A stretch of DNA of 64,000 nucleotides from Oscillospiraceae bacterium (GTDB lineage Bacteria; Bacillota; Clostridia; Oscillospirales; CAG-272), in assembly GCA_015064785.1 (NCBI GenBank), contig SVRM01000001.1:349-64348 (forward strand). The letters are read 5' to 3'. Positions 1 through 64,000 of the stretch are shown here, piece after piece. How positions within the stretch are numbered: position 1 is the stretch's first letter; each line of letters starts with the position of its first letter. The translations under genes were made by a program, and so were the position numbers. The notes below the pieces were generated by a model. That model was given only the letters and a program-made list of their open reading frames with translations. It was not told the origin of the DNA and ran no database searches.

Positions 1-1
1 T

Positions 2-886
2 GAAGTCGTTCACGTTACCACCTCCGGTTTTGAAAACGGTTCTTGGCACTACGATCCCACCATCGAAGCACTGGACGCAGGCCGTCACGTTCTCGTCGAA
101 AAGCCGATTTCCAACTCCATCGAAGAAGCACGCGATATGGTCGCGTTTGCACGCAGCAAAGGTCTGTACCTTGGCTGTGACCTCAACCATTACTTCTCCG
201 AACCGGCATTCCAGGCTGATAAGCTGATTGCTGACGGCGGCGTCGGTGAACAGGTTTATGCAATGACCAAGGTTGGCTTTGACGGTTCTGCCGTCAACGT
301 TAATCCCGTTGACCGCAATTCCCGCTGGCAGATGCCTTACTCCCATGCAAAGGCATTCTTAACCCATCCCTTCTCCGTCATGCGTCACTTCTGCGGCGAC
401 ATCACGCACATTCAGGCGTTCATGGACAAGCCCGGTGCACGCCGTCAGTCCGAGGACCTGATGCTGTCCATCCAGTCCATCCACATGAAGTTCCAGAACG
501 GCTGTGTCGGCTATCTGCTGTCCCAGCGCGGCGACGCAATGTTCGGTCTGGGCGGCTGGTGGAGCTTTGAGCTTGCCGGCACGCACGGTACTTTCTGTAT
601 TGAAAACTGTGTCGAAAAGCTGACCTACTGGAAGCAGGGTCAGGAGCCGACCGTCACCAACACCGGTGTCACAGACTTCGGCGCAACGTTCCCCATCCGT
701 ATCCATGCCTTCTACGAAGACCTGTCCAACAACGTTCCGCTGGAACACCTCCGTGCTTCCGGACGTGATGCACTGGCAACGATGGAATACATCTTTGCTG
801 CTATCGAGTCCTACGAAAACGGCGGCGCAATCGTTCGTCCTCATGCCCTCCCGGCATACCACGGCGACCCGTCCATCATTCACTGA
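2..886 (+). CDS. Gfo/Idh/MocA family oxidoreductase (5' end lies outside the window)
   Basis: Frame is open from nt 2 (EVVHVTTSGFENGSWHYDPTIEALDAGRHVLVEKPISNS, the EKP motif of the NAD-binding domain) and runs into listed ORF 137..886. The C-terminal part looks like the alpha/beta dimerisation domain. Confidence 0.8.
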   Translation, partial: EVVHVTTSGFENGSWHYDPTIEALDAGRHVLVEKPISNSIEEARDMVAFARSKGLYLGCDLNHYFSEPAFQADKLIADGGVGEQVYAMTKVGFDGSAVNVNPVDRNSRWQMPYSHAKAFLTHPFSVMRHFCGDITHIQAFMDKPGARRQSEDLMLSIQSIHMKFQNGCVGYLLSQRGDAMFGLGGWWSFELAGTHGTFCIENCVEKLTYWKQGQEPTVTNTGVTDFGATFPIRIHAFYEDLSNNVPLEHLRASGRDALATMEYIFAAIESYENGGAIVRPHALPAYHGDPSIIH

Positions 887-921
887 TCGGTTTGGGACTG
901 ACTGTTTCAAAAGGAAAAATG

Positions 922-954
922 TGGCTGCTGCAAGTTGAAAACTTGCGGCAGCCA
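922..954. repeat. Conserved-core GC-rich hairpin, copy 1; likely bidirectional intrinsic terminator between convergent genes
   Basis: TGGCTGCTGCAAGTT-GAA-AACTTGCGGCAGCCA forms a 15-bp stem with one T:G wobble. It is flanked by an A-run upstream and TTGTTTT downstream. The core TGCAAGTTGAAAACTTGCGGCA recurs at 26501 and, inverted, at 30019. Confidence 0.7.
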
Positions 955-959
955 TTGTT

Positions 960-3275
960 TTATGTGTTAGAATGATTCAGTGCTTGAACCGGATAAACAT
1001 TGCCGTCCTCCGCAGCCCAGGTTTCGCCAATCATATCAATACCGGATTCAGGTCCGTATATGATCATTCCCGGACAGTTTACGATAGAATTGGCTCTCCA
1101 TATCATCGGAAAACCGCCGAAAAAATACAATCCTTCCAGATTTTGCAAACTGGTCAGTGCTGTATCCTCAAAAATGAGATTGCCATTCCGCAGAATCAGC
1201 ATATTCAGATACTTATTATTGGAAAATGCCATACCGACAACGGTATGCGTTGCTTCAGGAAGTGTATAGGATGCTTCCTGCCGTGCACGCGGATAGGTGT
1301 GTATTGTCTCCAAACCGCGTTTATACAGAACACCATCAAGATCACAGTAGACAGGATTTTCATCGTCTACATAAATGGCTGTCAGCAAGGAAAGTCCGCT
1401 GAATGCACCATTTGCAATACTTTGAACGCTTTCAGGAATTGTAATTTCCGTGATTTTATCTGTAATAAATGCTTTTGTACTAATCCGTTTTGTCTGTTTC
1501 CCAATCACAACGGAGCTCAGATTATCACAGTTTCGGATCACCATGGTAGGAACGGTTGTCAGTGTATCCGGCAAGATCAGGGTTGTCAGCTCGTGACATT
1601 CCTCAATGGCACGCGATTGAATTGATACCTGCTTCAAACCGGATAGATCCAGTGTTTTAAGACCGACTCCAAATAAGGCATATGAGCAAATCAATTCTAA
1701 ACTGTCCGGCAGCTGCAATTTGTGCAGAGAAGGAAGATTGGCAAACGAAAGCGATCTGATCGTCCGCAATTTATTTCCTGTAAACAGAACTTCCTCCATG
1801 GATACACATCCGTTAAATACCTCACTTCTTATATCTTCCGCATCCTCGGGCAGAACCACGCGCCTCAGCGCGGTACAGTTGCGGAGTATAACATCTTCAA
1901 GATATTTTACATGCGGCGGGAAAACAAATTCTGTCAACTTGATACATTCCATGAATGCACCAGCTTCAATCTGTGTACAGCTGTCCGGAAGAACCACAGT
2001 TTCCAGATTCGGCATATAAGAAAATGCAGAATATCCAATTCCCGTGATTCCCTCTTCCACAATCAAAGCCGTAACAAGCTCTTTATAGGGTGCAAGCTCC
2101 TCCAGGCGGAAAATTGACTGTTCCTCTTTTCGTTCTCGCAGAAGATCATAATTCCAGACATCTGTGACACCGACACGTCCAGTGCCGGATACCGTGAATG
2201 TTCCGTCTTCGGTGAGCTGATAGGTAGCATCCTCACCGCACATGCCGCTTGCAATGACAGCTGCCGTCTGTATAGGTTCCTCCTGCGGTACAATTCTCTC
2301 CGGAATTGCAGGGACATCCTCTTTGGGGATATCGGACAGAGGATGGCTGCTTGACAGTTCATCTGCTGACGGCTGATCCGATGTGTTTTGCTGCTGACCG
2401 TACAGAAAACCGACACCCAACAGGCATATGCACAGAATCAGGGCGGCAGTCAGAGCCGGAAGAATTGCTGTCGTACGGAGACCAATGATCCAGTGCCTCC
2501 GGAAAAATGAATGGATTCTTTCTTTGAAATGTGGTTTTTCCTTTTCTTTCAGATCATCCCCGTCTGCATTGAAAATGTGAATGTCATTTGCAGCCATTCC
2601 TGCTGCTGCGAATACGGCAGAAAGAATCCGGATTGCGTCAGCCTGCGGCAACGTGGTCTGTAATACCGGAAGCATCATCACTGATGTCAGTGCAAGTACC
2701 GCAGGGGACAGGTGCATTTGTCCAGTTCGTTTCTCCTCTGCTTCGATCAGCTTTTCCAAGGTGTTCCGCGCATAAAACAACCGACTTTTTACAGTATTGA
2801 TTGGACAGTCCTGAATGACTGCAATTTCACCGACGGATCGATCCTGGAAATAGAAAAGATATACTGCCTCTTTTTGCTCGTTAGGCAGTGCGTCAATCAT
2901 TTCGCGTATGGTATCCTGCAACCACGACTTCTGAAACCATTCATCAAACGTCGTTTTTTGCAGCTTTGCTTCCTCTGATATTACATAAATCAGCTTGCCG
3001 TCCTGTGTGTGCTGCTGTAGATGATCCTGACAGATATTGAAGGTGATGGAATGAATCCAGCGAAGGAAACTGCGTTCCTCCCGGAGTGATCCGAGGTGCA
3101 GCCAGACCTTGAGATAAACCTCTTGTACAACGTCCTGGGCTTCCGTTTCATTTTTCAATAAGGCACACGCGGCTGAATATACATAATCTTTTGTCAGTTG
3201 GAATACGGTTGTGAATGCATCGCTGTCGCCCTGTTTGGCTTTCACAACATATTCCGTTAAAATTTCAATGTCCAT
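960..3275 (-). CDS. ECF-type sigma-70 family domain fused to transmembrane segment(s) and a BspA-like leucine-rich-repeat ectodomain
   Basis: 771-aa ORF. N-terminus has sigma region 2 (DVVQEVYLKVWLHL..FLRWIHSITFN) and region 4 (EQKEAVYLFYFQDRSVGEIAVIQDCPINTVKSRLFYARNTL). A hydrophobic span follows (TTAILPALTAALILCICLLGVGFLY), then a Pro/Glu-rich linker. The rest is repeated L..v.lP.s...I...aF..C..L units. Confidence 0.85.
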   Translation of the reverse strand: MDIEILTEYVVKAKQGDSDAFTTVFQLTKDYVYSAACALLKNETEAQDVVQEVYLKVWLHLGSLREERSFLRWIHSITFNICQDHLQQHTQDGKLIYVISEEAKLQKTTFDEWFQKSWLQDTIREMIDALPNEQKEAVYLFYFQDRSVGEIAVIQDCPINTVKSRLFYARNTLEKLIEAEEKRTGQMHLSPAVLALTSVMMLPVLQTTLPQADAIRILSAVFAAAGMAANDIHIFNADGDDLKEKEKPHFKERIHSFFRRHWIIGLRTTAILPALTAALILCICLLGVGFLYGQQQNTSDQPSADELSSSHPLSDIPKEDVPAIPERIVPQEEPIQTAAVIASGMCGEDATYQLTEDGTFTVSGTGRVGVTDVWNYDLLRERKEEQSIFRLEELAPYKELVTALIVEEGITGIGYSAFSYMPNLETVVLPDSCTQIEAGAFMECIKLTEFVFPPHVKYLEDVILRNCTALRRVVLPEDAEDIRSEVFNGCVSMEEVLFTGNKLRTIRSLSFANLPSLHKLQLPDSLELICSYALFGVGLKTLDLSGLKQVSIQSRAIEECHELTTLILPDTLTTVPTMVIRNCDNLSSVVIGKQTKRISTKAFITDKITEITIPESVQSIANGAFSGLSLLTAIYVDDENPVYCDLDGVLYKRGLETIHTYPRARQEASYTLPEATHTVVGMAFSNNKYLNMLILRNGNLIFEDTALTSLQNLEGLYFFGGFPMIWRANSIVNCPGMIIYGPESGIDMIGETWAAEDGNVYPVQALNHSNT

Positions 3276-3513
3276 GTATGTGTATCAGCATACCTTTCTG
3301 CATCTTTCACTATTATATATATATTATATATGATGAAACACAAAAAAGCAAGGAATATATTCTCTGTTTTATAAAACTTTTTGAGTAAAATCACAGTCTG
3401 TACAGATATATCTCAGAAAATCCGTCAGTCAGGCGACTGACATCAATAACCACCGAATGACAGATTGTCAATAGAAAACGGAAAAACAGGATAGCGCAAA
3501 TTGTCGCACATAC

Positions 3514-3542
3514 TTGTGTACAGCAGAAAAATATGATATAAT
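3514..3542 (+). promoter_or_regulatory. Candidate sigma-A promoter for the O-acetylesterase gene
   Basis: TTGTGT (3514..3519), 17-bp spacer, TATAAT (3537..3542) with TGa extended -10. Confidence 0.4.
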
Positions 3543-3598
3543 AAATAGCAGAATTTGTGCGTCCAATGTCCGCATTCATGAAAGGAATCTGTTATAAC

Positions 3599-5674
3599 AT
3601 GCTGAAACTGCCGCATATTTTTTCTTCCGATGCCTTGTTTTTACAGAATGCTGCTCTGACCCTCTCCGGTATCACGGATTCCGCCGGAGATGTCCGTGCC
3701 GAGCTTTCGGACAGCGCCGGACAATGCTTCTCTTCTTCGAAAACTGTCGCCGATGCGTCCGGTGCTTTTTCCCTGACCCTGTCCACACCCGCCGCTTCCC
3801 TGTCTGCCTGGACTATCACGGTGTCAACGGACGAGGATTATTTTGTCATGCGGAATGTTCTGTTCGGCGAGCTGTGGCTTGCCTCCGGTCAGTCCAACAT
3901 GGAACTGGAAAACAGCAAACAGCCGGACGCGGCTTCGTTTTTTGAAGCCTTGCATGACTGTGTGATCCGCGTTTATCACGTGTATAATATTGACGGCGGC
4001 AGTGCCGGTCTGTTTCCGTATGAGCCCGATCCGATGACGTTTGGCGAATGGTTTTCCATCACGGCTCAGAGCAGTCTTGAGAAAATTTCCGCTGTCGGAA
4101 CCGCTTTTTCCAAAGAGATATATGACTGGCTGCATACTTCTGACAGAACCGTTCCGGTCGGATTTGTCAACGCCTGCTGGGGTGGGACCGGCATCCGTTC
4201 ATGGATTCCGCGTGCTGCAATCGACGCCGACACCGCACTCTGTGCGCGTCTGCGGGATGCCGGCTTTTACACCGATCCCGCAAAATGGAATTCCTTTGGT
4301 CGGAACAATGCACAGCAGTTATCCTGTCAGTACAATCTGAAGATTCACGGACTGATCGGTGTGAAATTCCGCGGAATTCTGTGGTATCAGGGCGAGTTTG
4401 AAAGCTGGGATGAACCGTATCTGCACCTGTACCGCGACTGTCTGTATCTTCTGCATCGCACGTTCCGCTCGCTCTTTTCCGCGGATGAATGCTTTCCGAT
4501 GCTCTGCGTACTGATTTATCCGTTCCCCTGTACCGATGAGGGGGACTGTTATATCGGCTATGTCAACCAGAACTTCGTTGATGCATCCCAGGAGCATCCG
4601 GAATCATTCTATTGTATGCCAATCTACGATCTGCCGCCGGTCTGGGAATTCCCTGTTAACCATCCGATTCATCCGCTGCACAAATATCCGGTTGGCTTAC
4701 GTCTGGCACGCCTGGCAGAAACGGCAGTTTACGGCAGACAGGGGCAGAAAAATCCGGCCGTACTTGACCGTTTTGAACGGCTGGAGGGACGGCTTCTGCT
4801 CCACTTTGCCGTTCCGGGACAGCCGGGTGCGCTGTCTTTGTACGGCGGCATCCGCATCGGCGCAGATTTCTGTCCGGATATCCCCGGCTACACGGCAAAA
4901 AACAGACACCCCATCGGGCTTTACATCTGCGGTGCTTCCGGAACCTATGTTCCGGCAGTCTGTGATATCATTTCCCACGATACTGTCGCCGTATCGCATC
5001 CCGGAATTGCACAGCCGCTTCATGCCGCATATGCTTACAGCTCCATGGAGGAAGGCTGCAATCTCTATGCCGGCAGTTATCCGCTGGCACCATTCTGTAC
5101 CGATGACCGCCGATGGGATCCGGACAACTCCGGTGCGCTGATCCGAATTGAGGGAAAGCCGTGGTGCAATCCGACCAGATCAGCGGTCTGGACCACCGAG
5201 GAGCGACACGGATTGCTTGATGTATTCTACCGTCCGGTCTGGAAGCCCTCTGTCGGATGTGAAGTGGTACATGACCGCGCCTTTACACTGGAGAGCGGCA
5301 GTATCCGGATTGCGCGATCTGTGATACCGGATGAACCGCTTCAGAAAACAGCCCACATCGGCGCGTCAGTGGAAGCCCATCTTTATCACCGTCTGGATCT
5401 GCAAAACTACACTGCACTCCGTCTGCGGATGTTCGGCGGTACACATGCAGAACTTTCGCTGGTTCTGACTGCCAGAACGCCGTCCGGCACATTACAGAAT
5501 ACCGCTTTGCCCACCCGCAGGACAGCGGAGCTGCACCATGGCTGGGCTGAATATGAAATCCTGCTTGACGGAATCGGTGAAGATGAAATTCTGTGCATCG
5601 AATTCTCAGCAGAGATGATGGATACCTATTATCATTTCATCAATCTGGAAGGATTTGTTTTGGTTCCAAGATAA
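3599..5674 (+). CDS. Sialate O-acetylesterase-like (SASA/DUF303 family) carbohydrate esterase, no signal peptide
   Basis: Listed ORF 3557..5674. The motif FGELWLASGQSNME is the SGNH-like nucleophile block of the SASA family. Start chosen at ATG 3599 (MLKLPHIF) behind GAAAGGAA; ATG 3557 or 3578 are possible. Confidence 0.75.
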   Translation: MLKLPHIFSSDALFLQNAALTLSGITDSAGDVRAELSDSAGQCFSSSKTVADASGAFSLTLSTPAASLSAWTITVSTDEDYFVMRNVLFGELWLASGQSNMELENSKQPDAASFFEALHDCVIRVYHVYNIDGGSAGLFPYEPDPMTFGEWFSITAQSSLEKISAVGTAFSKEIYDWLHTSDRTVPVGFVNACWGGTGIRSWIPRAAIDADTALCARLRDAGFYTDPAKWNSFGRNNAQQLSCQYNLKIHGLIGVKFRGILWYQGEFESWDEPYLHLYRDCLYLLHRTFRSLFSADECFPMLCVLIYPFPCTDEGDCYIGYVNQNFVDASQEHPESFYCMPIYDLPPVWEFPVNHPIHPLHKYPVGLRLARLAETAVYGRQGQKNPAVLDRFERLEGRLLLHFAVPGQPGALSLYGGIRIGADFCPDIPGYTAKNRHPIGLYICGASGTYVPAVCDIISHDTVAVSHPGIAQPLHAAYAYSSMEEGCNLYAGSYPLAPFCTDDRRWDPDNSGALIRIEGKPWCNPTRSAVWTTEERHGLLDVFYRPVWKPSVGCEVVHDRAFTLESGSIRIARSVIPDEPLQKTAHIGASVEAHLYHRLDLQNYTALRLRMFGGTHAELSLVLTARTPSGTLQNTALPTRRTAELHHGWAEYEILLDGIGEDEILCIEFSAEMMDTYYHFINLEGFVLVPR

Positions 5675-5824
5675 AAACATGGCTGCTGCATGTTCAAACC
5701 AAGTGAAGAACATCCCCTGTCCGGCCAAAGGCATTGAATGCCCTGGCAAAAATTCTGAAAGGGGGCGTTTTTTACAGTGGAGTTTATGCAGCAGCCCTTT
5801 TTTGCTGTTTATTCCGTTTTCGCG

Positions 5825-6730
5825 TTACGCAAACTGTCTCAGCCAGGAGAAAACACCTTCGACAGCCGCGCGAATAACCAGCCTCTCACCGTTGAAGGTA
5901 TCACATCCGCTGGGATTGGCAACCGCGCCGCCTCTGTCCTGCGGTTCGTGTCCGCCATCCGGGAACGTGTGCAGATATGCTGTCCCACCGGCATTGCAGA
6001 CTGCGGCAACAAAGTGCTGTGTGACGGAGATGTCAACCGTATCATCATCTTCACACTGCCAGAAGCTCACCGGAACCGGGTAATCCAAACGCTCGACGCT
6101 GGCGTCGCTGATACAGCGTTCCATCGGATTGTATCCGGAAATCTTTTCTGCATCGTAAATCCATTCGCCGTTTTCGTCCTTCTCCAGTCCGTAGAAGATG
6201 CCGAGTGCGGTTTTCGGCAGACCTCCCGACCACGGATGCAGGAAGATCTGGTTGTATGTATCCAGCACCGGACAGAAGCCGCTCTGGGCAATGACAGGAA
6301 TCTGTCCCGACAGAACAAGATTCGTTGAACTGATACCCCCCATCGAACCGCCGTGAACGAGGACTTCCTTTCTCAGATGGAACCGCTCGGTGCAGTAACG
6401 GTATGCACCGATATAGCTTTCCATGGCAATCGGGGAGCCGATGTTGTTGCGGATATCGATTCCGGCCAGCGCGGCGTAGTCATCCGGCAGACCGTTGACG
6501 TCCATCACGGCGTACCCGTTGGCAAGCAGGTATTTTGTGATGACCTGTCCTTCCACCTGCGAATCGTCCGTTGCGACGGTACCGCCGGCACCGTGACAAT
6601 TGATGACCAGAACCGTCGGTTCTCCGTCCTCGCTGTAGGTGTGCGGCAGCATCAGAACGCCATTGTCTTCATAAATTGTTCCATCGCAGTGTACCGGTAT
6701 GCGAAAGCGGTGTACTGTAATTTCATTCAT
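5825..6730 (-). CDS. Alpha/beta hydrolase (esterase)
   Basis: 301 aa. Nucleophile elbow HGGSMGG, candidate acid CEDDDTV and His in PDGGHEP. GGAGAA RBS upstream. Confidence 0.8.
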   Translation of the reverse strand: MNEITVHRFRIPVHCDGTIYEDNGVLMLPHTYSEDGEPTVLVINCHGAGGTVATDDSQVEGQVITKYLLANGYAVMDVNGLPDDYAALAGIDIRNNIGSPIAMESYIGAYRYCTERFHLRKEVLVHGGSMGGISSTNLVLSGQIPVIAQSGFCPVLDTYNQIFLHPWSGGLPKTALGIFYGLEKDENGEWIYDAEKISGYNPMERCISDASVERLDYPVPVSFWQCEDDDTVDISVTQHFVAAVCNAGGTAYLHTFPDGGHEPQDRGGAVANPSGCDTFNGERLVIRAAVEGVFSWLRQFA

Positions 6731-6760
6731 TGCGGATTCTCCATTCTTTATTCAAATTTT

Positions 6761-7312
6761 TTACGGTCTGACAGACGGACACCATTCCATCAGCAGACAA
6801 TCTTCCCATTGTCCTTCAAACAGTTCATGTGCGCAGAGTGTGCCGATGATACGGAAACCGGCTTTTTCATAGGCGCGAATTGCCCGGCGGTTGCTCGCTC
6901 TCGGGTCCAGAATGACCGCGTCGGCTGCCAGGTGTTCTGCAAGCCATGCACATATTGCTTTTGTATATTCCGTGCCGATGCCGCGGTTCCAATACTCCGG
7001 TTCACCGATGAACTGATCCATGGCAAACACACACGCGCCGGTGTCAGGATAGCTGTATTCGTCAAATGCGTCCCCGCACACACGGTAAATCTGTCCGTAG
7101 CCGATCGGGATGCCGTCATATGCCGCAATGACACGGAAACCTTCTCCTTCAAACGGTTCGGTATAGTGTGCTGTCAACGTTTCCATTGTATAACGCAGAT
7201 CCCGGCCGCCATAGTATTGAAGTACCCGGTCATCGCCAAGCCATTTCAGCAAAAGCGGCAGGTCCTCAACTGTCATAAGACGGATCAGCAGCGCCCCGTC
7301 GGTAATGTTCAC
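6761..7312 (-). CDS. GNAT N-acetyltransferase closely resembling the AAC(6')-Ie/Im aminoglycoside 6'-N-acetyltransferase family
   Basis: Blocks [88 protein letters not shown] and [16 protein letters not shown] match my recollection of AAC(6')-Ie. Start set at GTG 7312 (GGAGGAG RBS, GTGA overlap with the upstream stop) rather than ATG 7336. Confidence 0.75.
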   Translation of the reverse strand: [183 protein letters not shown]

Positions 7313-8253
7313 ATCATCTCCTCCGAGGGAAACCATCCCTGCAAGAACTCTTTCAGTGTGCCTTCATAAGAGGCTTCTGCCAGGAATTCCGTTCCGCGCT
7401 GATTGCCCCAGCTGTAGTAGATGATGGTGCGTCCGTTGAACTCACACAGCTCCATATCGCTGTTGTTGATGTCCAGTGCATCGGCAATCTGCCGCTGCTC
7501 CTCAACAGTCAGAAACGGGTTGGCAATCTGCTTATCTTCTGCTTCATTGTACATCATCACAGGATTGATCGGACTGTATTCCCAGCGAATCAGATCGCGG
7601 GAGCGTGCAATGCAGTTGGCATAGTGCGCCATCGGATACGCCTCCAGATACAGTACATAATAGTATCCGTCATCCACCGCATAAATCGCAGGACCGCCTG
7701 CATACCGGTCGTACTGGAAGACACACGCCCGCGGTGTCAGCTCCCAGTGAATCATATCAGTGGAGGTCGCAAACCGGAAGGTGAACGGTTTCGGACCTGC
7801 CTCCTCTGCCGGTGCGGAGATTTCCATCAGAAGTGTATAGATACCGTCCTTTTTGCAGACACCGGTGTTGAAGATTTTCCAGCCCGGCAGATGCAGTGTG
7901 GACGCACATTCCCATTCCTGAAGGTCGGCGGAACGGAAAATATGCAGCGTATCACCGCCCCACGATCCGTCGACACCGATGGCGTACATCATGCCGCCGT
8001 CGGTATACGCACAGCCGAGATGGTGGTTTTCAGCAAACGACGGGGTCTGCACGCCGGTTTTCATGTCGATGAAATGGAAGCTCGACCATGGATTGGGATT
8101 GTAAATATTGCGGCTCTGTAAAGCCTCGGATTCCGCCGGACGGCAGTATTCAAAGCGGTACAGATTTCCGCCGAATACGATCGGTGTGGATTCCACCGTA
8201 CCGAACTTGATTGTCCCGTGACGGCGGATGATCGGTGTTTTCGGATATGCCAT
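7309..8253 (-). CDS. Beta-propeller glycoside-hydrolase-like protein (GH43/32/130-type fold, family not assigned)
   Basis: 314 aa. Recurring blade motifs: FRSADLQEWE, ATSTDMIHWEL, ARSRDLIRWEYSP. AGGAGA RBS upstream. No signal peptide. Confidence 0.55.
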   Translation of the reverse strand: MAYPKTPIIRRHGTIKFGTVESTPIVFGGNLYRFEYCRPAESEALQSRNIYNPNPWSSFHFIDMKTGVQTPSFAENHHLGCAYTDGGMMYAIGVDGSWGGDTLHIFRSADLQEWECASTLHLPGWKIFNTGVCKKDGIYTLLMEISAPAEEAGPKPFTFRFATSTDMIHWELTPRACVFQYDRYAGGPAIYAVDDGYYYVLYLEAYPMAHYANCIARSRDLIRWEYSPINPVMMYNEAEDKQIANPFLTVEEQRQIADALDINNSDMELCEFNGRTIIYYSWGNQRGTEFLAEASYEGTLKEFLQGWFPSEEMM

Positions 8254-8368
8254 ACTCGTCTCCTGTCAGCACAAAGATGTGGATATATAAAGTATAGCAG
8301 ACTCGGTGATGTTTGTCAACCGGATTTTTGCAGATAGAGCGCCGCTGAACTCGTATATTTTGTCAGTT

Positions 8369-8701
8369 TTATTCCCCGCCCTTGTGCGGACGGATTTCAT
8401 AATGAATCAGAAAACTCATCAGCGCCCGGAGCAGAATCACGGCACCGAGCATATACAGCTCCTCCAGACTTTGCACCAGTACCGTCCGGAGAATTTCCGA
8501 TGCCAGTTTGAATTCCAGTCCAAGCGCCAGCCCCCGGGCAAGGTTGCTTTGCAGATCGAAGGTCTTTTTCATGAAAGTAATCTGGAAATATTTCCAGAAT
8601 CCGTGGATGCCTGACCAGAAAACAGTAAAAATTCCGATAATTTCCAGAATGGCAATCATCACAGGCAGAACCGACGCAATCACATCATGCAGCAGAGTCA
8701 T
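8369..8701 (-). CDS. DUF1622-type small membrane protein
   Basis: 110 aa with hydrophobic segments and the LARGLALGLEFKLASEILRTV block typical of DUF1622. AGGAGA RBS upstream. Confidence 0.7.
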   Translation of the reverse strand: MTLLHDVIASVLPVMIAILEIIGIFTVFWSGIHGFWKYFQITFMKKTFDLQSNLARGLALGLEFKLASEILRTVLVQSLEELYMLGAVILLRALMSFLIHYEIRPHKGGE

Positions 8702-8808
8702 CTTTGTTTCTCCTTATAGGCAGGATGATCTTACACCATCCCTTTTCTGTGAGTATTGGCAGAAGACACGGAAATTAACACCAAAAGCAAGGAATCTTCC
8801 GTTACATA

Positions 8809-8837
8809 TTGACAAAATCATGATTCAATGGTACAAT
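8809..8837 (+). promoter_or_regulatory. Candidate sigma-A promoter of the rnf operon
   Basis: TTGACA (8809..8814), 17 bp, TACAAT (8832..8837) with TGg extended -10. Lies about 60 nt upstream of rnfC. Confidence 0.5.
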
Positions 8838-8899
8838 AAATTGATATAATTATGGAAAGCATAATACAGACACTGAAAAAACAGAAAGGTTGAAATCAA

Positions 8900-10216
8900 A
8901 TGTCTTTTTTCTTACACGGCGTTCATGTTCCACACAGAAAAAACACCGCCGATCAGTCTGCGAAGCGTATTTCCCCGGTGAAAACCGTGACCATTCCGAT
9001 GTCCATGCACATCGGCGCACCGGCAAAGCCAACCGTCCGCGTCGGTGATACAGTACAGGTCGGCACGAAGATTGCAGATGCTGTCGGTGCGGTGTCCTCG
9101 CCGATTCATGCAAGTGTGTCCGGTAAGGTCACAAAAATTTCCGATATTCTGCTGTCCTCCGGCAACACCGTTCCGGCTGTTATCATTGAGTCAGACGGAG
9201 AAATGACACCGGATGCAGATATGCAGGCACCGGTCATTGCAAGCCGAGAGGATCTTCTTGTGGCAATGAAGGACAGCGGTGTGGTCGGTCTTGGCGGTGC
9301 AGGCTTCCCGACCTATGTGAAGTGGAGCGCCGATCCCGCACGCATGGAGGATCTGATCATCAACGGCGCGGAATGTGAGCCGTATATCACCTCCGACTCG
9401 CTGACCATGACGGAGCGTGCGGATGATATGGAGTATGCGCTGCGCGTCATCATGAAGCACTTCCCGCTCAAGCGTGTCATCATCGGCATCGAAAGCAATA
9501 AGCCTGCCGCGATTGCTTCGATGAAGGACATGGCTGCCAGAATCGGTGGCGTGGAGGTTTGTGTGCTTCCGCAGCTGTACCCACAGGGCGGTGAGAAGGT
9601 ATTGGTCTATCACACCACAAAAAAGGTCATTCCCGCCGGCAAGCTGCCCATTGACGTTGGCTGTGTCGTCTGCAACTGTACCACGATTGCTGCCATCGGT
9701 TCTTATCTGCAAACCGGTATGCCGCTGGTCGAAAAGTGCATTACCGTGGACGGCGGTGCGGTTGCGGAACCGCAGAACCTGGTTGTCCCGATCGGCACAT
9801 CGCTTGAGGATGTTTTTGCATTCTGCGGCGGACTGAAAAGCACACCGAGTAAGGTTCTCTACGGCGGTCCGATGATGGGTGTCACTGTCCCAGATCTCAG
9901 CGCACCGGTACTCAAAAACACCAACGCAGTCATTGCGCTGACCGAAAAGGAATCCAGACTGCCCAAAACCTCTGCCTGCATCCGCTGCGGTGCCTGCACC
10001 AATGTCTGTCCGCTGGGACTGGCTCCGGCGCAGATTCTGCTTGCGTACAAGAAAAAGGATGCGGACATGCTGAAGGCGCTGTCGGTGGAATCCTGTATGC
10101 TGTGCGGCTGCTGTAGTTTCAACTGCCCTGCCAACCGTCCGCTCGTACAGACGAATTCCCTGTCCAAACAGCTGCTGAAAGAAACCAAGGCAAAGGAGAC
10201 AACCAAACATGGATAA
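8900..10216 (+). CDS. rnfC: Rnf electron-transport complex subunit C
   Basis: 438 aa. Contains GLGGAGFPT and two 4Fe-4S motifs (CIRCGACTNVCP, CMLCGCCSFNCP). First gene of the canonical CDGEAB order. Confidence 0.95.
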   Translation: MSFFLHGVHVPHRKNTADQSAKRISPVKTVTIPMSMHIGAPAKPTVRVGDTVQVGTKIADAVGAVSSPIHASVSGKVTKISDILLSSGNTVPAVIIESDGEMTPDADMQAPVIASREDLLVAMKDSGVVGLGGAGFPTYVKWSADPARMEDLIINGAECEPYITSDSLTMTERADDMEYALRVIMKHFPLKRVIIGIESNKPAAIASMKDMAARIGGVEVCVLPQLYPQGGEKVLVYHTTKKVIPAGKLPIDVGCVVCNCTTIAAIGSYLQTGMPLVEKCITVDGGAVAEPQNLVVPIGTSLEDVFAFCGGLKSTPSKVLYGGPMMGVTVPDLSAPVLKNTNAVIALTEKESRLPKTSACIRCGACTNVCPLGLAPAQILLAYKKKDADMLKALSVESCMLCGCCSFNCPANRPLVQTNSLSKQLLKETKAKETTKHG

Positions 10217-11138
10217 TATGCTTCATATTTCCGCTTCCCCGCATATTCACAGCGGCAGATCGACCATGTCGATTATGCGCGACGTTCTGATTTCACTTAC
10301 ACCTGCGGCTATCGCCGGAACGGTGATCTTTGGTCTGCGCTCGCTTCTGGTCATTGCGGTCTGTGTCGCATCCTGCGTACTGCTGGAAGCACTGTATAAT
10401 TTCATTACCAAAAAGGATCAGACCGTGGGAGATCTCAGTGCCGCGGTCACGGGTCTTTTGCTCGCGCTGAATCTGCCGTCCACTGTCCCGGTCTGGCAGT
10501 GCGTTGTCGGCTGTGTTTTTGCCATCATCGTGGTCAAGTGCCTGTTCGGCGGTATCGGCTGCAACCTTGTCAATCCTGCCATTACGGCACGTGTGTTTAT
10601 GCTCGTTTCCTTCGGCAGCATGGCTTCCCACGGGATGCCGACCATCGTTGACACCGTCTCCGGCGCAACACCGCTGGAGCAGATGGCAAACGGCGGCACG
10701 GTGCCGCTCACCGATCTCATCCTCGGTATCCGCGGCGGTGCCATCGGCGAGACCTGCGCGATTGCACTTCTGCTCGGCTTTGCATATCTCTTGATCCGCC
10801 GCATCATTTCCTGGCACATTCCGGTCATGTATATCGGCAGTGTGTTTGTCCTCTCCCTGCTCGCGGAAGGCTTTGATGCGGCACGTGCGCTGGCTCTGAC
10901 ACTGTCCGGTGCGGTTCTGATCGGTGCGATCTTTATGGCAACCGACTATGTCACCTCTCCCGCAACCGCGTGGGGCAAGGTCATCTTCGGTCTGGGCGCA
11001 GGTTTACTTACGTTCCTGATCCGATACTACGGTATCTATCCCGAAGGTGTATCCTTTGCCGTTCTGTTTATGAACATTCTGACTCCCTATATTGAGAAGC
11101 TGACCGCACACAAGGTATTCGGAGGAAAAGCAGTATGA
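10209..11138 (+). CDS. rnfD: Rnf complex subunit D (membrane, flavinylated)
   Basis: 309-aa polytopic protein. Carries the flavinylation motif TVSGATPLEQ. Overlaps the rnfC stop. Confidence 0.95.
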   Translation: MDNMLHISASPHIHSGRSTMSIMRDVLISLTPAAIAGTVIFGLRSLLVIAVCVASCVLLEALYNFITKKDQTVGDLSAAVTGLLLALNLPSTVPVWQCVVGCVFAIIVVKCLFGGIGCNLVNPAITARVFMLVSFGSMASHGMPTIVDTVSGATPLEQMANGGTVPLTDLILGIRGGAIGETCAIALLLGFAYLLIRRIISWHIPVMYIGSVFVLSLLAEGFDAARALALTLSGAVLIGAIFMATDYVTSPATAWGKVIFGLGAGLLTFLIRYYGIYPEGVSFAVLFMNILTPYIEKLTAHKVFGGKAV

Positions 11139-12328
11139 AAAAATCCGTAAAAAGCATTGCGGTGCTGGTCAGCATCTGCGCCGTGGTATCCGTGATTCTG
11201 GCGCTGACCAATGCAATCACCGCGCCGATCATCACACAAAACGAAGAAATGGCTGCCAATGCAGCACTTCTGGAGGTTCTGCCCGACGGCGGCAGCTTTG
11301 AGCGAGCAGACACCACCGCATACACACTTCCCGCCACTGTTTCCGATGTGTATCTGGCATCGAGCGGCGGACATGTCGTCCGTCTGACGACCACGGGCTA
11401 CGCATCGGGTATGGTTCTGATGTGCGGCATCAACCCCGACGGCACGGTTGCCGGTACCAAGCTCATCGCGTCCTCTGAAACCCCGTCCATCGGCGGCGCG
11501 GCGGCGGAAAGCTTTGCATCACTCCTGCCCGGCAGAAGCCTTGCTGACATTGATGGTGTTGACACGGTTTCCGGCGCGACCAAGACGACTGCGGCTTACC
11601 GTTCTGCTGTCCGCGATGCACTGAACACCGTTGTCATTCTCGGCGGCGGTTCTGTGGATCTGCGTACCGACGAGGAAATCCTTGCAGATGCTCTGAACGA
11701 GGCACTGGGAGCTGCTAACGGTGCATTTACCAAGCACTTCTTCACAGAAGTTACAGAGGGTGTTGATGCGATCTACTTTGCCGACAACGGCGCGGGCGCT
11801 GTCTGCGTCATCGGTGAACAGTTCATCGCACTGGATGCATCCTACACCGTGATCACTGCGTGTGACAATACGGTCGCCGACACAGCCAAAACAGCGGTCG
11901 ACACCGTCCGTGCATCTGCTGTGACCGCGCTTGATCTTGCGGCATATGAAGGTCTGCCGACGCATCTTGTCAAGGCAGAGAAGACCGCCACCGGCAATTA
12001 TGTCATGGAAATCAAAGCAGCAGGCTACGGCATTACCGGCGGCAATGAGTATCATCCCGCATCCGGTGAATATATCCACATCCTCGTATCTCTCACGGCA
12101 GATGGCAGAATCATCGACTGTATGACCTTGTCCCAGGCAGAAACGGACGGCATCGGCTCTGCATGTGCCGACGAGGCGTTCTACGGTCAGTTCGATGGCA
12201 AGACCGAGGAAACTTACAACAGCATCGATGCCATCAGCGGTGCTACGCTGACAACCGACGGCTATAAGAAGGCGATTCTTCGCGCTTTTGAATGTGTCAG
12301 AATTTTTGAAGGAGGCGATCCGTCATGA
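11135..12328 (+). CDS. rnfG: Rnf complex subunit G, unusually long, with two FMN-binding domains
   Basis: 397 aa with an N-terminal anchor helix. Two SGAT flavinylation motifs: DTVSGATKTT (nt 11570..11581) and DAISGATLTT (nt 12236..12247). ATGA overlap with rnfD. Confidence 0.9.
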   Translation: MKKSVKSIAVLVSICAVVSVILALTNAITAPIITQNEEMAANAALLEVLPDGGSFERADTTAYTLPATVSDVYLASSGGHVVRLTTTGYASGMVLMCGINPDGTVAGTKLIASSETPSIGGAAAESFASLLPGRSLADIDGVDTVSGATKTTAAYRSAVRDALNTVVILGGGSVDLRTDEEILADALNEALGAANGAFTKHFFTEVTEGVDAIYFADNGAGAVCVIGEQFIALDASYTVITACDNTVADTAKTAVDTVRASAVTALDLAAYEGLPTHLVKAEKTATGNYVMEIKAAGYGITGGNEYHPASGEYIHILVSLTADGRIIDCMTLSQAETDGIGSACADEAFYGQFDGKTEETYNSIDAISGATLTTDGYKKAILRAFECVRIFEGGDPS

Positions 12329-13014
12329 AGAAGAACAGCTGTCTTTCCATTGTTCTGAACGGTATCATCAAAGAAAATCCCACGCTGGTGCTGATTCTCG
12401 GTACCTGTCCGACGCTGGCGACCACAACCAATGTCTTCGGTGCATTCGGCATGGGCATTGCAACGCTGATGGTTCTCATCTGCTCTAATGTCCTGATTTC
12501 CCTGCTCCGCCGCGTGATTCCGGACAATGTCCGTATTCCGTGTTATATCGTTATCATCGCCGGCTTTGTTACCGTCGTACAGATGATCATTCACGCATAT
12601 CTTCCGGATCTTTATGACATGCTCGGCGTGTACCTTGCGCTGATCGTCGTCAACTGCATCATCCTCGGCCGCGCGGAAATGTTTGCAAGCAAGAACTCTG
12701 TCGGTCGCTCCGCACTGGACGGTCTTGGCATGGGCATCGGCTTTACCTGTGCGCTCTGCGTCATCGCAACCATCCGTGAGGTTCTGGGCGCTGCCAGCTT
12801 TGCCGGCATGTCCATCCCCTTCCTCGCCGACTTTAAGATTGAATTTTTCGTCAAGGCGCCCGGCGGCATGGTCGTTTACGGTCTGCTGATTGCGCTGGTC
12901 AGTGCGCTCACTGCCGGAAAAGCCCCCAAAAAGAAGGAATTTTCGTGCGCCGGCTGTCCCAGTGCCGGTATGTGCGGCAATGCCTGTACACCCCAAAGAA
13001 AGGAGAATGTTTGA
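12325..13014 (+). CDS. rnfE: Rnf complex subunit E
   Basis: 229-aa polytopic protein. The CPTLATTT and NCIILGRAE blocks are typical of RnfE/NqrD. Confidence 0.93.
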   Translation: MKKNSCLSIVLNGIIKENPTLVLILGTCPTLATTTNVFGAFGMGIATLMVLICSNVLISLLRRVIPDNVRIPCYIVIIAGFVTVVQMIIHAYLPDLYDMLGVYLALIVVNCIILGRAEMFASKNSVGRSALDGLGMGIGFTCALCVIATIREVLGAASFAGMSIPFLADFKIEFFVKAPGGMVVYGLLIALVSALTAGKAPKKKEFSCAGCPSAGMCGNACTPQRKENV

Positions 13015-13041
13015 ACATCAACGTTCAAACGGTGATATCAC

Positions 13042-13641
13042 ATGGAAGGCTTCAAGAATCTCATTGTCATTCTCCTCTCATCCGTTTTAGTCAATAACTA
13101 TGTCCTCAGCCGCTTCCTCGGCATCTGTCCGTTCCTCGGCGTCTCGAAGAAGCTCAATCAGGCAGTCGGTATGGGCGTTTCCGTCACGGCTGTCATGCTG
13201 CTTGCCACCTTTGCAACCTGGCCGATCCAGTACTTCGTGCTGGAGCCGCTGGGACTTGCGTATCTTCAGACCATTGTTTTCATTCTGATCATTGCATCGC
13301 TTGTCCAGATTCTCGAAATCATCTTAAAGCGCTTCTCTCCCGCGCTGCACCAGGGTCTTGGCGTCTATTTACCGCTGATCACGACCAACTGTGCCGTGCT
13401 CGGCGTTGCCATCAACAACATCACCGATCAGTACACCTTCATCGAATCCGTGTTCAGCTCCCTCGGCTGCGGACTCGGCTTTCTGCTGGCAATGGTGCTG
13501 TTCTCCGGTCTGCGCTCCCGCATTGACGAAATGGAGGTTCCGGACAACTTCCGCGGTGTTGCGATCACACTGATTGCCGCATCCTTCATTTCTCTTGCAT
13601 TCATGGGACTTGCCGGAATTGTGGACAATCTCTTTGCTTAA
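13042..13641 (+). CDS. rnfA: Rnf complex subunit A
   Basis: 199-aa polytopic protein. The GICPFLGVS and TTNCAVLGVA blocks are typical of RnfA/NqrE. Confidence 0.93.
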   Translation: MEGFKNLIVILLSSVLVNNYVLSRFLGICPFLGVSKKLNQAVGMGVSVTAVMLLATFATWPIQYFVLEPLGLAYLQTIVFILIIASLVQILEIILKRFSPALHQGLGVYLPLITTNCAVLGVAINNITDQYTFIESVFSSLGCGLGFLLAMVLFSGLRSRIDEMEVPDNFRGVAITLIAASFISLAFMGLAGIVDNLFA

Positions 13642-13653
13642 AGGAGGACAACT

Positions 13654-14481
13654 ATGATCATTGATGTATTAACTGCGCTCGGTGTTGTCGTGGCCATCGG
13701 TCTGCTGTTCGGTATCCTGCTCGCGCTGTTCATTTCCCTGTTCGGCATTGAAGAGGACGAGCGTGTCGTGCAGATCCGCGAAACCCTTCCCGGCATCAAC
13801 TGCGGTGCCTGCGGCTTCAAGGGCTGTGCGGACTATGCAGCGGCAATGGCAAAGGGTGATACCCCGCCGAATCTCTGTATTCCCGGTGCGGAAGATGTTG
13901 CAAAAAAGCTCGGTGAAATTCTCGGCGTTGAGGTCGAGGAGCCGAAGGACATGGTCGCCTTTGTACATTGCAACGGCACCTGCGATGCCGCACCCGAAAA
14001 AGCAAATTATGACGGTATTGCCACCTGCAAGGCGCGTGCGGCCGTATACGGCGGACCCAAGGCGTGTAACTGGGGTTGTCTCGGCTGCGGCGACTGTGCC
14101 GCGGTTTGTGTCGCCGATGCCATCTGTCTTGCGGACGGCATTGCACGCATCAATACCGAACGCTGTGTCGGCTGCGGACTGTGCGTGAAGGAATGCCCGA
14201 AAAAGATCATTTCGATGGTTCCGCAGGAAACTGCGGCAGCCGTCTTTTGCAGCAGCCATGATCGCGGTGCCGATGCCCGTAAGGTGTGCCAAAATGCCTG
14301 CATCGCATGTAAAAAATGCGAGAAGACCTGTCCGCACGGCGCGATTACCGTTGTCAATAACTGCGCGGTCATTGACTACAGCAAGTGTACCGGATGCGGT
14401 GCGTGTACCGAGGTCTGTCCGACGGGATGCCTCAAGCGCGTCAGCTTCCCTGACCTGCCGGAAGACTTCAGCTGGAACTGA
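13654..14481 (+). CDS. rnfB: Rnf complex subunit B (polyferredoxin)
   Basis: 275 aa. N-terminal TM helix, CGACGFKGC block and several CxxCxxCxxxCP ferredoxin motifs. Confidence 0.93.
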   Translation: MIIDVLTALGVVVAIGLLFGILLALFISLFGIEEDERVVQIRETLPGINCGACGFKGCADYAAAMAKGDTPPNLCIPGAEDVAKKLGEILGVEVEEPKDMVAFVHCNGTCDAAPEKANYDGIATCKARAAVYGGPKACNWGCLGCGDCAAVCVADAICLADGIARINTERCVGCGLCVKECPKKIISMVPQETAAAVFCSSHDRGADARKVCQNACIACKKCEKTCPHGAITVVNNCAVIDYSKCTGCGACTEVCPTGCLKRVSFPDLPEDFSWN

Positions 14482-14485
14482 CCGG

Positions 14486-14875
14486 ATGCAGTATTGCAGC
14501 AATCATTCCGGACGGAAATACAGGCATGATCTTCTGTTCATCGGCGGATTGCTTCTGATTATTGCCGCCGCGTCACTTGCACTGTTTTTATTCCGCGTAC
14601 CCGGCGATACTGTCACCGTCACAGTCGACGGACAGGTGTGGGGCGAATTTTCGCTCAGCGAAAACCGCACAGTGGAGATTACCGGTGCTGACGGTTACAA
14701 TCTGCTGGTCATCGCGAATGGGCAGGCGTATGTGTCAGAAGCAAGCTGTCCTGACGGCATCTGCTCATCCCACCGTCCGATCAGCCATGACGGGGAGTCC
14801 ATTATCTGTCTGCCGAACCGGGTTGTCATCTCGGTACAAAGGCAGGATGACCGACAGCCGGACATTATCTCATAA
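14486..14875 (+). CDS. NusG domain II-containing membrane-anchored protein (DUF1312 family)
   Basis: In-frame ATG at 14486, just after the rnfB stop, within listed ORF 14258..14875. TM helix LLFIGGLLLIIAAASLALFLF, then VTVDGQVWGEFSL...ASCPDGICSSHRPISHDGESIICLPNRVVISV, which resembles the NusG_II signature. Confidence 0.8.
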   Translation: MQYCSNHSGRKYRHDLLFIGGLLLIIAAASLALFLFRVPGDTVTVTVDGQVWGEFSLSENRTVEITGADGYNLLVIANGQAYVSEASCPDGICSSHRPISHDGESIICLPNRVVISVQRQDDRQPDIIS

Positions 14876-14893
14876 GGAGTGCATTGCGGAGTC

Positions 14894-15409
14894 ATGAAAC
14901 AGAACGCAGCCAAAAAAATTGCATTTCTCGGACTTGCCGCTTCCCTGTCGCTTCTGCTGTCCTATGTGGAGCTGCTGCTGCCGCCCGTTTATGCCGCAGT
15001 TCCGGGAATTAAGCTCGGTTTGCCGAATATCGTCATTCTCTATCTGCTTTATTCGCTCGGGCTGCGATATGCCGCGCCGGTGTCGCTGATCCGGCTCTGC
15101 ATCTCCTCCCTGCTGTTCGGAAATGCCATGACATTTGCCTACAGTCTTGCAGGTGCACTTCTCAGTATGCTTGTGATGTGTATTCTGAAAAAGACCGGTT
15201 TTCTGTCGGAGATCGGTGTGAGTGTCGCAGGTGGTGTGTCCCACAACCTTGGGCAGATTCTGGTGGCGGTACTTCTTCTCGACACGCCGCAGATCGCCTA
15301 TTATATGATCGTACTGGCAATCACAGGAACCGTTTCCGGAATTTTCATCGGACTTTGCGGCGCATATCTGATCCGTCGGATTCCACCGCGAAAATTGTTT
15401 ATATTTTAA
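14894..15409 (+). CDS. Gx transporter family protein (PF07456, formerly 'heptaprenyl diphosphate synthase component I')
   Basis: Polytopic protein. The PGIKLGLPNIVILYLLY and GVSVAGGVSHNLGQILVAVLLLDT blocks are typical of the family. Start at ATG 14894, or GTG 14879. Confidence 0.8.
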   Translation: MKQNAAKKIAFLGLAASLSLLLSYVELLLPPVYAAVPGIKLGLPNIVILYLLYSLGLRYAAPVSLIRLCISSLLFGNAMTFAYSLAGALLSMLVMCILKKTGFLSEIGVSVAGGVSHNLGQILVAVLLLDTPQIAYYMIVLAITGTVSGIFIGLCGAYLIRRIPPRKLFIF

Positions 15410-15429
15410 CAAAAAATTCAGCATAATTA

Positions 15430-15459
15430 TTGACATGGGATATGCATTTATGGTATAAT
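15430..15459 (+). promoter_or_regulatory. Candidate sigma-A promoter for the lipoprotein-apbE unit
   Basis: TTGACA (15430..15435), 18 bp, TATAAT (15454..15459) with TGg extended -10. Confidence 0.5.
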
Positions 15460-15476
15460 ACTATAAGCATATCCCA
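15436..15476. promoter_or_regulatory. Perfect 10-bp inverted repeat bracketing the -10 box (candidate repressor operator)
   Basis: TGGGATATGC (15436..15445) and GCATATCCCA (15467..15476) are exact reverse complements, 21 bp apart. The TATAAT box lies between them. Confidence 0.5.
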
Positions 15477-15500
15477 AAATTATATATAAGGAGCAACACA

Positions 15501-16469
15501 ATGAAGAAACTCATTTCAATTCTGTTGGTATCTCTGATGGTACTGACCGCATTTGCTGTTACCGGATGCAGCGGCGCAGGTGCAGACCTCAAGCTCGGGC
15601 TCGGTGTATACACAACCGTATCGGCGGCTGATGCTACTGAGGATAAAGACGGTCAGGGTCAGGCAACGATTACCGCAGCAGCGGTTCTGGTTGATGCTGA
15701 CGGCAAGATCGTCCGTGCATTCATCGACTGTGCCGACAACAAGGTTGGCTATACGGCAGATGGCAAGGCTGTTGCCGCGCAGAGCTTCACCACCAAGTAC
15801 GAAGCAGGCAAGGAATACAACATGGTCGCGTATGGCGGCGCTGTCAAGGAGTGGTATGAACAGGCAGATGCGTTCTGCGCACTGATCGTCGGCAAGACTG
15901 CGGCAGAGGTCAAGGCGCTTGTCACCGATGCCGGCACCGGTACCGATGATGTCATCAATGCAGGCTGTACCATCGCGATTTCCGAATTCGCATATGCTGT
16001 CGATCGCGCCATTACCAATGCGACTGTCACTGGTGCATCCTCTGCTGACACGCTGAAGCTCGGTATCTCTACCGCGCAGACCACCACCGATGCGACCGAG
16101 GACAAAGCAGGCACCAACAAGGTCGAAACCACCTTCTTTGCGGCTGCTGTCGGTGCTGACGGCAAGGTAACTGCTGCTTCCAGTGACTGCGTTGAGGTAT
16201 CCTTCGGTTTTGATACTGCTGGCAAGTCCACCTTTGATGCATCCAAGGCGATTGCCTCCAAGAAGGAACAGGGCGATACCTACGGCATGAAGGCTTACGG
16301 CGGCGCTGCAAAGGAATGGTATGAACAGGCAGCGGCATTTGATACTGCATGTGTCGGCAAGACTGCAGCCGAGATTTCCGGTTTTGCAGACGGCAATGCG
16401 GATCTTCAGGCAGCCGGCTGTACCATTGCTGTCACTGGTTTTGCCAAGGCAGCAGCCAAGATCGGCTGA
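15501..16469 (+). CDS. Lipoprotein with two tandem homologous domains (FMN_bind-like, non-canonical AGCT motif)
   Basis: 322 aa. Signal peptide plus lipobox (LTAFAVTGC). Internal duplication: aa 30-170 against aa 185-320, sharing LKLG, DATEDK, YGGA.KEWYEQA.AF, VGKTAAE and AGCTIA. AAGGAG RBS upstream. Confidence 0.85.
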   Translation: MKKLISILLVSLMVLTAFAVTGCSGAGADLKLGLGVYTTVSAADATEDKDGQGQATITAAAVLVDADGKIVRAFIDCADNKVGYTADGKAVAAQSFTTKYEAGKEYNMVAYGGAVKEWYEQADAFCALIVGKTAAEVKALVTDAGTGTDDVINAGCTIAISEFAYAVDRAITNATVTGASSADTLKLGISTAQTTTDATEDKAGTNKVETTFFAAAVGADGKVTAASSDCVEVSFGFDTAGKSTFDASKAIASKKEQGDTYGMKAYGGAAKEWYEQAAAFDTACVGKTAAEISGFADGNADLQAAGCTIAVTGFAKAAAKIG

Positions 16470-16482
16470 TAACAAAAAACAA

Positions 16483-16518
16483 GTGGGCTGCGGCACAATC
16501 GTGCAACAGCCCATTTTT
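16483..16518 (+). terminator. Intrinsic terminator/attenuator between the lipoprotein gene and apbE
   Basis: GTGGGCTG...CAGCCCAT stem followed by TTTTT. The apbE RBS (GGAGG) starts 6 nt later. Confidence 0.55.
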
Positions 16519-16532
16519 ACTCCGGAGGCACC

Positions 16533-17591
16533 ATGAAACACACCAAAACCAGCGTTCTTTTGCTGTTGACTGCATTTTTTCTGTCGGTACTCTTTTCATC
16601 CTGTGCATTACGCGAAACAAAATTTACCGCGTATTCGCTGGATTACTTTGACACGGCAACCACAATCACAGGATACGCCGAGGACAGAGCTGCCTTTGAC
16701 AGCATCAGCAATGACATCCTTTCTGTTCTCGGCGAATATCACCGGTTGTATACAATCTATCACCACTATGACGATATGGAAAATCTCTGTACCGTCAATA
16801 CGCTGGAAAACGGCGTTCACCGCACAGTTCCGGTGGACCGACGCATCACGGACATGCTGCTGTACGCAAAGGATATGTATGCGCTGACGGACGGAAGGAT
16901 GAACATTGCAATGGGCAGTGTTCTATCGATCTGGCACGATTATCGCACCGCAGGTCTGGACGAGCCGTCCGCCGCTGCATTGCCGTCGATGGAGGAGCTG
17001 TCACGAGCTGCACTGCATACAAATATCGACGATCTGGTCATCGACGAAGAAGCGGGCACTGTCTTTCTGGCAGACCCGGACATGACGCTGGATGTCGGTG
17101 CGATTGCCAAAGGCTATGCCGTTGAGATGGCAGCACAGATGCTGGAGGAACGCGGTATTTCCGGATATGTCATCAATGTCGGCGGCAATGTGCGCACCGT
17201 CGGAAGCAAGCCGGACGGCTCTCCCTGGCTTGCCGGTATTGAAAATCCGAACCCGACGGACGATGCGCCGTATGTCGGTTATCTGCATCTTACAGGGGAA
17301 TCCATTGTCACAAGCGGAACGTATCAGCGGTACTATATGGTGGATGGCAAAAGCTATCACCACATCATTGATGCGGACACACTCTTCCCGGCTGAAGGAT
17401 ATCTGTCGATCTCGATTGTGTGCAAGAATTCGGCACTGGGAGACGCATTGTCCACGGCGCTGTTCTGCATGACGCCGGAGGACGGTCTGGCACTGGTGGA
17501 ACGTCTTGCAGACGTGGAAGCACTCTGGATTCTGGCAGATGAGTCAAGACAGTATTCCTCCGGTTTTGCAGCGTATCTGACAGAGCCGTGA
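16533..17591 (+). CDS. apbE: FAD:protein FMN transferase (ApbE/Ftp family), lipoprotein
   Basis: 352 aa. Signal peptide plus lipobox (LSVLFSSC). ApbE blocks LDVGAIAKGYAVE, NVGGNV and TSGTYQRY..DGKSYHHIID. Confidence 0.9.
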   Translation: MKHTKTSVLLLLTAFFLSVLFSSCALRETKFTAYSLDYFDTATTITGYAEDRAAFDSISNDILSVLGEYHRLYTIYHHYDDMENLCTVNTLENGVHRTVPVDRRITDMLLYAKDMYALTDGRMNIAMGSVLSIWHDYRTAGLDEPSAAALPSMEELSRAALHTNIDDLVIDEEAGTVFLADPDMTLDVGAIAKGYAVEMAAQMLEERGISGYVINVGGNVRTVGSKPDGSPWLAGIENPNPTDDAPYVGYLHLTGESIVTSGTYQRYYMVDGKSYHHIIDADTLFPAEGYLSISIVCKNSALGDALSTALFCMTPEDGLALVERLADVEALWILADESRQYSSGFAAYLTEP

Positions 17592-17661
17592 ACAAAAATC
17601 AAGCATCATTGCATTACACAGAAAGGACGCTTTTCCTGGAGGAAAGCAACGTCGGACGATT

Positions 17662-18714
17662 ATGAACATTCATCAGAACTTTACCGGCGGAAATATCACC
17701 GTCACGAAGATAGACAATGACACTGTTTTTCTGGAACGTCAGATCCGCGATACGGATGGGGACTGGTTCTACTGGGCATTCTGTGCGGAAGGCTTTGCCG
17801 GCCACACAGTGACATTTGTTTTCCCGTCAGAATACCGCGTCGGGCGATACGGTGCTGCGGTCAGCCATGATCTGAAGGCATGGCATTGGAGTGAATCCGG
17901 CAGCGGAGACCGGTTCACCTACACCTTTGCATCGGATGAAACCTGTGTCTATTTTGCGCACGATATGTTATATCATCCGGATCGCTTCTATGCGTTCTGT
18001 GCCGACCGCGGACTGGAGCCGGAGCCATTCTGCAAATCTGAAAAAGGACGTGACCTGCCCTGTGTACGGTTTGGCTCTGGAGATCAGTGGATTTTGCTCA
18101 CCGCGCGGCATCATGCATGTGAATCGACCGGAGGATATGTACTCGAGGGTGTGATTGATACGATGCTGTCAGAACTTCCAGCAGAATATTCCGTGTTGGC
18201 AGTTCCGTTTGTGGATCTGGACGGTGTTTTAGACGGTGATCAGGGGAAAAACCGCCGATCGCACGACCACAACCAGGATTATGATGACACCCCCGTTTAT
18301 GAAGTTACCGCGGCTCTGAAGGCATTCAGCCGTGAACATGCCCTCAGCTGTACTTTTGATTTCCATTCGCCGTGGCACATCGGTCCGCAGAACGATCATA
18401 TCTTCTTCAGCCACAGCACCGAAGCCATGAAGCCGCACGCCGATCGCTTCGGAGAACGACTGGCAGCGGATACCGCACACCTGCCTCTGCGCTATACCGG
18501 AAACTGGGATGTTGGTCCGAATGAGCAATGGAACAACGAAAACAGCATCAACTCCAAAAACTATTATTCCCGTCTGCCCGGTGTCCGACTGACTGTCACC
18601 ATAGAAACGCCGTATTTCGGTGTGGATGACGGAAAAATTTCGCAGGATGCCATGCTGATCTTCGGCCGAACCTGCGGAAACAGCATTGCCGCTCATATCC
18701 GCGATGGTCTTTGA
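17662..18714 (+). CDS. M14-family metallocarboxypeptidase-like protein (cytosolic carboxypeptidase-like, with N-terminal beta-sandwich)
   Basis: 350 aa. N-terminal FTGGNITV resembles the FESGNL-type N-domain. ARHHACESTG supplies a candidate HxxE zinc motif. No signal peptide. Confidence 0.5.
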   Translation: MNIHQNFTGGNITVTKIDNDTVFLERQIRDTDGDWFYWAFCAEGFAGHTVTFVFPSEYRVGRYGAAVSHDLKAWHWSESGSGDRFTYTFASDETCVYFAHDMLYHPDRFYAFCADRGLEPEPFCKSEKGRDLPCVRFGSGDQWILLTARHHACESTGGYVLEGVIDTMLSELPAEYSVLAVPFVDLDGVLDGDQGKNRRSHDHNQDYDDTPVYEVTAALKAFSREHALSCTFDFHSPWHIGPQNDHIFFSHSTEAMKPHADRFGERLAADTAHLPLRYTGNWDVGPNEQWNNENSINSKNYYSRLPGVRLTVTIETPYFGVDDGKISQDAMLIFGRTCGNSIAAHIRDGL

Positions 18715-18752
18715 TATAAAAAACCATATTTCACAAATTTTCAGAAAACAGG

Positions 18753-18781
18753 TTGCAAAAATCCCGCTGCTGTGATATAAT
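18753..18781 (+). promoter_or_regulatory. Candidate sigma-A promoter for solute-binding lipoprotein 1
   Basis: TTGCAA, 17 bp, TATAAT with TGa extended -10. Confidence 0.45.
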
Positions 18782-18871
18782 ATTATAACATATTCGATCC
18801 TATTTCTTTCTACACTGTCAGACACAGACCCTCTCAGGTTATAACAAATACATAACAGGAGGTATCTCAAT

Positions 18872-20374
18872 ATGAGAGACCATGCGATGAAACAGTCGGT
18901 ACTCGCTCTGGTTTTACTGTCCATGCTCGCGGCATCTGCGGTATCCTGCGGCGGCTCCGCATCCGGAACAACAGAAACCGGAACAGCGGCAAAAGAAACC
19001 GAAACAGCCCCGGTCACGGAAGCGGTCACAGAAGACCCTGCCCTGCGCGATTCTCTGCCGGAAGCGGATCTTGGCGGTGCGCCGTTCCGTATGACCATCT
19101 TCGGCACTGATCTGAACCGTCCGCAGACATATGTTGACGCGCAGGACGGCAACATTGTCAACGATGCTGTTTACTCGAAAATCCGCACGGTTGAGGAACG
19201 CTTCAACACCGATATTGTCCTGACCGAAATGAGTTATCTTGAGGAAAATCACGTGTCGGCCCTCAAGCAGGCGATTCTGGCAGGTGACGACTCGACGGAT
19301 CTGGCACAGGGTCATGACGTCAATATGGCAAACGCAGCGATGGAAGGCTTGTTTATCAATGCGCTTGATATCCCGCATTTAGACTTCTCCAAGCCCTGGT
19401 GGCCTGCCGCAACGAGAGAAAGCATGACTGTTGCCGGTCAGATGTACATGATGTTCAACAACATCGGCTACAACAACCTCGCCCAGACACGTGTCATGTA
19501 CTTCAACAAGAATCTGATGAAGGAGCTCGATTTTGAGTTTCCGTATCAGATGGTATATGACGGCACCTGGACACTGGATGCGATGAACGAGATGACCGCA
19601 CAGGCTTACCGTGATCTCAACGGTAACGGTGAGATTGACAATGCCGACCAGTTCGGCTATGTCAGTATGCCGTATTATTACGGTATTTTCGAGCCGTTCC
19701 GTGTCGAGCCGTACCGCAAGGATGCCGACGGCAATCTGTATTATGAGGTTTATCTGGAACGCACGACGCAGGTTGTTGAAAAAATGTACGATATGATCTT
19801 TGGCGAGGGCGGCTATCTGTATCCTTCCAAAGATTCCGATTATCAGGATCAGGTACTGAATCTGTTCTGCGAGGACCGTTCCCTGTTCTTCTATGGACCG
19901 ATGGAAAATGCCGTTAAGAATTTTTCCTCCGCCAATGACCTGTCCTACGGTATTCTTCCGATGCCCAAGCTCGATGCGTCTGAGGATGGCTACTACGGTG
20001 CCGCGTTTGACCGTCCGTTCGTTGTTCCGACAACCGCTGAGGGCAATCTCGACAACATCGGTCTGATCATTGAAGCGCTCAATGCGGAAGGCTACAAGCA
20101 GGTCTTCCCGGCATATTATGAAATTGCCATGAAGACGCGGTATGCTGACCAGACAGACGACGCAAAGATGATTGATATTGTCCACGATAATGTCATTATT
20201 TCGTTTACCTACATCCATGACAACTATACCAGTGTCTACGGCAAGATGCTGTGGGAGCTGTTCAACGCCAGCAATCCGTCCAAGGACGTTGCTTCCTGGT
20301 GTGCAAAGAACGAGCTGTCACAGACCAAGCGCGTCGAAAAGCTGATGCAGTTCTTTGAAAAGCAGAAGAACTGA
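18872..20374 (+). CDS. Large extracellular solute-binding lipoprotein (ABC SBP family 1, LplA-like), paralogue 1
   Basis: 500 aa. Lipoprotein signal (LAASAVSCGG). Blocks shared with the ORFs at 40014 and 43133: INDAVYSKIRTVEERF, WW, DGTWTLDAM, DLNGNG. AGGAGG RBS upstream. Confidence 0.8.
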   Translation: MRDHAMKQSVLALVLLSMLAASAVSCGGSASGTTETGTAAKETETAPVTEAVTEDPALRDSLPEADLGGAPFRMTIFGTDLNRPQTYVDAQDGNIVNDAVYSKIRTVEERFNTDIVLTEMSYLEENHVSALKQAILAGDDSTDLAQGHDVNMANAAMEGLFINALDIPHLDFSKPWWPAATRESMTVAGQMYMMFNNIGYNNLAQTRVMYFNKNLMKELDFEFPYQMVYDGTWTLDAMNEMTAQAYRDLNGNGEIDNADQFGYVSMPYYYGIFEPFRVEPYRKDADGNLYYEVYLERTTQVVEKMYDMIFGEGGYLYPSKDSDYQDQVLNLFCEDRSLFFYGPMENAVKNFSSANDLSYGILPMPKLDASEDGYYGAAFDRPFVVPTTAEGNLDNIGLIIEALNAEGYKQVFPAYYEIAMKTRYADQTDDAKMIDIVHDNVIISFTYIHDNYTSVYGKMLWELFNASNPSKDVASWCAKNELSQTKRVEKLMQFFEKQKN

Positions 20375-20397
20375 CCGCAAAAAAATCCAAAAAAGCA

Positions 20398-20450
20398 GGG
20401 TCTGCTGCATTGACGGGCGTTATCAGGCGCACAGTCAATGGGGCAGACCC
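20398..20450. terminator. Long hairpin between convergent genes (bidirectional terminator)
   Basis: GGGTCTGCTGCATTGAC...GTCAATGGGGCAGACCC, with A-rich sequence upstream and T-rich sequence downstream. Confidence 0.55.
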
Positions 20451-20457
20451 ATTCTGT

Positions 20458-21405
20458 TTATTTGTGATCGATGAGTGCTTCTTCCATGTGCCGTGCGAGC
20501 AGATCCATTGCGCGGATGCACTCGATGTCATATTCCCGGAGATCGGATTGGGGACGCTTGCGTGTGACAATGCTGTCAAGGGGCAGACCGGCGATCTCGC
20601 GGAGATGGTACTTCGCTGTGACAGGATAGGCGAGTGATTCTGTGAATGCAGCGGTACCGAGGAATGCTTGTACCAGTTCGGCTTTCTGCGGCTCCTGCTC
20701 AAAATGCGAACACAGCCAAGCATACAGCGCCGGGTGGAAGTTGCACATGACACCGCAGTATCCGGCAGCACCGGAGCGCATCGATGAAAGCAGTGTCTGA
20801 GCACTGGCGTTGTATAGCTGCATCGGCGTGCCGCGCAGAAGTTCACAGCGATGCGCCATCAGCGCGGCATCACAGCAAGTATCCTTCATATAAGCAAACC
20901 GTCCGGATTGTGCGCAGAAAGATAACATTCTGTCACTCATCAGCCGCTTGTACGGATACGGACATTCATACACACCAAGTGATATCTGCGGAAGCGCATT
21001 CATCAGCCGCGCAGTATCTGCAATCCACGCATCGTCTCCGGTATTGGCAATGTCCATCCGGTTGGAAATGAGAATCAGCGTATCAATGCCGGTATCGGCG
21101 ACTGCCAAAAGCTCATATACCTGTTCCTCAAACGTATCGGAAACATGACCTGAGGCGACAATTTTCATCTTCGGACGCTCGGGATGCGCCGCTGCAATCT
21201 CGGCAGCACGGTCCACCACGGTCTTTGTCAGAAGGACACGTTCCGCAACGCTGAGATTGAAGATTTCGCTGGACTGACACGCGGTGAAAATTCCCCCGCA
21301 TCCAGCTTCTGCATACCAGTCGCACATGGCACGGACAGCGCCCGTGTCTATATGGTTGTCTTGTGTAAACGGTGTAATCATCGTTGGAAATGCACTGCAA
21401 TTCAT
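20458..21405 (-). CDS. Dihydrodipicolinate synthase/N-acetylneuraminate lyase family (DapA-like) protein
   Basis: Start set at ATG 21405 (MNCSAFPTMITPFTQDNHID), behind GGAGGAG. The first 49 codons of listed ORF 20458..21552 are Arg/Cys-rich, read like noise, and overlap a terminator. Confidence 0.7.
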   Translation of the reverse strand: MNCSAFPTMITPFTQDNHIDTGAVRAMCDWYAEAGCGGIFTACQSSEIFNLSVAERVLLTKTVVDRAAEIAAAHPERPKMKIVASGHVSDTFEEQVYELLAVADTGIDTLILISNRMDIANTGDDAWIADTARLMNALPQISLGVYECPYPYKRLMSDRMLSFCAQSGRFAYMKDTCCDAALMAHRCELLRGTPMQLYNASAQTLLSSMRSGAAGYCGVMCNFHPALYAWLCSHFEQEPQKAELVQAFLGTAAFTESLAYPVTAKYHLREIAGLPLDSIVTRKRPQSDLREYDIECIRAMDLLARHMEEALIDHK

Positions 21406-21445
21406 ACTGTAACTCCTCCACTGTTGGGTTATCCTACTGTTATCC

Positions 21446-21474
21446 ATTATACCGCATGACGCCGTGGTTGTCAA
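21446..21474 (-). promoter_or_regulatory. Candidate consensus sigma-A promoter for the DapA-like gene
   Basis: On the minus strand: TTGACA (21474..21469), 17 bp, TATAAT (21451..21446). Confidence 0.5.
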
Positions 21475-21484
21475 GAAGAACCAA

Positions 21485-21530
21485 CAAAAAAACGAACGCT
21501 GCCGTGAGCAGGATCCTCTCGGGCAGCGTT
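21485..21530 (-). terminator. Intrinsic terminator after the Na/Pi cotransporter gene
   Basis: On the minus strand: AACGCTGCC...GGCAGCGTT stem followed by a TTTTTTT run. Confidence 0.65.
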
Positions 21531-21538
21531 TACGCGTT

Positions 21539-23239
21539 TTATGATTCTGCAATCAGGTGACTTTCTCTCTGCGAGCCAATCGGATTGGTGACACTGTAAC
21601 CGACATTGACCAGATGGTCAGCGACACGTTCCAGACCGGCAACCAACGAGGAGTAGTACGGACTGACATCTACGTTGCAGTTGCCTTCTGCCAGACGTGC
21701 AAAATGGCTGGCAATCAGCTGCTTCTTCATAGTGTCGACGCCTTCTTCAAGCTCCGTCAGCTTCAGAAGCTGATCCTTGTTCAGATTTTCAAAGGCATCC
21801 TTGGCAATTTCAAACATCTGCAGCACGCTGATGCGCATGTTTAAGATTTCACCGCGCGCTTTCTCGGAGAAAGCGATCTTCTTGCCGATCATTTCAACAC
21901 CGATTTCATGAAAATTCTCTGCATGATCGCCGATGCGTTCCAGGTCATTGAGAACGTGGAAATACGTACCAATGACGCGTTCATCGCTTTGCTCGACATT
22001 GACTGACAGCTTGATTAAGAATTTGTTCAGGGCGCTGTTGGTAAAGTCGATGATCTCCTCGTTCTTGCGGATGAGCTCACCGTATTCCGCGGAACCGGTA
22101 TCGATGGAGTTGAAGGAGCATCTGATGTTTTCCTCAACCAACGCAATCATGTGGTCCATTTCCTTTTTGACCTGCATCAGAGCGACAGGCGGCGTTTTCA
22201 GAAGTCGGTCGTCGACATACTTGAGGGAAAGTGTTTCCTCAGATTCCTTTTTGTCATGGATGACCATGCAGGAGTAGTTGACAAGCTGATGAACAAACGG
22301 GAGAAGAACTGCCGTGGTTGTCACGTTGAAAATGACATGGAACAGCGACACGCGCATTTGCAGCGACATCGGATCGCTGCCCGGGAAAATCGAAACCAGA
22401 AAATTGACGAACACATCTTTGAAAATCCAAAGAACCGCGGTAAAGAGAACCGTACCGATGACGTTGAATGTAAAGTGAATCAGTGCAACACGCTTGGAGT
22501 TTGCATTGGCACCGACGGAGGCAAGCAGTGCAGTCACACAGGTACCGATATTGGCACCGAGGACGATAAACAGCGCCAGCTCGAGCGGAAGAACACCTGT
22601 CCCGACCATCGTGATGACGACACCGGTGGAAGCAGAGGAGCTCTGAATCAGCGCTGTAAAGATGATACCGACTACAATCAGAAGCAGCGGGAAGTCGATT
22701 CTCTGGAAAATACCGGTGAACAGCTCCTCAACCAGAGGATTACCAAAAGCCTGTTCACTGCTCATGACCTCCAGACCGACGAAGATCATACCCAGACCGC
22801 AGCAGAGACTGCCGGCGATTTTGATTTTTTCCTGCTTGACAAACCCCATCATAACGCCGGCAAATGCAAGCAGATACATGACCATATTGAAATAATCGTT
22901 TTTCAGCGCGACCAGAACACCGGTGATGGTTGTACCGATATTGGCACCCATGATGATCGGTGTTGCCTGCATAAGCGTCATAACACCGGCGTTGACAAGA
23001 CCGATGACCATGACAGACGTAGCGGACGAGCTCTGAATGATCGCCGTGACACCGGCACCGATACCAACGCCGGAAAAACGGTTGTTGCTGATTTTTTCCA
23101 GCAGCTTCTTCATACCGCTGCCGGCACTCTTTTCCAGTGCATCACCCAAAAAATTCATGCCGACGATAAATACACCGACACCTGCCAGAAGCCAGATCAG
23201 GCTCTGCACTAACTGCAAAATTTCATCTGCGGATAACAT
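21539..23239 (-). CDS. Na/Pi cotransporter family protein with C-terminal PhoU-like repeats
   Basis: Polytopic N-terminal half (GANIGTTITG and GANIGTCVTA repeats), PhoU-like C-terminal half (ERIGDHAEN, LERVADHLVN). Start at ATG 23239 behind AAAGGAAGAG. Confidence 0.85.
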   Translation of the reverse strand: MLSADEILQLVQSLIWLLAGVGVFIVGMNFLGDALEKSAGSGMKKLLEKISNNRFSGVGIGAGVTAIIQSSSATSVMVIGLVNAGVMTLMQATPIIMGANIGTTITGVLVALKNDYFNMVMYLLAFAGVMMGFVKQEKIKIAGSLCCGLGMIFVGLEVMSSEQAFGNPLVEELFTGIFQRIDFPLLLIVVGIIFTALIQSSSASTGVVITMVGTGVLPLELALFIVLGANIGTCVTALLASVGANANSKRVALIHFTFNVIGTVLFTAVLWIFKDVFVNFLVSIFPGSDPMSLQMRVSLFHVIFNVTTTAVLLPFVHQLVNYSCMVIHDKKESEETLSLKYVDDRLLKTPPVALMQVKKEMDHMIALVEENIRCSFNSIDTGSAEYGELIRKNEEIIDFTNSALNKFLIKLSVNVEQSDERVIGTYFHVLNDLERIGDHAENFHEIGVEMIGKKIAFSEKARGEILNMRISVLQMFEIAKDAFENLNKDQLLKLTELEEGVDTMKKQLIASHFARLAEGNCNVDVSPYYSSLVAGLERVADHLVNVGYSVTNPIGSQRESHLIAES

Positions 23240-23334
23240 GTTTCTCTTCCTTTCAGCAAATAACGCAGGTAAAACCAATTTTTACCCATGATACAATATT
23301 ATATCACACAATCGGCAAAGATGGAGCAAAGAAG

Positions 23335-23367
23335 AAAAACGAACCGATGATATCATCGATCCGTTTT
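23335..23367 (-). terminator. Intrinsic terminator after the response-regulator gene
   Basis: On the minus strand: AACGGATCGATGAT/ATCATCGGTTCGTT imperfect stem followed by TTTTT. Confidence 0.5.
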
Positions 23368-23381
23368 ACATATGATTTGGT

Positions 23382-24092
23382 TCACTCTCCGTCCATGCGG
23401 TATCCGACGCCGAGTTCATTGACAATATAACTGATCTCACCCGGCTTGGCACCGAATTTCTTCCGGATATTTGCCATGTTGACCTGGAGTTTTTTGATGC
23501 TGTTTTCATTGGTTGGTTCGTGCCAGACGGCTTTGATGATTGCGGAATATGTCATCACTTTTCCGCAATGTGCAGACAGGAACACAACGATGTTGTATTC
23601 GGTCTGTGTCAGCTTGATTTCTTCCTCTCCGATGCGAATCCGCCGCGCATCGTAGTCAATGGACATGTCACCGCATCGAAAACTACCGCCCGGCAGTTTC
23701 CCCTCGGCAGCACTGTAGCGCGAGGTGCGCAGTGACGAGCGGATTCTTGCAAGAAGCTCTGCTGAACCGAACGGTTTGGTAATGTAATCGTTGGCGCCGA
23801 GATCGAGCGCATGTACCTTTTCATTCTCATCGCTCCGGGCGGACAACACGATCACCGGTGTCAGCTCCTTTTGGCGGAGTCTGCGCAGAAACACGGTTCC
23901 GTCCCGATCCGGAAGACCGAGATCGAGAATCACAAGATCGGGCAAATGCGATGCACACAGCATTTCCGCCTCGGCACAGCTTGCGGCAAGAACGACCTGA
24001 TAATCGTTTGCCTCCAGCAGAGCGCTGACAAAGGTCTGGATATTGGTTTCATCTTCCACTAAGAGTATTTTATATTTATTGTTGCTGTTCAT
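23382..24092 (-). CDS. OmpR-family response regulator (KdpE-like)
   Basis: 236 aa. Receiver domain (ILLVEDE, DLVILDLGLPD, SARSDE, KPF) plus winged-helix output domain. Confidence 0.9.
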   Translation of the reverse strand: MNSNNKYKILLVEDETNIQTFVSALLEANDYQVVLAASCAEAEMLCASHLPDLVILDLGLPDRDGTVFLRRLRQKELTPVIVLSARSDENEKVHALDLGANDYITKPFGSAELLARIRSSLRTSRYSAAEGKLPGGSFRCGDMSIDYDARRIRIGEEEIKLTQTEYNIVVFLSAHCGKVMTYSAIIKAVWHEPTNENSIKKLQVNMANIRKKFGAKPGEISYIVNELGVGYRMDGE

Positions 24093-25140
24093 GCCCCTCT
24101 ACCTCATCTGTTCTCAGTGCAAAGCGGAAGACCGCACCGCCGCCGCTTCTGTTTTCTGCGCTGATGGTTCCACCGTGCGCCTTGATGATCGTAGCGCAGA
24201 CGGACAGCCCAATGCCTGCATTCCGTTTTTGTGTATCAGCTTTTTCTGTATTGATATCATAATATCCGGTGAAAAGATGCTCCAGACGTTCACGTGGTAT
24301 CCCGCAGCCATCATCTTCGATTTCAAAGATCGCATTTTCCTGCTCTGTCCTGACACGCAGGGTCAGCGTTGTGAAATCACCCGCGTGATGGATGGCGTTT
24401 TCAAGCATATTAATGATGACCTGTTCGATCAGCATGGCATCCATCGGGATAACGACAAGTGAATCCGGGAGTGAAAGGCTGATATGCTGCGCCGGATAGC
24501 GTTTTCTGAATTTCAGAATCACCGCATCAATCAGTTCTTCAAGCACGGTCGGTGTCTTGATGAGCTTGACATTGCCGCTGTCGATGCGTGTGATGGACAG
24601 CAGATTTTCCACCATACGGATCAGCCAGTCCGCATCTTCCCTGATGCCGCCGATCATCTGCATTTTCTGTATATCGCTCAGCCGTTCATAGTTGTCGAGA
24701 ATCGACGAGCTTGCGCCGTAGATGGTGGTCAGCGGTGTGCGCAGATCGTGCGAAACCGCGCGGAGCAGATTGGCGCGCATCCGTTCCATTTCGCCTTCCG
24801 CCTTTACCGTTTTCCAGTGCTTGAGCTGCGTTGTGATGGCGCTTGTCAGAACGGAAATGATCACCATAACGGCGGCGGAAAAGATGCTTTCCGATGCAGA
24901 AAAGTCAACATCAAAATACGGATAGGTAAATGCATAATTGATGAACAACACAGCGGAAAAGCCTGCGAATATCCCCCAGACATATCCGTCTGTCAGCAAG
25001 GAGATCAAAAATACGGAAAATACGTAAGCTGTGGTAATATGCTCCCAGATTTCAAAGACATCCTTCAAAAGGAATCCGAATCCGTAAGTCAGCGTCAGAA
25101 TACCGACGGTAACTACTGCGTTTTTCAGGTGCTTGTTCAT
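24076..25140 (-). CDS. Sensor histidine kinase resembling the C-terminal half of KdpD (DUF4118 membrane domain + HisKA + HATPase)
   Basis: H-box AVSHDLRTPLTTI, N-box MLENAIHH, G-box GIGLSVC. Membrane block INYAFTYPYFDVDF. Start at ATG 25140, in an ATGA overlap with the symporter stop. Confidence 0.85.
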   Translation of the reverse strand: MNKHLKNAVVTVGILTLTYGFGFLLKDVFEIWEHITTAYVFSVFLISLLTDGYVWGIFAGFSAVLFINYAFTYPYFDVDFSASESIFSAAVMVIISVLTSAITTQLKHWKTVKAEGEMERMRANLLRAVSHDLRTPLTTIYGASSSILDNYERLSDIQKMQMIGGIREDADWLIRMVENLLSITRIDSGNVKLIKTPTVLEELIDAVILKFRKRYPAQHISLSLPDSLVVIPMDAMLIEQVIINMLENAIHHAGDFTTLTLRVRTEQENAIFEIEDDGCGIPRERLEHLFTGYYDINTEKADTQKRNAGIGLSVCATIIKAHGGTISAENRSGGGAVFRFALRTDEVEGHEQQQ

Positions 25141-26399
25141 GGCTGATGATCGGCGGGAGTCTCCGCTGCCTTCTTTGCGCGGTGTGCTTCGCGGCGTTCT
25201 TCCATGGCATTGACACAAACAGCGCAGGATGCATCGCCTGTGATATTGACAACAGTACGTCCCATATCGAGGATACGGTCGATGCCCGCAACGAGCGCAA
25301 TGCCCTCCAGCGGCAGACCGACACTCTGAAGCACCATGGCGAGCATAATCATACCGGAGCCGGGAACGCCCGCAGTTCCGATGGATGCCAGTGTTGCGGT
25401 CAGAATGATGGAAATCTGCTGTGCAAAGATCAGCTCAATGCCGAAGATCTGCGCGATGAAGATGGCGCAGACGCCCTGATAGATGGCAGTGCCGTCCATG
25501 TTGATCGTCGCACCGAGCGGCAGGACAAAGCTGGAAATTTCACGGCGGACACCGAGCTTGCCGGTTGCTTCCAGATTGAACGGAAGAACACCGACACTGC
25601 TGGCGCTGGAAAAGGCAAACAGCATCGAACGGCTCATTTCCCGGAAGAAGCGGATCGGACTCATGCCGCCGATGACCTTGACGGATGCGGAATACACAAT
25701 GAGTATATGCACGATATAACCGGTATACGCGACCAGCACAACCTTGAGCAGCGGGAGCAGAACCGCCGGACCGTTGGAGGCGACAACCGGTGTAATCAGC
25801 GCAAAGACACCGATGGATGACATGCCGATGATCAGATTCATGACACGGAAGGATACCTCAGCAAAGCTGTCGATGATATCGGCGGCGAGCTTCCCTTTTT
25901 CACCTGCCAGAATCACACCGAAGCCAAAGAATACGGCAATGACAATGACTTGAAGCATGGTGGCACTGACGAGCGGTGCAAATGCGTTGGACGGGAAAAT
26001 ATTGACAAGCGTATCAATGAAGCTCGGTGCTTCTGATGCCTGATAGGTCAGCTCACCGACCGGCAGAATATACCCTGCACCGACATTGAGTACGTTTGCG
26101 AAAATCAGACCGACGGTTACCGCAAGCGCGGTTGTCAGTGTATAATACACAACGGTTTTGATACCTATGGAACCGACACGGCGGATATCCTGAAGGGAGA
26201 TGATGCCCTGCATGATGGACAGCAGCACCACGGGGACGACAACCATTTTGATCAGGTTCAGATAGACAGTACCGATCGGTTTGATATAGGAAACTGCGAT
26301 ATCGGCATGGTTCTGAAGCAGCAGACCGAGTATGATACCGAGGACAAGTCCGATCGTGATCTGCCACGTCAGGGAGAGTTTCTTTGCGTTTTTGTTCAT
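25137..26399 (-). CDS. Dicarboxylate/amino acid:cation symporter (DAACS family)
   Basis: 420-aa polytopic protein. The SSASSVGVLP and GATINMDGTAIYQG blocks are typical of GltP/SstT-type carriers. Confidence 0.88.
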   Translation of the reverse strand: MNKNAKKLSLTWQITIGLVLGIILGLLLQNHADIAVSYIKPIGTVYLNLIKMVVVPVVLLSIMQGIISLQDIRRVGSIGIKTVVYYTLTTALAVTVGLIFANVLNVGAGYILPVGELTYQASEAPSFIDTLVNIFPSNAFAPLVSATMLQVIVIAVFFGFGVILAGEKGKLAADIIDSFAEVSFRVMNLIIGMSSIGVFALITPVVASNGPAVLLPLLKVVLVAYTGYIVHILIVYSASVKVIGGMSPIRFFREMSRSMLFAFSSASSVGVLPFNLEATGKLGVRREISSFVLPLGATINMDGTAIYQGVCAIFIAQIFGIELIFAQQISIILTATLASIGTAGVPGSGMIMLAMVLQSVGLPLEGIALVAGIDRILDMGRTVVNITGDASCAVCVNAMEERREAHRAKKAAETPADHQP

Positions 26400-26432
26400 A
26401 ATGGATTTCTCCTGTCAATGATGATTTTATTT

Positions 26433-26461
26433 ATTATATCACATCCGGGAGGAAATAACAA
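26433..26461 (-). promoter_or_regulatory. Candidate sigma-A promoter for the symporter/kinase/regulator operon
   Basis: On the minus strand: TTGTTA, 17 bp, TATAAT. AGGAG RBS downstream. Confidence 0.4.
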
Positions 26462-26500
26462 GACACAGTGCGAATTTTGTTGTACGCAGACGAACAAAAA

Positions 26501-26534
26501 GGGGTTGCTGCAAGTTGAAAACTTGCGGCACCCC
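26501..26534 (-). repeat. Conserved-core GC-rich hairpin, copy 2 (terminator downstream of the MATE gene)
   Basis: GGGGTTGCTGCAAGTT-GAA-AACTTGCGGCACCCC. On the minus strand it is followed by TTTTTGTTCG. Same 22-nt core as copy 1. Confidence 0.7.
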
Positions 26535-26679
26535 GGGGGCACGCAGTGACCCGAATTTCCTGTTTTTCATGTAAAAATTGCATGGAAATGCCCCTCGGAT
26601 GAGGGGCAAAGGAGAACTTCCTGACTGTATTCATGCAGTCCCTTGGGCTGAGGCACGTAAGAGCAGCTGCCCGCTGTAT

Positions 26680-28050
26680 TTAACTTTGTTTCTGTCTGAT
26701 TTCGCGCAGTACCCGCAGAATCAGTACAACACCCAATATTGCCGCCAGCAGATTCACGCCGACAAAGTTCAGCCAGATGCCGTCCAGACCAAGGTTCCAG
26801 AGTACGGCAAGCATGAGAAGCGGGAACACAAACGCGACGGAGACACTCATCAGCGTCGCAGGAATCGGTTTTTCGATGGCACTGAGGAAGCTCTGTGTGG
26901 TAACGGCAAACCAACGGAACAGGTACGCGAAACAGAACAGACGGATGGCGCGTGCCGATTCCTGCATCAGCATGACATCTTCTGCATTGGAAAACAGCGC
27001 GGCGATGACATCGGGGAAAAAGAACAGAAGCGATGTGGAAACCAAACCGACCACCGCGGTTCCGATAAATGCACACCGGACGATTTTCTTGACTCTGTCG
27101 TAATTTGCCGCGCCCCAGTTATATCCGATGGCAGGAGCCAGTGCGTCACTGATACCATACAGCAGCGGCCAGCAGAGGTCACTGGAGTACATCAGCACAG
27201 CATAGACGGCAACCGCTGTGGTTCCGCCGCCCTCACCCCAGACCCTCGCGCCGACAGTCATCAGCGAAATATTCATCAGAATGGAGGTTACTCGACCGGA
27301 TACATTGCTCAGAAACACCGGAGAGCCGCACGCCGCAATCTGACGGAACATGGCAAAGTGAAAATGCGGCTTGACAAATTGCAGCAGTGTCTTGCGCCGC
27401 AGAAACGGAATCATTGCCACAACCGAACACATGCACATAGAAAGCGATGTTGCCAACGCCGAGCCGACAACGTCCATGTCAAGACCGATTAAGAAAAAAG
27501 TCAGAAGACCGAGTGTTGCCAGATTGGAGCAGACATTGATGACCATGCTTGTTTTGACATAACCGCTGATGCGCAGATAGTTGTCCATGGCAAAGAAGAT
27601 CGATGCCAGCGGAGAGCACAGCGCACAGGTACGCAGATAGCGCATCGAGGTATCCAGCAGAACATTGTCTGCACCCATCATGCGGCACAGCGGTTCCGCC
27701 GCGCAGAACATGACACTTCCCATGAATACAGCGGCAAGAAAGATCATGATGACGGAGCAGGAGAAGACATTGTTTGCTGTTTTATTGTCTTTTTTGCCGA
27801 GTGCAATGGAAATCGGAACCGATGCACCGACGCCGATCAAATCGGCAAGCGAGAAGTTAATCATGACCAGCGGCATGGCGATGTTGACCGCGGCAAATGC
27901 ACCCTCACCGAGACGCTGTCCGATGAAGGCACCTTCAATGATGCTGTAAATGGACATGGCAAACATACTGACCATGCCGGGCAGTGCGACAATAAAAAAG
28001 AGCTTCCACGGCTCCATGGAGGCATACATTGCCTCGGTATCACGTTTCAT
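26680..28050 (-). CDS. MATE family efflux transporter
   Basis: Twelve-TM-like profile. MATE N-terminal block FFIVALPGMVSMFAMSIYSIIEGAFIGQ. Start set at ATG 28050 (MKRDTEAMY). Confidence 0.85.
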   Translation of the reverse strand: MKRDTEAMYASMEPWKLFFIVALPGMVSMFAMSIYSIIEGAFIGQRLGEGAFAAVNIAMPLVMINFSLADLIGVGASVPISIALGKKDNKTANNVFSCSVIMIFLAAVFMGSVMFCAAEPLCRMMGADNVLLDTSMRYLRTCALCSPLASIFFAMDNYLRISGYVKTSMVINVCSNLATLGLLTFFLIGLDMDVVGSALATSLSMCMCSVVAMIPFLRRKTLLQFVKPHFHFAMFRQIAACGSPVFLSNVSGRVTSILMNISLMTVGARVWGEGGGTTAVAVYAVLMYSSDLCWPLLYGISDALAPAIGYNWGAANYDRVKKIVRCAFIGTAVVGLVSTSLLFFFPDVIAALFSNAEDVMLMQESARAIRLFCFAYLFRWFAVTTQSFLSAIEKPIPATLMSVSVAFVFPLLMLAVLWNLGLDGIWLNFVGVNLLAAILGVVLILRVLREIRQKQS

Positions 28051-28234
28051 TCGGGAAATCCTCCAAAAGTTCCGACCAAGCGGATGTTTCCAAAAAAAAT
28101 GTCCGTCACCGGACGCCTCTATTATACAGCACAATAACGAAAATGACAATACTTATAACCGTTTTCTCCATTAAGAATCGGTAAAGTATACGCTTTTCCG
28201 ACGGTCGATCCCCTGCTCTGCGTACAATGCAGAA

Positions 28235-28271
28235 GAAAAAAGCACCGCCGCAGGCACAGACCCGCAGCGGT
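28235..28271 (-). terminator. Intrinsic terminator after the SGNH hydrolase gene
   Basis: On the minus strand: ACCGCTGCGGG...CCTGCGGCGGT stem (two G:U pairs) followed by GCTTTTTTC. Confidence 0.55.
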
Positions 28272-28280
28272 AAAACTTGA

Positions 28281-28895
28281 TCACGTCAGAATTTTTTCAC
28301 GGAACAGTGCAAGCCAACGGTCTGCAATCAGCTGGTGACCGGCGGCCGTCGGATGGACACCGTCTCGAAGCCAATAAGACGCATCGGCGACAGCACATGC
28401 CGCGTTAAACTCGTTTTGCAGCGGCAGATACAGTCCGCCGACTTCTCCTGCAACCTGCTCGACAGCCTTGCCGCGCAGTGCCGTTTCGTCACGGAAATAG
28501 TCCCAGTTTTCGGCGACTACACCGGTGTTCAGTGTAAACGGCTCCATGAAAATCATGCGGATGGAAGGAAAGCGCACCATCGTGTCGTCGGCAAGCATCT
28601 TCAAAACCGTGTAGAAGCGATCTGCCTCGACACCGTTCTGGCCACCGATCTCATGCCAAACATCGTTGATGCCGATCAGGATGCTGAATACATCGGGGTT
28701 GTGGTTCCAGCCGTCCTTTTTGATGCGTGCATAGACATCGACTACGCGGTTGCCGCTGATACCGAAGTTCAGAAACTCATGCTGCCCCGGCATATCCAGT
28801 CCGAGTCTTGCGCTGATGAGCAGCGGATAACCCTGCCCGAGACCGTTTCCTCTGCCGCAGTCGGTGATGGAATCGCCTTGAAATAGAATTCTCAT
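28281..28895 (-). CDS. SGNH/GDSL hydrolase family esterase
   Basis: 204 aa. Block I ILFQGDSITD, block III GINDVW, and a C-terminal DGVHPT (Asp/His). Confidence 0.85.
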   Translation of the reverse strand: MRILFQGDSITDCGRGNGLGQGYPLLISARLGLDMPGQHEFLNFGISGNRVVDVYARIKKDGWNHNPDVFSILIGINDVWHEIGGQNGVEADRFYTVLKMLADDTMVRFPSIRMIFMEPFTLNTGVVAENWDYFRDETALRGKAVEQVAGEVGGLYLPLQNEFNAACAVADASYWLRDGVHPTAAGHQLIADRWLALFREKILT

Positions 28896-28982
28896 TGTTG
28901 TTCTCCTTTGGAGTCTTTTTTCTTGATTATACCACAGAACCGAATGAAAAGCAACAGAAAATCATAATTCCTTTCCAAAGCA

Positions 28983-29011
28983 TTGCATTTTCCGGTTGAC
29001 TGTGTTATAAT
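28983..29011 (+). promoter_or_regulatory. Candidate sigma-A promoter for the GH43 gene
   Basis: TTGCAT, 17 bp, TATAAT with TGt extended -10. Confidence 0.45.
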
Positions 29012-29047
29012 GAATCCGAAAAACATATCATCTGACGGAGGTACCAT

Positions 29048-29965
29048 ATGAAGCTGACATTCCATGGTTGTGACCGCACCCAGCCCGATCCGTATATCTT
29101 TGAGGACAACGGCACCTTTTACATCTACGTTACCGCAGGCGCCGGTGTCGAGGTATATGAAAGCAAAACCCTGACCGGAGAATGGCAATTCCGCGGAATT
29201 GCAGCATCGTTTGACGGCGGACACAATTACTGGGCACCATCGGTCATCCGGCTTGACGGTATCTATTATATGTATGTCTCCTGCGAAAGAAACGGCAATT
29301 TCCAGTTCCTCCATGCGGCAAAGTCCGGCTCCCCATTGGGCCCGTTTACAGACGAGGTCTGTCTGTACGATCATTTTTCAATCGATTCCCATATGGTGAA
29401 AACCGCCGCCGGACTGTTTCTGTGGTACGCAAAGGATAACATCGACTGTGAACGCATCGGTACACGCATCTTTGTCGACCGCTTCCTTGATCCGTACACC
29501 CCTGCGCGCAGCCCGCGCGAGGTGCTCCTTCCCGACTTTGACGAAGAAAAATTCACACCGAAGTGTCACGGGGACGATAACTGGTACACCATCGAGGGTC
29601 CGTTCTGGTTCCGGGAGGGTGCGTGGCAGTATCTGATGTACAGTGCCGGCTGTTTTGAGGACGACACCTATCACATTGGCTATGCCGTTGCTAAGACTGA
29701 TGAAGAAGACCTGACGAAGGTTGATTTTGTCAAGGTGACAGACAACGGTGCATTTGCGCCGCTGATGATCAAAAATGACTTTGAGGAAGGCACCGGGCAT
29801 CACAGTGTTATCAAGCACGACGGCGAATATTATGCCATCTATCACGGACGCGATTACCGTGACAGCTCCCAGGAGGGCTATAGCGAACGCCGCACCGCGC
29901 GTATCTGCCGCCTGCATGTAAAAGACGGCGTCATCACGGCAGAACGGTACGAAACCCATCTGTAA
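29048..29965 (+). CDS. Glycoside hydrolase family 43-like protein
   Basis: 305 aa. DPYIFEDNGTFYIY, YWAPSVIRLDGIYYMYVS and IEGPFWF are typical GH43 propeller blocks. Confidence 0.8.
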   Translation: MKLTFHGCDRTQPDPYIFEDNGTFYIYVTAGAGVEVYESKTLTGEWQFRGIAASFDGGHNYWAPSVIRLDGIYYMYVSCERNGNFQFLHAAKSGSPLGPFTDEVCLYDHFSIDSHMVKTAAGLFLWYAKDNIDCERIGTRIFVDRFLDPYTPARSPREVLLPDFDEEKFTPKCHGDDNWYTIEGPFWFREGAWQYLMYSAGCFEDDTYHIGYAVAKTDEEDLTKVDFVKVTDNGAFAPLMIKNDFEEGTGHHSVIKHDGEYYAIYHGRDYRDSSQEGYSERRTARICRLHVKDGVITAERYETHL

Positions 29966-30018
29966 CCGATGCTGCCGAGACGCATGTGACACATGTTTAC
30001 AATGTATACAACGCAATC

Positions 30019-30053
30019 GGGGTTGTCGCAGGTTTTCAACTTGCAACAACCCC
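30019..30053. repeat. Conserved-core GC-rich hairpin, copy 3 (inverted orientation; between convergent genes)
   Basis: GGGGTTGTCGCAGGTT-TTC-AACTTGCAACAACCCC. Its reverse complement carries TGCAAGTTGAAAACCTGCGACA, one or two changes from copies 1 and 2. Confidence 0.65.
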
Positions 30054-30061
30054 AAGAATTT

Positions 30062-31342
30062 TTATAAGAGATACTGCTGGATTTTTTCTGCCGGGATATC
30101 GCGCAGACGGACGTTTTCCTTTGCCGCAATAGCCGCCGCGACACCGCCAGCCTCACCGATGCCGACACAGATCGGCATGACACGGTAATTAGAATGCGCC
30201 ATGTGCGTACCGCTGATGTTGCGTCCGGACAGAAGCAGTCCTTCCACGCCGAGGGGAACGAGACAGCCCCACGGAATGGTGTAGCCCTTGCTCTGGCTCC
30301 ATTTGTGCTGAACACCGGTTTTGTCAAGACCGGCTCCCGTCAGATTGTGTACGTCAAAGTTGAAATGCGCACCGCGCACGACCCAGTCATCAAACACACG
30401 TGCCGTGAGAATATCTTCCTCGTTGAGCACATATTCTCCGCTGAAGTGTCTGGTCTCACGCACACCCATCATTGAGCCTGCACTGATGACATAGCAATGC
30501 TCAAAGCCGGGAACAAATTCGCGCAGATAGGCAACGATTGCGGGAATCTGCGAACGGCAGACGATCTCCGCGCGGGTCAGGTCTTCCGCCTTTGTGCCGT
30601 CGATTTCGGTACAGTTGGTCATATTGCAGGTGATGATGCCGGGAAGCGTTGTGGGATAAACCAGAAGATGACCTGCGGGATACGGAATGTGCGCTTTTGC
30701 CAGTGCCTGCAATTCTCCTTTTTCGGTCTGATGCGTCGATTCAAACGAACCGAGCAGAACCGCCCTGTCCGTGTCCACGCCTGCGACCTTGAACATCAGC
30801 GTAGCCGGCTGCATCTTGCCGTCGGATTCCCTGCCCTTGTAGTATGGAACGCCGGCAAATGCCGCGGCATCACCGTCACCCGTGCCGTCGACGACAACCC
30901 TGGAGGTGAACACGCGCCGACCGGACTTGCTCTCAGTGATAACACCGGTGACGCGGTTTCCGTCCATCACAACACCGGCGACAAACGTATACAAAAGCAG
31001 CGTCACACCCGCTTCGGCAAGCATGTCAAAATAGACTGCTTTGAGCAGCTCCGGATCAATCTGACGGACAATTTTTCCATGTCCGGCACCCTCGACCTTT
31101 TCCGCCTGTCTTGTCAGAATTTCGGTATAGAGCTTTGACTGCACCGTTCCGGTCCAGTGGCTCATCAGACCGGAGGTCGAAATACCGCCGGGGCAGTTGT
31201 TGTATTCGAGCAGAAGGGTCTTTGCGCCCATTCTCGCCGCCATGACCGCCGCCGAAACACCGGCAGGTCCGGCACCGGCGACAATGACATCGTATTCGCC
31301 TGCAACGGGCAGGTCTCTTGCCTGTTCATGATATACCGTCAT
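30062..31342 (-). CDS. FAD-dependent oxidoreductase (FAD_oxidored/GIDA-like family)
   Basis: 426 aa. N-terminal dinucleotide fold YDVIVAGAGPAGVSAAVMAARMGAKTLLLE. Confidence 0.8.
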   Translation of the reverse strand: MTVYHEQARDLPVAGEYDVIVAGAGPAGVSAAVMAARMGAKTLLLEYNNCPGGISTSGLMSHWTGTVQSKLYTEILTRQAEKVEGAGHGKIVRQIDPELLKAVYFDMLAEAGVTLLLYTFVAGVVMDGNRVTGVITESKSGRRVFTSRVVVDGTGDGDAAAFAGVPYYKGRESDGKMQPATLMFKVAGVDTDRAVLLGSFESTHQTEKGELQALAKAHIPYPAGHLLVYPTTLPGIITCNMTNCTEIDGTKAEDLTRAEIVCRSQIPAIVAYLREFVPGFEHCYVISAGSMMGVRETRHFSGEYVLNEEDILTARVFDDWVVRGAHFNFDVHNLTGAGLDKTGVQHKWSQSKGYTIPWGCLVPLGVEGLLLSGRNISGTHMAHSNYRVMPICVGIGEAGGVAAAIAAKENVRLRDIPAEKIQQYLL

Positions 31343-31394
31343 ACATCAATTCTCCTCTTTTCCATGCGGAACCGGGTTCCGCGATTCTGCTATT

Positions 31395-31423
31395 ATTTTA
31401 TACCAGAATCCGCAAAATGTCAA
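31395..31423 (-). promoter_or_regulatory. Candidate sigma-A promoter for the FAD oxidoreductase gene
   Basis: On the minus strand: TTGACA, 17 bp, TAAAAT. Confidence 0.4.
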
Positions 31424-31449
31424 GACTCCCTCCGGTATCGGAAGAGAAT

Positions 31450-32715
31450 TTATGCCTCCGGATCCGTCATCGTACCGATGAAGAACGGCACACCACGCGC
31501 ACAGTCGATGAGCATGTAGAGAAACGGGCGGTCAAGATACACCTGCTTGGGTTCTTCAATCAATGCGGCGCATCCGTCGCTCATTTCAATGACCGTCGCC
31601 GCACCCGCTTTGGTTCCGCGCGCATCCACGCATAAAAACGTTTTGTGCAGAACACGGCTGATAAAGAGATTGCCGTCAGTCGAGTGTCCGAGTCGCGAGA
31701 AATCGGATACCGCGCTGTCAAATGCATCGGGCATTCCCATTGCACACAGAATTTCACTCATCTCCGCGTTGTATTCCGTTTCAAACTGCGGAATTGCGGT
31801 ATAAACTGTGGCGGTCATCGGGTTTTTCAGCATTTCATACAGCCTCTCACCGTCCAGCGATGCCGCATATTCTGACAGGGTAATACCTTCTTTGGGCAGA
31901 AGTGCGGCAAAAGCGTATCTGCCGCCGCGGTAGGTTTTGATAAAGCCTGTCGCATATGCATCCTCAAGATACCGGCTTTCCTCTCCGTACATCATATCGA
32001 CATCTCTGCTCTCACCTGATTCCGTGGTAAATATGCCTTCCCTGACCTGCGGCTTGCGGTAGATATCCTGCCATTCGGCATCAAAGGCAAGCGCATTGAC
32101 CAGATACATCACCGCGTCTGCCGGAATTTCATCCAGAATTTCGCGGATCATACCGTCGGTTTTGTCCTTTACCCAGCGATTGATCTCACGACAGGCTGCC
32201 GCATCCAAGGGGGCTTGGTAGATGTCGGCACCGTACAGGTCGGCGTTGGTCTGAAGAAATTCCGGGCTGACGGTAAAGCGGGCATCATCAGTAAACCAGA
32301 TCGCATTGGCAAGGTGCATTTTGCAGGCTTCCTCGTTGGACTGCGAGGTCAGATATCCGTGCATCCATTCATTGAGATGGGATATCGGCATCCCGAGTAC
32401 CTGCTCCATCTGTGCAAGGGTTTCTCCTGCCGCGCCGTTTGCGGTCATCGAAAGTGCAGATGCCACCGACAGCGGTGAGATCAGTGTGTTTCTGCCGTCT
32501 TCCATGCACGCACGGAGCAGACGCACTGCAAAGTCCGTCATCGCGGGGTCACCAAGTTCAGCAGCTGCGGTGCTGTCAGAGGATACCGGGTTTGCCGTGA
32601 TGCCGCGCATCAGATCATCCGAAACCGGTGCGCCGCAGGAGCAGAAGGTCAGCACGGTCAGTGCCGCCGCCAGAAAAACTGTAATCATCCGTTTCATAAA
32701 CTTCCTCACAATCAT
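31450..32715 (-). CDS. Serpin (serine protease inhibitor family), secreted lipoprotein
   Basis: 421 aa. Signal peptide plus lipobox (LTFCSCG). Serpin blocks ISPLSVASALSMTANGAAGETLAQMEQVLG, hinge GTKAGAATV and C-terminal DRPFLYMLID. Start at 32715 (TAATG overlap with the upstream stop) or ATG 32697. Confidence 0.9.
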   Translation of the reverse strand: MIVRKFMKRMITVFLAAALTVLTFCSCGAPVSDDLMRGITANPVSSDSTAAAELGDPAMTDFAVRLLRACMEDGRNTLISPLSVASALSMTANGAAGETLAQMEQVLGMPISHLNEWMHGYLTSQSNEEACKMHLANAIWFTDDARFTVSPEFLQTNADLYGADIYQAPLDAAACREINRWVKDKTDGMIREILDEIPADAVMYLVNALAFDAEWQDIYRKPQVREGIFTTESGESRDVDMMYGEESRYLEDAYATGFIKTYRGGRYAFAALLPKEGITLSEYAASLDGERLYEMLKNPMTATVYTAIPQFETEYNAEMSEILCAMGMPDAFDSAVSDFSRLGHSTDGNLFISRVLHKTFLCVDARGTKAGAATVIEMSDGCAALIEEPKQVYLDRPFLYMLIDCARGVPFFIGTMTDPEA

Positions 32716-33530
32716 TAATCATATAAAAATTCGTAATCGGGCAGAGCCTGCCATGCATCTGTCGCGGTCAGGAGATCGGTGATGTCCCGGCAGGCAGAGA
32801 GGAACGCCTGTCCTTTTTTGTTGGATGCTTCATAGATCAGTGCAATATTCTTGCAGGTGACTGTCCTGCTTTGACCGCCGGCGCGCACCGTCAGTACAAG
32901 CGTCATCGCCGGGCTGGTTGCCAGTGTCGGATCGGGATGATATTCGGCAGGATAACGGTTGATATCGAGTGTGCGGAGCATGTCGTATATGTTCTCTGTC
33001 TCCTCCGGGGACAGAACATATTCTGTCACATAGTCCTCCGGATGCGTCGCATCGCTTGTTTTGATCAGGACACCCGACTTGCTGTCGTAGGAGCTGATTC
33101 CCCAACACCCCCAGCGCAGAAAGAAGGAAAAATCCTCCGGCACGGTTTCGGGCAGATCCAGCTGCGTCGGCGGAATCCACCCAAGCTCCGCAAGCTGTGG
33201 CTGTACCTGCAGCGGAATGTCATCAAGCCCGCCGCGGGATAGACGGATAACGGCATATGCTCCGGTTTGTGCCGGATAGGTTGTGGCAATGCGGTCATGC
33301 AGGACGAGTATTTGATCCCCGTCCGCAATGTCGGAAAACAGCGCACCGTAGTGCAGTCTGTCCTCCATCACAATCGGTGTTGTGCCGTCAATGAGCAGAA
33401 ACTGCCCGTTTGCCGTCATGCACCGGCCGACGGTGATGCTGTATCCGTTTGCCGCCATCAAAACAGCGGCAAGTGCGCAAAGGACAGCAAGCGCGATGGC
33501 AGCGATCAGAAAGATCCAGCGCTTTTTCAA
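32715..33530 (-). CDS. N-terminally membrane-anchored protein of unknown function
   Basis: 271 aa. TTG start behind GGAGGG. One hydrophobic helix (WIFLIAAIALAVLCALAAVLMAA). I recognise no motif in the ectodomain. Confidence 0.7.
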   Translation of the reverse strand: MKKRWIFLIAAIALAVLCALAAVLMAANGYSITVGRCMTANGQFLLIDGTTPIVMEDRLHYGALFSDIADGDQILVLHDRIATTYPAQTGAYAVIRLSRGGLDDIPLQVQPQLAELGWIPPTQLDLPETVPEDFSFFLRWGCWGISSYDSKSGVLIKTSDATHPEDYVTEYVLSPEETENIYDMLRTLDINRYPAEYHPDPTLATSPAMTLVLTVRAGGQSRTVTCKNIALIYEASNKKGQAFLSACRDITDLLTATDAWQALPDYEFLYD

Positions 33531-33544
33531 AGTGTATCCCTCCT

Positions 33545-34183
33545 TTAATCCGAATCGAGAAGGCTTGCAATCGCCTTGATTTCCTCCTCTGTCAGCGTCA
33601 CGGACACACCGGTTTCCATATCAAGCAGGCAGTTGCCAGAAACATGGTAAACATGCGGATTGTCCGCCGCATCGAGGAAGGTGATGTCAAAGATGCCGTC
33701 CCCGACGCTGCCGTACCGGTCGTCCGTCAGATGGCCATAGTCTTCCGTGACCGGTTTGGTCTCCGCAGGCGTACCCTCACCGGTCGATTTGTCCACTGCC
33801 GCTTCATCCCGCGTGGTGCTGTCTGCGTCCCCGTCTTCCGTGAATGCGGTCTGCAGAAGTGCATACACCGCCGCAATCTGCTCGCTGTCCTGAATGACAG
33901 CCGTACCGGTATCCCTTCTCACGGACATGCTGACATACGGTGGAATTGCCTCCTGATTTTCGCATTCCGGCGCGGCATCCTCCAGAGCGGCACTGTCGGA
34001 GCCGACAACACGGCTGACACGCCACACCCCGCCGACCAGCAGAAGCAGACATGCGGCAATGGCACCCCAGCGCGTCCAATGTGTGCGCGGTGCCGATGTT
34101 TTCTGCATCCGCAGACCATTGACCGCTTCCAGCAGATCGTCGTCTATGTATTCCATTGCATCAAAAATCAGATCGGTTGTCAC
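33545..34183 (-). CDS. Single-pass membrane protein translationally coupled to the sigma factor (putative anti-sigma factor)
   Basis: 212 aa. GTG start in a GTGA overlap with the sigma stop. About 38 cytoplasmic residues, then TM helix WGAIAACLLLLVGGVW, then an acidic ectodomain. The N-terminal module is homologous to that of the ORF at 63087. Confidence 0.7.
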   Translation of the reverse strand: MTTDLIFDAMEYIDDDLLEAVNGLRMQKTSAPRTHWTRWGAIAACLLLLVGGVWRVSRVVGSDSAALEDAAPECENQEAIPPYVSMSVRRDTGTAVIQDSEQIAAVYALLQTAFTEDGDADSTTRDEAAVDKSTGEGTPAETKPVTEDYGHLTDDRYGSVGDGIFDITFLDAADNPHVYHVSGNCLLDMETGVSVTLTEEEIKAIASLLDSD

Positions 34184-34740
34184 AGGATATATCCCTCCTC
34201 CTCCAGATATGTGCGCAGATGCTGTCTTGTGCGGAACAGCATCGATTTTGCTTTTCCCTCACTCATGCCGCAGTAGGACGCGACATCACGCAGGGTATCC
34301 ATATAATAATACCGCCCGATGAACGCATTGCGCTCCTCCGGTTTCAGTGTCCGAAGGAACCTGTTCAGCAGCTCTCCGAGCACCTTGGCATCGAGTACGC
34401 TTTGCGGGTCTTCTCTGTCCGTCATGAGATCCTCCATTTCCGTCATCGAAAGTGCAAATTCACCTTTTCCGCGTTTTTGCGAGGTGCGGCGGCGCCAACG
34501 GTCGATGGATATTCGCCGGGTCAGCTTGCCGAGATACGTCGACAGCACCGACGGTCTCTGCGGCGGGATCGAATTCCAGGCGGCAAGGTAGGTATCGTTG
34601 ACGCTTTCCTCGCTGTCACCGGGATCATCCAGAATGTTATGCGCGATCTTCGTCAGATACGCCGCGTATTTTTCCTGCGTTGCGGTGATCGCCGATTCGT
34701 CACGTTCCCAGTACAATGCCACGATTTGTTCGTCTTGCAT
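34180..34740 (-). CDS. Sigma-70 family (ECF-like) RNA polymerase sigma factor, paralogue A
   Basis: 186 aa. Region 2 block SEESVNDTYLAAW, RRISIDRWRRR, and region 4 block KAKSMLFRTRQHLRTYL. Confidence 0.9.
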   Translation of the reverse strand: MQDEQIVALYWERDESAITATQEKYAAYLTKIAHNILDDPGDSEESVNDTYLAAWNSIPPQRPSVLSTYLGKLTRRISIDRWRRRTSQKRGKGEFALSMTEMEDLMTDREDPQSVLDAKVLGELLNRFLRTLKPEERNAFIGRYYYMDTLRDVASYCGMSEGKAKSMLFRTRQHLRTYLEEEGYIL

Positions 34741-34899
34741 ATGATGGTCCCCTTTCTCTTGATGTACTTCTGTCTTATATCTCGCAAAGAAATGGTTTCG
34801 GTTTCACTTTCCGGCAAAAATTTTTCAAAAAAGTATAATTTTCCGCAATGTTCCGACGTTGCTTGAATGATTTCACCGATGGAGAATGATCTTTCCGAT

Positions 34900-34928
34900 A
34901 TTATACAGCAAACCCATACACTTGTCAA
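34900..34928 (-). promoter_or_regulatory. Consensus sigma-A promoter upstream of sigma paralogue A
   Basis: On the minus strand: TTGACA (34928..34923), 17 bp, TATAAT (34905..34900). Leaves a leader of about 155 nt. Confidence 0.55.
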
Positions 34929-34952
34929 GAGCCATCAGATTCGGCTTTCCGC

Positions 34953-34981
34953 TTGACAAACGGCGTTTTCTGTGATATCAT
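34953..34981 (+). promoter_or_regulatory. Candidate sigma-A promoter for the MBL-fold gene
   Basis: TTGACA, 17 bp, TATCAT with TGa extended -10. Confidence 0.45.
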
Positions 34982-35011
34982 GAAACAGATGATGATACCA
35001 AGGAGAACAAT

Positions 35012-35794
35012 ATGAAAATCACATCCCTTCTTGAAAATACAACCTGCCGCAGCGATATGCAGACCGAGCACGGGCTTTCACTGTATATAGAAACCGACGA
35101 ACACCGCATCCTGTTTGATATGGGGCAGACCGATCTGTTTGCCCAAAATGCAAAGACGCTCGGCATTGATCTGACTGCGGTAGATATCGCCGTGCTTTCC
35201 CACGGTCATTACGACCATGGCGGAGGATTGCGGACATTCCTTTCGATCAATGACCATGCGCCGGTCTATGTTCACTGCGATGCGTTTCTGCCGCACTACA
35301 ACGGTACCGAAAAATACATCGGTCTGGATCCGGAGCTGCAAGCCCATCCGCGCCTTTCTTTTACCGATGATGTCTGTACCATTGATGACACGCTGACGCT
35401 TTTTTCCTGTAACCAAAAGAAACGGGAACACAGCTTCGGTGCCTTCGGATTGACAGAACGAGTCGGAACTGCTTTCCACGAAGACGATTTTCGACATGAA
35501 CAGTATCTTTTGATTGAGGAGGTGGGCAAGCGTGTTCTGATCAGCGGATGCTCTCACAAAGGAATTCTTGATCTTGCCGCGTGGTTTTCACCGGATGTAC
35601 TGGTTGGCGGCTTCCATTTTTCCAAGCTGGAGGTGGGTGCGGTGCTTGCAGATGCCGCCGGACAGCTTGCAGCGCATCCGACGCAGTATTACACCTGCCA
35701 CTGTACCGGAGAAATGCAGTATACATTCATGAAGCAATCCATGCCGAATCTGCACTATCTTTCCTGCGGGGAAACACTGGTATATCCTGCCTGA
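35012..35794 (+). CDS. MBL-fold metallo-hydrolase
   Basis: 260 aa with the HGHYDHGGG metal-binding motif. AAGGAG RBS upstream. Confidence 0.85.
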   Translation: MKITSLLENTTCRSDMQTEHGLSLYIETDEHRILFDMGQTDLFAQNAKTLGIDLTAVDIAVLSHGHYDHGGGLRTFLSINDHAPVYVHCDAFLPHYNGTEKYIGLDPELQAHPRLSFTDDVCTIDDTLTLFSCNQKKREHSFGAFGLTERVGTAFHEDDFRHEQYLLIEEVGKRVLISGCSHKGILDLAAWFSPDVLVGGFHFSKLEVGAVLADAAGQLAAHPTQYYTCHCTGEMQYTFMKQSMPNLHYLSCGETLVYPA

Positions 35795-35871
35795 CGCAGA
35801 CAAACGACACTCCGAAATACAACAGACCGCCTGTGTCTTATATGACACGCAGGCGGTCTGATTTTGTTTGT

Positions 35872-36492
35872 TCATTCCTCGCCGAGCAGCAAGGTTCTGA
35901 TACGGTATTCCATTTCGGCGCTGTCCGGCTCCCGATCGATTACAGGGGCGATTTCCTCTCTGCATTCGCGTCTGTGCGGAAGCTCTGCGGCAAGACGGCG
36001 TGCACGCTTTCCCTGTCCGTGCTTCAGATACAGAAAACACAGCACCGCGCGCATTGTCGCTTTCTGCTTTTCGTTATCAGAGAGCGGCAGACCGCGTTCG
36101 ATCAGCAGAATGGCTTCTTCTCCCTCTCCCTTCAGCGCAAGAACGCCCGCAAGTCCGAGAATCATGCCGGGCTTGTTCGGATAGATCAGAAGCGCATCAC
36201 GGTAGACCTGTTCCGCCTGTGCAAGCGCACCGTCCCGCATATATTCCGATGCACGGCGATGAATGTGATGCCGTGTTTCCTCAGCACGGATGGTATCCAT
36301 GCCGAGCAGGAGATCGACGCTGGTTTCGTAAATGTTTGCAAGCGCCGGCAGCAGTGTGATATCGGGATAGGTTTCTGCACGTTCCCATTTTGACACACTC
36401 TGCGGTGTCAGATGCAGATATTCCGCGACCTCCTCCTGCGTCAGATTCTTTGCCATCCGGTACTTTCTTAGATTTTCTGCAAGATACAGCAT
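35872..36492 (-). CDS. XRE-family helix-turn-helix transcriptional regulator with TPR-like C-terminal region
   Basis: 206 aa. HTH block LTQEEVAEYLHLTPQSVSKWERAETYPDITLLPALANIY. GGAGGAA RBS upstream. Confidence 0.85.
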   Translation of the reverse strand: MLYLAENLRKYRMAKNLTQEEVAEYLHLTPQSVSKWERAETYPDITLLPALANIYETSVDLLLGMDTIRAEETRHHIHRRASEYMRDGALAQAEQVYRDALLIYPNKPGMILGLAGVLALKGEGEEAILLIERGLPLSDNEKQKATMRAVLCFLYLKHGQGKRARRLAAELPHRRECREEIAPVIDREPDSAEMEYRIRTLLLGEE

Positions 36493-36638
36493 AGATTGGT
36501 TCCTCCGATTCTGTTTGTTTTTTCTGTTTTACGGTTCGGTCACAGTATATCACAGATCGGTGGAATCTGCAATGGCGCAGTTTTTGAGTCGGAATCACGC
36601 CGCAGGTGAATGCGGAAATGGAAGGGCTGCATGAAAAC

Positions 36639-37853
36639 TCACACAAACACATACCGCTCCATCCGTGAAAACGCTTCTTTGACGCGCGACAGCGGCAGTG
36701 CGAGATTCAGTCGAATGTGTGTGGTACCGCCGTGGCATCTGCCGTCCTGCCATGCAACGCCGATATCCCATCCGCGCCGCAGCAGAGCATCCAGTGTCAT
36801 ACCGTGGGTGTCCAGCCATTCACGACAGTCAAGGAATACCATATAGGTTCCCTGCGGACGTGCGGCACTGACCCCCGGAATCCGCGATTCAAAAAAGTCA
36901 CAGGCATAGGTGACATTCCCCGTCAGTGTCTGACATAGCTCATCAACCCATTCCGCTCCCTCCGGCTGATAGGCTCCGATCAGTGCGTACATGGAGAGCA
37001 GATTCATCGAATTGTAATGCGACAGCGCAGATTCCGCACGAACACGGTCACGCAGACGCTTGTTGTAAATGATGTGATAAGCGCCGACCAGACCGGCGAG
37101 GTTGAAGGTTTTTGACGGCGCATACAGTGCCACCGTACGCTGTCGTGCATCCTCGGATACTGACTGGGTCGGGATGTGGCGATACCCGGTGAGGATGATA
37201 TCCGACCAAATCTCATCGGAGACAACGGCGACATCGTATTTTGCAAACAGCGCCATCGCCTGCTCGATTTCCCATTTTTCCCATACGCGTCCCGTCGGAT
37301 TGTGCGGCGAGCAGAAGACTGCGGCATGGATGTTGTTTTCTGCGAGCTTGCGTTCCATGTCGGCATAATTCATGCGCCAGATTCCCTGTGCATCCCGGTA
37401 CAGCGGCGAGTCCACAAGACGGTAACCGGCATTGCTCAGCGAGGAAGTAAAGCCCATATAAGTCGGCGAATGAATCAGAACACTGCCGCCGCGCGGACAG
37501 AAGCTGCCGATCGCCGACATCAAACCGCCAAGCACGCCGTTTTCATATCCGATGTACTCCCGCTCCAGTCCGACGACACCGTTGCGCTCCCGCTGCCAGC
37601 GGATGATTGCGTCAAAATATTCGTCACGCGGATCAAAATAACCGAATGCCGGATGTGCAAGGCGATGCTGCATTGCATCACATACTGACGGTGCTGTCGG
37701 AAAATTCATATCGGCAACCCACATCGGAATGGCATCAAAGCCGTCCTTCGGCGCACCGGGTGCCCATCCCGCACCGAGGGCATCCACTGCCATGGCATCC
37801 TTGCCCTTTCTCTCGATGATTGAGGTAAAATCGTATTTCATGTCCATTACCAT
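36639..37853 (-). CDS. PatB/MalY-family PLP-dependent C-S lyase (class I/II aminotransferase fold)
   Basis: 404 aa. The N-terminal KYDFTSIIERKG and PMWVADMNFP blocks are typical of MalY/PatB, with SKTFNLAG as the PLP lysine block. Start could be ATG 37853, 37847 or 37841. Confidence 0.8.
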   Translation of the reverse strand: MVMDMKYDFTSIIERKGKDAMAVDALGAGWAPGAPKDGFDAIPMWVADMNFPTAPSVCDAMQHRLAHPAFGYFDPRDEYFDAIIRWQRERNGVVGLEREYIGYENGVLGGLMSAIGSFCPRGGSVLIHSPTYMGFTSSLSNAGYRLVDSPLYRDAQGIWRMNYADMERKLAENNIHAAVFCSPHNPTGRVWEKWEIEQAMALFAKYDVAVVSDEIWSDIILTGYRHIPTQSVSEDARQRTVALYAPSKTFNLAGLVGAYHIIYNKRLRDRVRAESALSHYNSMNLLSMYALIGAYQPEGAEWVDELCQTLTGNVTYACDFFESRIPGVSAARPQGTYMVFLDCREWLDTHGMTLDALLRRGWDIGVAWQDGRCHGGTTHIRLNLALPLSRVKEAFSRMERYVFV

Positions 37854-37976
37854 ACCTTTCCTTTTCGTGTTGATAACAGTATTGTATCATATTTTTTACC
37901 GGTTGGCAACAGCAAACAGAAAACACAGACAAAAAAGAGCGATACCGCATCTGCAAAAATACGGTACCGCTGCTGT

Positions 37977-38945
37977 TCATGTTCGTATTACCGGTCGGAT
38001 GTATTTCCAGTACCGGGTACAGTCGTGATAGAAATAGAAGATTCTGCCGGGCGTCAGGTCCAGCGCATATCCCGATGCCGTATAGTCAAAGGCTTGCATC
38101 GCTGCCTCGATTTTTGCCTCCACCGCACCGTTTTCGGTCGTAAAATCAAACGGACCGTGTTCAAATACGAGATATTCGCCCTCCGGAACATCGGTGAGCA
38201 GCATCTGCGGCGGAACCGGACCGTCGTAGTTGACAGGCAGACGGACCCCGTAGCACTCGGCAAGCGGAATGCCCCAGGAGCAGATGCGTCCCTCCGGTTC
38301 ATTGATGAACGCCATGATCTGACCGCTGCTGCTGTTGGCTTCGCTGCCGCCAAGGTCATCGAGCTTTCCTTTGATGCTGTCCAGCAGACCGCAGACAGTC
38401 TCGCAGTCCTGTCCCGGAATCCGGCTTTGCTTCTGCCAGAAATCCCAGTATCCGATGCTTTCATAATTTTTGATATGCAGGAACTTGTGTGCCGGAATTG
38501 TGATAAAATAGGTTTTGATGTCTCCCTGTACTGCCATACTGCCGCAGCCTCCGTTTTCTATGATATAACAGTCAAAGGGACGGATCAGCGTTCGGATGAC
38601 GACCGGAACCGGATTGGTACGATACCGGTACGGCGTTATGCCGTATGTGTCACGGAACGCACGGGTAAACGCTTCGTGTGAAGAAAAGCCGAAGTCCAGT
38701 GCAATGTCCAGAATACCACGGTCGGTGTCGCGCAGTTCCTTTAAGGCAAATGCCAGCCGTCGGTACCGCAGATAATTGCGGAAGGTCATGCCTGAGATTT
38801 CACGGAACTTTTTTGACACGTGATACGCAGAGTACCCCAATGACGCTGCAAGCGAATCCAGCGTTACCGTGTCATTTTGCTTTTCTTTGATGCAGATATC
38901 GATTTCATCGATGATCCGCTGAATATTACGATGCCATTCACGCAC
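37977..38945 (-). CDS. AraC-family transcriptional regulator with GyrI-like effector-binding C-terminal domain
   Basis: 322 aa. GTG start behind GGGAGGG. AraC HTH blocks SAYHVSKKFREISGMTF and GFSSHEAFTRAFRDTYGITPYRYR. Confidence 0.85.
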   Translation of the reverse strand: MREWHRNIQRIIDEIDICIKEKQNDTVTLDSLAASLGYSAYHVSKKFREISGMTFRNYLRYRRLAFALKELRDTDRGILDIALDFGFSSHEAFTRAFRDTYGITPYRYRTNPVPVVIRTLIRPFDCYIIENGGCGSMAVQGDIKTYFITIPAHKFLHIKNYESIGYWDFWQKQSRIPGQDCETVCGLLDSIKGKLDDLGGSEANSSSGQIMAFINEPEGRICSWGIPLAECYGVRLPVNYDGPVPPQMLLTDVPEGEYLVFEHGPFDFTTENGAVEAKIEAAMQAFDYTASGYALDLTPGRIFYFYHDCTRYWKYIRPVIRT

Positions 38946-39104
38946 ATTGATCCCTCCCTTCTGTTTCGTGTCCTATCATACCACAAATTCCGGCGGAATG
39001 CTTGATTTGAATTGGCGTTTTACCGGTTCAGAGCGCAGTCATGGCTTTCATGAACGGCACATCCGCATAACCGGTGTTGTCAACACGGAAGTAAGAAAAC
39101 CGTC

Positions 39105-40013
39105 TTATTCCAAACCTTCCAGCGCAATCATCGAATGCAGCGTCACCGTTTCCCCGGCAGCCAGCATCGGATAGCCTGCGTCGGGTGAGTCTTGCGGCAG
39201 ATTCGGCGCGTTGACGGCACAGGTCTGCGGCTCCATGCACAGATAACCGCATTCGGGTGTGTAAAACAGCCGATACCGGAACATCGAATCCGGTCGGTAT
39301 CGCACACAGACACCGGTACGTGTATCGGTCAGAAGGATTTCGCCGTATTCCCCGGCACGATACTGGCGGCTGATCGGCGCAGTCGGGCGATAGGTTCCCT
39401 CACAAAGCGCAGAGAACAGCATGTCCGGTGCTGTTCTGCCGACCGTCAGACAGCGGCTGTCGCGGGTCAGCTCTGCTGCAAGGTCTGCCGTCACCCGGAT
39501 ATCTTCTGCGCAGGAGCCCGGACAGAACGGAATTGCAAACGAGGTGTGAAAGCCTATCAGCAGCGGCAGCGGCGTACCGGCGTGATTGATTATACGTACC
39601 GCTTGATGCAGAATGGATCGATCGAGTGCATATGCAATCTCCATCGAAAAGTCCTGCGGAAAACCGAAATACCTGCCGTCGCTGTCAAAGCAGAACACCG
39701 CGCGTGCCGCCGTTTGTTCGCTCACAGAAAACGGCTGCGCATACAAGGTTCCGTGCAGAGCGCAGTTCGTACGTTCCTCGTTGACCGGAAGCGCGTAAGA
39801 TACCCCGGCGCAAGTCATTTTCCCGTCATCAATGCGATTGACAGGAAACAGAACGGGAATGCCCGACAGCAGTGGATCCATATCTTCATGAAACAAACGG
39901 ATCTGCGTCCGTTTGTGTGAAAATTGCAGACAGTGTGCGCCCGTCGGGTCTATAACCGCTGTACAGATGCCGTTGTCAAGCGTGACCGGTTCCCTGTATC
40001 GTTGTGGGCCCAT
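39105..40013 (-). CDS. Aldose 1-epimerase family protein
   Basis: 302 aa. GIPVLFPVNRI and HGTLY blocks. The start codon abuts the stop of the upstream SBP gene. Confidence 0.7.
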   Translation of the reverse strand: MGPQRYREPVTLDNGICTAVIDPTGAHCLQFSHKRTQIRLFHEDMDPLLSGIPVLFPVNRIDDGKMTCAGVSYALPVNEERTNCALHGTLYAQPFSVSEQTAARAVFCFDSDGRYFGFPQDFSMEIAYALDRSILHQAVRIINHAGTPLPLLIGFHTSFAIPFCPGSCAEDIRVTADLAAELTRDSRCLTVGRTAPDMLFSALCEGTYRPTAPISRQYRAGEYGEILLTDTRTGVCVRYRPDSMFRYRLFYTPECGYLCMEPQTCAVNAPNLPQDSPDAGYPMLAAGETVTLHSMIALEGLE

Positions 40014-41459
40014 TTACTCCGCCTCCGCAAATGCCGCGGACAGCTCATCAAGCGCAGCAAGTGCCTTGTTTTCCAGCGCTTCATACTGAGATGCAAAGTT
40101 GTTCTTTTTCGTCTGGAACATATTCTGAATCATCATTCCCATACCGCCGACATCATAGATGAAGCCGAAGTCATACACACGGCTGGCGAAGATGATGTCG
40201 AGCATTTCACCGGAATCCTCATCGCGTACATAACGATTGTTCAGCGCCGTATCGTAATAGGCGTGTGTCAGCGAATCGACCGAATAATATGCCAGTGCTT
40301 CCAGTATGAGTCCCGCTTTCTCAGGCTCATTGTTTGTCACGGGAATCGAGACACCTGGTGTCAGAATCGTACTGATGAGACTGTAGTATTCCTCCTGTTC
40401 CTCATTGTACTTCGGATAAGGAAGAATGCCGAAATCGAACTGACAGTCACGGATGCTGTTGATATCCGTGAGCGCCCAGCCTGCCATCAGAAGCCGTCCT
40501 TCTGTGAACGCTTTGACCGATTCGTTGAAATCACCGGTCATATGTACGGTGTTGAGACAGTTTTCAAGAATTTTTGTCACGGCACCGGCGGAGCGTTCGT
40601 TGTTCATCACCAGCTGCAATTCGCCCGCAGAATCGGTTGTGACAATGCGTTCACCGGTTCCGAAATACAGGGAATGCGGCAGATTGAACGCGCAGAACAG
40701 ACCGAAGCGGTCATCGTCGTTTTTCTGAACACCGTCGCCGTTGAGATCGGCGGAAAGACCGGTACACATCGCAAACATTGCATCCAGTGTCCATTTGCCG
40801 TCGTGTACCATGGCATACGGATCACCGAGATCGTTATCGGCAAGAAGCTGTTTGTTGAAGAACAGAACCATTGTGCATTCATTGTCCAGGATACTGATGT
40901 CGCCCGTTGTGAAATACAGCTTACCGCCGACCTGCAGATTGTCGTTTGCACGCTGATCCCACCAGCTGTTTTCCAGATGCAGATTTTCCACATCATAAAG
41001 GTTGCGGTACAACCCAGCTGTTGCATTGGGAACTGATTTGTTCAGATACGGCATAACCACATCGTAAATATCCTCGCCGGCAAGCACGATATTGTATGCT
41101 GTCTGTGAGGCATTTTGAAGCCGTTCCTCGGTGATGCGGACATCAAACCGTTCCTCAACCTGCATATTACGCGCATAGACGGTATCGTTAATCAGCGAGC
41201 CGTCAGTACCCGGAGAGAAAATTTCAATGCTGGTATAGGCATCACCGAAGGTACACTCCTCGGTCAGAAAATGAATGGCTTCCCCGCCGTAGGATACATC
41301 CGGGAATACAGGACCGTTGGCGGTTGATTCGGATGCTGATTCGGATCCCGTTGCGGTACCGGTGTCAGCGGTATCGGTTTTTCCTGCGCCGCAGGAGGAG
41401 AGCAGAGACAGCAGAAGTGCTGCTGTGAGAATTCGGGTCATCGTTGTTTTCATATTCAT
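40014..41459 (-). CDS. Large extracellular solute-binding lipoprotein, paralogue 2
   Basis: Start at ATG 41459 behind GGAAAGG. Lipoprotein signal (LLLSLLSSCGAG). Shares INDTVYARNMQVEERF, WW, DGKWTLDAM and DLNGDG with the paralogues. Confidence 0.8.
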   Translation of the reverse strand: MNMKTTMTRILTAALLLSLLSSCGAGKTDTADTGTATGSESASESTANGPVFPDVSYGGEAIHFLTEECTFGDAYTSIEIFSPGTDGSLINDTVYARNMQVEERFDVRITEERLQNASQTAYNIVLAGEDIYDVVMPYLNKSVPNATAGLYRNLYDVENLHLENSWWDQRANDNLQVGGKLYFTTGDISILDNECTMVLFFNKQLLADNDLGDPYAMVHDGKWTLDAMFAMCTGLSADLNGDGVQKNDDDRFGLFCAFNLPHSLYFGTGERIVTTDSAGELQLVMNNERSAGAVTKILENCLNTVHMTGDFNESVKAFTEGRLLMAGWALTDINSIRDCQFDFGILPYPKYNEEQEEYYSLISTILTPGVSIPVTNNEPEKAGLILEALAYYSVDSLTHAYYDTALNNRYVRDEDSGEMLDIIFASRVYDFGFIYDVGGMGMMIQNMFQTKKNNFASQYEALENKALAALDELSAAFAEAE

Positions 41460-41472
41460 TACCTTTCCTTTT

Positions 41473-42924
41473 TCATGATTGATACAGCTCTGCCGCATGT
41501 TCCGCATTCCGGATCAGGTCAGCGGGATCGCGGTCCCAATCCCAGAGCAGTGCGGCAAACAGTGCAGCACACGGATCGGTGATGCATTCAAACATACCGT
41601 CCTCCATCAGCGCTGTAACCGTGGTTTGTGCTGCTCCGGACTGTGCGACAATACGGCAGTATTCCCGGAGTGTATCGGCACCGGCATACCACAAGGGGCG
41701 CGCATATTGCCAGGTGAAACGCTTTTCCTCTGTCCGCTTTGCAAGGAATTCGCGGGAGGAAACACCCATGACAATCGGTCCGTGATAATGTTCAAAATGC
41801 GACCAGTCAAGCACGGTAAAGCCCTTGAGTACAGCGGCAAATCGCGTGTCCGCACCGTGCAGGGACAGCAGCTTCTTTGTATAGTCCAGCGCCGCTGCGG
41901 CATTTGCCTGTTTTGCGGGATCGTAGGCATATGGGAAATCGCCGCAGTCCTCCCACATCACGGCAACCGACGGATCGATGCCCGACAGCGCAGGATAGTT
42001 CTCTCCGATCGATGTTGCATGGATGCCGAATTCGATCTCGAGTGCGGGATACTTTGCATGAAGGGTACCGCAGATTGCATTTGCCCAGGCAGTGACCAAG
42101 GATGCAATGGTTTTTCCGCCGATTTCGTGATTACCGGTTTCGGTGAATGCCTGAAAGTAGATACCGTCGCCGCCGAGCGGTGCGTATTCTCTTGTGTAGA
42201 CATCCAGCACGCGTGCACACCACTTTTCCGTATCGCGCGGATCATTGGGATTGACCTCCTCGCCCCATGAGCAGGAGAAGCCCCAGAAGACGGAGATCGC
42301 GCGGCGGTGTGCTTCGGTCAGTACCTCTGCGGCGTTGTACGGAACATAGTCGTTCCAGATGACGATGTGGTTAAAGCCGAGTGCATTCATGCGGGCAAAA
42401 TACGCGCGATAGTCGTAAATGGCATGTCCCCAGGTCCAGATGCCGCGGCGGTCGATCTTCGGCGCGGATTTCTCCTCCCAATGAGGCATGACATCAACAA
42501 ACGCTTCATGACGGCGGTTATAGTGATAACCATGATAGCGGACGGCGTCACGCAGATAGTGTCTGTCCAGCGCATGCACGGCATACAGAAGTCCGGCATC
42601 ATCAGCACCGCAAAGAACGATCAGCTGCCGTCCCCCGCGGTACGGAGAATCGCCGACGCGCACGGAATACCCCTCCCGTGCGGTTTCCGGTACAAACCAG
42701 CCGTCCCCGGCAAGGACTTTGCACAAAGCACCGTTGTCTGCCGTACCGACAATAATCAGGTTTTCATCATAGGTGTCCGCCGCAGCCGCCTCCTCATCGG
42801 TGACTGCCAGCGGATACGGCAGATATGCGTCGACAATGCCGTAAAGATCCGTGATTGCACACCGGACGGTATCCGATGCTGTGTGCGGAATCAGGATGCG
42901 CCATTTTCCGTTCTTGATTTCCAT
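41473..42924 (-). CDS. Cytoplasmic protein of unknown function, possibly a glycoside-hydrolase-like TIM-barrel enzyme
   Basis: Start at ATG 42924 (MEIKNGKWRIL) behind AAAGGAAAC, giving about 483 aa. Sits 13 nt upstream of SBP paralogue 2. I cannot name a diagnostic catalytic motif. Confidence 0.6.
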   Translation of the reverse strand: MEIKNGKWRILIPHTASDTVRCAITDLYGIVDAYLPYPLAVTDEEAAAADTYDENLIIVGTADNGALCKVLAGDGWFVPETAREGYSVRVGDSPYRGGRQLIVLCGADDAGLLYAVHALDRHYLRDAVRYHGYHYNRRHEAFVDVMPHWEEKSAPKIDRRGIWTWGHAIYDYRAYFARMNALGFNHIVIWNDYVPYNAAEVLTEAHRRAISVFWGFSCSWGEEVNPNDPRDTEKWCARVLDVYTREYAPLGGDGIYFQAFTETGNHEIGGKTIASLVTAWANAICGTLHAKYPALEIEFGIHATSIGENYPALSGIDPSVAVMWEDCGDFPYAYDPAKQANAAAALDYTKKLLSLHGADTRFAAVLKGFTVLDWSHFEHYHGPIVMGVSSREFLAKRTEEKRFTWQYARPLWYAGADTLREYCRIVAQSGAAQTTVTALMEDGMFECITDPCAALFAALLWDWDRDPADLIRNAEHAAELYQS

Positions 42925-43132
42925 ATTGTTTCCTTTCTCAAAGATAATTTCTATATCCATTATATCATGCATCCAACGGTCTTGCAAGAATATTTCATGA
43001 ATTTATCCGAAAATTTGAATCCTATCCTGCCAATGCGCGGAATGCTGTTGACTTTTCTATGAATTTATGTTAATATAATACCATTATATAAAGGAGAGCA
43101 TCCGATTCCATCCGAACCGGATCACTATCACA

Positions 43133-44596
43133 ATGAAAAAAATGAACAGAATCTGTACTTCCCTGCTTGCACTTCTGATAGTGGCCGCTGCCGTTTCCTG
43201 CTCTGATACTTCGACGGACGAAGGCAGTGCTGTCACCACAGGAGCAGATACTGCCGCCATCGAAGATACTACGGCAGCCGACAATGTACCGGACCGTCTG
43301 GCTGAACTTGGTGCCCGCGATCTCACAGGTCAGATTTATACTGTCCTTGACTCCAACCCCAACGATGCCATGCACATCAATATTCCCGGCGACACCCAGA
43401 CCGGTGAGATCATCAATGACACACTCTGGTCCCGTGACGCATTCATGGAGGAAACCTACGGTGTCACAATCAACTACGAACAGAAAACCTCCGGCGGTTC
43501 GGCCATTGTCCGCGCAAGCGTCATGGCCGGCGACCGCGACTTTGACTTTGTCATCGGTACCGGCGGCGGTGATATGAAGACCATGACGACACAGGGCGTT
43601 CTTGCTAATCTGTGTGAAGTCGAGCATCTGTCGCTTGATCAGAAATGGTGGTCTTCCCTGATGTACGATTCCCTGCGCTTCAACGATGCAATGTACTTCA
43701 CCACCGGTGATATCACACCGACGATGTATCAGATTGCGGCATGTACCTTTGTCAACACAAAGCTCGTTGACGATTACGACCTCGACTGTGATTTCGTCTC
43801 TGAAGTCAGAAACGGTACCTGGACATGGGATCTGGTCGGTGAGCTGTCGAAGGATATCGCACAGGATCTCAACCAGGACGGTCAGTGGGCATATGTCGAT
43901 GACCTGTTCGGCAATATCGGCTGTTTCTCCACATACCTGATCCCCGGCTGTGCCGTTGATTACTGTACCTTCTCCGAGGACAATACCGTTCTGTCTCTGG
44001 CACCGATCACCGACCGTACTGTTGCTGTCTGCGAAAAACTGCAAAGCGTGTTCCCGCAGAAGAGCATCAAGTCCGAGGGCAATGATTTCTCCCAGTCCGC
44101 ATTCAAGGAAGACCGCGCACTGTTCTTAACCCACATCACCGAAAGTGCCGCCGTTCACCTGCGTGACATGGAAAGCGACTACCTGATTCTGCCCGTTGCA
44201 AAGTTCGATGAGGCACAGGAAGGCTACCGTACCGCCGTCAACCTCTGGGCAACTGCGTATGTCGGCATTCCACTGACCGCGGCTGACGAGCAGACCGGCT
44301 TCATCACCGAAGCGATGGCGTACTGGTCCTACAAGAACATGCGTCCGATCGCATTTGATCTGACCTACAAGGCAAAGACCGTCCGCGATGAGCGTTCTGT
44401 CGAAATGTTGGATATCGTATTCGATAATCTTTACTGCTCCTTTGCTGATCTGTACAACTTCGGCGGTCTGACTTCCGTTTACTGGGACGTTCTCTGCACC
44501 GACAAGGGCATTGCCTCCGAAATTGAAGCAATTTCCGGTAAGGCAGAAGGCGACATCAAGAATTTCATGGAGACCTGGGGTCAGCCTCAGTCCTGA
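43133..44596 (+). CDS. Large extracellular solute-binding lipoprotein, paralogue 3
   Basis: 487 aa. Lipoprotein signal (LLIVAAAVSCSD). Shares INDTLWSRDAFMEETYG, WW, NGTWTWDL and DLNQDG with the paralogues. Confidence 0.8.
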   Translation: MKKMNRICTSLLALLIVAAAVSCSDTSTDEGSAVTTGADTAAIEDTTAADNVPDRLAELGARDLTGQIYTVLDSNPNDAMHINIPGDTQTGEIINDTLWSRDAFMEETYGVTINYEQKTSGGSAIVRASVMAGDRDFDFVIGTGGGDMKTMTTQGVLANLCEVEHLSLDQKWWSSLMYDSLRFNDAMYFTTGDITPTMYQIAACTFVNTKLVDDYDLDCDFVSEVRNGTWTWDLVGELSKDIAQDLNQDGQWAYVDDLFGNIGCFSTYLIPGCAVDYCTFSEDNTVLSLAPITDRTVAVCEKLQSVFPQKSIKSEGNDFSQSAFKEDRALFLTHITESAAVHLRDMESDYLILPVAKFDEAQEGYRTAVNLWATAYVGIPLTAADEQTGFITEAMAYWSYKNMRPIAFDLTYKAKTVRDERSVEMLDIVFDNLYCSFADLYNFGGLTSVYWDVLCTDKGIASEIEAISGKAEGDIKNFMETWGQPQS

Positions 44597-44619
44597 TTCA
44601 CCCTTTCACGACAAAAGAA

Positions 44620-44652
44620 CGAGGTGCTGCAAGCAGCACCTCGAATTTTTTT
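44620..44652 (+). terminator. Intrinsic terminator after SBP paralogue 3
   Basis: CGAGGTGCTGC-AA-GCAGCACCTCG perfect 11-bp stem followed by AATTTTTTT. Confidence 0.8.
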
Positions 44653-44735
44653 CTTTGTTTTTGCATTCCGGGTTTTGACAAACATCACGAGTGCCATCAG
44701 GCACAGCACTGGATAATATGTTCCATGCATGATGA

Positions 44736-46118
44736 TCACCGTAAGACGAGTTTCAGAAGTGTTTCGTAGAGCTTGCTCTTGTACGGCTGATACCGCATCG
44801 GCAGATCAAGCCATGTTTTCTTGTCGACAATCGATTTATAGTGCGAAAATGCATCAAAGCCATCGCGGCCGTGGTAGGAGCCCATACCGCTCTCACCCAC
44901 ACCGCCGAAGCCCATTTCACTCGTCGCGAGATGAATGACAACATCATTGATGCATCCGCCGCCATAGGACAGCTCCGTTGTGACACGGCGGATATGCCGC
45001 TTGTCGGAGGAGAACAGATACAGTGCAAGCGGTTTGTCCTTTTCCTTGAGAGAATCGATCATCGCATCAAAATCGTCATATGTGAGAATTGGCATGATCG
45101 GACCGAAAATTTCCTCATCCATAACCGCATCATCCCAGGTGACACCGTCCATGACCGTCGGCGCGATACGGCACGCGGCACGATCGGATTTTCCGCCGAG
45201 GACAACTTTATCATTATCGATGAGGGAACACAGCCTCTCAAAATGCTTTTCGTTGACGATCTTTCCGTAGTTGGAATTCGCAAGCGGATCGTCGCCGTAC
45301 TGTACACGGACCTGGTCGATCACAGCAGACACAAACGCATCCCTGACCGATTTGTCGCACAGGATATAGTCCGGGGCGACGCAGGTCTGACCGCAGTTGA
45401 GATATTTGCCGAAGACAATGCGTTTTGCCGCCAGCGGGATGTTGGCAGTCGCATCGACGATACACGGACTTTTGCCTCCAAGCTCCAATACTGCCGGTGT
45501 CAGATGCTCAGCACAGTGCCGCAGGACCTCACGTCCGACCGCCTGACTGCCCGTAAAGAAAACAAAATCAAACTTCTGGTCAAGCAATGCGGTGTTCTCT
45601 GCTCTGCCGCCCATGACCACCGCGACATATTCCGGCGAAAAGCATTCGCCGACAATCTTTTCAACAATTCTGCTTGTTGCCGGAGAATAGGCACTCGGTT
45701 TGATAATCGCCGTGTTCCCGGCTGCAATCGCATCTGCCAGCGGTTCAAGCGTCAGCAAAAACGGATAGTTCCACGGACTCATAATCAGTGTGCAGCCGCG
45801 CGGGACCGGCTGCCGATAGCTGTGCGAGGGAAACTGCGCCAGCGGTGTTGCGACGGTTTTGCGCTTTGCAAATTTTGGTGTGTGACGGATCATATAGCTG
45901 ATCTCGGTCAATACCAGACCGGATTCGCACATAAAGCCCTCATAATGGCATTTGCCGAGGTCTTCCCTCAGCGCATTGTTGATTTCATCCTGATATTTTG
46001 TTACCGCGGCATACAGTTTTCTCAGCTGCGCGATGCGGAATTTTATATCGATGGTGGCGCCGCTGTTGTAAAATGCCCGCTGTCCTTCCAGAAGATGCTG
46101 AATTTCCGGACTTGTCAT
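44736..46118 (-). CDS. Aldehyde dehydrogenase family protein (class-3-like)
   Basis: 460 aa. Contains FTGSQAVGREV, ELGGKSPCIVD and EEIFGPI, the catalytic Glu and Cys blocks. Confidence 0.9.
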   Translation of the reverse strand: MTSPEIQHLLEGQRAFYNSGATIDIKFRIAQLRKLYAAVTKYQDEINNALREDLGKCHYEGFMCESGLVLTEISYMIRHTPKFAKRKTVATPLAQFPSHSYRQPVPRGCTLIMSPWNYPFLLTLEPLADAIAAGNTAIIKPSAYSPATSRIVEKIVGECFSPEYVAVVMGGRAENTALLDQKFDFVFFTGSQAVGREVLRHCAEHLTPAVLELGGKSPCIVDATANIPLAAKRIVFGKYLNCGQTCVAPDYILCDKSVRDAFVSAVIDQVRVQYGDDPLANSNYGKIVNEKHFERLCSLIDNDKVVLGGKSDRAACRIAPTVMDGVTWDDAVMDEEIFGPIMPILTYDDFDAMIDSLKEKDKPLALYLFSSDKRHIRRVTTELSYGGGCINDVVIHLATSEMGFGGVGESGMGSYHGRDGFDAFSHYKSIVDKKTWLDLPMRYQPYKSKLYETLLKLVLR

Positions 46119-46136
46119 GTTTTTATTTACGCTCCG

Positions 46137-46973
46137 TTACATTTTTTCAAAGCCGACGAGAACGCCGCCCTTTTCGGCATAAAAGCTGCACAGGCCTCTG
46201 AGCTGATGGATTTCCACCTGTACCTGATGGAATTTTGTCTCGATCATGTTCTTGAGCTGCTGTGCTGCTGACAGATTCTGACAATGACCGATGCTGACTT
46301 TTCCGGTTCGCAGTCCGAATTTTTCCAGCTCGGACAGCAGTGTGTCAAGCGCACGTGCTTCTCCGCGGCATTTGTGTGCCGGATCAAGTGTACCTTCGTC
46401 ACTGGCGCGGCCGACAATACAGATGCCTGCAATGCCGACCAGTTTAGCGACAATCGGCGAAACTCTGCCGTTGTTTGCAAAGTTTTTCAGTGATTTCAGC
46501 ATGAAAATCAAGCCGGTATTCTTCTGGTAAGCATGTATATTTTCGCAGATTTCTTCATAAGTCAACCCTGCGCGCACCGATTCCGCGAGCCGGTAAATCA
46601 GAAGCGAAATTTCGGGACCGGCGGACAGTGAATCCACAACAAGCACACGACTGCCCGGGTGCTGTTCTTCATACAGCTTCTTTGCGGTGCAGGCGGAATT
46701 GTAGCTGCCGGACAGACCGCTTGTGATCGTTACGCAGAAGATGTCGTCCGCTTCGCCGAATGCTTCCAGCCAGTCTGCGGTATTGGGACAGGATGACTTG
46801 GACTGACCCTTATAATGGTCGAGGAATGCAACCATTTCTTCCACATCAATCTGGCGGTCATCGGTGAATTCTCTCTCTGCGGTGATGATTTTCATCGGCG
46901 AATATGCGAAATCCATATCCTCCAGCGTTAAGATATCAGATGCTGAATCCGATACAATTTTGATTGTTCTCAT
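46137..46973 (-). CDS. DegV family fatty-acid-binding protein
   Basis: Start at ATG 46973 (MRTIKIVSDSASD) behind GGAGGA. The SGLSGSYNSA block is typical of DegV. Confidence 0.85.
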   Translation of the reverse strand: MRTIKIVSDSASDILTLEDMDFAYSPMKIITAEREFTDDRQIDVEEMVAFLDHYKGQSKSSCPNTADWLEAFGEADDIFCVTITSGLSGSYNSACTAKKLYEEQHPGSRVLVVDSLSAGPEISLLIYRLAESVRAGLTYEEICENIHAYQKNTGLIFMLKSLKNFANNGRVSPIVAKLVGIAGICIVGRASDEGTLDPAHKCRGEARALDTLLSELEKFGLRTGKVSIGHCQNLSAAQQLKNMIETKFHQVQVEIHQLRGLCSFYAEKGGVLVGFEKM

Positions 46974-47073
46974 GATAATCCTCCGGTTTTGTCGAAAAAA
47001 TTCTGCCGATCCTATCGGCATCGCTCATTTTGTTTTTGGGATGTACGAAAGCGGTTGGTCCCTGCAATCGGTG

Positions 47074-47517
47074 TTACTGCTGTTTTTTCACGCATTGTTC
47101 CAGACGGTCGGAGATGATACTCAGACTGCGATAGAATGCAATCCGTTCCTCCTCGGTCAGTTCTGCTCTGATTTCCTCCAGCACGCAATCGACCTTATCG
47201 TGGATCTTGGCACCGACTGCACGTCCGCGCTCTGTCAGATACAGCGGGCTTTTGTAACGCTTTGCTGATTTGGATTCACAGACAAGAAACCCGTTTCTCT
47301 CAAGATAATCCAGTGCGCGGGAGATTGCCGCTTTGTCTTCGTCGCACCGTTCACACAGCTCGGTTGCGGTCATCCCTTCCGCCGTATACAGATAGTATAG
47401 ACAGGAAACATGTGGGCTACGCAGTCCCCACTCCTCTGTTTCCTGATTCTTGATTTTTCGGATACTGCGGCTGATTTTTGTGATCAGCACAGTAAACAGT
47501 TCAAAGCGTTCTTCCAT
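47074..47517 (-). CDS. MarR-family transcriptional regulator
   Basis: Start at ATG 47517 (MEERFELF). Winged-helix block MTATELCERCDEDKAAISRALDYLERNGFL. The upstream part of listed ORF 47074..47730 crosses the promoter region. Confidence 0.85.
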   Translation of the reverse strand: MEERFELFTVLITKISRSIRKIKNQETEEWGLRSPHVSCLYYLYTAEGMTATELCERCDEDKAAISRALDYLERNGFLVCESKSAKRYKSPLYLTERGRAVGAKIHDKVDCVLEEIRAELTEEERIAFYRSLSIISDRLEQCVKKQQ

Positions 47518-47532
47518 TTCTGCCCTCCGTGC

Positions 47533-47597
47533 CTGTTGTGAAATCAACAAGAATGGCAATAGTATAGCACATTCCTGTTGATATGTCAACAAGAATG
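47533..47597. promoter_or_regulatory. Two copies of a 23-bp pseudo-palindromic site (candidate MarR operators)
   Basis: CTGTTGtgaaaTCAACAAGAATG (47533..47555) and CTGTTGatatgTCAACAAGAATG (47575..47597). Centres are 42 bp apart, directly upstream of marR. Confidence 0.55.
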
Positions 47598-47639
47598 CGC
47601 ATTTTCCGCGGAAACTTTTTCTGAGATTTCCATGATATC

Positions 47640-47668
47640 TTGAAATTTCCGTCGGATTATGATATACT
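47640..47668 (+). promoter_or_regulatory. Candidate sigma-A promoter for the GH16 gene
   Basis: TTGAAA, 17 bp, TATACT with TGa extended -10. Confidence 0.4.
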
Positions 47669-47721
47669 GTACTCACAATATGACACGATAAACCGATATT
47701 GATATAAAAGGAGAAATCAGT

Positions 47722-48741
47722 ATGAAACAATCCATCAAAGGTACACTCTCCATCCTCTTTACTGTTCTGCTTCTGACTGGATGCTCCGGCAGCGGTGATG
47801 ATGCGGAAACGCTGTCACCGGAAGAACGCGCGGAATCGGCACGACTCGAATCCGTGGAACTTGCGGCGGCGGAATCCGAATCTCTCCGACTTGCAGAAGA
47901 ATCGCGTCTGGCAGAAGAGGAGGCACAGCGCAAAGCCGAAGAAGAAGCACGGGCGCTTCTGGAAGCGCAGCTTCAGGAGGACCGTGACATGGCGGTCCGT
48001 GATTTTGAGGAAAACCGCTATGCCACCATTGACGGTGTGGAGCATGAACTGACCTTCATGGACTCATTCAACGGTCATTACCTTGACACGGAAAAGTGGG
48101 AATACTGCCCCAACTGGGAACGCGACGACTGTATCTGGATGGAGGATGCCGCATATCTGGAGGACGGTGCGCTGATTCTGGCGGTTACCGGAGACGACGT
48201 ACCGTATCATGCCGGTGCCATTCGCACCAAGGGCTTGTTTGAACAGGCTTGCGGCTATTGGGAGGTACGTGCCAAGCTGCCGCAGGCGGAAGGCATTAAT
48301 GCGGCATTCTGGCTGATGTGTGACAGTATGCCGAGTACGGAGATCTCCGGCGGTGCGGACGGCGCGGAAATCGATATCATCGAGGCACCGCACCATGACT
48401 GGTCGCAGGTCCAGCACGCCGTTCATGTGGATGGGTATGAGGAAGAACATAAGACTGTCAATTACCCGATCGACATCTCCGGTATTTACGACGACGAATG
48501 GCATACCTTTGCCCTGAACTGGACCCCTGATGGCTACTTCTTCTACATCGACGGAGAATGCACCTGGAAGCTCCGCGGCAAGTGGGTCTGTCTGGTACCC
48601 TGTTACGCAAAACTGACGGCAGCGGTCGGCGGCTGGGCAGGTACGCTTGATTCGTCTCTGACACCGCTGTACGGAATGCAGGTCGACTATATTAAGGTCT
48701 ATTATCCTGTCGCCGGATACGATGCCAACTGCGAAGAATGA
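47722..48741 (+). CDS. Glycoside hydrolase family 16 lipoprotein (beta-glucanase-like) with Glu/Ala-rich coiled N-terminal linker
   Basis: 339 aa. Lipobox LLLTGCSG. AEE-rich helical stretch. GH16 catalytic block GAEIDIIE (ExDxxE). Confidence 0.8.
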   Translation: MKQSIKGTLSILFTVLLLTGCSGSGDDAETLSPEERAESARLESVELAAAESESLRLAEESRLAEEEAQRKAEEEARALLEAQLQEDRDMAVRDFEENRYATIDGVEHELTFMDSFNGHYLDTEKWEYCPNWERDDCIWMEDAAYLEDGALILAVTGDDVPYHAGAIRTKGLFEQACGYWEVRAKLPQAEGINAAFWLMCDSMPSTEISGGADGAEIDIIEAPHHDWSQVQHAVHVDGYEEEHKTVNYPIDISGIYDDEWHTFALNWTPDGYFFYIDGECTWKLRGKWVCLVPCYAKLTAAVGGWAGTLDSSLTPLYGMQVDYIKVYYPVAGYDANCEE

Positions 48742-48772
48742 TTTGCAGACATCAGAGTAGAGGAACTGCGCT

Positions 48773-49471
48773 ATGACTTATGTGATGTCCGATATTCACG
48801 GTCATTATGAAAAATACCTTGCAATGCTTGAGAAAATCGCGTTTTCCGAGGATGACACGCTGTATGTTCTGGGCGATGTTCTTGACCGCGGCCCCAAACC
48901 GACGGAGCTTCTGTACGACATGAGCCTTCGCGCCAATGTCATTCCGCTCCTCGGCAACCATGAAATGATGGCGTCGGTTCTGCTTCGCCGTCTCTGTGTG
49001 GAGATTACGGAAGAAAATGCCGAAACACAAATCACCGCCGATCTTCTCCAAAGCATTCTTTCCTGGCGTGAAAACGGCGGCGACACCACGCTCGCAGGCT
49101 TTCGAGGACTGCCGCCCGAGGAAAGAGAGGCACTGCTTGATTATCTTGATGAGTTTCTGCCGTATGAAATCCTGGAGGTCGGCGGAAACCGCTTTGTCCT
49201 CGTTCACGGCGGCATTCCGTATGAAAACCGCCGCACGCCATTGTCAGAGCAATCCCTGCTGACATTGACAGAACATCGCCCCGACTATCTGCTGCGGTAT
49301 TACGATCACGCCTATCTTGTCACAGGCCATACACCAACGCTGCATATCGGAGGTGCATGTGCCGGCAAAATCTACTGCGGTCACGGACATATTGCCATTG
49401 ACTGCGGCGCCGGATTCGGTATGCCGCTCGGCTGTATCCGGCTGGACGATTTTCATGAATTTTATGTATGA
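48773..49471 (+). CDS. Metallophosphoesterase (PPP-family Ser/Thr phosphatase / PrpE-ApaH-like)
   Basis: 232 aa with the SDIHGH, LGDVLDRGP and GNHE motifs. Confidence 0.85.
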   Translation: MTYVMSDIHGHYEKYLAMLEKIAFSEDDTLYVLGDVLDRGPKPTELLYDMSLRANVIPLLGNHEMMASVLLRRLCVEITEENAETQITADLLQSILSWRENGGDTTLAGFRGLPPEEREALLDYLDEFLPYEILEVGGNRFVLVHGGIPYENRRTPLSEQSLLTLTEHRPDYLLRYYDHAYLVTGHTPTLHIGGACAGKIYCGHGHIAIDCGAGFGMPLGCIRLDDFHEFYV

Positions 49472-49519
49472 CGGAACAGCGGGAAAATATCTCTGCCCGC
49501 GTACTCGGGAGATTACATC

Positions 49520-51415
49520 ATGTATCTTGTAAAACGACTGCTCACCCTTGCCTCCAATCACATCGGAACGATGATCTTTGCCTGCTTCGGTATTGTCGGT
49601 GCCGCGGTGCTGAACCTTGTCACACCCGCACTCCTTCGCCGGTTTACAGCATCGATTGAAGATATCGAAACACTGACGGTCCAGACGCTGATTGTCTATG
49701 CGGCAGTGCTTCTGATCGCTTATCTGGTACGCGCACTCTGCCGCGGCATTTCACTCGGTGTTGCGCACATTGCCGCGTGGCGATTTGTCGGGGAATTGAC
49801 CTTAAAGCTGTATGATAAGCTCGAACAGCTGTCCCTGCGTTATTATCAGGATAAGCAGACGGGCGATTTGATGAGCCGTCTTGGCAACGATGCGCGCCAG
49901 TTTGAGCTTCTGATTGCGCACTCCATTCCCGACCTTGTCAGCAATCTGCTGGTTGTCATCGGCGTGTGCATCATGCTGTTTACCATCAATGTTCCGCTGG
50001 CGCTGATTACCATGATTCCGGTTCCGCTGATTATCCTTATCAGCTTTCTGTATTCCAAAAAGGTTGCGCCGATGTTCCGCATCAACTCCCGTGTATACGG
50101 CGAGCTCAGCGGAGTTCTTCAGGACAACATCACCGGTATGAAGGAGATCAAGGCTTTCGGCTGTGAAGAGTCCGAGCATAACAAAATGAAGCATAACTGC
50201 CGCTATTATGCGAAGGTCAACATCCGTGCCAACCTCGCAAACGCGGTGTTCACGCCCGGGATTGAGCTCATGACCTCCATCGGTACAATTCTCGTTCTGC
50301 TGTTTGGCGGTATGCTGGTGCTGGACGGTAAAATGCGGATCTCTGACATTGTCGGTTTTGTCATGTATCTGTCGCTGTTTTACACCCCCCTTGCCGTGCT
50401 GGCTCGTCTTGTTGAGGATTTACAGTCGACGGCAGCAAGTGCACAGCGTGTCTTTGAGCTGCTCGACAGTAAACCGGAAATCACGGAAGCCTCTGACGCG
50501 GTCACGCTGACCGATGATAACCGCGCAAGCCGGGGATGTGTCCATTTTGATCATGTCAGCTTTTATTACAACAAAGAGGAGCCGCTGCTGGATGATATTT
50601 CCTTTACGGCAGAACCAGGCGAAATGATCGCGCTGGTCGGTCCTACCGGTGTCGGCAAAACAACGATCATTTCCCTGCTCGAACGCTTCTGGGATCCGAT
50701 ATCCGGCAGTGTGAACATCGACGGACACGATATCCGTACACTGACCATGAAGTCTCTGCGTTCACAGCTTTCCATGGTTTTACAGGATGTCTTTCTATTC
50801 AACGGCACAATCGCTGAAAACATCGCCTACGGCATTTCCTGTGCCGACGGCGACGAATATGCCGCACTGACCAATTCCAATGGCAGTCTCTGCGTCAACG
50901 GTGTCAGTCAATCGCTGTCCGGCACGGTGCATTCCGATGCGGATGCCGACCGGATCCTGTCCTCCCCGGTAAAAGAAATCGATATGGACCGCATCATCGA
51001 AGCCGCAAAGATTGCACATGCGCACGAATTCATTTCTGAAATGTCGGACGGTTACCATACCATGATCGGTGAACGCGGCGTACGGCTGTCCGGCGGTCAG
51101 AAGCAGCGCATCGCCATTGCACGTGCAGTTCTGCGCAACGCGCCGATTCTGATTCTGGACGAGGCAACCAGTGCCGTCGACAACGAAACCGAGGCAGAAA
51201 TTCAGGCGGCAATCGAATCGCTTGCCGGTACACGTACCGTCATCGTGATCGCGCATCGCCTGTCGACGGTCATGCGTGCCGATAAAATCATTGTCCTTGA
51301 AAAAGGCAGAATTGTTGAGTGCGGACGGCATGAGGAGCTGCTTGCGCAGAACGGCCTGTATGCCAAGCTCTGTCATGCACAAACGGCATCCGGTACTGTC
51401 GGTTCCGTCAACTGA
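49520..51415 (+). CDS. ABC transporter, fused permease/ATPase half-transporter (MsbA/exporter type) with an NBD insertion
   Basis: 631 aa. Six-TM domain, then Walker A GPTGVGKTT, signature LSGGQKQR and Walker B ILILDEA. An extra segment of about 45-50 aa lies between NIAYG and DRIIEAAKIAHAHEFI. Confidence 0.88.
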   Translation: MYLVKRLLTLASNHIGTMIFACFGIVGAAVLNLVTPALLRRFTASIEDIETLTVQTLIVYAAVLLIAYLVRALCRGISLGVAHIAAWRFVGELTLKLYDKLEQLSLRYYQDKQTGDLMSRLGNDARQFELLIAHSIPDLVSNLLVVIGVCIMLFTINVPLALITMIPVPLIILISFLYSKKVAPMFRINSRVYGELSGVLQDNITGMKEIKAFGCEESEHNKMKHNCRYYAKVNIRANLANAVFTPGIELMTSIGTILVLLFGGMLVLDGKMRISDIVGFVMYLSLFYTPLAVLARLVEDLQSTAASAQRVFELLDSKPEITEASDAVTLTDDNRASRGCVHFDHVSFYYNKEEPLLDDISFTAEPGEMIALVGPTGVGKTTIISLLERFWDPISGSVNIDGHDIRTLTMKSLRSQLSMVLQDVFLFNGTIAENIAYGISCADGDEYAALTNSNGSLCVNGVSQSLSGTVHSDADADRILSSPVKEIDMDRIIEAAKIAHAHEFISEMSDGYHTMIGERGVRLSGGQKQRIAIARAVLRNAPILILDEATSAVDNETEAEIQAAIESLAGTRTVIVIAHRLSTVMRADKIIVLEKGRIVECGRHEELLAQNGLYAKLCHAQTASGTVGSVN

Positions 51416-51435
51416 CATAGAACAGGAGAAGTTTT

Positions 51436-53463
51436 ATGATATACGAAATTCAAAAAAATACATGGTCACTGAATGTTTCTGTTGAAGAAACCGGCGTCAG
51501 CGTTACAGGCGGTCATTTCGGCTCTGTGAATCTTTTGCCCTCCCCGCTGTTTTCCATGCAATATGCACCGCTCGGCGGCAATGTCACGGGCATTGATTCA
51601 TCCTGCGGCTGGGAATCGGTTCGTTCGATCTGTGAGGACGGACTGTTCCGGTTCTGGTTTGTTCGCCCGCACGGGGCGGCCGACATTACCGTTTCTCTGA
51701 TGGGAACGATAGATGACTGCGGCATTTCCTGGCGGTGTGAGATCATCAACTGTGACAGCGCGTATTCCGTTCATGAAGTGACCTATCCCGTACCTGCGGT
51801 ATCCGGTCAGCCGCTGCATCTGTTCCTTCCAGACTGCTGCGGACGTGCACTGATGAATGCCGGTGAAAACGGTTTTTCCGCATGGTACGACTATCCCGGT
51901 CACAACATGTCGATGCAGTATTATGCATTCTGGGGGAATGCCGGCGGAATTTATCTCGGTGTTCACGATCCCGATGCCTGCATGAAGACCTTCCGTATCC
52001 GTACCGAACAAAATGAGGGTCATCTGCAAATTGATTATCCCGCCATCGGCATTGGCTGTCCTGCCAACTCGTTTGCCATGGGCGGCATCATGCGCTGGGA
52101 GTACCTCGGCGGCGACTGGTATGACGCGGCGATGATTTACGCGCGCTTTGTCCGTACCGAGGCAAAATGGATGCCGGTCAAGGGGCGTCCCGATACACCT
52201 CAGAAATTCAAGGAAATCCCCTTCTGGATCTGTGATTACATTCCCAATTCTCCGTCTCAGCTCGAAGCACGTCCGATGACACTGGCGACGGTCTCCGAGC
52301 GGTACGGCAAGGACTATTGGGTCGATGCGCCGATTGCACTCAAAGAGGCACTCGGCACACCGGTCGGCTATCACGTTTACAACTGGCACGAAATCCCGTT
52401 CAATATCAATTATCCGCACTTCCTGCCGGCAAAGGATACCTTCCTTGCCGGTGCTGCAAAGCTGAAAACCGCGGGGGTATACCTGTTTCCGTACATCAAC
52501 GCTGTCAGCTGGGAAATGGATGACGCGGAGGAAGGCTTTGCCGAAAACTTTGAAAACACGGGCAAATACGGAGCAGCGATCCGTGCCGACGGCTCTGCAC
52601 TTGATGTCATTTATCCGCAGAAAAAGGCAAGCGGCAGAGATACGCGCCTGGTCCCGATCTGCCCGACATTTCTGCGCTGGCACGGCATTATGGAGGAGGT
52701 TGCGCGCGGCATGGAAGCGTCTCTTCCGATCGATGGTATTTACTTTGACCAGATTGCCGCTGTCCCGTCCTTTGCGTGCAGAAGTACTTCTCACAGCCAT
52801 CTTCCCGGCGGCGGCAGCTACTGGTCGGACGGCTATAACCGCATGATGGAAAAAATCAACGCACGGAAGCCCCGGGACAAGTTCTATTTTTCGGAATCCA
52901 ACGCGGAGCCGTATATGAAGTCATTTGACGGCTATCTGACATGGGTCTGGACGATGGGTGACGACGTTCCGGCGTTCCCCGCAGTCTATGCCGGTTATAT
53001 CCAGATGCTCGGCCGCTACACCGATGGTGCCAAGCGCGATGACGATGTCTATTTCCGCTACCATCTTGCCGAGGGTCTGCTGTTCGGTCAGCAGCTTGGC
53101 TGGATCAATGCCCATGTCGTTTACAATGAAGAACGGATGCGTTATCTGAAACAGCTCGTTCATACACGTTATGCCTACACCGAGCTGTTCACGCACGGTT
53201 CCCTGCTCCGTCCGCCGGTTGTGAAAACCGACATTCCGCCCGTGACCTCCTCCGGTATCACAATGCGGCAAGTGGTTGCCGGTGCATGGAAAACGGCGGC
53301 GGAGGATAAAATTGTCATATTTGTAGTCAATGTATCCGAGGCGGAAGCAGCGGCTGAACTCACACTGTATCCTGCGGAATACGGTGCGGATGCACCCGCA
53401 TCGCTGTCTCTGACGCTTGCGCCGATGTCGGTGCAGGTACTGGAATATCCGGCAGCCCTCTGA
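51436..53463 (+). CDS. Large cytoplasmic protein of unknown function (possibly glycoside-hydrolase-like)
   Basis: 675 aa. AGGAGAAG RBS upstream, 20 nt after the ABC exporter stop. No signal peptide and no motif I can assign to a family with confidence. Confidence 0.7.
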   Translation: MIYEIQKNTWSLNVSVEETGVSVTGGHFGSVNLLPSPLFSMQYAPLGGNVTGIDSSCGWESVRSICEDGLFRFWFVRPHGAADITVSLMGTIDDCGISWRCEIINCDSAYSVHEVTYPVPAVSGQPLHLFLPDCCGRALMNAGENGFSAWYDYPGHNMSMQYYAFWGNAGGIYLGVHDPDACMKTFRIRTEQNEGHLQIDYPAIGIGCPANSFAMGGIMRWEYLGGDWYDAAMIYARFVRTEAKWMPVKGRPDTPQKFKEIPFWICDYIPNSPSQLEARPMTLATVSERYGKDYWVDAPIALKEALGTPVGYHVYNWHEIPFNINYPHFLPAKDTFLAGAAKLKTAGVYLFPYINAVSWEMDDAEEGFAENFENTGKYGAAIRADGSALDVIYPQKKASGRDTRLVPICPTFLRWHGIMEEVARGMEASLPIDGIYFDQIAAVPSFACRSTSHSHLPGGGSYWSDGYNRMMEKINARKPRDKFYFSESNAEPYMKSFDGYLTWVWTMGDDVPAFPAVYAGYIQMLGRYTDGAKRDDDVYFRYHLAEGLLFGQQLGWINAHVVYNEERMRYLKQLVHTRYAYTELFTHGSLLRPPVVKTDIPPVTSSGITMRQVVAGAWKTAAEDKIVIFVVNVSEAEAAAELTLYPAEYGADAPASLSLTLAPMSVQVLEYPAAL

Positions 53464-53473
53464 CTGTCTGTAT

Positions 53474-53504
53474 AAAAAAGGTACTGCAATGCAGTACCTT
53501 TTTT
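53474..53504. terminator. Bidirectional intrinsic terminator between convergent genes
   Basis: AAAAAA-GGTACTGCAATGCAGTACC-TTTTTT, a near-perfect palindrome flanked by A6 and T6. Confidence 0.75.
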
Positions 53505-54603
53505 ATGTTCCGAATTGTTCTTCAAGCACCCGCAGCGTTTCCACCGTATCGGCGTCAACCAACTCCCACCGGTTCGCCGCGGAAACGGTTTTCACACGCT
53601 CGGGATGCCGCTTCATGAGATAGCCGCCGCCCTTGCCCTCGGGCAGTGTCATCAGTGCCGCAAACATCTGCGCGGGAAAAATCACCGGTGCGCCAACGGT
53701 TTCATCAAACGCGGCACGGAAGACGGATGACCGATCTCCTGCCGCCGCCATTGCAAGCGCAGCGACGGTACTCTGCCCGAGCAGCGGCTGATCCCCCGGA
53801 CAGAACATACAGCTGTCAAGTCCGCAGCCGATGGCCTCCAGTCCCAGCCGGACGGTATCATTGCGGTGCGGCAGATCATGCAGTACCGTCCCGACATGCC
53901 GTGCGGCGCAGTAATCCGCGACATCGCGGTGTCGGGTCACGACCACACGGCGGTCAAAAATGCCGTGTGTGGCATCGAGAATCCGCCCGATCATCGGTTC
54001 TCCGCCGAATGTGGCCATCAGCTTGTTGCCGCCGAAGCGTACGCCCATGCCCGATGCCATAATCACACAGCCGACGTTTCCGTACATGCGGTCCAGATCC
54101 AGCACAAATACGTTCTCATACCCAAAACGCGAGAGAACAGATTCCAGTTCTTCCCTGCGTACTGCGGCAATCAGACGTTTTTTATGCATCAGAGCGCTCA
54201 GCGCATCAAAATAAGGATGGCAGTTGTGTTCAAGATAGCCGATTTCGTCCACCGTGACAAAAGTGCCAGGTGCATCGATGCTGCGGCGCAGCGCTTCTGC
54301 ACCGAATCCGTCAAAGCCGCCCGGAACTGTGGTCATTTTCCGTTCTTCTCCGGGACGGGTTGTATCATACCGTCCGACAACGGCACGCCGACCGGTCATG
54401 TTCTCTGTCAGAATCACGCAGTCACGCGGAACGGCGTGTGTGGTAATGCCGGCACATCCACTGCCGTTTAGCACACGCAGCAGCGTTGACTTACCCGATT
54501 GCCTGCTGCCGGTGATAATAAGATGCCGTCGTCCGCTTCCGACATAGGCGCGCATGACCGCATCGGCATCGGGATACCGCCGGTTCGTATTCAGTCCTGT
54601 CAT
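53503..54603 (-). CDS. Fusion protein: P-loop NTPase domain + MobA-like molybdenum-cofactor nucleotidyltransferase (MocA-type) domain
   Basis: 366 aa. N-terminal half has Walker A ITGSRQSGKSTLL and Walker-B-like FVTVDEIG. C-terminal half has VIMASGMGVRFGGNKL (NTP_transf_3 signature) and CPGDQP. ATGA overlap with the ABC ATPase stop. Confidence 0.75.
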   Translation of the reverse strand: MTGLNTNRRYPDADAVMRAYVGSGRRHLIITGSRQSGKSTLLRVLNGSGCAGITTHAVPRDCVILTENMTGRRAVVGRYDTTRPGEERKMTTVPGGFDGFGAEALRRSIDAPGTFVTVDEIGYLEHNCHPYFDALSALMHKKRLIAAVRREELESVLSRFGYENVFVLDLDRMYGNVGCVIMASGMGVRFGGNKLMATFGGEPMIGRILDATHGIFDRRVVVTRHRDVADYCAARHVGTVLHDLPHRNDTVRLGLEAIGCGLDSCMFCPGDQPLLGQSTVAALAMAAAGDRSSVFRAAFDETVGAPVIFPAQMFAALMTLPEGKGGGYLMKRHPERVKTVSAANRWELVDADTVETLRVLEEQFGT

Positions 54604-55427
54604 ATACTGTCCTCCACACTGTCTGTAGGCTCATGCATCGGCGCATCGCGCAGCATGACCCATTGCTCCGTACCTGCACGTGAGACACACCGCGACAGTT
54701 CTACCGGTCCGTATACCGAGGACAGCCAGCTTTCTGTTTCATGTTTGGGATCGGATGCAGGAGACACCGCTCCCACAATCCGTCCTTCCGATAAAAACAG
54801 CAGTCTGTCACAGCAGTTGAGTGCCAGCACCGGGTCATGCAGTGCAATCAGCGCACAGCCTCCCCGATCGGAAATCCACTGCCGCAGAAGGGCCAGCATC
54901 CGATACCGAAGCCGGAAATCAAGTGCGCTTTCCGGCTCATCCAGAATCAGCATCCGGCAGTCTGTGACAAGCGTCCGTGCAAAAATACATAGCTGCTTCT
55001 GCCCCTCACTCAGATGCAGATAATTGCGCTCCTCCATACCGCCAAGTCCGACGGTTTCCAGTGCCGCCGATGCTGCCTGCCGCATGTGCGCTGTCGGATG
55101 CGCAAGGATACCGAGCTTTGCATGAAATCCCATCAATACGACATCAATGACAGGAATATCAATGGAAATACCGCTTCTCTGCGGAATGTATGCACACAGA
55201 TTGGCAATGCTGCGTGACGACAGCGATTCCAGTGTACATCCGTCCAGCGTACAGCGTCCGTCATGCGGCAGGATCCCGCAGACAGCCCGCAGAAGCGTTG
55301 TTTTTCCGCTGCCGTTGGCACCGAGAATTCCTGCGACACAGCCCGACTCCAGCGAAAAGGAACAGTTTTCGATGATCGGATGCATACCGTATCCGACACA
55401 CAGCGATTCCGCCGAAAAATAACTCAT
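54600..55427 (-). CDS. ABC transporter ATP-binding protein (FecE/FepC/BtuD type)
   Basis: Start at ATG 55427 (MSYFSAESL), overlapping the permease stop. Walker A GANGSGKTT, signature LSEGQKQ, Walker B MLILDEP. Confidence 0.88.
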   Translation of the reverse strand: MSYFSAESLCVGYGMHPIIENCSFSLESGCVAGILGANGSGKTTLLRAVCGILPHDGRCTLDGCTLESLSSRSIANLCAYIPQRSGISIDIPVIDVVLMGFHAKLGILAHPTAHMRQAASAALETVGLGGMEERNYLHLSEGQKQLCIFARTLVTDCRMLILDEPESALDFRLRYRMLALLRQWISDRGGCALIALHDPVLALNCCDRLLFLSEGRIVGAVSPASDPKHETESWLSSVYGPVELSRCVSRAGTEQWVMLRDAPMHEPTDSVEDSI

Positions 55428-56389
55428 GATGCACCGCCTCTCCGTGTAATGAGCCAGACCAGAAATGGCGCACCGATCAGACTGGTAAAAATGCTGACCG
55501 GCAGTTCCGCTGCTGACACACTGCGCGCGAGGATATCCGCGCCGACCAGCAGAATGCCGCCGCAATAGCCGCCGAGCAGCATGGTTCTGATACGGTTGTC
55601 ACCGGTCAGCATCCGGGCAATGTGCGGTGCCAGCAGACCGATGAAGCTGATCAGTCCCGTAATGCTGATGACCGATGCCACATTCAGCGTTGCAAGCAGC
55701 AGCACCGCAAGCCGCATCATACCGACGGAAACACCGAGCATCCGCGCCTCCCCTTCTTCCGCCGACAGTACAAGAATCTGCCGATGCAGCAGAAGCAGCA
55801 GTGCCGTGCAGCCCAGACACAGCATCAGATTGCCGCCGACACCGTGTGCGCTTACACCGCTGAGTGAACCCATCATCCAGTATTCGATCGACGCAAGCTC
55901 GCGTTCGGGGTCAGCGGTCAGCTTCAGACACATCAAAACCGTCTGCGAAAGCGCATGAACCGCAATGCCTGCAAGCACAATGGTGCTGTTTTTTCCGCTC
56001 CGATCAAGAAAAGACAGTGAGATTGCCGCACCGACGGCGGCAAGTGCGCCAAGAAAAGCCGAACCTGTTACCGCCATGCCGCCCGACAGAAACAGTATGC
56101 CAACAGCAGCACCTGCTGACGCACCCGATGACACGCCGACGATGTCGGGTGACGCCAGCGGATTGCGGAACACCGTCTGAAAGACGAAGCCGGAAATCCC
56201 AAGCGCAAAACCGCCGACCGCACCGACCAGAACCCGCGGCAGACGCAGCGAACGGAACACGCGCCACTGCATGTCATCCCCGGCTGCCATAAGCTCGATG
56301 GACAGCGGATATTTACCGATAAACAGGCTCGCCGCTGCAAGGCCGAGGAGAAGCAGTGCGGCGGCGAGACAGATGGATTTTGTTTTCAC
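55424..56389 (-). CDS. FecCD-family ABC permease (iron-chelate/cobalamin type)
   Basis: 321-aa polytopic protein with the RLPRVLVGAVGGFALG and GLLAPHIARML blocks. Confidence 0.9.
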   Translation of the reverse strand: MKTKSICLAAALLLLGLAAASLFIGKYPLSIELMAAGDDMQWRVFRSLRLPRVLVGAVGGFALGISGFVFQTVFRNPLASPDIVGVSSGASAGAAVGILFLSGGMAVTGSAFLGALAAVGAAISLSFLDRSGKNSTIVLAGIAVHALSQTVLMCLKLTADPERELASIEYWMMGSLSGVSAHGVGGNLMLCLGCTALLLLLHRQILVLSAEEGEARMLGVSVGMMRLAVLLLATLNVASVISITGLISFIGLLAPHIARMLTGDNRIRTMLLGGYCGGILLVGADILARSVSAAELPVSIFTSLIGAPFLVWLITRRGGAS

Positions 56390-56391
56390 GG

Positions 56392-57426
56392 TTAGTTGGA
56401 AGCGCTGCCGGTCTGATATGCGAATCCGTAGAAAGTATCATAAAAGGTATGATACTGCGATGCCGCATATTCCTCTGTAACCTGCTCCGGATGCAGGATG
56501 TTTGCAAGCCAGACAGAACCGAGGATGCCGCTGGGAACAGGGCTGTCCCACGCTTCCGCATCCCCCGGCATCTGATAAACATTGCCGGCAGCAACCGCCT
56601 TGCAGTCTGCCAGATTCGGATCGGCAAGAACATCGGCTGCGGTGTAGGATGCGTCAGAGGCGAGAATGATGTAATCGGGATTCCAGGTCAGAAGCTGTTC
56701 ATAGCTGATATTGACCCAATAGGTATCGGAGATTTCCGCAGCTGCATTGACACCGCCAGCCAGCCGGATCATGTCAGACTGATACATGGCATTACCTGCG
56801 GTGGACAAAAAGTCGGAGTTGCCGGCAAGATATACAGAGGGGGCTTCGGTGCCTGCGATCTGCTTTTCCAGATCGGCCTCACACGCAGCGATGAAGTCAA
56901 GCAGCTCGTTTGCACGGCTGCCTTTGTTTGCTGCCGTCGCAATCAGTGTGATCATTTCTTCAAGCAGGGCCTGGTTTTCCGGATTGACAAGCAGGACATC
57001 GATGCCAAGGCCTTCCAGCGTTGCCGCCGCATCCTTCAGCTTCATCGGCAGAATGACCAGATCGGGGTTGAGCGCGGCACACCCCTCCAGATCAAATTCC
57101 TTTGCCGAACCTACGCTTGGCAGGGAGATCAGCTCCGGGGATGCCAGCTGATAGATGGAGCGCTTGTCTGCCTTAGCCTCGATGCCGACCATGCGGTCGT
57201 CAAGCTCCAGTGCGATCAGTGCGCTGGTGGAAATATAGTAACCGCTGACCAGCGTCTGCGGTTCTTCCTCGATGACAACAGTCCGTCCTGCCTGGTCTGT
57301 CACGGTGATGGGATATGTCACGGATGCGGGAAGATCGGATGTGTCGTCTGTTTTGGCGTCACCGCCGCACGCCGCCAATGCTGTCAGCATGACAAGAACC
57401 AATAACATAGATAAAATGCGTTTCAT
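56392..57426 (-). CDS. Periplasmic-binding-protein type 2 substrate-binding lipoprotein (FepB/BtuF class)
   Basis: Start at ATG 57426 behind GGAGG. Lipobox LTALAACGG. The NPDLVIL and NPDYIILA blocks are typical of the class. Confidence 0.85.
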   Translation of the reverse strand: MKRILSMLLVLVMLTALAACGGDAKTDDTSDLPASVTYPITVTDQAGRTVVIEEEPQTLVSGYYISTSALIALELDDRMVGIEAKADKRSIYQLASPELISLPSVGSAKEFDLEGCAALNPDLVILPMKLKDAAATLEGLGIDVLLVNPENQALLEEMITLIATAANKGSRANELLDFIAACEADLEKQIAGTEAPSVYLAGNSDFLSTAGNAMYQSDMIRLAGGVNAAAEISDTYWVNISYEQLLTWNPDYIILASDASYTAADVLADPNLADCKAVAAGNVYQMPGDAEAWDSPVPSGILGSVWLANILHPEQVTEEYAASQYHTFYDTFYGFAYQTGSASN

Positions 57427-57521
57427 AGAAACCTCCATGGCTTTCGTTTGCAAAGTCTTCCTTTGTCGGTATTTCGGGATGTGCCTGCAAAAGAGGACAA
57501 ACTCCGAGAATTTACAAAGAA

Positions 57522-57550
57522 ATTATACCAAATCCTCTGTACAAAGTCAA
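57522..57550 (-). promoter_or_regulatory. Candidate sigma-A promoter of the importer/MocA operon
   Basis: On the minus strand: TTGACT (57550..57545), 17 bp, TATAAT (57527..57522). Leaves a leader of about 90 nt. Confidence 0.5.
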
Positions 57551-57557
57551 GCAATTC

Positions 57558-57579
57558 TGTTATAATATTGTTATAATAT
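57558..57579 (+). promoter_or_regulatory. Tandem duplication of an extended -10 element (TGTTATAATAT x2) upstream of the molybdoenzyme genes
   Basis: 57558..57568 and 57569..57579 are identical 11-mers, each containing TGnTATAAT. Confidence 0.5.
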
Positions 57580-57607
57580 ATGAAAATGATTTTGAATAGG
57601 AGTTGTG

Positions 57608-58408
57608 ATGATGCTGACGATACAGAATTACGTCCGACCGCAAACGCTGGAAGAAGCGTGGGAGCTGAACCAGAAAAAGCAGAACCGAATCATCGGCGGA
57701 ATGCTTTGGATGCGCCTTGGACGGAGAAACATCGGGACCGCCATTGACTTGTGCGATCTCGGACTTAATACGATTGAAGAAACCGATGATGCCTTTCTCA
57801 TCAGCGCATCGGTGACACTGCGCCAGCTGGAGCTTCATGCGGGGCTGAACCGCTATTCCGGAGATGCGGTCTGTCAAGCGGTGCGCGACATTGTCGGTGT
57901 GCAGTTCCGCAATATGGCAACCGTCGGCGGAAGCATTTGGGGGCGGTTCGGCTTTTCCGATGTACTGACGGTATTTCTCGCCATGGATACCAGTGTCGAG
58001 CTGTACCGCGGCGGAGTGATTCCGCTGACACAGTTTGTCACCAAGCCGTTTGACCGTGACATTCTCGTGCGGCTGATTGTCCGCAAAACACCGGGTCGCG
58101 TCGTGTATTCGGCAATGCGCCGGCAGCGTACCGACTTCCCTGTGCTTGCCTGTGCCGTATCGGACATCGGCGGACTACACACCGTCATCGGTGCACGTCC
58201 TGCGAAGGCGATGGTCATCCGCGATGACACCGGACTGACAGTCGACAGAATTACCGAGGAAACCGCACATGCCTTTGCAGAATCGGTCGCCCGGCGGGTA
58301 CCGACAGCCGGCAATCTGCGCGGCAGTGCCGCATACCGCACCCATCTGATCCGCGTACTGACCGAGCGCGCGGCATTACGGCTTGGAGGAGAGGACAAAT
58401 GGAACTGA
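57608..58408 (+). CDS. Xanthine dehydrogenase family, FAD-binding subunit (CoxM/XdhB-like)
   Basis: About 266 aa with the GGMLWMRLG and ATVGGSI blocks. Start at ATG 57608 or 57611, behind AGGAG. Confidence 0.85.
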   Translation: MMLTIQNYVRPQTLEEAWELNQKKQNRIIGGMLWMRLGRRNIGTAIDLCDLGLNTIEETDDAFLISASVTLRQLELHAGLNRYSGDAVCQAVRDIVGVQFRNMATVGGSIWGRFGFSDVLTVFLAMDTSVELYRGGVIPLTQFVTKPFDRDILVRLIVRKTPGRVVYSAMRRQRTDFPVLACAVSDIGGLHTVIGARPAKAMVIRDDTGLTVDRITEETAHAFAESVARRVPTAGNLRGSAAYRTHLIRVLTERAALRLGGEDKWN

Positions 58409-58863
58409 TACTGACACTCAACGGAAAGAAAATCACCGAAACGGTGGACGCAGACCTGATGCTCATCGATTTTCTGCGCACACACGGCTGTCCTTCCGTC
58501 AAACGCGGCTGTGATACAGCAAACTGCGGTCTTTGCACGGTACTCATGGATGGAAAACCGATCCTTTCCTGCTCGATGCTTGCTGTACGCGCAGGCGGAC
58601 ACGACATCCGTACTCTCGAAGGCTTGCAGGAGGAAGCCGCCGATTTTATCGGATTCATTGCCGATCAGGGCGCTGACCAGTGCGGATTCTGCAATCCCGG
58701 TTTTGTCATGAATACCATTGCTCTGCTCCGTGAGAATCCCAATCCGACAGATGACGAGATCCGTGCATATCTTGCCGGCAACCTTTGTCGGTGTTCCGGG
58801 TATGACGGACAGCTGCGCGGTATCCGTGCTTATCTTGACAGCAAACAGCAGGGGGATACTTGA
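58399..58863 (+). CDS. Xanthine dehydrogenase family, [2Fe-2S] subunit (CoxS-like)
   Basis: 154 aa with the GCDTANCGLCTV and CGFCNPG...CRCSGY cluster motifs. Confidence 0.92.
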   Translation: MELILTLNGKKITETVDADLMLIDFLRTHGCPSVKRGCDTANCGLCTVLMDGKPILSCSMLAVRAGGHDIRTLEGLQEEAADFIGFIADQGADQCGFCNPGFVMNTIALLRENPNPTDDEIRAYLAGNLCRCSGYDGQLRGIRAYLDSKQQGDT

Positions 58864-58865
58864 AC

Positions 58866-64000: not shown

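What the first reader, a model, noticed from the sequence alone, without database searches (positions are those of the whole stretch)
8809..17591. rnfCDGEAB extended by a NusG-II/Gx-transporter pair, a tandem-domain lipoprotein and a lipoprotein ApbE: a complete extracytoplasmic flavinylation module
SEEN: ten same-strand genes lie behind one strong promoter (8809..8837), with a second promoter at 15430. The order is rnfC-D-G-E-A-B (overlaps or gaps of no more than about 30 nt), then a NusG-II membrane protein starting 5 nt after rnfB. A Gx transporter, a lipoprotein (15501..16469) and ApbE (16533..17591) follow. ApbE has a lipobox (LSVLFSSC), so it works on the outer face. SGAT motifs are present in RnfD (TVSGATPLEQ) and twice in RnfG. 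ESTABLISHED: ApbE/Ftp transfers FMN from FAD to the Thr of [S/T]GA[T/S] motifs in RnfG/RnfD/NqrB/NqrC. In Listeria an ApbE-like FmnB flavinylates the two-domain lipoprotein PplA for extracellular electron transfer. INFERENCE: the lipoprotein here is positionally analogous to PplA. The Gx transporter belongs to a family related to small vitamin-transporter membrane components. Together with the NusG-II protein it is a candidate for supplying flavin to the outer face, a step whose carrier is poorly defined. I cannot verify from memory whether these two families correspond to named components of the Listeria system.
Basis: partly seen in the sequence, partly recalled or inferred. Interest (0 to 1): 0.65.

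Follow-up and report, generated by a model that had tools for sequence, protein, structure and literature searches.

The report
Rnf operon with flavin-attachment genes
This is an ordinary Rnf energy-conserving operon of a gut Clostridia bacterium, followed by the already published eetA/eetB flavin-export genes, the flavin-attaching enzyme ApbE, and an unannotated two-domain lipoprotein that is probably a new, atypical target of that enzyme.

Summary
All ten genes sit on the + strand at the stated coordinates (rnfCDGEAB, a NusG_II protein, a PF07456 protein, a lipoprotein, a lipoprotein ApbE), and both promoters are there.

Rivera-Lugo et al. 2023 (PMC9973259) showed that PF07456 is Listeria EetB, the substrate-binding subunit of an ECF-type FAD exporter that feeds ApbE. 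PF07009 is EetA. They found eetB next to apbE in 2,169 genomes and next to rnf in 572 Clostridia genomes.

What I add:
- **Two transcription units.** In related genomes only rnfC (55/57) and the lipoprotein gene (55/77) have near-consensus promoters. A terminator-like hairpin separates the lipoprotein gene from apbE.
- **The lipoprotein.** It has no Pfam or NCBIfam match, yet it is a distant FMN_bind relative. Its conserved A-G-C-T aligns on the canonical S-G-A-T flavinylation site.
- **Its context.** apbE follows it directly in 72 of 78 related loci. In one Bacillota genome it fills the PplA position of a Listeria-type electron-export locus.

Flavinylation of the lipoprotein is inferred, not shown. 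Novelty is low overall and moderate for the lipoprotein.

The parts
8809..8837 (+). Promoter P1 (TTGACA-17-TACAAT with a TG extension) for rnfCDGEAB-eetA-eetB
   Evidence: 11 of 12 consensus positions. A match of at least 11/12 lies upstream of rnfC in 55/57 related loci, against 7/400 random windows.
8900..10216 (+). rnfC (438 aa)
   Evidence: Complex1_51K 1e-43, RnfC_N 2e-28, SLBB, Fer4.
10209..11138 (+). rnfD (309 aa). SGAT flavinylation motif at residues 151-154 (nt 10659-10670).
   Evidence: PF03116, 4e-109. Motif position.
11135..12328 (+). rnfG, long form (397 aa). N-terminal membrane anchor and two FMN_bind domains, with SGAT at residues 146-149 and 368-371.
   Evidence: Both GAT sites and the length of about 390 aa are conserved in the clade. 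The N-terminal half matches solved RnfG structures 9ERI_G and 7ZC6_G.
12325..13014 (+). rnfE (229 aa)
   Evidence: PF02508, 3e-59.
13042..13641 (+). rnfA (199 aa)
   Evidence: PF02508, 2e-57.
13654..14481 (+). rnfB (275 aa)
   Evidence: FeS (PF04060) plus several Fer4 domains.
14486..14875 (+). eetA homologue (129 aa). One N-terminal membrane helix, followed by a NusG_II domain predicted to face outward.
   Evidence: PF07009, 5e-28; one hydrophobic segment at residues 16-34 after a positively charged N-terminus. PF07009 is labelled EetA; solved relatives 4ESN and Lin0431.
14879..15409 (+). eetB homologue (PF07456, the 'Gx transporter' family), an ECF-S-type membrane protein. The likely start is the ATG at 14894.
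   Evidence: PF07456, 6e-36; multiple hydrophobic segments. PF07456 is EetB, the FAD-binding ECF-S subunit required for PplA flavinylation.
15430..15459 (+). Promoter P2 (TTGACA-18-TATAAT with a TG extension) for the lipoprotein gene
   Evidence: 12 of 12. A match of at least 11/12 is conserved in 55/77 related loci, about 35-60 nt from the start codon.
15501..16469 (+). Two-domain lipoprotein (322 aa, lipobox Cys23). It is a divergent FMN_bind-superfamily protein. The predicted flavinylation threonines are T157 and T308, inside A-G-C-T (nt 15960-15971 and 16413-16424).
   Evidence: AlphaFold2 pLDDT is 91.7 for the whole protein and 94.5 for domain 1. Synteny.
16481..16521 (+). Intrinsic-terminator-like hairpin plus U run between the lipoprotein gene and apbE. 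It is probably a partial terminator.
   Evidence: -25.4 kcal/mol, z -3.1. A GC hairpin followed by a T run, with unrelated sequences, lies in the same gap in 56/72 related loci.
16533..17591 (+). apbE, encoding a lipoprotein FAD:protein FMN transferase (352 aa, lipobox Cys24)
   Evidence: PF02424, 6e-69. NF007774; 13 solved FMN transferases at E values down to 3e-36.
8369..8701 (-). DUF1622 small membrane protein. It is a conserved neighbour of the cluster. Whether it belongs to the system is uncertain.
   Evidence: PF07784, 8e-19. A homologue is present in 31/80 related loci, either upstream of rnfC or directly after apbE.

Best explanation
The region encodes a ferredoxin:NAD+ oxidoreductase (Rnf) together with the machinery that attaches its extracytoplasmic flavins.

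**Genes and transcription.** Promoter P1 drives rnfCDGEAB-eetA-eetB. EetB is an ECF-type substrate-binding membrane subunit. Working with a shared ECF-T/ECF-A module encoded elsewhere, it exports FAD to the outer face of the membrane. EetA is its conserved, membrane-anchored partner of unknown role. Promoter P2 drives a probably abundant lipoprotein. Read-through of a hairpin terminator after that gene supplies a lower level of the lipoprotein ApbE.

**Flavin attachment.** ApbE uses the exported FAD to attach FMN to the threonine of the SGAT motif in RnfD (T154). It does the same at both FMN_bind domains of the long RnfG (T149 and T371). It most probably also modifies T157 and T308 of the two-domain lipoprotein, whose A-G-C-T aligns on the canonical S-G-A-T.

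**Role of the lipoprotein.** The flavinylated lipoprotein would act as a PplA-like two-flavin electron carrier on the cell surface. It could plausibly take electrons from the extra RnfG flavin domain.

**What is shown and what is inferred.**
- Shown here: gene identities, motifs, synteny, promoters, terminator, distant homology.
- Shown elsewhere for homologues: EetB function, and ApbE activity on RnfG, RnfD and PplA.
- Inferred: flavinylation of this lipoprotein, its electron-carrier role, and its coupling to RnfG.
For: **Gene identities.**

**EetA/EetB.** The family assignment, the FAD-export role, and the published linkage to apbE and Rnf come.

**The lipoprotein is a distant FMN_bind relative.**
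- A family profile hits PDB entry 2KZX at E 6e-8, with AGCT aligned on SGAT.
- That same stretch of 2KZX passes the Pfam FMN_bind gathering cut-off (25.7 bits against 22).
- hhalign against the RnfG FMN_bind domains gives the same register three times, at P 0.005-0.03.

**The site is conserved.** A-G-C-T-I is nearly invariant in both domains: A 77-78, G 74, C 75-76, T 78-79 of 81 sequences, and I 78 (domain 1) or 66 (domain 2) of 81. Where the site changes, it becomes ASVT, SSVT, SGCT or ASCS, so the hydroxyl residue is kept.

**Fusions.** Relatives P0230 and P0248 fuse a canonical Pfam FMN_bind domain to two such domains.

**Synteny.** apbE lies directly downstream in 72/78 loci, including distant genera that have no rnf nearby. 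L075 places the family in the PplA slot of a Listeria-type electron-export locus.

**Motif tolerance.** In a fumarate reductase target, G-to-A and A-to-V substitutions in the motif still allow about 50% flavinylation, and D-to-A has little effect.

**Transcription.** Conserved P1 and P2 and the conserved terminator.

**Expression.** Near-identical metatranscriptome fragments cover rnfA/rnfB, the lipoprotein gene and apbE.
Against: - The lipoprotein has no Pfam FMN_bind hit even at E up to 10.
- Foldseek found no significant PDB match for either high-confidence model, not even to 2KZX or the solved RnfG/NqrC structures.
- The 2KZX homology covers only the C-terminal helical half of the domain.
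- The motif differs at two of the four canonical positions, and no experiment on any family member was found.
- ApbE next to rnf is already explained by RnfD and RnfG alone.
- No ECF-T or ECF-A gene is in the window.
- Deleting eetA had no phenotype in Listeria.
- The related loci are mostly Oscillospirales metagenome-assembled genomes, so the synteny counts are not independent.
Confidence: 0.7

Rival explanations
1. The lipoprotein is a degenerate FMN_bind relative that is no longer flavinylated. It binds FAD or FMN non-covalently, or it serves as a scaffold or hand-off partner between the EetB exporter and ApbE.
For: It has no canonical [S/T]GA[S/T] motif and no Pfam hit. Its coupling to apbE is tighter than its coupling to rnf. 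An invariant K-E-W-[Y/F]-E-Q helix could form a ligand or partner site.
Against: The hydroxyl residue at the aligned flavinylation position is nearly invariant, while its neighbours vary. A strong dedicated promoter with a terminator before apbE suits an abundant carrier better than a stoichiometric helper. Homologues with four or six domains look like multi-cofactor wires, not chaperones.
Confidence: 0.2
2. EetA/EetB here import a flavin or another vitamin for the cell, rather than exporting FAD. The clustering with rnf and apbE would then reflect cofactor demand only.
For: PF07456 belongs to the ECF-S superfamily, most of whose members are importers. No dedicated FmnA-like ECF-T gene is found in the window. 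The direction of transport cannot be read from sequence.
Against: The Listeria orthologue binds FAD and is required for extracytosolic PplA flavinylation, while RibU handles import. ApbE is on the outer face and needs FAD there. The published co-localisation with apbE covers 2,169 genomes.
Confidence: 0.08
3. The lipoprotein has nothing to do with redox or flavins, for example a surface or solute-binding protein. It would sit next to apbE only by shared ancestry among related genomes.
For: There are no database annotations and no structural match. Most of the loci compared come from one order.
Against: The adjacency persists at 40-45% identity in other lineages whose flanking genes are unrelated (L075-L078, L080). 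Sequence links it to FMN_bind. Some relatives are fused to canonical FMN_bind domains.
Confidence: 0.03

Closest known systems
Rnf-associated eetA/eetB/apbE clusters of Clostridia (Rivera-Lugo et al. 2023, mBio, PMC9973259)
   Same: It has the same families (PF07009, PF07456, PF02424) immediately beside rnfCDGEAB. The proposed logic is the same: export FAD by an ECF system so that ApbE can flavinylate RnfG and RnfD.
   Different: Here a Pfam-negative two-domain lipoprotein with its own promoter is inserted between eetB and apbE. RnfG carries a second FMN_bind domain.
Listeria monocytogenes extracellular electron transfer locus (ndh2, dmkA, dmkB, eetA, eetB, fmnA, pplA, fmnB)
   Same: The window has eetA, eetB, a two-domain lipoprotein and an ApbE-type lipoprotein transferase. 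In L075 this lipoprotein family occupies the PplA position of such a locus.
   Different: The window has no ndh2, no quinone-biosynthesis genes and no FmnA-type ECF-T. The membrane electron conduit would be Rnf. The lipoprotein is not a Pfam FMN_bind protein and has AGCT in place of the canonical motif.
FMN-bind2 domain subtype (Huang et al. 2024, mSystems, PMC11334425)
   Same: The domains are about 150 aa with long beta strands and occur in even numbers: two here, and four or six in relatives. The reference protein has no InterPro ID listed and was found by BLAST. The domains are predicted to pack as a two-site unit.
   Different: I could not obtain the reference sequence (NTW96865.1), so identity with that subtype is untested. 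The paper does not mention an AGCT-type site in the text I read.
PDB 2KZX (Clostridium thermocellum A3DHT5, uncharacterised single-domain protein)
   Same: It is the only solved structure with sequence similarity (E 6e-8). It shares the E-W-x-E-Q helix and the site region.
   Different: It has a single domain of 131 aa and a canonical SGAT. Foldseek did not pair it with my models.
Multi-flavinylated RnfG (Meheust et al. 2021, eLife, PMC8238504)
   Same: RnfG has more than one FMN_bind domain, and the authors proposed that this gives Rnf a second, outward electron path.
   Different: No cytochrome domain is present here. The proposed acceptor here is the adjacent lipoprotein, and that is an inference.

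Membership tests
Rnf complex (RnfCDGEAB) | All six subunit families are present and contiguous on one strand. | tested here: met
   Order C-D-G-E-A-B, with overlaps or gaps of at most 27 nt.
Rnf complex (RnfCDGEAB) | [S/T]GA[S/T] flavinylation motifs are present in RnfD and RnfG. | tested here: met
   RnfD residues 151-154; RnfG residues 146-149 and 368-371.
ApbE / Ftp FAD:protein FMN transferase | The PF02424 domain covers the full length, and there is sequence similarity to solved FMN transferases. | tested here: met
   (6e-69, profile positions 2-266 of 266). (7ESA at 3e-36, 1VRM, 4XGW, 4IFU).
ApbE / Ftp FAD:protein FMN transferase | Extracytoplasmic location, shown by a signal peptide with a lipobox. 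| tested here: met
   hydrophobic segment at residues 8-26 and LFSSC with Cys24.
ApbE / Ftp FAD:protein FMN transferase | Mg-dependent FMN transfer from FAD to a target threonine. | not testable with these tools
   This needs an enzyme assay.
[quoted passage not shown] | PF07456 domain in a small multi-helix membrane protein. | tested here: met
   (6e-36)..
[quoted passage not shown] | Gene adjacency to eetA and co-localisation with apbE. | tested here: met
   In related loci eetB lies directly upstream of the lipoprotein-apbE pair in 66/77.
[quoted passage not shown] | ECF-T and ECF-A/A' partners are available. | tested here: inconclusive
   None was found among the ORFs scanned up to 57.5 kb of the window. 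The rest of the genome is not available. Shared ECF modules are usually encoded elsewhere.
[quoted passage not shown] | FAD binding and export. | not testable with these tools
   This was shown only for the Listeria protein.
EetA (PF07009, NusG_II) | PF07009 domain behind a single N-terminal membrane helix, encoded directly upstream of eetB. | tested here: met
PplA / canonical FMN_bind (PF04205) flavinylated lipoprotein | Match to the Pfam FMN_bind model. | tested here: not met
   No hit for the whole protein or for either domain at E up to 10.
PplA / canonical FMN_bind (PF04205) flavinylated lipoprotein | Canonical D-x-x-[S/T]-G-A-[S/T] motif. | tested here: not met
   The sites read D-V-I-N-A-G-C-T and D-L-Q-A-A-G-C-T. 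Only the Gly and the terminal Thr of the four-residue core are kept, and the Asp is displaced by one position.
PplA / canonical FMN_bind (PF04205) flavinylated lipoprotein | Distant homology to FMN_bind, with the site in register. | tested here: met
   Profile against 2KZX at 6e-8. The 2KZX stretch against Pfam FMN_bind scores 25.7 bits, above the 22-bit cut-off. hhalign gives the same register.
PplA / canonical FMN_bind (PF04205) flavinylated lipoprotein | Structural similarity to solved FMN_bind domains. | tested here: inconclusive
   Foldseek against the PDB gave no hit at E up to 0.001 for either model. The secondary-structure order (three strands, then helices, with the site before the last helix) is compatible.
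PplA / canonical FMN_bind (PF04205) flavinylated lipoprotein | A two-domain lipoprotein encoded next to an ApbE-type transferase, inside an electron-export locus. | tested here: met
   L075 supplies the electron-export context.
PplA / canonical FMN_bind (PF04205) flavinylated lipoprotein | Covalent FMN on the site threonines. | not testable with these tools
   This needs in-gel fluorescence or mass spectrometry.
FMN-bind2 subtype (Huang et al. 2024) | A domain of about 160 aa with an extended beta sheet, occurring in even numbers, and with no InterPro ID listed for the reference protein. | tested here: met
   The domains are about 145-150 aa with strands of 13-15 residues. Relatives have two, four or six domains. 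There is no Pfam hit.
FMN-bind2 subtype (Huang et al. 2024) | Sequence similarity to the reference proteins (NTW96865.1, WP_312031774.1). | not testable with these tools
   The reference sequences could not be retrieved. Neither accession nor its source organism appeared in the names and accessions returned.

The most novel reading that the evidence does not exclude
The lipoprotein represents a large family of ApbE substrates that Pfam does not detect. The family has more than 1,600 clusters at 50% identity, mostly in gut Clostridia. Its flavinylation site is [A/S]-[G/S]-[C/V]-[T/S] rather than [S/T]GA[S/T]. Together with the two-flavin RnfG, it would turn Rnf into a quinone-independent outlet that carries ferredoxin or NADH electrons to the cell surface. 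Surveys that rely on PF04205 and the canonical motif would then undercount extracytoplasmic flavoproteins and electron-export capacity in gut anaerobes.
Probability: 0.3. Interest if true: 0.6.

Novelty: new member of a known kind. Interest (0 to 1): 0.33.

Why it matters
The cluster as a whole confirms a published picture, in which Rnf is encoded together with an ECF-type FAD exporter and ApbE.

The part worth following up is the lipoprotein. Its family is abundant, unannotated and tightly coupled to ApbE, and its predicted site departs from the accepted flavinylation motif at two of the four core positions. If it is flavinylated, three things follow:
- The working definition of ApbE targets needs widening.
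- Genome surveys of flavin-based extracytoplasmic electron transfer in gut and rumen Clostridia need revisiting.
- Rnf complexes with a second RnfG flavin domain gain a concrete candidate partner for outward electron flow.

Tried and rejected
- **Pfam and NCBIfam on the lipoprotein and its separate domains.** No hits.
- **Foldseek against the PDB.** I searched with the whole-protein model and the domain-1 model. Both gave only noise, with TM scores of about 0.3 or lower. I therefore make no fold-based claim.
- **hhalign against the RnfG FMN_bind domains.** It gave a consistent register but weak statistics, so I use it only as support.
- **Tying the family to the published FMN-bind2 proteins.** I tried cluster look-up and a diverse single-domain profile search. 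Only 'hypothetical protein' and one 'FMN-binding protein' name came back, with no reference accession.
- **A redox or thioether role for the conserved Cys next to the site Thr.** Rejected as a family-wide function, because relatives replace it with Val.
- **The 10-nt inverted repeat over promoter P2 as a conserved operator.** Rejected, because it is absent from 44 of 55 related promoters.
- **Metatranscriptome contigs.** Most fragments come from relatives at 90-95% identity, so they cannot resolve the operon structure.
- **Search for ECF-T/ECF-A genes or an FMN riboswitch in the window.** None was found.
- **One part of the Rivera-Lugo supplement.** I read it to see how this lipoprotein was annotated there. 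That part held no locus with it.

Full report
**1.

The ORF list and Pfam give ten co-directional genes on the + strand:
- rnfC 8900-10216
- rnfD 10209-11138
- rnfG 11135-12328
- rnfE 12325-13014
- rnfA 13042-13641
- rnfB 13654-14481
- a PF07009 (NusG_II) protein 14486-14875
- a PF07456 protein 14879-15409
- a 322-aa lipoprotein 15501-16469
- ApbE 16533-17591

For the PF07456 gene, an ATG at 14894 that follows an AAGGAG is the more likely start. The SGAT motifs are at RnfD residues 151-154 and RnfG residues 146-149 and 368-371. The lipobox cysteines are Cys23 of the lipoprotein and Cys24 of ApbE. No Rfam family matches anywhere in the window, so there is no flavin riboswitch.

**2. The NusG-II and Gx-transporter pair is already explained**

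Rivera-Lugo et al. 2023 (PMC9973259) showed several things in Listeria monocytogenes:
- EetB, a PF07456 protein, resembles ECF substrate-binding subunits.
- It binds FAD.
- It is required for flavinylation of PplA by the ApbE-like FmnB. It acts with the ECF-T protein FmnA as an FAD exporter.

Their genome survey found eetB in 4,214 genomes. It lies next to eetA in 3,328, next to apbE in 2,169 and next to Rnf genes in 572 Clostridia genomes. Their Data Set S1 labels PF07009 as EetA and PF07456 as EetB.

Two limits remain. Deleting eetA gave no phenotype. And I found no ECF-T or ECF-A gene in the ORFs scanned up to 57.5 kb of the window, so the energising module must be encoded elsewhere.

**3. 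Comparative anatomy**

I fetched 80 loci from species-representative genomes that encode a relative of the lipoprotein. Most are Oscillospirales metagenome-assembled genomes from animal guts, labelled Candidatus Flemingiibacterium, Acutalibacteraceae or Eubacteriales. The DNA runs that hold the window are also gut and faecal metagenomes.

tblastn with the window's proteins gave these counts:
- apbE lies directly downstream of the lipoprotein gene in 72/78 loci that have enough flank.
- eetB lies directly upstream in 66/77.
- rnfC, D, E, A and B lie upstream in 55/61.

The lipoprotein-apbE pair also persists at 40-45% identity where the surroundings differ:
- L076 and L078 have the pair alone.
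- L077 and L080 (Butyrivibrio) have lipoprotein-apbE-eetA-eetB.
- L041 has the permuted order lipoprotein-apbE-DUF1622-rnfCDGEAB-eetAB.

The most informative locus is L075, from a Bacillota genome. Its order is type-II NADH dehydrogenase, polyprenyl synthase, UbiA prenyltransferase, EetA, EetB, this lipoprotein family, ApbE. That is the Listeria-type extracellular electron transfer locus with this family in the PplA position.

**4. Transcription units**

I looked for a match of at least 11/12 to the sigma-70 consensus within 200 nt upstream of each gene in the related loci.

| Position | Loci with a match |
|---|---|
| Upstream of rnfC | 55/57 |
| Upstream of the lipoprotein gene | 55/77 |
| Upstream of each of the other eight genes | 0 or 1 |
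| Random 200-nt windows | 7/400 |

The gap between the lipoprotein gene and apbE folds into a strong hairpin followed by a U run (16481-16521; -25.4 kcal/mol, z -3.1). In 56/72 related loci the same gap holds a GC hairpin plus T run with an unrelated sequence.

The likely arrangement is P1-rnfCDGEAB-eetAB, then P2-lipoprotein-terminator, with apbE expressed by read-through. This suggests an abundant lipoprotein and a scarcer enzyme. Metatranscriptome contigs show near-identical fragments over rnfA/rnfB, the lipoprotein gene and apbE, but they cannot resolve the units.

**5. What the lipoprotein is**

*Size and annotation of the family.* The family is large. There are 3,223 hits among clusters at 90% identity and 1,675 representatives at 50% identity. 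No listed hit in either search carries a precomputed Pfam domain, and the names are 'hypothetical protein'.

*Architecture.* The protein is an internal duplication of a domain of about 150 aa. AlphaFold2 models are confident: pLDDT 91.7 and pTM 0.86 for the whole protein, and pLDDT 94.5 for domain 1. Each domain has three strands of 13-15 residues followed by helices.

*Sequence links to FMN_bind.*
- The single sequence hits PDB 2KZX at E 3e-4 and the family profile at E 6e-8. The alignment covers the invariant K-E-W-Y-E-Q helix and places A-G-C-T on the S-G-A-T of 2KZX.
- That stretch of 2KZX itself passes the Pfam FMN_bind gathering score.
- hhalign against the two RnfG FMN_bind domains of this clade gives the same register at P 0.005-0.03.
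- Two relatives, P0230 (named 'FMN-binding protein', Feifania hominis) and P0248, carry a canonical Pfam FMN_bind domain followed by two of these domains.

*The site.* It is A-G-C-T-I in both domains and is almost invariant across 81 sequences. Over 569 domains the counts are AGCT 371, ASVT 16, SSVT 13, SGCT 8, ASCS 7 and canonical SGAT 1. The hydroxyl residue is what is conserved. The Cys exchanges with Val, which argues against thiol chemistry.

*Would ApbE accept it?* Published mutagenesis of a fumarate reductase target found that G-to-A and A-to-V changes still allow about half-maximal flavinylation. D-to-A matters little, and loss of the Thr abolishes flavinylation. An A-G-C-T site is therefore plausible for ApbE, but it is untested.

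*Evidence against.* Foldseek found no significant PDB neighbour for either model. I treat the structural test as inconclusive.

**6. Relation to published classes**

Huang et al. 2024 (PMC11334425) describe an 'FMN-bind2' subtype. It is about 160 aa and has an extended beta sheet. It occurs in twos or fours and is predicted to pack into a pseudo-symmetric two-flavin unit. It was found by BLAST rather than Pfam, and no InterPro ID is listed for the reference protein.

This family shares those features. Relatives have four domains (P0121, P0155) or six (P0122, P0130). I could not retrieve the reference sequences, so membership is untested.

Meheust et al. 2021 (PMC8238504) had already noted RnfG proteins with several flavin domains and proposed that they offer a second, outward electron path. 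The 397-aa RnfG here, with both sites conserved across the clade, is of that kind.

**7. Mechanism and confidence**

I consider the gene identities and the role of ApbE on RnfD and RnfG near certain. FAD export by EetB is very likely, by orthology. Flavinylation of the lipoprotein at T157 and T308 has a probability of about 0.6-0.7. Electron transfer from the second RnfG domain to the lipoprotein is speculative. The rival explanations are a non-flavinylated flavin-binding or hand-off protein (0.2), flavin import by EetB (0.08), and an unrelated lipoprotein (0.03).

**8. Verdict**

The residual novelty lies in three points:
- an unannotated lipoprotein family coupled to ApbE, with a non-canonical site;
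- its dedicated promoter and terminator;
- its occupancy of the PplA slot in one locus.

I file the cluster as a new member of a known kind.

Noticed in passing
window 8369-8701 (-): A DUF1622 small membrane protein gene lies divergent from rnfC. A homologue is present in 31 of 80 related loci, either upstream of rnfC or co-directional directly after apbE. In L041 it sits between apbE and rnfC. It may be an uncharacterised accessory of the system.
   Followed up: partly
window 16481-16521 (+): An intrinsic-terminator-like hairpin lies between the lipoprotein gene and apbE. The same gap in 56/72 related loci holds a GC hairpin plus T run with an unrelated sequence, which implies that apbE is expressed by read-through.
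   Followed up: yes
window 15435-15475 (+): A perfect 10-nt inverted repeat, TGGGATATGC-N21-GCATATCCCA, overlaps the -10 box of promoter P2 (fold z -3.9). It is not conserved in related loci, and its meaning is unknown.
   Followed up: yes
window 11135-12328 (+): RnfG is twice the usual length (397 aa). It has a second C-terminal FMN_bind domain and an unassigned region of about 120 aa between the two domains. This form is conserved throughout the clade.
   Followed up: partly
L075 4734-12080: A Bacillota metagenome-assembled genome carries a Listeria-type electron-export locus (ndh2, polyprenyl synthase, UbiA, eetA, eetB, apbE). The only candidate for PplA there is a member of this Pfam-negative lipoprotein family, with an A-S-S-V-T site.
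   Followed up: yes
L079 10001-16208: This is the only locus with no apbE in the fetched flank (10 kb downstream of the lipoprotein homologue). It has two ABC transporter-size genes and then a RibU-type riboflavin ECF-S gene (PF07155) about 4.6 kb downstream.
   Followed up: no
window 960-3275 (-): A 771-aa protein has sigma-70 regions 2 and 4 at its N-terminus, fused to BspA-type leucine-rich repeats (LRR_5). This is an unusual architecture.
   Followed up: no
window 31450-32715 (-): A bacterial serpin gene (421 aa; Pfam Serpin, 2e-80) lies next to an FAD-dependent oxidoreductase gene (30062-31342).
   Followed up: no
P0130 (983 aa, Sphaerochaetaceae) and P0122 (991 aa): These are six-domain members of the lipoprotein family. 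One is from Spirochaetota and has A-S-C-S sites, so the family extends beyond Firmicutes and into long multi-site forms.
   Followed up: partly
window 40014-42987 (-): Two adjacent ORFs of about 500 aa (40014-41507 and 41473-42987) have no Pfam match. They lie in a carbohydrate-utilisation neighbourhood.
   Followed up: no

What the first reader, a model, noticed from the sequence alone, without database searches (positions are those of the whole stretch)
15501..16469. Tandem-domain lipoprotein next to ApbE with a conserved AGCT motif in place of the canonical SGAT flavinylation site
SEEN: after the lipobox (VTGC), residues about 30-170 and 185-320 are an internal duplication. Shared blocks are LKLG, DATEDK, YGGA(V/A)KEWYEQA(D/A)AF and VGKTAAE. 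Each domain ends in DDVINAGCTIAISEFAYAV (GCT at nt 15963..15971) or NADLQAAGCTIAVTGFAKAA (GCT at nt 16416..16424). ESTABLISHED: FMN_bind domains end in D-x-x-[ST]-G-A-[ST]-x-[ST], with the last Thr of SGAT carrying FMN. Here Ser becomes Ala, Ala becomes Cys, and the upstream Asp sits one position further away. The spacing and the following hydrophobic/small pattern still look FMN_bind-like. INFERENCE: this is either a divergent ApbE substrate or a domain using the conserved Cys (thioether/cysteinyl-linked or metal-bound cofactor). Conservation of the Cys in both repeats argues that it matters.
Basis: partly seen in the sequence, partly recalled or inferred. Interest (0 to 1): 0.65.

Follow-up and report, generated by a model that had tools for sequence, protein, structure and literature searches.

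The report
Divergent two-flavin lipoprotein beside ApbE
This gene encodes a surface-anchored protein built from two copies of a divergent flavin-binding domain; it is most likely loaded with two flavins by the neighbouring enzyme ApbE to carry electrons outside the cell, and the unusual cysteine marks one branch of the family and is not needed by the family as a whole.

Summary
Window 15501-16469 (+) encodes a 322-aa lipoprotein with two homologous domains (44% identity, E 3e-31), each carrying A-G-C-T before its last helix.

The protein matches no Pfam or NCBIfam model. A profile of the family does hit PDB 2KZX, a Pfam FMN_bind member (E 5e-8), and places AGCT on that protein's SGAT. A profile-profile comparison with RnfG FMN_bind domains gives the same register, though weakly.

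The family is very large: about 1,700 clusters at 50% identity, all Bacillota where named, all annotated as hypothetical. It most likely corresponds to the "FMN-bind2" structural subtype sketched computationally in 2024.

Across the family the final Thr/Ser is essentially invariant. The Cys is specific to one clade; another large branch has D-x-x-S-S-V-T.

The gene sits next to apbE in 78 of 80 related species and in 5 of 5 distant loci. It usually also lies with eetA/eetB (FAD export) and rnf. In two distant loci it occupies the PplA position of a Listeria-type electron-export cluster.

Best reading: an ApbE substrate flavinylated on Thr157 and Thr308 that acts as an extracytosolic electron carrier. 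The cysteine-cofactor idea is not supported. No flavin has been demonstrated. I rate this a new variant of a known kind, of moderate interest.

The parts
15501..16469 (+). Tandem-domain lipoprotein (322 aa). Signal peptide and lipobox occupy residues 1-23. Domain 1 is residues 28-176 and domain 2 is residues 181-322. It is a divergent FMN_bind (FMN-bind2-type) protein.
   Evidence: ORF and translation; internal duplication E 3e-31; AF2 model with pLDDT 90.7 and pTM 0.86; profile hit to FMN_bind member 2KZX
15960..15971 (+). Motif A154-G155-C156-T157 of domain 1. Thr157 is the predicted FMN phosphoester site.
   Evidence: Aligned on SGAT of 2KZX and of RnfG. Thr/Ser occupies 96% of all representative domains, which is every domain not gapped at this column, and about 100% in a second branch.
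16413..16424 (+). Motif A305-G306-C307-T308 of domain 2. Thr308 is the predicted FMN phosphoester site.
   Evidence: Same column as the domain 1 motif in the domain alignment. The Thr is invariant in the full-length alignment of distant members.
15430..15459 (+). Consensus sigma-70-type promoter (TTGACA, 18-nt spacer, TG, TATAAT) directly upstream of the lipoprotein gene
   Evidence: 12 of 12 hexamer matches with an extended -10 TG. A match of at least 10/12 lies upstream of the orthologue in 78 of 80 related loci.
16481..16520 (+). Intrinsic-terminator-like hairpin followed by a U-run, between the lipoprotein gene and apbE
   Evidence: RNA fold -23.6 kcal/mol, z -5.3, 0 of 200 shuffles as good. 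A comparable hairpin plus T-run is present in 77 of 80 related loci. The simple scan missed it because the structure has an interior loop and a second inner stem.
16533..17591 (+). ApbE-family FAD:protein FMN transferase (352 aa) with its own lipoprotein-type signal (LFSSC). It is the proposed modifying enzyme.
   Evidence: Pfam PF02424 E 6.3e-69; adjacent to the target in 78 of 80 loci and in distant loci
14879..15409 (+). EetB homologue (Pfam PF07456, Hpre_diP_synt_I). EetB is the ECF-S-like FAD-binding subunit of the FAD exporter that supplies extracytosolic ApbE.
   Evidence: Pfam E 5.5e-36; function of PF07456/EetB from PMC9973259
14486..14875 (+). Probable EetA-like small membrane protein with a NusG_II domain. 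The likely start is Met77 of the longer ORF 14258-14875, 5 nt after the rnfB stop.
   Evidence: Pfam PF07009 E 5e-28. A NusG_II gene sits next to the PF07456 gene in the related loci, and eetA/eetB synteny is reported in PMC9973259. The paper does not give EetA's Pfam family, so equating this gene with eetA is my inference.
8900..14481 (+). rnfCDGEAB operon. RnfC 8900-10216; RnfD 10209-11138 (one SGAT); RnfG 11135-12328 (two FMN_bind domains, two SGAT); RnfE 12325-13014; RnfA 13042-13641; RnfB 13654-14481. It is the proposed source of electrons.
   Evidence: Pfam hits; SGAT positions

Best explanation
The gene encodes an extracytosolic lipoprotein anchored by Cys23. It is made of two divergent FMN-binding domains of the extended FMN-bind2 type, which pack into one pseudo-symmetric unit.

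Proposed sequence of events:
1. The EetB-type exporter encoded just upstream brings FAD across the membrane.
2. The ApbE lipoprotein encoded just downstream transfers the FMN moiety of FAD onto the hydroxyl of Thr157 and Thr308, the last residue of each A-G-C-T. This is the same phosphoester chemistry as on the SGAT sites of RnfD and RnfG in the same operon.
3. The resulting two-flavin protein works as a mobile or peripheral electron carrier on the outer face of the membrane. It most likely exchanges electrons with the doubly flavinylated RnfG of the adjacent Rnf complex and passes them to external acceptors. This makes it a functional analogue of Listeria PplA / Enterococcus Cad.

The Cys in AGCT is a clade-specific replacement of the canonical Ala (Val in the sister branch). 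It probably packs under the flavin/phosphate site and does not form a bond.

What is shown: the duplication, the homology to FMN_bind, the invariance of the Thr, the variability of the Cys, and the gene neighbourhood.

What is inferred: flavinylation itself, the identity of the modified residues, the electron-carrier role, and the partnership with Rnf.
For: Homology to FMN_bind:
- Profiles of the whole protein and of the single domain hit only PDB 2KZX with significance (E 4.8e-8 and 6.3e-7). They align Y-x-M, EW-x-EQ and AGCT/SGAT.
- The aligned 2KZX segment scores above Pfam's FMN_bind gathering cut-off (25.8 against 22 bits). 2KZX is listed as a PF04205 member in PMC4348036.
- hhalign against an RnfG FMN_bind profile aligns AGCT on SGAT (probability 57%, E 1e-4).
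- AF2 gives three antiparallel strands followed by helices, with the motif just before the last helix. Flavinylated FMN_bind crystal structures have the same order of elements (PMC10339131).

Conservation of the site:
- Thr 91% plus Ser 5% (the rest gaps) in 328 representative domains.
- Thr 99% in 240 domains of a second branch.
- Thr invariant in both domains of nine members sharing only 32-41% identity with the reference sequence.
- About half of the second-branch domains have D-x-x-S-S-V-T with Asp at the canonical -3 position. One member has a canonical D-L-A-S-G-A-T (P0178).

Tolerance of ApbE: Ala-to-Val and Gly-to-Ala each keep about 50% flavinylation, and Asp-to-Ala has a minor effect (review PMC12052999).

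Gene context:
- Target and apbE are adjacent in 78 of 80 species.
- The same holds in distant members with other motif variants.
- Two distant members sit in Ndh2 / polyprenyl synthase / UbiA / X / ApbE / EetB / NusG_II-gene clusters. No other gene in those clusters carries a recorded FMN_bind hit, so X is the only evident ApbE substrate there.
- EetB/PF07456 is an experimentally supported FAD-export subunit that colocalises with rnf in 572 Clostridia genomes.

Domain architecture: some members fuse a canonical Pfam FMN_bind domain in front of the tandem unit (P0225, P0251). Even copy numbers (2, 4, 6) and the confident two-domain model (pTM 0.86) match the published FMN-bind2 description.
Against: - No flavin has been observed on this protein or, as far as I could find, on any member of this family.
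- Neither the window protein nor the Muricomes homologue P0396 matches Pfam FMN_bind. The window protein has no NCBIfam match either.
- Foldseek of the whole model and of the single-domain model found no significant PDB match, and no FMN_bind structure among the top 50.
- hhalign support is only moderate (57%).
- Three of the motif positions differ from the canonical site (Ser to Ala, Ala to Cys, Asp shifted by one). Combined substitutions have not been tested with any ApbE.
- apbE adjacency in the window could be explained by RnfD/RnfG alone. The argument that the target is itself a substrate rests on distant loci.
- The link to Rnf as electron donor is based on synteny only.
Confidence: 0.62

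Rival explanations
1. Degenerate FMN_bind relative that is no longer covalently modified. It would bind FAD, FMN or riboflavin non-covalently and act as a flavin chaperone or buffer between the EetB exporter and ApbE (handing FAD to ApbE for RnfD/RnfG), or as a flavin-scavenging binding protein.
For: The gene lies exactly between eetB and apbE. The motif departs from the canonical site at three positions, and Pfam does not recognise the domain. The strong dedicated promoter and terminator suggest an abundant, stoichiometric protein and not a trace component. Relationships between non-covalent and covalent flavoproteins are documented (PMC11334425).
Against: A protein that had lost flavinylation has no reason to keep the acceptor Thr/Ser in essentially every domain across sequences only about 30-40% identical overall. 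Family members occupy the PplA slot of EET clusters, where a flavinylated carrier is expected. Single substitutions like those seen here still allow flavinylation.
Confidence: 0.2
2. The conserved Cys is the functional centre. It would form a cysteinyl-flavin link (8-alpha-S or 6-S, possibly in addition to the Thr phosphoester), a flavin-C4a adduct, a metal site, or a redox-active thiol.
For: Cys is invariant in both repeats throughout the close clade and is the commonest residue at this position in one representative set (74%). It lies directly next to the predicted flavin attachment residue.
Against: Cys is replaced by Val in 15% of one set and 94% of a second large branch, and also by Ala, Thr, Ile and Met, while the other conserved residues are unchanged. 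The substitutes are aliphatic or small, as expected for a packing position. Cys covaries with the preceding residue (G-C against S-V), which suggests a steric coupling. No second Cys covaries with it, which argues against a conserved disulfide or a multi-Cys metal site.
Confidence: 0.08
3. An unrelated surface lipoprotein (for example a solute-binding or structural/immunogenic protein) whose resemblance to FMN_bind is coincidental and whose position next to apbE is only inherited synteny.
For: No Pfam hit. Foldseek finds nothing significant. Most of the 80 loci come from related gut Clostridia, so their synteny is partly shared ancestry.
Against: The profile hit to 2KZX has E 5e-8 over about 70 residues including the site. 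The apbE/eetB association persists in members at 30-40% identity and in differently organised clusters. Fusions with canonical FMN_bind domains exist.
Confidence: 0.05

Closest known systems
FMN-bind2 structural subtype of the FMN-binding domain (Huang, Meheust, Barquera and Light, mSystems 2024, PMC11334425; example NTW96865.1, Erysipelotrichaceae bacterium)
   Same: The domain is about 145-160 aa and longer than the classic domain, with extended beta1-beta3 strands. It occurs in even numbers (2, 4, 6). Two domains are predicted to pack by their sheet faces into one pseudo-symmetric two-site unit. No InterPro or Pfam entry covers it. It is found in Bacillota.
   Different: I could not obtain the published example sequence, so identity of the two families is inferred from the description. 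The paper defines the ApbE site as [S/T]GA[S/T]-like and, in the text I read, does not mention the AGCT or SSVT variants, the eetB/apbE/rnf context of this family, or its size. That paper presents a structural model of this subtype, not a flavin measurement.
PplA (Listeria monocytogenes) / Cad, the cAD1 pheromone-precursor lipoprotein (Enterococcus faecalis)
   Same: Both are lipoproteins with two homologous FMN-binding domains, encoded beside an ApbE-type transferase and eetA/eetB. Distant members of the present family sit in the same slot of Ndh2 / DmkB-like / DmkA-like clusters. PplA is an ApbE (FmnB) substrate and the extracellular electron carrier of flavin-based EET (PMC9973259).
   Different: PplA and Cad carry canonical SGAT/TGAT sites and model on 3O6U, the short FMN-bind1 type (PMC7074142). 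That paper reports cad-apbE pairs only in genomes lacking rnf, whereas the window gene is embedded in an rnf operon. Sequence similarity to PplA/Cad was not tested, because I had no sequence.
Pfam FMN_bind (PF04205): NqrC, RnfG, Tp0171, 3O6U, 2KZX
   Same: Remote sequence homology through 2KZX. The order of secondary-structure elements matches (three strands, then helices, with the site before the last helix). Both are extracytosolic and ApbE-associated.
   Different: The protein scores below all Pfam thresholds. About 50-60 extra residues extend the sheet and add short helices. The site is A-G-C-T with the acidic residue one position further upstream, in place of D-x-x-[ST]-G-A-[ST].

Membership tests
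Pfam FMN_bind (PF04205) | Match to the Pfam HMM at or above the gathering score | tested here: not met
   No Pfam family at E <= 1 for the window protein and none at E <= 0.001 for the Muricomes homologue P0396
Pfam FMN_bind (PF04205) | Detectable homology to an accepted member | tested here: met
   The family profile hits 2KZX at E 4.8e-8 and the domain profile at 6.3e-7. The aligned 2KZX segment passes the FMN_bind cut-off and 2KZX is listed in PF04205. hhalign against RnfG domains gives probability 57%, E 1e-4.
Pfam FMN_bind (PF04205) | Shared fold with solved FMN_bind structures | tested here: inconclusive
ApbE substrates | Site D-x-x-[S/T]-G-A-[S/T] with the terminal hydroxyl residue as acceptor | tested here: inconclusive
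   Gly and the terminal Thr are kept. Ser is replaced by Ala, Ala by Cys, and the acidic residue sits at -4 instead of -3. Single changes of this kind are tolerated by ApbE, but the combination is untested.
ApbE substrates | Covalently bound FMN on the acceptor residue | not testable with these tools
   Needs expression with ApbE, in-gel fluorescence and mass spectrometry
ApbE substrates | Extracytosolic location and co-occurrence with an extracytosolic ApbE | tested here: met
   The target has a lipobox (VTGC) and ApbE has one too (LFSSC). The genes are adjacent in 78 of 80 loci and in 5 distant loci.
FMN-bind2 subtype (PMC11334425) | Domain of about 160 aa with an extended sheet, in even copy numbers, with paired domains forming one unit | tested here: met
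   Domains are 145-150 aa with 13-15-residue strands. The two-domain model has pTM 0.86. Copy numbers are mostly 2, then 4 and 6.
FMN-bind2 subtype (PMC11334425) | Sequence similarity to the published example NTW96865.1 | not tested
   The sequence is not in the held supplement. No Erysipelotrichaceae entry appeared among the named hits.
PplA/Cad lipoproteins of flavin-based EET | Two-domain FMN-binding lipoprotein encoded with ndh2, dmkA, dmkB, eetA, eetB and fmnB | tested here: not met
   In the window the partners are rnfCDGEAB, an eetA-like gene, eetB and apbE, with no ndh2 or dmk genes. Distant family members P0255 and P0261 do sit in such clusters.
PplA/Cad lipoproteins of flavin-based EET | Canonical SGAT/TGAT sites | tested here: not met
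   AGCT in both domains. Cad and PplA have SGAT/TGAT.

The most novel reading that the evidence does not exclude
In the gut Oscillospirales-type clade, the Cys next to the acceptor Thr is chemically active. It might give a doubly tethered flavin (Thr phosphoester plus cysteinyl link), or a thiol that gates or tunes the flavin. In that case the cognate ApbE would have co-evolved to recognise A-G-C-T. This would be a new type of covalent flavin site and an ApbE specificity class outside [S/T]GA[S/T].
Probability: 0.08. Interest if true: 0.85.

Novelty: new variant of a known kind. Interest (0 to 1): 0.45.

Why it matters
ApbE substrates are usually found through Pfam FMN_bind or through the [S/T]GA[S/T] motif. 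This family is invisible to both, yet it is very large: about 1,700 clusters at 50% identity, and more than 3,000 clusters at 90% identity in each of two searches. It is common in gut and rumen Clostridia and sits next to apbE.

If Thr157 and Thr308 are flavinylated, three things follow:
- The working definition of the ApbE site widens to about [AST]-[GST]-[ACV]-[ST].
- Surveys of extracytosolic flavoproteins have missed a major class.
- Many Rnf-containing gut anaerobes would have a PplA-like outlet for electrons at the cell surface, which bears on how they dispose of reducing power.

It would also give protein engineers new flavin-tag sequences. The core idea, an ApbE-flavinylated FMN-binding lipoprotein, is established biology, so this extends it and does not overturn it.

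Tried and rejected
- Pfam and NCBIfam scans of the target returned nothing.
- Foldseek of the full-length AF2 model against the PDB gave only spurious MHC-like or lipoprotein hits with TM about 0.1.
- Foldseek of the single-domain model (pLDDT 95.5) also gave no significant hit.
- I tried to recover the published FMN-bind2 example (NTW96865.1) from the paper's supplement, from cluster look-ups and from a second homologue search. It was not found.
- The primary mutagenesis paper of Bertsova et al. 2019 is not held. I relied on the 2025 review's summary of it.
- I considered a disulfide or metal site involving the motif Cys and rejected it. Other Cys columns occur in only 13-43% of domains, and none covaries strictly with the motif Cys.
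- The 341-aa ORF on the minus strand (15516-16541) that overlaps the gene is a shadow ORF of a GC-rich coding region. All homologues and the synteny are on the plus strand.
- The simple terminator scan missed the hairpin after the gene. Folding found it.

Full report
**1. The observation**

The ORF at 15501-16469 (+) encodes a 322-aa protein with a lipoprotein signal (…AFAVTGC, Cys23). Residues 28-176 and 181-322 align at 44% identity with E 3e-31, so the internal duplication is real. The two A-G-C-T motifs lie at nt 15960-15971 and 16413-16424. The gene immediately downstream (16533-17591) is an ApbE-family FMN transferase (Pfam E 6e-69), and it also has a lipoprotein-type signal.

**2. What the domain is**

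The protein matches nothing in Pfam or NCBIfam. It is nevertheless not an orphan.
- 3,223 clusters at 90% identity match it.
- A profile search of 1.84 billion representatives finds 1,677 clusters at 50% identity.
- All named members are called hypothetical.

A profile of 25 homologues hits exactly one solved structure with significance: 2KZX from Clostridium thermocellum (E 4.8e-8). The alignment covers Y-x-M, EW-x-EQ and the site, with AGCT opposite SGAT and a one-residue gap before it. A profile of single domains repeats this result (E 6.3e-7). The aligned part of 2KZX passes Pfam's FMN_bind threshold, and 2KZX is listed among PF04205 structures in PMC4348036. hhalign against a profile of RnfG FMN_bind domains also puts AGCT on SGAT, with moderate support (probability 57%, E 1e-4).

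AlphaFold2 models are confident: pLDDT 90.7 and pTM 0.86 for the whole protein, and 95.5 for one domain. Each domain has three long antiparallel strands followed by helices, with the motif just before the last helix. Flavinylated FMN_bind crystal structures have the same order of elements (PMC10339131).

Four features fit the "FMN-bind2" subtype described from models by Huang et al. 2024: the size, the extended sheet, the even copy numbers (2, 4, 6) and the confident pairing of the two domains. That paper's example has no InterPro entry. I could not obtain the example sequence, so this identification is probable and not proven.

**3. Which residues matter**

In 328 domains from the 50%-identity representatives, the four motif positions are as follows.

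| Position | Residues |
|---|---|
| 1 | A 78%, S 13%, T 4% |
| 2 | G 65%, S 19%, T 5% |
| 3 | C 74%, V 15%, A 4% |
| 4 | T 91%, S 5% (the rest gaps) |

A second search seeded with distant members reached a different large branch, which includes Sedimentibacter, Tissierellia and the cultured Muricomes intestini. There the motif is SSVT in 165 of 240 domains. Position 3 is Val in 94% and position 4 is Thr in 99%. Asp sits at the canonical -3 position in 136 of 240 domains, giving D-x-x-S-S-V-T. One member has a fully canonical D-L-A-S-G-A-T.

In a full-length alignment of nine members sharing 32-41% identity with the reference sequence, the motif Thr is one of 27 invariant columns, and it is invariant in both domains. 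The Cys is not invariant.

Cys goes with a preceding Gly and Val goes with a preceding Ser. No other Cys column covaries strictly with the motif Cys.

The acceptor hydroxyl is therefore under family-wide selection. The Cys is one of two alternative packing solutions (G-C or S-V) and is fixed only in the clade to which the window belongs.

**4. Gene context**

The window carries the following genes in order.
- rnfC, then rnfD (one SGAT), then rnfG (two FMN_bind domains, two SGAT), then rnfE, rnfA and rnfB.
- A NusG_II gene, which I take to be eetA-like.
- A PF07456 gene.
- The target.
- apbE.

PF07456 is EetB, the FAD-binding ECF-S-like subunit required for FAD export and PplA flavinylation in Listeria. 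According to PMC9973259 it colocalises with eetA in 3,328 genomes, with apbE in 2,169 genomes, and with rnf in 572 Clostridia genomes.

Among the 80 closest species, all gut or rumen Clostridia MAGs, the target is followed by apbE in 78, and about 70 share the whole arrangement. In three loci the target-apbE pair lies upstream of rnf, so the pair moves as a unit.

Distant members keep the association.
- P0218 (SGCT) lies next to apbE and rnfC.
- P0178 (SGAT/ASVT) lies in a NusG_II gene-eetB-X-apbE-rnfCDG cluster.
- P0223 lies in a NusG_II gene-eetB-X-apbE cluster with no rnf nearby.
- P0255 and P0261 lie in Ndh2-type / polyprenyl synthase / UbiA / X / ApbE / EetB / NusG_II-gene clusters.

The last arrangement is that of the Listeria flavin-based electron-export locus, with X in the place of PplA. 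No other gene in those two clusters has a recorded FMN_bind hit. This is the strongest argument that the family is itself an ApbE substrate and not a bystander of RnfD/RnfG maturation.

**5. Expression signals**

A perfect TTGACA-18-TG-TATAAT promoter lies at 15430-15459. A strong hairpin with a U-run lies at 16481-16520 (-23.6 kcal/mol, z -5.3). Together they bracket the gene. Comparable signals occur in 78 and 77 of the 80 related loci. This suggests a separately and strongly transcribed unit inside the cluster, as expected for a stoichiometric carrier next to a catalytic ApbE.

In one gut metatranscriptome, near-identical contigs cover only the target gene within the 4.2-kb region examined. 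This is weak evidence, because contigs show presence only.

**6. Mechanism proposed**

FAD is exported by the EetB system. ApbE transfers FMN to Thr157 and Thr308. The two-flavin lipoprotein then shuttles electrons at the outer membrane face, probably between the doubly flavinylated RnfG and external acceptors. It would be a PplA analogue built from FMN-bind2 domains.

ApbE tolerates Ala-to-Val and Gly-to-Ala (about 50% flavinylation each) and Asp-to-Ala (minor effect). An A-G-C-T or S-S-V-T site is therefore plausible, but no combination of these changes has been tested.

My confidence by step is roughly as follows.
- Homology to FMN_bind: about 0.9.
- Covalent flavinylation on the Thr: about 0.7.
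- Electron-carrier role coupled to Rnf: about 0.5.

**7. Rivals**

- A non-covalent flavin chaperone or buffer between EetB and ApbE (0.2). It fits the position and the likely abundance but does not explain the invariant Thr.
- Cysteine-based chemistry (0.08). The Val, Ala and Thr substitutions across the family speak against it.
- Coincidental resemblance (0.05). The profile statistics, the fusions with canonical FMN_bind domains (P0225, P0251) and the conserved context in distant loci speak against it.

**8. Novelty and verdict**

The kind of system is known: an ApbE-flavinylated FMN-binding lipoprotein (PplA, Cad, Tp0171). The extended domain type was sketched in 2024.

I found the following described nowhere in the papers I read.
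- The non-canonical site of this family (AGCT or SSVT).
- The family's size.
- Its invisibility to Pfam and to motif searches.
- Its systematic placement between eetB and apbE in rnf operons, or in PplA's place.

I rate it a new variant of a known kind, of moderate interest. The "cysteine cofactor" alternative is unlikely but remains the most novel possibility not excluded. One expression experiment with mass spectrometry would decide it.

Noticed in passing
window 11135-12328 (+): RnfG is 397 aa and carries two FMN_bind domains, each with a canonical SGAT (residues 146-149 and 368-371). It belongs to the multi-flavinylated RnfG class, which has been proposed to branch electrons to outside acceptors. 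With RnfD (SGAT at 151) and the target, the cluster holds five predicted flavinylation sites.
   Followed up: partly
L085 7001-8008 and L086 6227-7249: Distant family members (motifs SSMT/SSCT and ASVT/AEVT) sit in Ndh2-type / polyprenyl synthase / UbiA / X / ApbE / EetB / NusG_II-gene clusters. This is the Listeria-type flavin-based electron-export locus with this family in place of PplA.
   Followed up: partly
P0123 (991 aa), P0130 (983 aa), P0212 (839 aa), P0303 (594 aa): Some relatives are very long, with four to six copies of the domain (for example six ASVT domains). These are possible multi-flavin wires built from FMN-bind2 units.
   Followed up: no
P0225 (463 aa), P0251 (472 aa): These members have a canonical Pfam FMN_bind domain (E 3e-15 and 5e-13) fused in front of the tandem divergent unit. 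One polypeptide therefore combines both domain subtypes.
   Followed up: no
window 15430-15459 and 16481-16520 (+): A perfect consensus promoter and a strong terminator hairpin isolate the lipoprotein gene inside the rnf-eet-apbE cluster. Both are conserved in 77-78 of 80 related loci. apbE must therefore rely on read-through or on a promoter of its own.
   Followed up: partly
window 15712-16073: In one gut metatranscriptome (run X15), near-identical contigs cover part of the target gene but not the eetA-like gene, eetB or apbE beside it. This hints at higher transcript abundance.
   Followed up: partly
window 15516-16541 (-): A 341-aa ORF on the opposite strand overlaps the whole gene. It looks like a shadow ORF of a GC-rich coding region and has no support from homologues or synteny.
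   Followed up: partly
window 14258-14875 (+): The mechanical ORF for the NusG_II (eetA-like) protein starts inside rnfB. The likely true start is the Met at 14486, 5 nt after the rnfB stop, giving 129 aa.
   Followed up: partly
window 17662-18714 (+): The 350-aa protein after apbE has only a sub-threshold match to the N-terminal domain of cytosolic carboxypeptidases (M14 family, E 9e-4, below the cut-off). Its function is unclear.
   Followed up: no
P0396 (Muricomes intestini, 354 aa): This homologue from a cultured species has the SSVT motif in both domains. One source names it 'Major membrane immun...' (name cut off in the output). From memory, that label derives from the Treponema pallidum FMN-binding lipoprotein Tp0171. 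The organism could serve for experiments.
   Followed up: partly

Follow-up and report, generated by a model that had tools for sequence, protein, structure and literature searches.

Does a sigma factor set the output of a bacterial serpin, and if so, from which promoter and in answer to which signal? The question is raised by a cluster of four minus-strand genes in the window, by which we mean the whole 64,000-nt stretch of DNA analysed, from a gut or rumen-type Clostridia bacterium. The original prediction read the cluster as a single transcript with coupled translation, in which serpin expression follows the sigma gene at its head. The features of the cluster are as follows.

34900..34928, minus strand: promoter P1, sigmaA-type TTGACA-17-TATAAT, 12/12 match, about 160 nt ahead of the start of the sigma gene
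34775..34805, minus strand: putative promoter P2, ECF-type, GAAACC-N15-CGAGATATA (also given as GAAACC-N15-CGAGATATAA), conserved in orthologous loci
34180..34740, minus strand: ECF sigma factor, type A, 186 aa, assigned by Pfam and NCBIfam profiles
33545..34183, minus strand: candidate anti-sigma factor, 212 aa, GTG start, 4-nt GTGA overlap with the sigma gene
32715..33530, minus strand: membrane-anchored protein of 271 aa, TTG start, about 200 homologues
31450..32697 (ORF to 32715, 421 aa), minus strand: tengpin-like serpin lipoprotein, 415 aa, PF00079

An ORF check recovered all four reading frames (sigma factor, 212-aa protein, 271-aa protein and serpin) where they had been placed, and the genes are real because all four products have homologues. 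The tight overlaps fared unevenly: GTGA at the sigma/212-aa junction stood, and the other junctions are gaps, all of 17 nt or less. Specifically, 14 nt separate the 212-aa gene from the 271-aa gene, whose proposed TTG start is preceded by GGAGGG (33543..33538) and is borne out by homologues that start M-K-K-(K/R) at the same place. The TAATG overlap said to lead into the serpin probably reflects a false start. The ATG at 32697 (MKRMITV...), which is favoured by a preceding Shine-Dalgarno sequence (GAGGAAG, 32707..32701), by a JGI gene call of 415 aa on the same contig and by homologues that all start MKR or MKK, is most likely the serpin start, so that this junction is more likely a 17-nt gap. 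Within the operon, no internal ECF motif or other promoter motif was found, and terminator-like sites did not exceed those of shuffled sequences. Together with the tight spacing and the presence of a sigma/anti-sigma pair upstream of serpins in 14 other species, this upholds a single sigma-linked serpin operon. The observation behind the original prediction is confirmed, and its interpretation is supported in part.

The first product matches Pfam Sigma70_r2 (residues 23-86), r4_2 (124-175) and Sigma70_ECF and exceeds the cut-off of NCBIfam TIGR02937 (sigma70-ECF). Its 186 residues comprise regions 2 and 4 only, with no region 3, which places it among the ECF (group 4) sigma factors. Its orthologues upstream of serpins are 39-72% identical to it.

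The 212-aa protein is a candidate for the anti-sigma factor of the operon, as judged from its conserved features. It carries a cytoplasmic motif, DLIFDAMEYIDDDLLEAVNGLR (34174..34109), and a membrane helix (34069..34016), and both are common to 61 phmmer matches. Every protein adjoining a type-A sigma has the same N-terminal motif and one membrane helix, with ectodomains that vary. Its gene lies directly 3' of the type-A sigma gene in 16/16 loci, with the 4-nt overlap read in about 11 of them. The ectodomain is small and alpha/beta, interrupted by a disordered acidic insert of about 45 aa (33838..33695). AF2 models were obtained for this protein and for the 271-aa protein, a check suggested with the original prediction. 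That of the 212-aa protein comprises a helix (residues 16-26), the membrane helix (35-59) and folded segments (83-119 and 164-210) around a disordered stretch (118-161); its ectodomain has no PDB fold match, and the protein has no Pfam match, in agreement with the earlier failure to recognise any motif there. Neither zf-HC2 nor any other anti-sigma domain of Pfam or NCBIfam scored above cut-off. The cytoplasmic part, which spans about 35 aa and has a single predicted helix modelled at low confidence, differs from the class I ASD/zinc-binding ZAS type, a four-helix N-terminal domain of about 70-90 aa with or without HxxxCxxC. The protein, if an anti-sigma factor, would be of a short, unclassified type, and it would bind the sigma factor.

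The promoter named in the original prediction, P1, is present as described, and perfect TTGACA-17-TATAAT sites occur four times in the window against 0.01 expected, two of the four preceding the sigma gene and its paralogue. As evidence of control by this sigma it did not hold, since the sequence is the sigma-70/sigmaA consensus and not one for an ECF sigma. P1 alone argues for sigma-independent basal expression, and because it is a perfect housekeeping consensus, a large share of expression could be independent of the sigma. About 9 of 16 orthologous loci have a similar site, sigmaA-like or with an extended -10. The earlier assignment overlooked the conserved ECF-type site at 34805..34775: the motif tG(A/C)AACC-N15-CGAG(A/T)ATATA lies upstream of the orthologous sigma in 15/16 loci from different species, 49-84 nt (once 132 nt) from the sigma start. 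The window has no clean copy elsewhere, and across the 80 serpin loci compared below, the motif occurs only upstream of type-A sigma genes. As in ECF autoregulatory promoters, the -35 contains AAC and the -10 contains CG in 15/16 loci; the Bacillus ECF promoter class TGAAAC-N16-CGTA resembles this motif. On the strength of its conservation and position, we propose P2 as the autoregulatory promoter of the operon, presumably dependent on this sigma.

The serpin matches PF00079 over its full length (model positions 2-370 of 370, E = 1.7e-80). The three motifs pointed out earlier, GTKAGAATV (31617..31591), DRPFLYMLID (31533..31504) and LTFCSCG (32652..32632), map exactly. The last holds the lipobox MKRMITVFLAAALTVLTF-C-S-C (FCS-C), which fits the PROSITE lipoprotein pattern and whose second Cys aligns with the T-A-C, S-A-C or T-G-C lipobox Cys of all homologues. 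The lipobox is kept across the serpin clade, and the protein is, by this signal, a lipoprotein tethered to the cell surface. The lipoprotein signal reported earlier stands, and the term "secreted" does not, since a lipobox means a surface tether and not free release.

The hinge at P15-P9 (G-T-K-A-G-A-A) is built of small residues, with neither proline nor a charged residue at P12-P9, as in inhibitory serpins, and GT(K/R)AGAATVVE is invariant in 25 homologues. The call of an inhibitory-type hinge is sustained, and the serpin is predicted to be inhibitory. The reactive-centre loop (31617..31522) had been judged about five residues longer than that of alpha-1-antitrypsin; it measures 30 residues from P15 Gly to the PF motif, against 25 in alpha-1-antitrypsin, and the five extra residues fall on the primed side. 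Counting from P15 gives Gly at P1 and Cys at P1' (Glu/Cys or Gly/Ala in relatives), and the P4-P5' stretch is hypervariable between conserved flanks in the 25 homologues. Gly at the canonical P1 residue (Glu in many relatives) suggests no obvious target protease and gives, with Cys, no readable specificity, so the original prediction was right to leave P1 unassigned.

In tengpin of Thermoanaerobacter tengcongensis, an N-terminal extension stabilises the native metastable state, and the window serpin has such an extension, DDLMRGITANPV, at 32619..32584. Tengpin (PDB 2PEE, 2PEF, 2VH4) is the best solved relative over the full length, the alignment with 2PEE (E = 1e-101, residues 34-416) starting in this extension, and the two share the hinge GTKAGA as well as the extension (DLM.GI.ANPVS). 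The window serpin differs in its lipobox, in a loop two residues longer, in Gly/Cys at the canonical P1/P1' and in its ECF sigma operon; to our knowledge, regulation from an ECF operon has not been described for tengpin.

Serpin loci were then compared across gut and rumen Clostridia, sampled for tengpin-like serpin lipoproteins (80 related loci, one genome per species, of which 65 have 1.5 kb or more of flanking sequence upstream). A type-A sigma/anti-sigma pair lies directly upstream of the serpin in 14/80 loci, with an anti-sigma to serpin gap of 3-42 nt in most of the 14. A second, unrelated ECF family (type B) is directly upstream in 16/80 loci, or 17 with locus L030, which is counted through its counterpart L171 that shows the pair. 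The ECF-linked total is about 31/80 from two unrelated families, 65 of the loci having enough flank. In the serpin tree, the sigma-linked members do not group together but are scattered, and on gene order the linkage is common, recurring across species and sigma families.

The same genome holds a second example near the end of the window.

62366..62394, plus strand: P1-like consensus promoter of the sister locus
62451..62481, plus strand: ECF-type motif of the sister locus
62533..63090, plus strand: sigma paralogue, 50% identical to the operon sigma
63087 onward, past the window end at 64000, plus strand: 479-aa fusion joining the N-terminus and membrane helix of an anti-sigma to a serpin domain, ATGA overlap with the sigma gene

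Such fusions of an anti-sigma N-terminus and membrane helix to a serpin were found in at least two loci (63087 onward and L042), and L119 is probably a third. The evidence for the first includes L086, in which a 479-aa serpin-domain protein directly follows the sigma gene. The two clear fusions arose independently, because their serpins are only 27% identical to each other's clade.

These comparisons bear on two other readings of the operon. The cluster might lack any regulatory link, with constitutive housekeeping expression and an adjacency brought about by gene shuffling, or the serpin might be a non-inhibitory structural protein or chaperone; the perfect TTGACA-17-TATAAT upstream would suit this, as would the lack of any sigma within 6 kb of about half of the related serpins. 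We consider it very improbable, given an ECF promoter kept in 15/16 loci, a linkage that recurs across species and sigma families, and a small-residue hinge, free of proline and charge at P12-P9, that is invariant in the clade. The cluster might instead be a generic envelope-stress ECF module that is triggered by something other than proteases (cell-wall damage, antimicrobial peptides or bile) and carries the serpin and the 271-aa protein as interchangeable cargo. The type-A sigma family is indeed generic and not dedicated to serpins: among 80 metagenomic loci with a type-A sigma, a serpin follows in 1/80 and none in 79/80. The family is widespread, its anti-sigma ectodomains range from 200 to 980 aa, mostly without a serpin, and uncharacterised extracytoplasmic domains are shuffled among clusters; one locus (L005) has the type-A sigma, the anti-sigma and a 271-family protein without a serpin. 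However, two unrelated ECF families precede serpins in about 31/80 species, and together with the independent anti-sigma::serpin fusions this points to a specific functional tie rather than random cargo, which makes the generic module unlikely.

The 271-aa protein has an N-terminal membrane helix (33518..33450), an OB-like N domain and, from about 33140 down to 32718, a conserved C-terminal domain (CTD). It is assigned to no Pfam family; PF11518 (DUF3221) gives weak matches in 23 of 38 family members (best E = 6e-4) and none above threshold in the window protein. Its AF2 model (pLDDT 89) finds its best PDB matches in Mago nashi-like proteins for the C domain and OB folds for the N domain. The CTD shares 53% identity with the ectodomain found in type-B anti-sigma proteins directly upstream of serpins; elsewhere it forms the ectodomain of this second anti-sigma type, or a lipoprotein, again directly upstream of serpins. 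A conserved, uncharacterised domain, the CTD, travels along with the serpins. The original prediction had taken both partner proteins for possible sensing or processing machinery; the 212-aa protein qualifies as an anti-sigma candidate through its shared motif and helix, and the CTD is, from its distribution, a recurrent serpin neighbour and not evidenced as processing machinery.

We judge it probable that the cluster is an autoregulated ECF sigma/anti-sigma operon, with a lipid-anchored, inhibitory-type serpin and a membrane-anchored accessory protein at the outer face of the cytoplasmic membrane as its output. The housekeeping promoter P1 would provide basal transcription of all four genes, and the single-pass 212-aa protein would hold the sigma in an inactive state with the short, conserved N-terminal segment that it has in the cytoplasm. 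An extracytoplasmic signal would then inactivate or degrade the anti-sigma factor, possibly when extracellular serine proteases attack the exposed ectodomain with its 45-residue disordered loop, followed by intramembrane proteolysis. Free sigma would drive P2 and raise the levels of all four products together, and the surface serpin might trap the protease, protect surface proteins and so reset the system. Extracellular proteolysis as the inducing signal is a guess and the weakest step of the model.

The serpin might instead act inward, on the anti-sigma site-1 protease or on one of the cell's own secreted subtilisin-type enzymes. In that case the operon would include a brake on itself: more serpin would mean less anti-sigma cleavage, and in the fusions the anti-sigma would bear the brake directly. 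The known site-1 proteases that cut anti-sigma factors include several serine proteases, the lipobox and the membrane helix put the serpin and the anti-sigma ectodomain in one compartment, and repeated fusion to the anti-sigma anchor fits action in cis. Against this, no conserved protease gene was found in or beside the clusters, the hypervariable P4-P5' stretch suits varied external targets better than one internal enzyme, and elastase-like proteases of the host are what the characterised serpins of gut bacteria inhibit (PMC5127057, PMC8012564). An endogenous target thus seems to us a poor prospect.

Returning to the autoregulated operon, a bolder extension, which we hold only tentatively and think rather doubtful, is that ECF sigma/anti-sigma/serpin modules of gut Clostridia are protease-sensing circuits in which ectodomain cleavage reads the protease and the surface serpin answers. 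In the fused variants (63087 onward and L042), the serpin would be a transmembrane receptor whose suicide reaction is the signal, and the CTD would be a new kind of sensor domain, one that interacts with serpins or proteases. If so, this would be the first bacterial serpin serving as a signalling sensor, and the fused proteins, if sensors, would provide ECF signalling with a further type of input domain.

Known systems offer partial parallels. The Firmicutes pairs sigmaW-RsiW and sigmaV-RsiV combine a two-domain sigma, a co-transcribed single-pass anti-sigma, an autoregulated GAAAC...CG-type promoter and release by regulated proteolysis, and the output of sigmaV-RsiV is resistance to the agent sensed, lysozyme. 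The window operon resembles them in sigma type, single-pass partner and promoter type, and the sense-and-resist logic of sigmaV-RsiV is proposed here too; it differs in a cytoplasmic segment of about 35 residues with no described anti-sigma domain, an ectodomain without a known fold and a serpin as output. In Clostridium thermocellum, the sigmaI-RsgI systems have anti-sigma factors with interchangeable extracellular sensor modules. The cellulosomal serpins of this species protect surface machinery outside the cell (PMC12484212). Here the case differs, as sigmaI is not ECF-sized and the dockerin-bearing serpins have no reported sigma linkage or anti-sigma fusion.

Little is known of the regulation of gut bacterial serpins outside bifidobacteria. 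The protease-induced serpin operon of Bifidobacterium breve, controlled via an adjacent two-component system (PMC8012564), is a precedent for a dedicated signalling system beside a serpin; it belongs to another phylum and uses a histidine kinase and response regulator, whereas the window operon has an ECF sigma and a candidate single-pass anti-sigma. The siropins of Eubacterium siraeum and miropin of Tannerella forsythia, which uses several loop bonds (PMC5127057), likewise come from host-associated bacteria, have Gly/Ala-rich hinges and inhibit host elastase-type proteases, but are only distant relatives (miropin E = 5e-45), and the papers searched describe no sigma-linked operon for either. 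No report of a sigma-serpin linkage was found in the literature searched, and it is apparently undescribed. In inflammatory bowel disease, the serpins of gut bacteria are under study for their modulation of host proteases (PMC8201313, PMC13376542). The linkage suggests that these Clostridia switch on a protease inhibitor via a membrane signalling pair; with the fusions and the travelling domain, it yields a concrete, testable model of how commensals might sense and answer luminal proteolysis, for which the promoter motif, the sigma and the anti-sigma supply the experimental parts.

We consider it reasonably probable that the genes studied here form an autoregulated ECF operon, the output of which would be a surface-tethered inhibitory serpin together with an accessory membrane protein. 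The ORF list and the sequence placed all four minus-strand genes exactly where the original prediction had them:

34740..34180, minus: ECF sigma gene, 186 aa, with regions 2 and 4 only (Pfam and NCBIfam)
34183..33545, minus: 212-aa protein, GTG start, overlapping the sigma gene by GTGA
33530..32715, minus: 271-aa protein, TTG start seven bases after GGAGGG, preceded by a 14-nt gap
32715..31450, minus: serpin ORF, 421 aa, full-length serpin (E = 1.7e-80, Pfam/NCBIfam)

Homologues backed TTG as the start codon of the 271-aa gene. The predicted TAATG overlap between this gene and the serpin gene is probably not the true junction. The serpin is called as 415 aa from ATG 32697 in JGI metagenome 3300031555 (contig Ga0318466_10008506), all serpin homologues begin with MKR or MKK at the position of this ATG, and GAGGAAG lies just before it; therefore, the junction is probably a 17-nt gap. 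Look-up of the 421-aa form returned no exact-sequence match, the called gene being 415 aa. Inside the operon, promoter motifs were absent and terminator-like sites were no more frequent than in shuffles.

The TTGACA-17-TATAAT promoter proposed at 34928..34900 was present with 12 of 12 matching positions, but it is of the housekeeping type (P1) and not the conserved ECF motif. When the 260 nt preceding sigma at 16 loci (14 from other species and two in the window) were inspected without alignment, the motif tG(A/C)AACC-N15-CGAG(A/T)ATATA emerged at 15 of them, at a distance of 49-84 nt (once 132 nt) from the sigma start codon; in the operon it would form a second promoter, P2. It resembles the Bacillus ECF promoter class TGAAAC-N16-CGTA. 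Further upstream, sigmaA-like or extended -10 sites were seen at about 9 of the 16 loci. The sites concerned, with the remaining perfect sigmaA-type sites of the window, are as follows:

34805..34775, minus: putative ECF-type promoter P2, motif conserved across loci
34900..34928, minus: perfect sigmaA-type site (P1), preceding the sigma-serpin operon studied
62366..62394, plus: perfect sigmaA-type site, preceding the sister sigma-serpin operon
62296..62324, minus: perfect sigmaA-type site, facing the divergent URO-D gene (61226..62242)
21446..21474, minus: perfect sigmaA-type site, inside or beside ORF 20458..21552

Constitutive expression only, a rival explanation, would agree with the housekeeping type of P1. 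The conserved ECF motif, together with the sigmaA-like sites further upstream, makes it probable that the operon is transcribed from two promoters, P1 for basal expression and P2 under autoregulation. The ECF motif has a single clean copy in the 64-kb window, and in related serpin loci totalling about 774 kb it was confined to the region upstream of sigma genes of the operon's family (type A), with no clean motif at "orphan" serpins away from sigma genes. Rfam gave no match in the window, the long 5' leader included. Shuffles led to an expectation of 0.01 perfect TTGACA-17-TATAAT sites in the 64 kb, against the four observed.

The 212-aa and 271-aa proteins matched no Pfam or NCBIfam family. 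A word-indexed search with the 212-aa protein returned only two near-identical relatives, and exhaustive phmmer returned 61 matches. About ten of these are full-length (roughly 200 aa, 24-38% identity); the others have only residues 1-60 in common, with unrelated C-termini of very different lengths. The motif M..E.(L/I).DAL..(L/I)DD(D/E).I..VD.LR followed by one membrane helix was found in every protein encoded after a type-A sigma, a check that took in 14 serpin loci, the second locus of the window and L005, a locus with the sigma but no serpin. In the AF2 model (overall pLDDT 58.7, rising to 75-84 where folded), a short helix is followed by a membrane helix (35-59) and a small alpha/beta ectodomain (83-119 and 164-210) broken by a 45-residue disordered acidic insert; the model had no significant fold match in the PDB. 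A class I anti-sigma domain would not fit in the short cytoplasmic part, which matched no described anti-sigma family in Pfam or NCBIfam. Judged from these sequence features, the protein is a candidate anti-sigma factor of a short, unclassified type that would bind the sigma.

A scan of the serpin-clade alignment against one genome per species yielded 80 loci from Clostridia MAGs of gut and rumen, most of them Oscillospiraceae or Lachnospiraceae; the upstream flank reached 1.5 kb or more at 65. A type-A sigma (39-69% identity) lay directly upstream on the same strand at 14 of the 80, the sigma/anti-sigma overlap usually being 4 nt and the gap from anti-sigma to serpin mostly 3-42 nt. ORF inspection of seemingly sigma-less loci revealed a second ECF sigma of 182-183 aa (MDNGASSYRRFLDGDESAFD...; type B), which has Pfam regions 2 and 4 and is unrelated to type A. 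It was directly upstream of the serpin at 16 further loci of the 80. The type-B arrangement was noted at L017, L019, L020, L022-L024, L029, L033, L041, L047, L050, L055, L059, L060, L069, L082, L171 and L174. L030 is cut at a contig end, and its counterpart L171 shows a type-B sigma. In total, about 31 of the 80 serpin loci are ECF-linked, and the sigma-linked members are dispersed across the serpin tree. The type-B anti-sigma proteins begin with MR.FEERKAEIF.RSE.RI, and a promoter-like motif, TAAGGAAyT...CGTATAAT, is conserved upstream. The type-B upstream regions also contain a GC-rich conserved leader element, GGGGTCAGACGTGA(G/T)CCC.

A serpin-dedicated role of the type-A family was ruled out, as a serpin was present at only 1 of the 80 metagenomic loci retrieved with the sigma; at the others, the anti-sigma ectodomains were 200-980 aa long. 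By these gene neighbourhoods, the type-A family is general-purpose, with the serpin as one recurrent cargo. This is also the ground for a rival explanation, in which the serpin is the cargo of a generic envelope-stress module. The proteins in which anti-sigma and serpin are fused bear on the same question, and the first of them lies in the window:

62366..64000, plus: sister locus, comprising a sigma paralogue (62533..63090) preceded by a consensus promoter and an ECF-type motif (62451..62481)

The sister sigma is 50% identical to the operon sigma. An ORF from 63087 overlaps it by ATGA, its product having the anti-sigma motif and a membrane helix ahead of a serpin domain; the complete gene, for a fusion protein of 479 aa, is found at L086 (7717..9156, minus). 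L042 encodes a 451-aa protein in which the anti-sigma motif and membrane helix are joined directly to AEDLMEGITPN..., the start of a mature serpin of the window operon's own clade. The serpins of these two clear fusions share only 27% identity, so the fusions are considered independent in origin; the sister-locus serpin is likewise only 27% identical to the operon serpin. L119 is probably a third, with an interrupted reading frame. The fusions are the strongest hint of a possible joint action of anti-sigma and serpin on the surface of the membrane. Immediately after a sigma-linked serpin gene, L171 (6070..6531) and L172 (2135..2596) encode a 153-aa protein with a faint dockerin match, a possible link to cellulosome-type surface assemblies.

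The closest solved relative of the operon serpin is tengpin (2PEE, E = 1e-101), and the alignment starts within the N-terminal extension (DLMRGITANPVS in the serpin, NLMDRIKANPVS in tengpin). At the predicted nucleotides, the sequence does encode the hinge, DRPFLYMLID and LTFCSCG. Across 25 homologues (57-78% identity), the hinge GT(K/R)AGAATVVE is invariant, the roughly nine residues that follow (P4 to about P5') are hypervariable, and (E/D)PK(Q/E)V(Y/F)LDRPF beyond them is conserved, a pattern typical of inhibitory serpins. The P1 residue (distinct from promoter P1) had been described as not assignable, which agrees with the canonical count: Gly/Cys at P1/P1' in the window serpin and Glu/Cys or Gly/Ala in relatives. 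The lipobox ends the signal peptide, and its Cys aligns with the T-A-C or T-G-C lipobox of every homologue, indicating a lipid-anchored surface protein, not one released into the medium.

We speculate that the inducing signal would be extracellular proteolysis. This proposal draws on the exposed disordered loop of the anti-sigma, on the fusions and on analogy with Bifidobacterium breve, where a serpin is under protease-inducible two-component control (PMC8012564). Alternatively, the serpin could target an endogenous protease and act as a brake. Full-text literature searches found no paper that ties serpins to anti-sigma factors or to ECF (extracytoplasmic function) sigmas, all co-mentions being coincidental. 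The components (ECF sigma, single-pass anti-sigma and tengpin-like serpin) are all of known kinds; the novel aspects appear to be their combination and how often it occurs, the anti-sigma/serpin fusions and the serpin-associated domain.

This domain is the C-terminal domain (CTD) of the 271-aa protein. For the protein as a whole, about 200 homologues were found; it falls in no Pfam family. Its confident AF2 model (pLDDT 89) comprises a membrane helix, an OB-like N domain, for which 23 of 38 relatives gave weak DUF3221 matches, and a C-terminal alpha/beta domain with Mago nashi as the best PDB match (E = 4e-4, TM about 0.6). Only Mago nashi and OB folds were matched, and these gave no function. 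The CTD is highly conserved (PEDFSF.LTW..GISSYDS..G.L.KT.DATHPEDY ... WKALPDYEF.YD) and occurs in three forms, namely the 271-aa type, a roughly 170-aa lipoprotein and, often, the ectodomain of the type-B anti-sigma, each of which can immediately precede a serpin. The linkage is not constant: six other contexts of the family (P0008/L005, P0009, P0045, P0054, P0068 and P0101) comprised two sigma-serpin clusters, one sigma without a serpin (L005) and three stand-alone genes. Homology of the type-A anti-sigma ectodomains to the 271-aa protein was ruled out (hhalign probabilities 13% and 6%). Further extracytoplasmic domains of unknown kind have been exchanged between ECF/serpin clusters (L005 4247..7341, L011 4865..5986, L080 7243..8079 and L174 2770..8537); L005_585, L011_373 and L080_278 have common segments at 39-65% identity, and L174 has two serpins with a 335-aa protein and four small ORFs between them.

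Downstream of the serpin stop, a near-consensus promoter (TTGACA-17-TAAAAT, 31395..31423, minus) precedes an FAD-dependent oxidoreductase gene (31342..30062), which thus has its own putative promoter; read-through from the serpin operon may also occur. The same interval contains a perfect inverted repeat, GCGGAACC/GGTTCCGC, at about 31367..31383. On the other side, a metallo-beta-lactamase-fold gene (35012..35794, plus) lies back-to-back with the operon, preceded by a divergent promoter-like TTGACA-17-TATCAT with TG (34953..34981, plus), about 25 nt from the operon's promoter.

Follow-up and report, generated by a model that had tools for sequence, protein, structure and literature searches.

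The window analyzed here, a 64-kb stretch of a gut Clostridia genome (Oscillospiraceae bacterium), contains two operons that each pair an ECF sigma factor gene with a serpin: locus A on the minus strand and locus B on the plus strand. Locus A is ordered sigma factor, putative anti-sigma factor, membrane protein, serpin. Sigma factor A (186 aa; 34180..34740, -) has matches to Sigma70_r2, Sigma70_r4_2, Sigma70_ECF and TIGR02937, and is followed by an open reading frame for a 212-aa putative anti-sigma factor (33545..34183, -) without a Pfam or NCBIfam family. Between this gene and that of the serpin lies a gene for a 271-aa membrane-anchored protein with no assigned function (32715..33530, -). 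Serpin A itself is encoded by a 421-aa ORF (31450..32715, -), for which the gene caller gave 415 aa. At locus B, the gene for sigma factor B (62497..63090, +; 197 aa counted from the first ATG), identified by Pfam and by its similarity to sigma A, is followed by a putative anti-sigma::serpin fusion (63087..64000, +) that runs off the end of the window. Here the serpin is joined to the membrane protein itself, and there is no separate anti-sigma gene; a full-length counterpart of fusion B (L007:3498-4937) is 479 aa long. Pfam agreed with the original prediction in assigning both proteins to the serpins (PF00079, E 1.7e-80 for serpin A and E 2.9e-26 for residues 106-296 of fusion B). At both loci the anti-sigma gene is translationally coupled to the sigma gene, overlapping its stop codon by 4 bp.

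Both sigma factors scored above the cut-offs for PF04542 and TIGR02937, and sigma A also for PF08281. They carry sigma-2 and sigma-4 domains only, which defines them as ECF (group 4) factors, and they are paralogs with 50% identity (E 3e-65), as the earlier estimate that about half of their positions are identical had implied. A GGAGG ribosome-binding sequence lies within the first annotated codons of sigma B, and translation probably begins at GTG 62512 or ATG 62518.

An ECF-type promoter, TGaAACC-N15-CGAGATATA, precedes both operons. The putative locus A copy (TGAAACC-N15-CGAGATA; 34778..34806, -) lies 34 bp before the sigma start codon, and the putative locus B copy reads TGCAATG-N15-CGAGTAG (62450..62478, +). 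These are the only two matches in the window, and both are upstream of sigma genes. When 70 sequences were scanned with a strict regular expression, 24 had the promoter ahead of the sigma gene, namely both window operons and a further 22 related loci, and the spacer was 15 nt in all 24; the TGCAATG variant of locus B recurs in the orthologous loci L057 and L088. This shared element makes the two window operons putatively autoregulated. Locus A has, still farther upstream than its ECF-type promoter, a perfect housekeeping-type promoter, TTGACA-17-TATAAT (34900..34928, -; 12/12 consensus matches), which presumably acts as such.

A short N-terminal module in the membrane proteins

The two membrane proteins begin with the sequences given in the original prediction: translation of 34183..34004 (-) yields MTTDLIFDAMEYIDDDLLEAVNGLRMQKTSAPRTHWTRWGAIAACLLLLVGGVW, and translation from 63087 (+) yields MKREQILDMIGEAPDAYVADAQKHKKPHIPRKWKWLGAIAAMLAVVLLVNNI. 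In protein A, the module (residues 1-27; 34183..34103, -) and a basic linker are followed by a transmembrane (TM) helix at about residues 38-59 (34072..34007, -). In fusion B, the module (residues 1-27; 63087..63167, +) precedes a TM helix at about residues 33-52 (63183..63242, +), a conserved juxtamembrane segment, IPLIVSAKTVSAASDSRKMERP, and a serpin domain that starts near residue 100. The module of locus A had been described as free-standing; this is incorrect, as its ORF continues to 33545 and includes an extracytoplasmic part of about 155 aa (an ectodomain of approximately residues 60-212). The motifs I-x-D-x-[MI] and GAIAA-x-L were present in both N-termini as described, and neither module contains HxxxCxxC. 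A further motif, R-x-W-x-W, was exact in locus B only, the corresponding residues of locus A being R-T-H-W-T-R-W.

Across relatives, an acidic segment with two helices (about 27 aa) leads into a basic linker and then into a TM helix beginning with AA(C); the module consensus is M-[KN]-x-[ED]-x-[LI]-x-[DE]-A-[LIM]-[GN]-x-[IL]-x-[DE]-[DE]-h-[ILV]-E-E-[AVT]-x-x-L-R. Where the TM helix begins on the cytoplasmic side, the pair A43 A44 shows conservation of at least 90%. AF2 models, at low pLDDT (54 and 64; mean 53.5 for protein A), placed helices of protein A at residues 3-10 and 15-26 and its TM helix at 35-59, and predicted for the module architecture a helix at 4-11, a break, a second helix at 15-27 and a TM helix at 38-53; Foldseek of the protein A model against the PDB returned no match with E<=0.001. 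The positive-inside rule holds that the basic flank of a TM helix stays cytoplasmic. Basic residues immediately precede the TM helix here, and therefore the N-terminus should be inside the cell, a putative topology read from sequence. Signal peptides have a basic n-region, whereas the module itself has an acidic, amphipathic character.

Word-indexed homolog searches with the full proteins recovered near-identical sequences only, and those with a module profile recovered short fragments at contig ends, which were unfit for tabulating ectodomains and served as seeds of an exhaustive family search. A profile search (E<=1e-3) placed the module in a family of 2,937 clusters at 50% identity, whose members are carried in databases as "hypothetical protein". 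The best 150 family matches all align from residue 1; that is, the module is N-terminal. Neither Pfam nor NCBIfam has a model for it: the N-termini matched no family at E<=1, and scanning module proteins gave sub-threshold matches to NF052375 over the TM region only. An HMM built from 21 metagenome fragments was skewed to the sub-family of the B type, detecting only 44 of 80 proteins downstream of related sigma factors, and was therefore not used for counts.

The modules of loci A and B belong to two sub-families of this one large N-terminal family. They are far apart: the pairwise alignment that had been proposed as a check, a BLASTP comparison of the two 80-aa N-termini, gave no match at E<=100, and pre-TM HMMs of one sigma clade missed the other clade's module (E 0.3 to 4.6). 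When close orthologs were left out, HMMs of their own clades detected module A at E 1.1e-7 and module B at E 9.9e-9. An HMM of mixed family members matched both window modules, but because the clade-specific HMMs do not cross-detect, we dropped it as proof of kinship. Evidence of kinship came from hhalign of the two clade profiles, restricted to the 28 pre-TM residues, which matched in full register (probability 97.3, E 1.7e-11, score 40.8). Column-shuffled controls (n=100) scored 7.9 +/- 2.3, with a maximum of 18.2, so that the real score is about 14 standard deviations higher. Since the TM helix was excluded from this comparison, the likeness is not one of TM-helix composition, the concern under which the original prediction would have failed.

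Conservation of the sigma, membrane protein and serpin arrangement

We surveyed the gene context of 80 relatives of the sigma factor. In 76 of the 80 loci, the gene directly downstream of the sigma gene is one for a single-pass membrane protein of module architecture, and the sigma gene overlaps its downstream neighbor by 4 bp in 58 of 80. Look-ups from the module side found an ECF sigma factor directly upstream in three of three cases, so the expectation that the module adjoins a sigma gene held from either direction. The median start of the TM helix in these sigma loci is residue 33; the median cytoplasmic part, 33 aa, bears out the claim that it is short (about 35 residues). Module sub-types track the sigma clades, and no other anti-sigma candidate was found in the window operons. 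The ectodomains that follow the TM helix, whose tabulation had been proposed, are widely varied and include Big_14, FG-GAP, DUF4179, Peptidase_M15 and Transpeptidase. A phmmer search with ectodomain A against all related loci found only its own orthologs. No conservation was found among the anti-sigma ectodomains of loci with an unfused serpin, and therefore nothing points to a domain devoted to serpin binding. The 271-aa protein has no Pfam family above threshold; in L014, L062 and L067 a partial homolog is encoded immediately behind the anti-sigma gene, and a 289-aa lipoprotein of L101, considered as a relative, proved unrelated on comparison.

Serpins are rare genes. One was found on the same strand downstream in 20 of the 80 sigma loci, as a separate gene in 15 and as a fusion in five, and these loci are spread across several sigma clades; the remaining 60 lack a serpin. 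The separate serpin genes follow at a distance of -4 to +154 bp in 12 of 15 loci, and those with a clear start codon encode lipoproteins with lipoboxes. Fusions were found with both serpin types, and therefore fusion arose independently at least twice. L121 contains, in one operon, a sigma factor, an anti-sigma::serpin fusion and a second, separate serpin, and L101 carries both cassette types in tandem. The fusions of the window B type share a conserved juxtamembrane motif (L057, L058, L088 and L101), and the modules of L127 and L157 are attached about where a lipoprotein signal peptide would sit. Approached from the other side, about 6 of 80 genes for serpins related to serpin A have such a sigma factor upstream, and about 74 of 80 do not. 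The sigma-serpin link is therefore real, and not an accident of adjacency, as originally argued, but it is non-obligatory and a minority arrangement from the serpin side. In the literature, we found no paper that links ECF or anti-sigma factors with serpins, and the ECF reclassification paper makes no mention of serpins.

Both serpins look inhibitory, judged by their hinges and LDRPF. The hinges, GTKAGAAT in serpin A and GVAAAAY in serpin B, align with the hinge sequence of alpha-1-antitrypsin, and LDRPF, the C-terminal motif, is present. In serpins of the inhibitory type the hinge has small residues at P15-P9. Small residues surround the predicted P1 position. The N-terminus of serpin A has a signal sequence and a lipobox-like ...LTFCSCG.

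Possible regulation by proteolysis

Known systems offer partial parallels. The class I anti-sigma domain, a cytoplasmic fold of four helices that models such as zf-HC2 and RskA detect, averages 101 +/- 33 aa (PMC7406223). Proteins of this family do not contain one: no family matched at E<=1, HxxxCxxC is absent, and a median of 33 aa is too short when set against that average. In shape, the nearest parallel is the class II factor CnrY of CnrYXH in Cupriavidus metallidurans, a single-pass anti-sigma factor with a very short two-helix cytoplasmic N-terminus, encoded beside an ECF sigma factor, without a zinc motif and far shorter than class I (PMC7406223). The proteins described here have the same predicted shape (a cytoplasmic segment of <50 aa, two helices and one TM helix, modeled at low pLDDT), with a core of about 25 residues and a host from another phylum than that of CnrY. 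They have no detectable sequence relationship with it: a profile of 66 modules searched against all PDB chains returned noise (best E 0.57, unrelated helical proteins), detecting neither CnrY nor other solved anti-sigma factors at E<=10, and Pfam and NCBIfam likewise gave no link to known anti-sigma domains. In CnrY-like class II factors, the first helix makes contact with sigma-4 of the partner sigma factor and the second with sigma-2. As an anti-sigma domain, the 25-35 cytoplasmic residues would be fewer than in any characterized one known to us.

A functional parallel is RsiV, the anti-sigma factor of SigV in Bacillus subtilis and Clostridioides difficile, whose ectodomain directly binds lysozyme, an antimicrobial enzyme of the host (PMC4183432, PMC5014341). 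Once bound, lysozyme sets off proteolysis at site 1 and afterwards at site 2, and resistance functions are induced (PMC4183432, PMC5014341, PMC9044953); the site-2 cut uncovers a ClpXP degron (PMC10202637). A fusion of anti-sigma factor and serpin would do for proteases what this receptor does for lysozyme, with a serpin in place of the RsiV fold as its ectodomain. As described in PMC8201313, which cites Alvarez-Martin et al. 2012, a surface or secreted serpin of Bifidobacterium is up-regulated by proteases under two-component control. On that description it is a gut commensal serpin response to proteases, as we propose here, with a histidine kinase and response regulator where these loci have an ECF sigma/anti-sigma pair. 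We know of no serpin-regulator fusion in Bifidobacterium. Closer in organism are the siropins of [Eubacterium] siraeum (Oscillospiraceae), serpins that inhibit host proteases of the elastase type and come from the same broad group as those described here; the siropin paper makes no mention of a sigma factor, operon context, signal peptide, lipoprotein or TM anchor (PMC5127057).

We think it probable that loci A and B are autoregulated ECF sigma/anti-sigma operons of a single Clostridia-specific family that operate as a proteolytic switch. The anti-sigma factor would be a single-pass membrane protein whose cytoplasmic N-terminus, two short acidic amphipathic helices (approximately residues 3-11 and 15-27) and a basic linker, is predicted to bind the sigma factor, and whose ectodomain would act as a variable sensor. 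The sigma factor would be freed by regulated proteolysis of the anti-sigma factor, first by an extracytoplasmic cut and then by an intramembrane cut near AA(C). Conservation of the AA pair, along with the juxtamembrane segment shared by fusions of the B type, is circumstantial evidence for intramembrane proteolysis; release in this way, with a protease as the signal, is suggested by analogy. Several points count against this explanation: the divergence of the A and B modules beyond the reach of BLASTP or cross-clade HMMs, the low confidence of the AF2 models, the exceptional shortness of the cytoplasmic part, the lack of such a sigma factor at most related serpin genes and of a serpin at most sigma loci, and the unconserved anti-sigma ectodomains of unfused serpin loci. 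A considerable part of the family may use the operon for surface protease defense. The serpin of locus A would be its co-transcribed, lipid-anchored output, whereas that of locus B would be the ectodomain of the anti-sigma factor itself, and serine protease attack on the reactive loop or juxtamembrane linker would free sigma B.

More tentatively, the fused serpin may be a suicide-substrate receptor. A serine protease of host or microbial origin attacking the reactive-center loop would produce a conformational change or covalent complex that exposes the juxtamembrane segment to site-1 cleavage; the module would then be degraded, and sigma B, once free, would drive the lipoprotein serpin, with sigma A perhaps also acting through the near-identical promoter. 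A possible but doubtful alternative is that the sigma/anti-sigma pair is real and the serpin is its cargo: module and TM helix would replace the lipoprotein signal peptide as an anchor, another envelope signal would free the sigma factor, and the serpin domain would have no sensing role. Lipoprotein serpins and TM-anchored ones would indeed reach the same destination, the L127 and L157 junctions lie about at the signal peptide position, the extreme diversity of ectodomains suggests easy domain swapping, and most related serpins have no sigma factor. Against it, the ectodomain is the input domain of every characterized single-pass ECF anti-sigma factor known to us, fusion occurred at least twice and with two serpin types, and the fusions of the window B type share a conserved juxtamembrane segment. 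The second, separate serpin that L121 keeps beside its fusion is also hard to square with a mere anchor.

We consider it improbable that, in membrane proteins of the sigma regulon, the N-terminal segment is a conserved tail in the cytoplasm or a signal for targeting and that the sigma factor is controlled otherwise. In favor of this reading, the segment is very short, resembles no anti-sigma domain in the Pfam, NCBIfam or PDB profile searches, and belongs to proteins that databases call hypothetical. Against it count its place directly after the ECF sigma gene (76/80 loci and all three module-side look-ups, mostly with the 4-bp overlap), its acidic, amphipathic character, the tracking of sigma clades by its sub-types, and the lack of another anti-sigma candidate in the operons. 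That the N-terminal likeness and serpin adjacency are due to chance is extremely improbable and already contradicted: BLASTP finds no pairwise similarity and the shared GAIAA sits in the TM helix, but the profile-profile score without that helix far exceeds its shuffled controls, serpins occur at 20 of 80 sigma loci despite their rarity, and the fusions are independent.

ECF sigma/anti-sigma pairs are a major signaling system of bacteria. About two thirds of ECF sigma factors have no recognizable class I anti-sigma factor nearby (PMC7406223). If the proteolytic switch proposed above is correct, a partner would be assigned to many Clostridia ECF sigma factors that now stand beside "hypothetical" genes, and its anti-sigma domain, with no more than about 25-35 residues, could serve as a compact orthogonal regulatory part. 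If the fused serpin is in fact a receptor, it would be the first serpin to act as a transmembrane signal receptor, and its module would represent a new and the smallest class of ECF anti-sigma domain; promoter, sigma factor and anti-sigma::serpin fusion together form a directly testable sensor. Commensal serpins inhibit host proteases of the elastase type, and a role in modulating inflammatory bowel disease has been discussed for them (PMC5127057, PMC8201313). The recurrent pairing of sigma factor and serpin genes in many related genomes points to a protease-responsive switch, and if proteases are sensed at the cell surface and a serpin is the answer, the way in which Clostridia control these inhibitors would be explained.

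Gene order and promoters of the two operons

Two operons of the window open with a gene for an ECF sigma factor. In locus A (minus strand), the gene for the 186-aa sigma A (34740..34180) shares 4 bp with that for protein A, a putative anti-sigma factor (34183..33545, 212-aa ORF), which is followed by a gene for a 271-aa membrane-anchored protein of no family (33530..32715) and, last, by the serpin A gene (32715..31450; PF00079, E 1.7e-80). In locus B (plus strand), sigma B (62497..63090, 197 aa from the first ATG) shares a 4-bp overlap with a putative anti-sigma::serpin fusion ORF that runs from 63087 to beyond the window end. A metagenome contig with an identical sigma gives the full length of this ORF as 479 aa, in the order N-terminal segment, TM helix, ~50-aa linker and serpin domain.

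The original prediction, that one short helix and TM module is free-standing beside one serpin and fused to another, was confirmed in part. Its peptide strings for both N-termini were exact, and the sigmas are indeed paralogues identical at about half of their positions (50% identity, E 3e-65). Protein A, on the other hand, is no free-standing 54-residue peptide; it has ~155 extracytoplasmic residues, with an acidic insert (residues 117-162) predicted by AF2 to be disordered. One gene intervenes between it and serpin A, which the prediction had taken for its neighbour. The R-x-W-x-W motif ascribed to both modules is exact in locus B only.

The motif TGaAACC-N15-CGAGATATA, whose spacer is 15 nt in every case, precedes the sigma start by 20-73 bp at both window loci and at 22 related loci, as counted by a strict regular expression; looser variants were seen at other loci. 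Across the 64-kb window there are just two occurrences, 34806 (-) and 62450 (+). Judged from these sequences, the operons are probably ECF-autoregulated. Promoters resembling that of locus A (A-type) are distinguished from those resembling that of locus B (B-type) chiefly by the -35 element (TGAAACC versus TGCAATG/TGCAACC), and cross-talk between them is conceivable. Since the downstream genes of locus A have no motif of their own (it is absent before the 271-aa gene and before serpin A), sigma, anti-sigma, 271-aa gene and serpin most simply form one transcript. A perfect TTGACA-17-TATAAT housekeeping-type promoter (34900-34928, minus strand) stands ~95 bp upstream of the locus A ECF-type promoter, which points to a pair of promoters, a basal one and an autoregulated one. 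Partial homologues of the 271-aa protein follow the anti-sigma gene at three related loci (L014, which is serpin-linked, L062 and L067); in some cassettes this protein may serve as a third component.

The first ATG of sigma B (62497) is just 19 nt past the end of the ECF-type -10 element (62478), and a GGAGG ribosome-binding sequence falls within the first codons of the ORF as read from that ATG. The true start is probably GTG 62512 or ATG 62518, so that sigma B would have ~190-192 aa, not 197.

Kinship of the N-terminal modules

Pairwise alignment of the two modules, the acidic N-terminal segments of ~27 aa that precede a basic linker and TM helix, gave no BLASTP match at E<=100; the serpins themselves are only ~27% identical. 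Because the modules were too diverged for BLASTP, we gathered 80 loci encoding sigma relatives from GTDB genomes and inspected the next gene downstream in each. The informatively named loci came from cultured and uncultured gut and rumen Clostridia, e.g. Oscillospiraceae and Lachnospiraceae. The exception, L035 (contig JAFQBW010000010.1), carries a Clostridia-type sigma/anti-sigma pair binned as Methanocorpusculum sp., probably a MAG binning error. The gene after sigma encodes a TM protein in 76/80 loci, with the TM start at median residue 33, and in 58/80 the two genes share a 4-bp overlap. The first ~27 residues follow the consensus M-[KN]-x-[ED]-x-[LI]-x-[DE]-A-[LIM]-[GN]-x-[IL]-x-[DE]-[DE]-h-[ILV]-E-E-[AVT]-x-x-L-R, succeeded by a K/R-rich linker and a TM helix that opens with an almost invariant AA, in many cases AAC. 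At one locus (L092:1928-4210), two sigma/module pairs of the family stand directly in tandem, a local paralogous expansion.

A mixed-family HMM of 28 pre-TM residues, with close orthologues of the window proteins left out, matched exactly the two window modules in the six-frame window (E 1.7e-7 and 2.5e-6; next 0.66). We set this match aside as sole proof of kinship, because clade-specific HMMs do not cross-detect: those of the two major sigma clades found their own clade's module (E 1e-7 to 1e-13) and did not detect the other's (E 0.3 to 4.6). When the two clade alignments were compared by hhalign over pre-TM residues only, they matched in full register (probability 97.3%, E 1.7e-11, score 40.8), against scores of 7.9 +/- 2.3 (maximum 18.2) for 100 column-shuffled controls and 8.5 for a reversed profile. 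The window modules therefore belong to two sub-families within a single N-terminal family and, as the match involves pre-TM residues alone, their similarity is not generic TM-helix composition.

When 1.84 billion cluster representatives were searched exhaustively with HMMER, 2,937 proteins matched at E<=1e-3 (269 at E<=1e-10), and the match began at residue 1 in all of the best 150 of the 2,937. Three hits of the profile search were chosen for look-up, and each was immediately preceded by an ECF sigma gene that overlapped it by 4 bp; in the samples examined, modules lacking an adjacent sigma gene were not common. The module had no match in Pfam, NCBIfam or PDB sequences and no database model, and members, the serpin fusion included, are labelled "hypothetical protein" in RefSeq, GenBank and UniProt.

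A putative minimal anti-sigma module

AF2 predicted the same layout from the 212-aa protein and from a 55-aa module with a 23-sequence alignment: a helix at residues 3/4-10/11, a break at G/N-x-h-D, a helix at 15-26/27 and then a basic linker, without structure, that leads into the TM helix. Confidence was low (pLDDT 54 and 64), as expected if the peptide were to adopt its fold on its partner. Basic residues immediately precede the TM helix; under the positive-inside rule, by which the basic flank faces the cytoplasm, the N-terminus should be cytoplasmic. At 23-46 residues, the cytoplasmic part has no room for a class I anti-sigma domain, whose average length is 101 +/- 33 aa (PMC7406223). Among known architectures the nearest is that of the CnrY class II domain, whose two helices touch sigma-4 and sigma-2 (PMC7406223); a profile search of the PDB found no sequence relationship between them. 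Module sub-types track sigma clades, a pattern that cognate partners would be expected to show. The best-supported reading is that the module is the part of a single-pass anti-sigma factor that binds sigma, an assignment we consider very probable.

The AA pair at the cytoplasmic TM end, often AAC, is at least 90% conserved across the family (protein A residues 43-45, window ~34049-34057), more than most of the presumed sigma-binding helices, and could be an intramembrane-cleavage or degron determinant. Fusions of the window-B type have in common a conserved juxtamembrane stretch, IPL[IA][IV]SAK[AT]VSxASxSRKxERP, a speculative candidate for a regulated cleavage site.

Serpins as linked genes and ectodomains

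A serpin is encoded downstream on the same strand in 20/80 sigma loci, as a separate gene in 15 and fused in five. Separate serpins follow the anti-sigma gene at a distance of -4 to +154 bp in 12 of the 15 loci, and those with a clear start codon have a lipoprotein signal. Both arrangements are spread over several sigma clades of a neighbour-joining tree. A metagenome scan with a serpin alignment yielded 80 serpin-side loci (43-60% identical to serpin A), only six of which had a sigma of this kind upstream; sigma linkage is therefore a minority arrangement for serpins. Given the rarity of serpin genes, the sigma-serpin link is strongly enriched.

The module is fused to A-type serpins at L127 and L157 and to B-type serpins in the window-B clade, L041, L053 and L121; because both types are fused, fusion arose at least twice. 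The functional sigma-serpin link originally proposed is backed by this textbook gene-fusion (Rosetta-stone) signal, and comparative genomics supports that interpretation. L101 (3357-7901) carries an A-type cassette (sigma, 194-aa anti-sigma factor, serpin lipoprotein, 289-aa lipoprotein) and, directly after it, a B-type cassette of sigma and an orthologue of the window fusion. Both cassette types also occur in the window and in MAG RGIG4573 (L012 and L057, on one contig). Both serpin types have the LDRPF motif, small residues around the counted P1 position and hinges that look inhibitory beside the reference hinge.

At L089 (3447-7073) the sigma gene is followed in turn by genes for a module protein of 91 aa, a serpin of 336 aa and two trypsin-like/HtrA-like proteins (Trypsin, PDZ). 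The module protein and serpin are probably a frameshift-broken fusion, as this long-read contig has many fragmented genes; the serine protease genes adjoining the serpin merit notice.

We lean towards a mechanism in which regulated proteolysis of the anti-sigma factor would free sigma. Alanine-rich degrons are known from RseA and RsiW; here an intramembrane cut would expose one, which the conserved AA(C) fits. Exposure of a degron by such a cut is a general principle (PMC10202637). Serpin-linked operons would have as their output a protease inhibitor anchored at the surface. For locus A, the uncharacterised ectodomain would act as sensor, with the disordered acidic insert, speculatively, as protease-labile bait. 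In locus B the serpin is itself the ectodomain and might be a receptor for the very proteases it inhibits, much as the anti-sigma factor RsiV binds lysozyme directly (PMC4183432, PMC5014341); we hold this analogy-based reading to be doubtful. Bifidobacteria offer a precedent for the induction of serpins by proteases, with a two-component system as the regulator (PMC8201313). The main rival to such sensing is that the serpin is merely cargo, with fusion just trading a lipid anchor for a TM anchor. Against this, mildly and not decisively, speaks one operon (L121:334-3914) in which the sigma gene is accompanied both by a 572-aa anti-sigma::serpin fusion, whose D/N-rich linker has ~150 aa, and by a separate A-type serpin (417 aa).

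ECF sigma/anti-sigma pairs are known, and a literature search found no paper linking either partner with serpins; the minimal anti-sigma module and the serpin as ectodomain or output are both undescribed. Ectodomains across the family are very diverse, many without a family; those assigned include Serpin, Big_14, FG-GAP, DUF4179, DUF5050, Peptidase_M15/VanY, Transpeptidase, LRR_5 and SH3_3, with a weak match to the lysozyme inhibitor LprI. Besides the serpins, the cell-wall and enzyme-inhibitor ectodomains (Peptidase_M15/VanY, a PBP transpeptidase and, weakly, LprI) hint that sensing through enzymes or inhibitors may be more widespread in the family.
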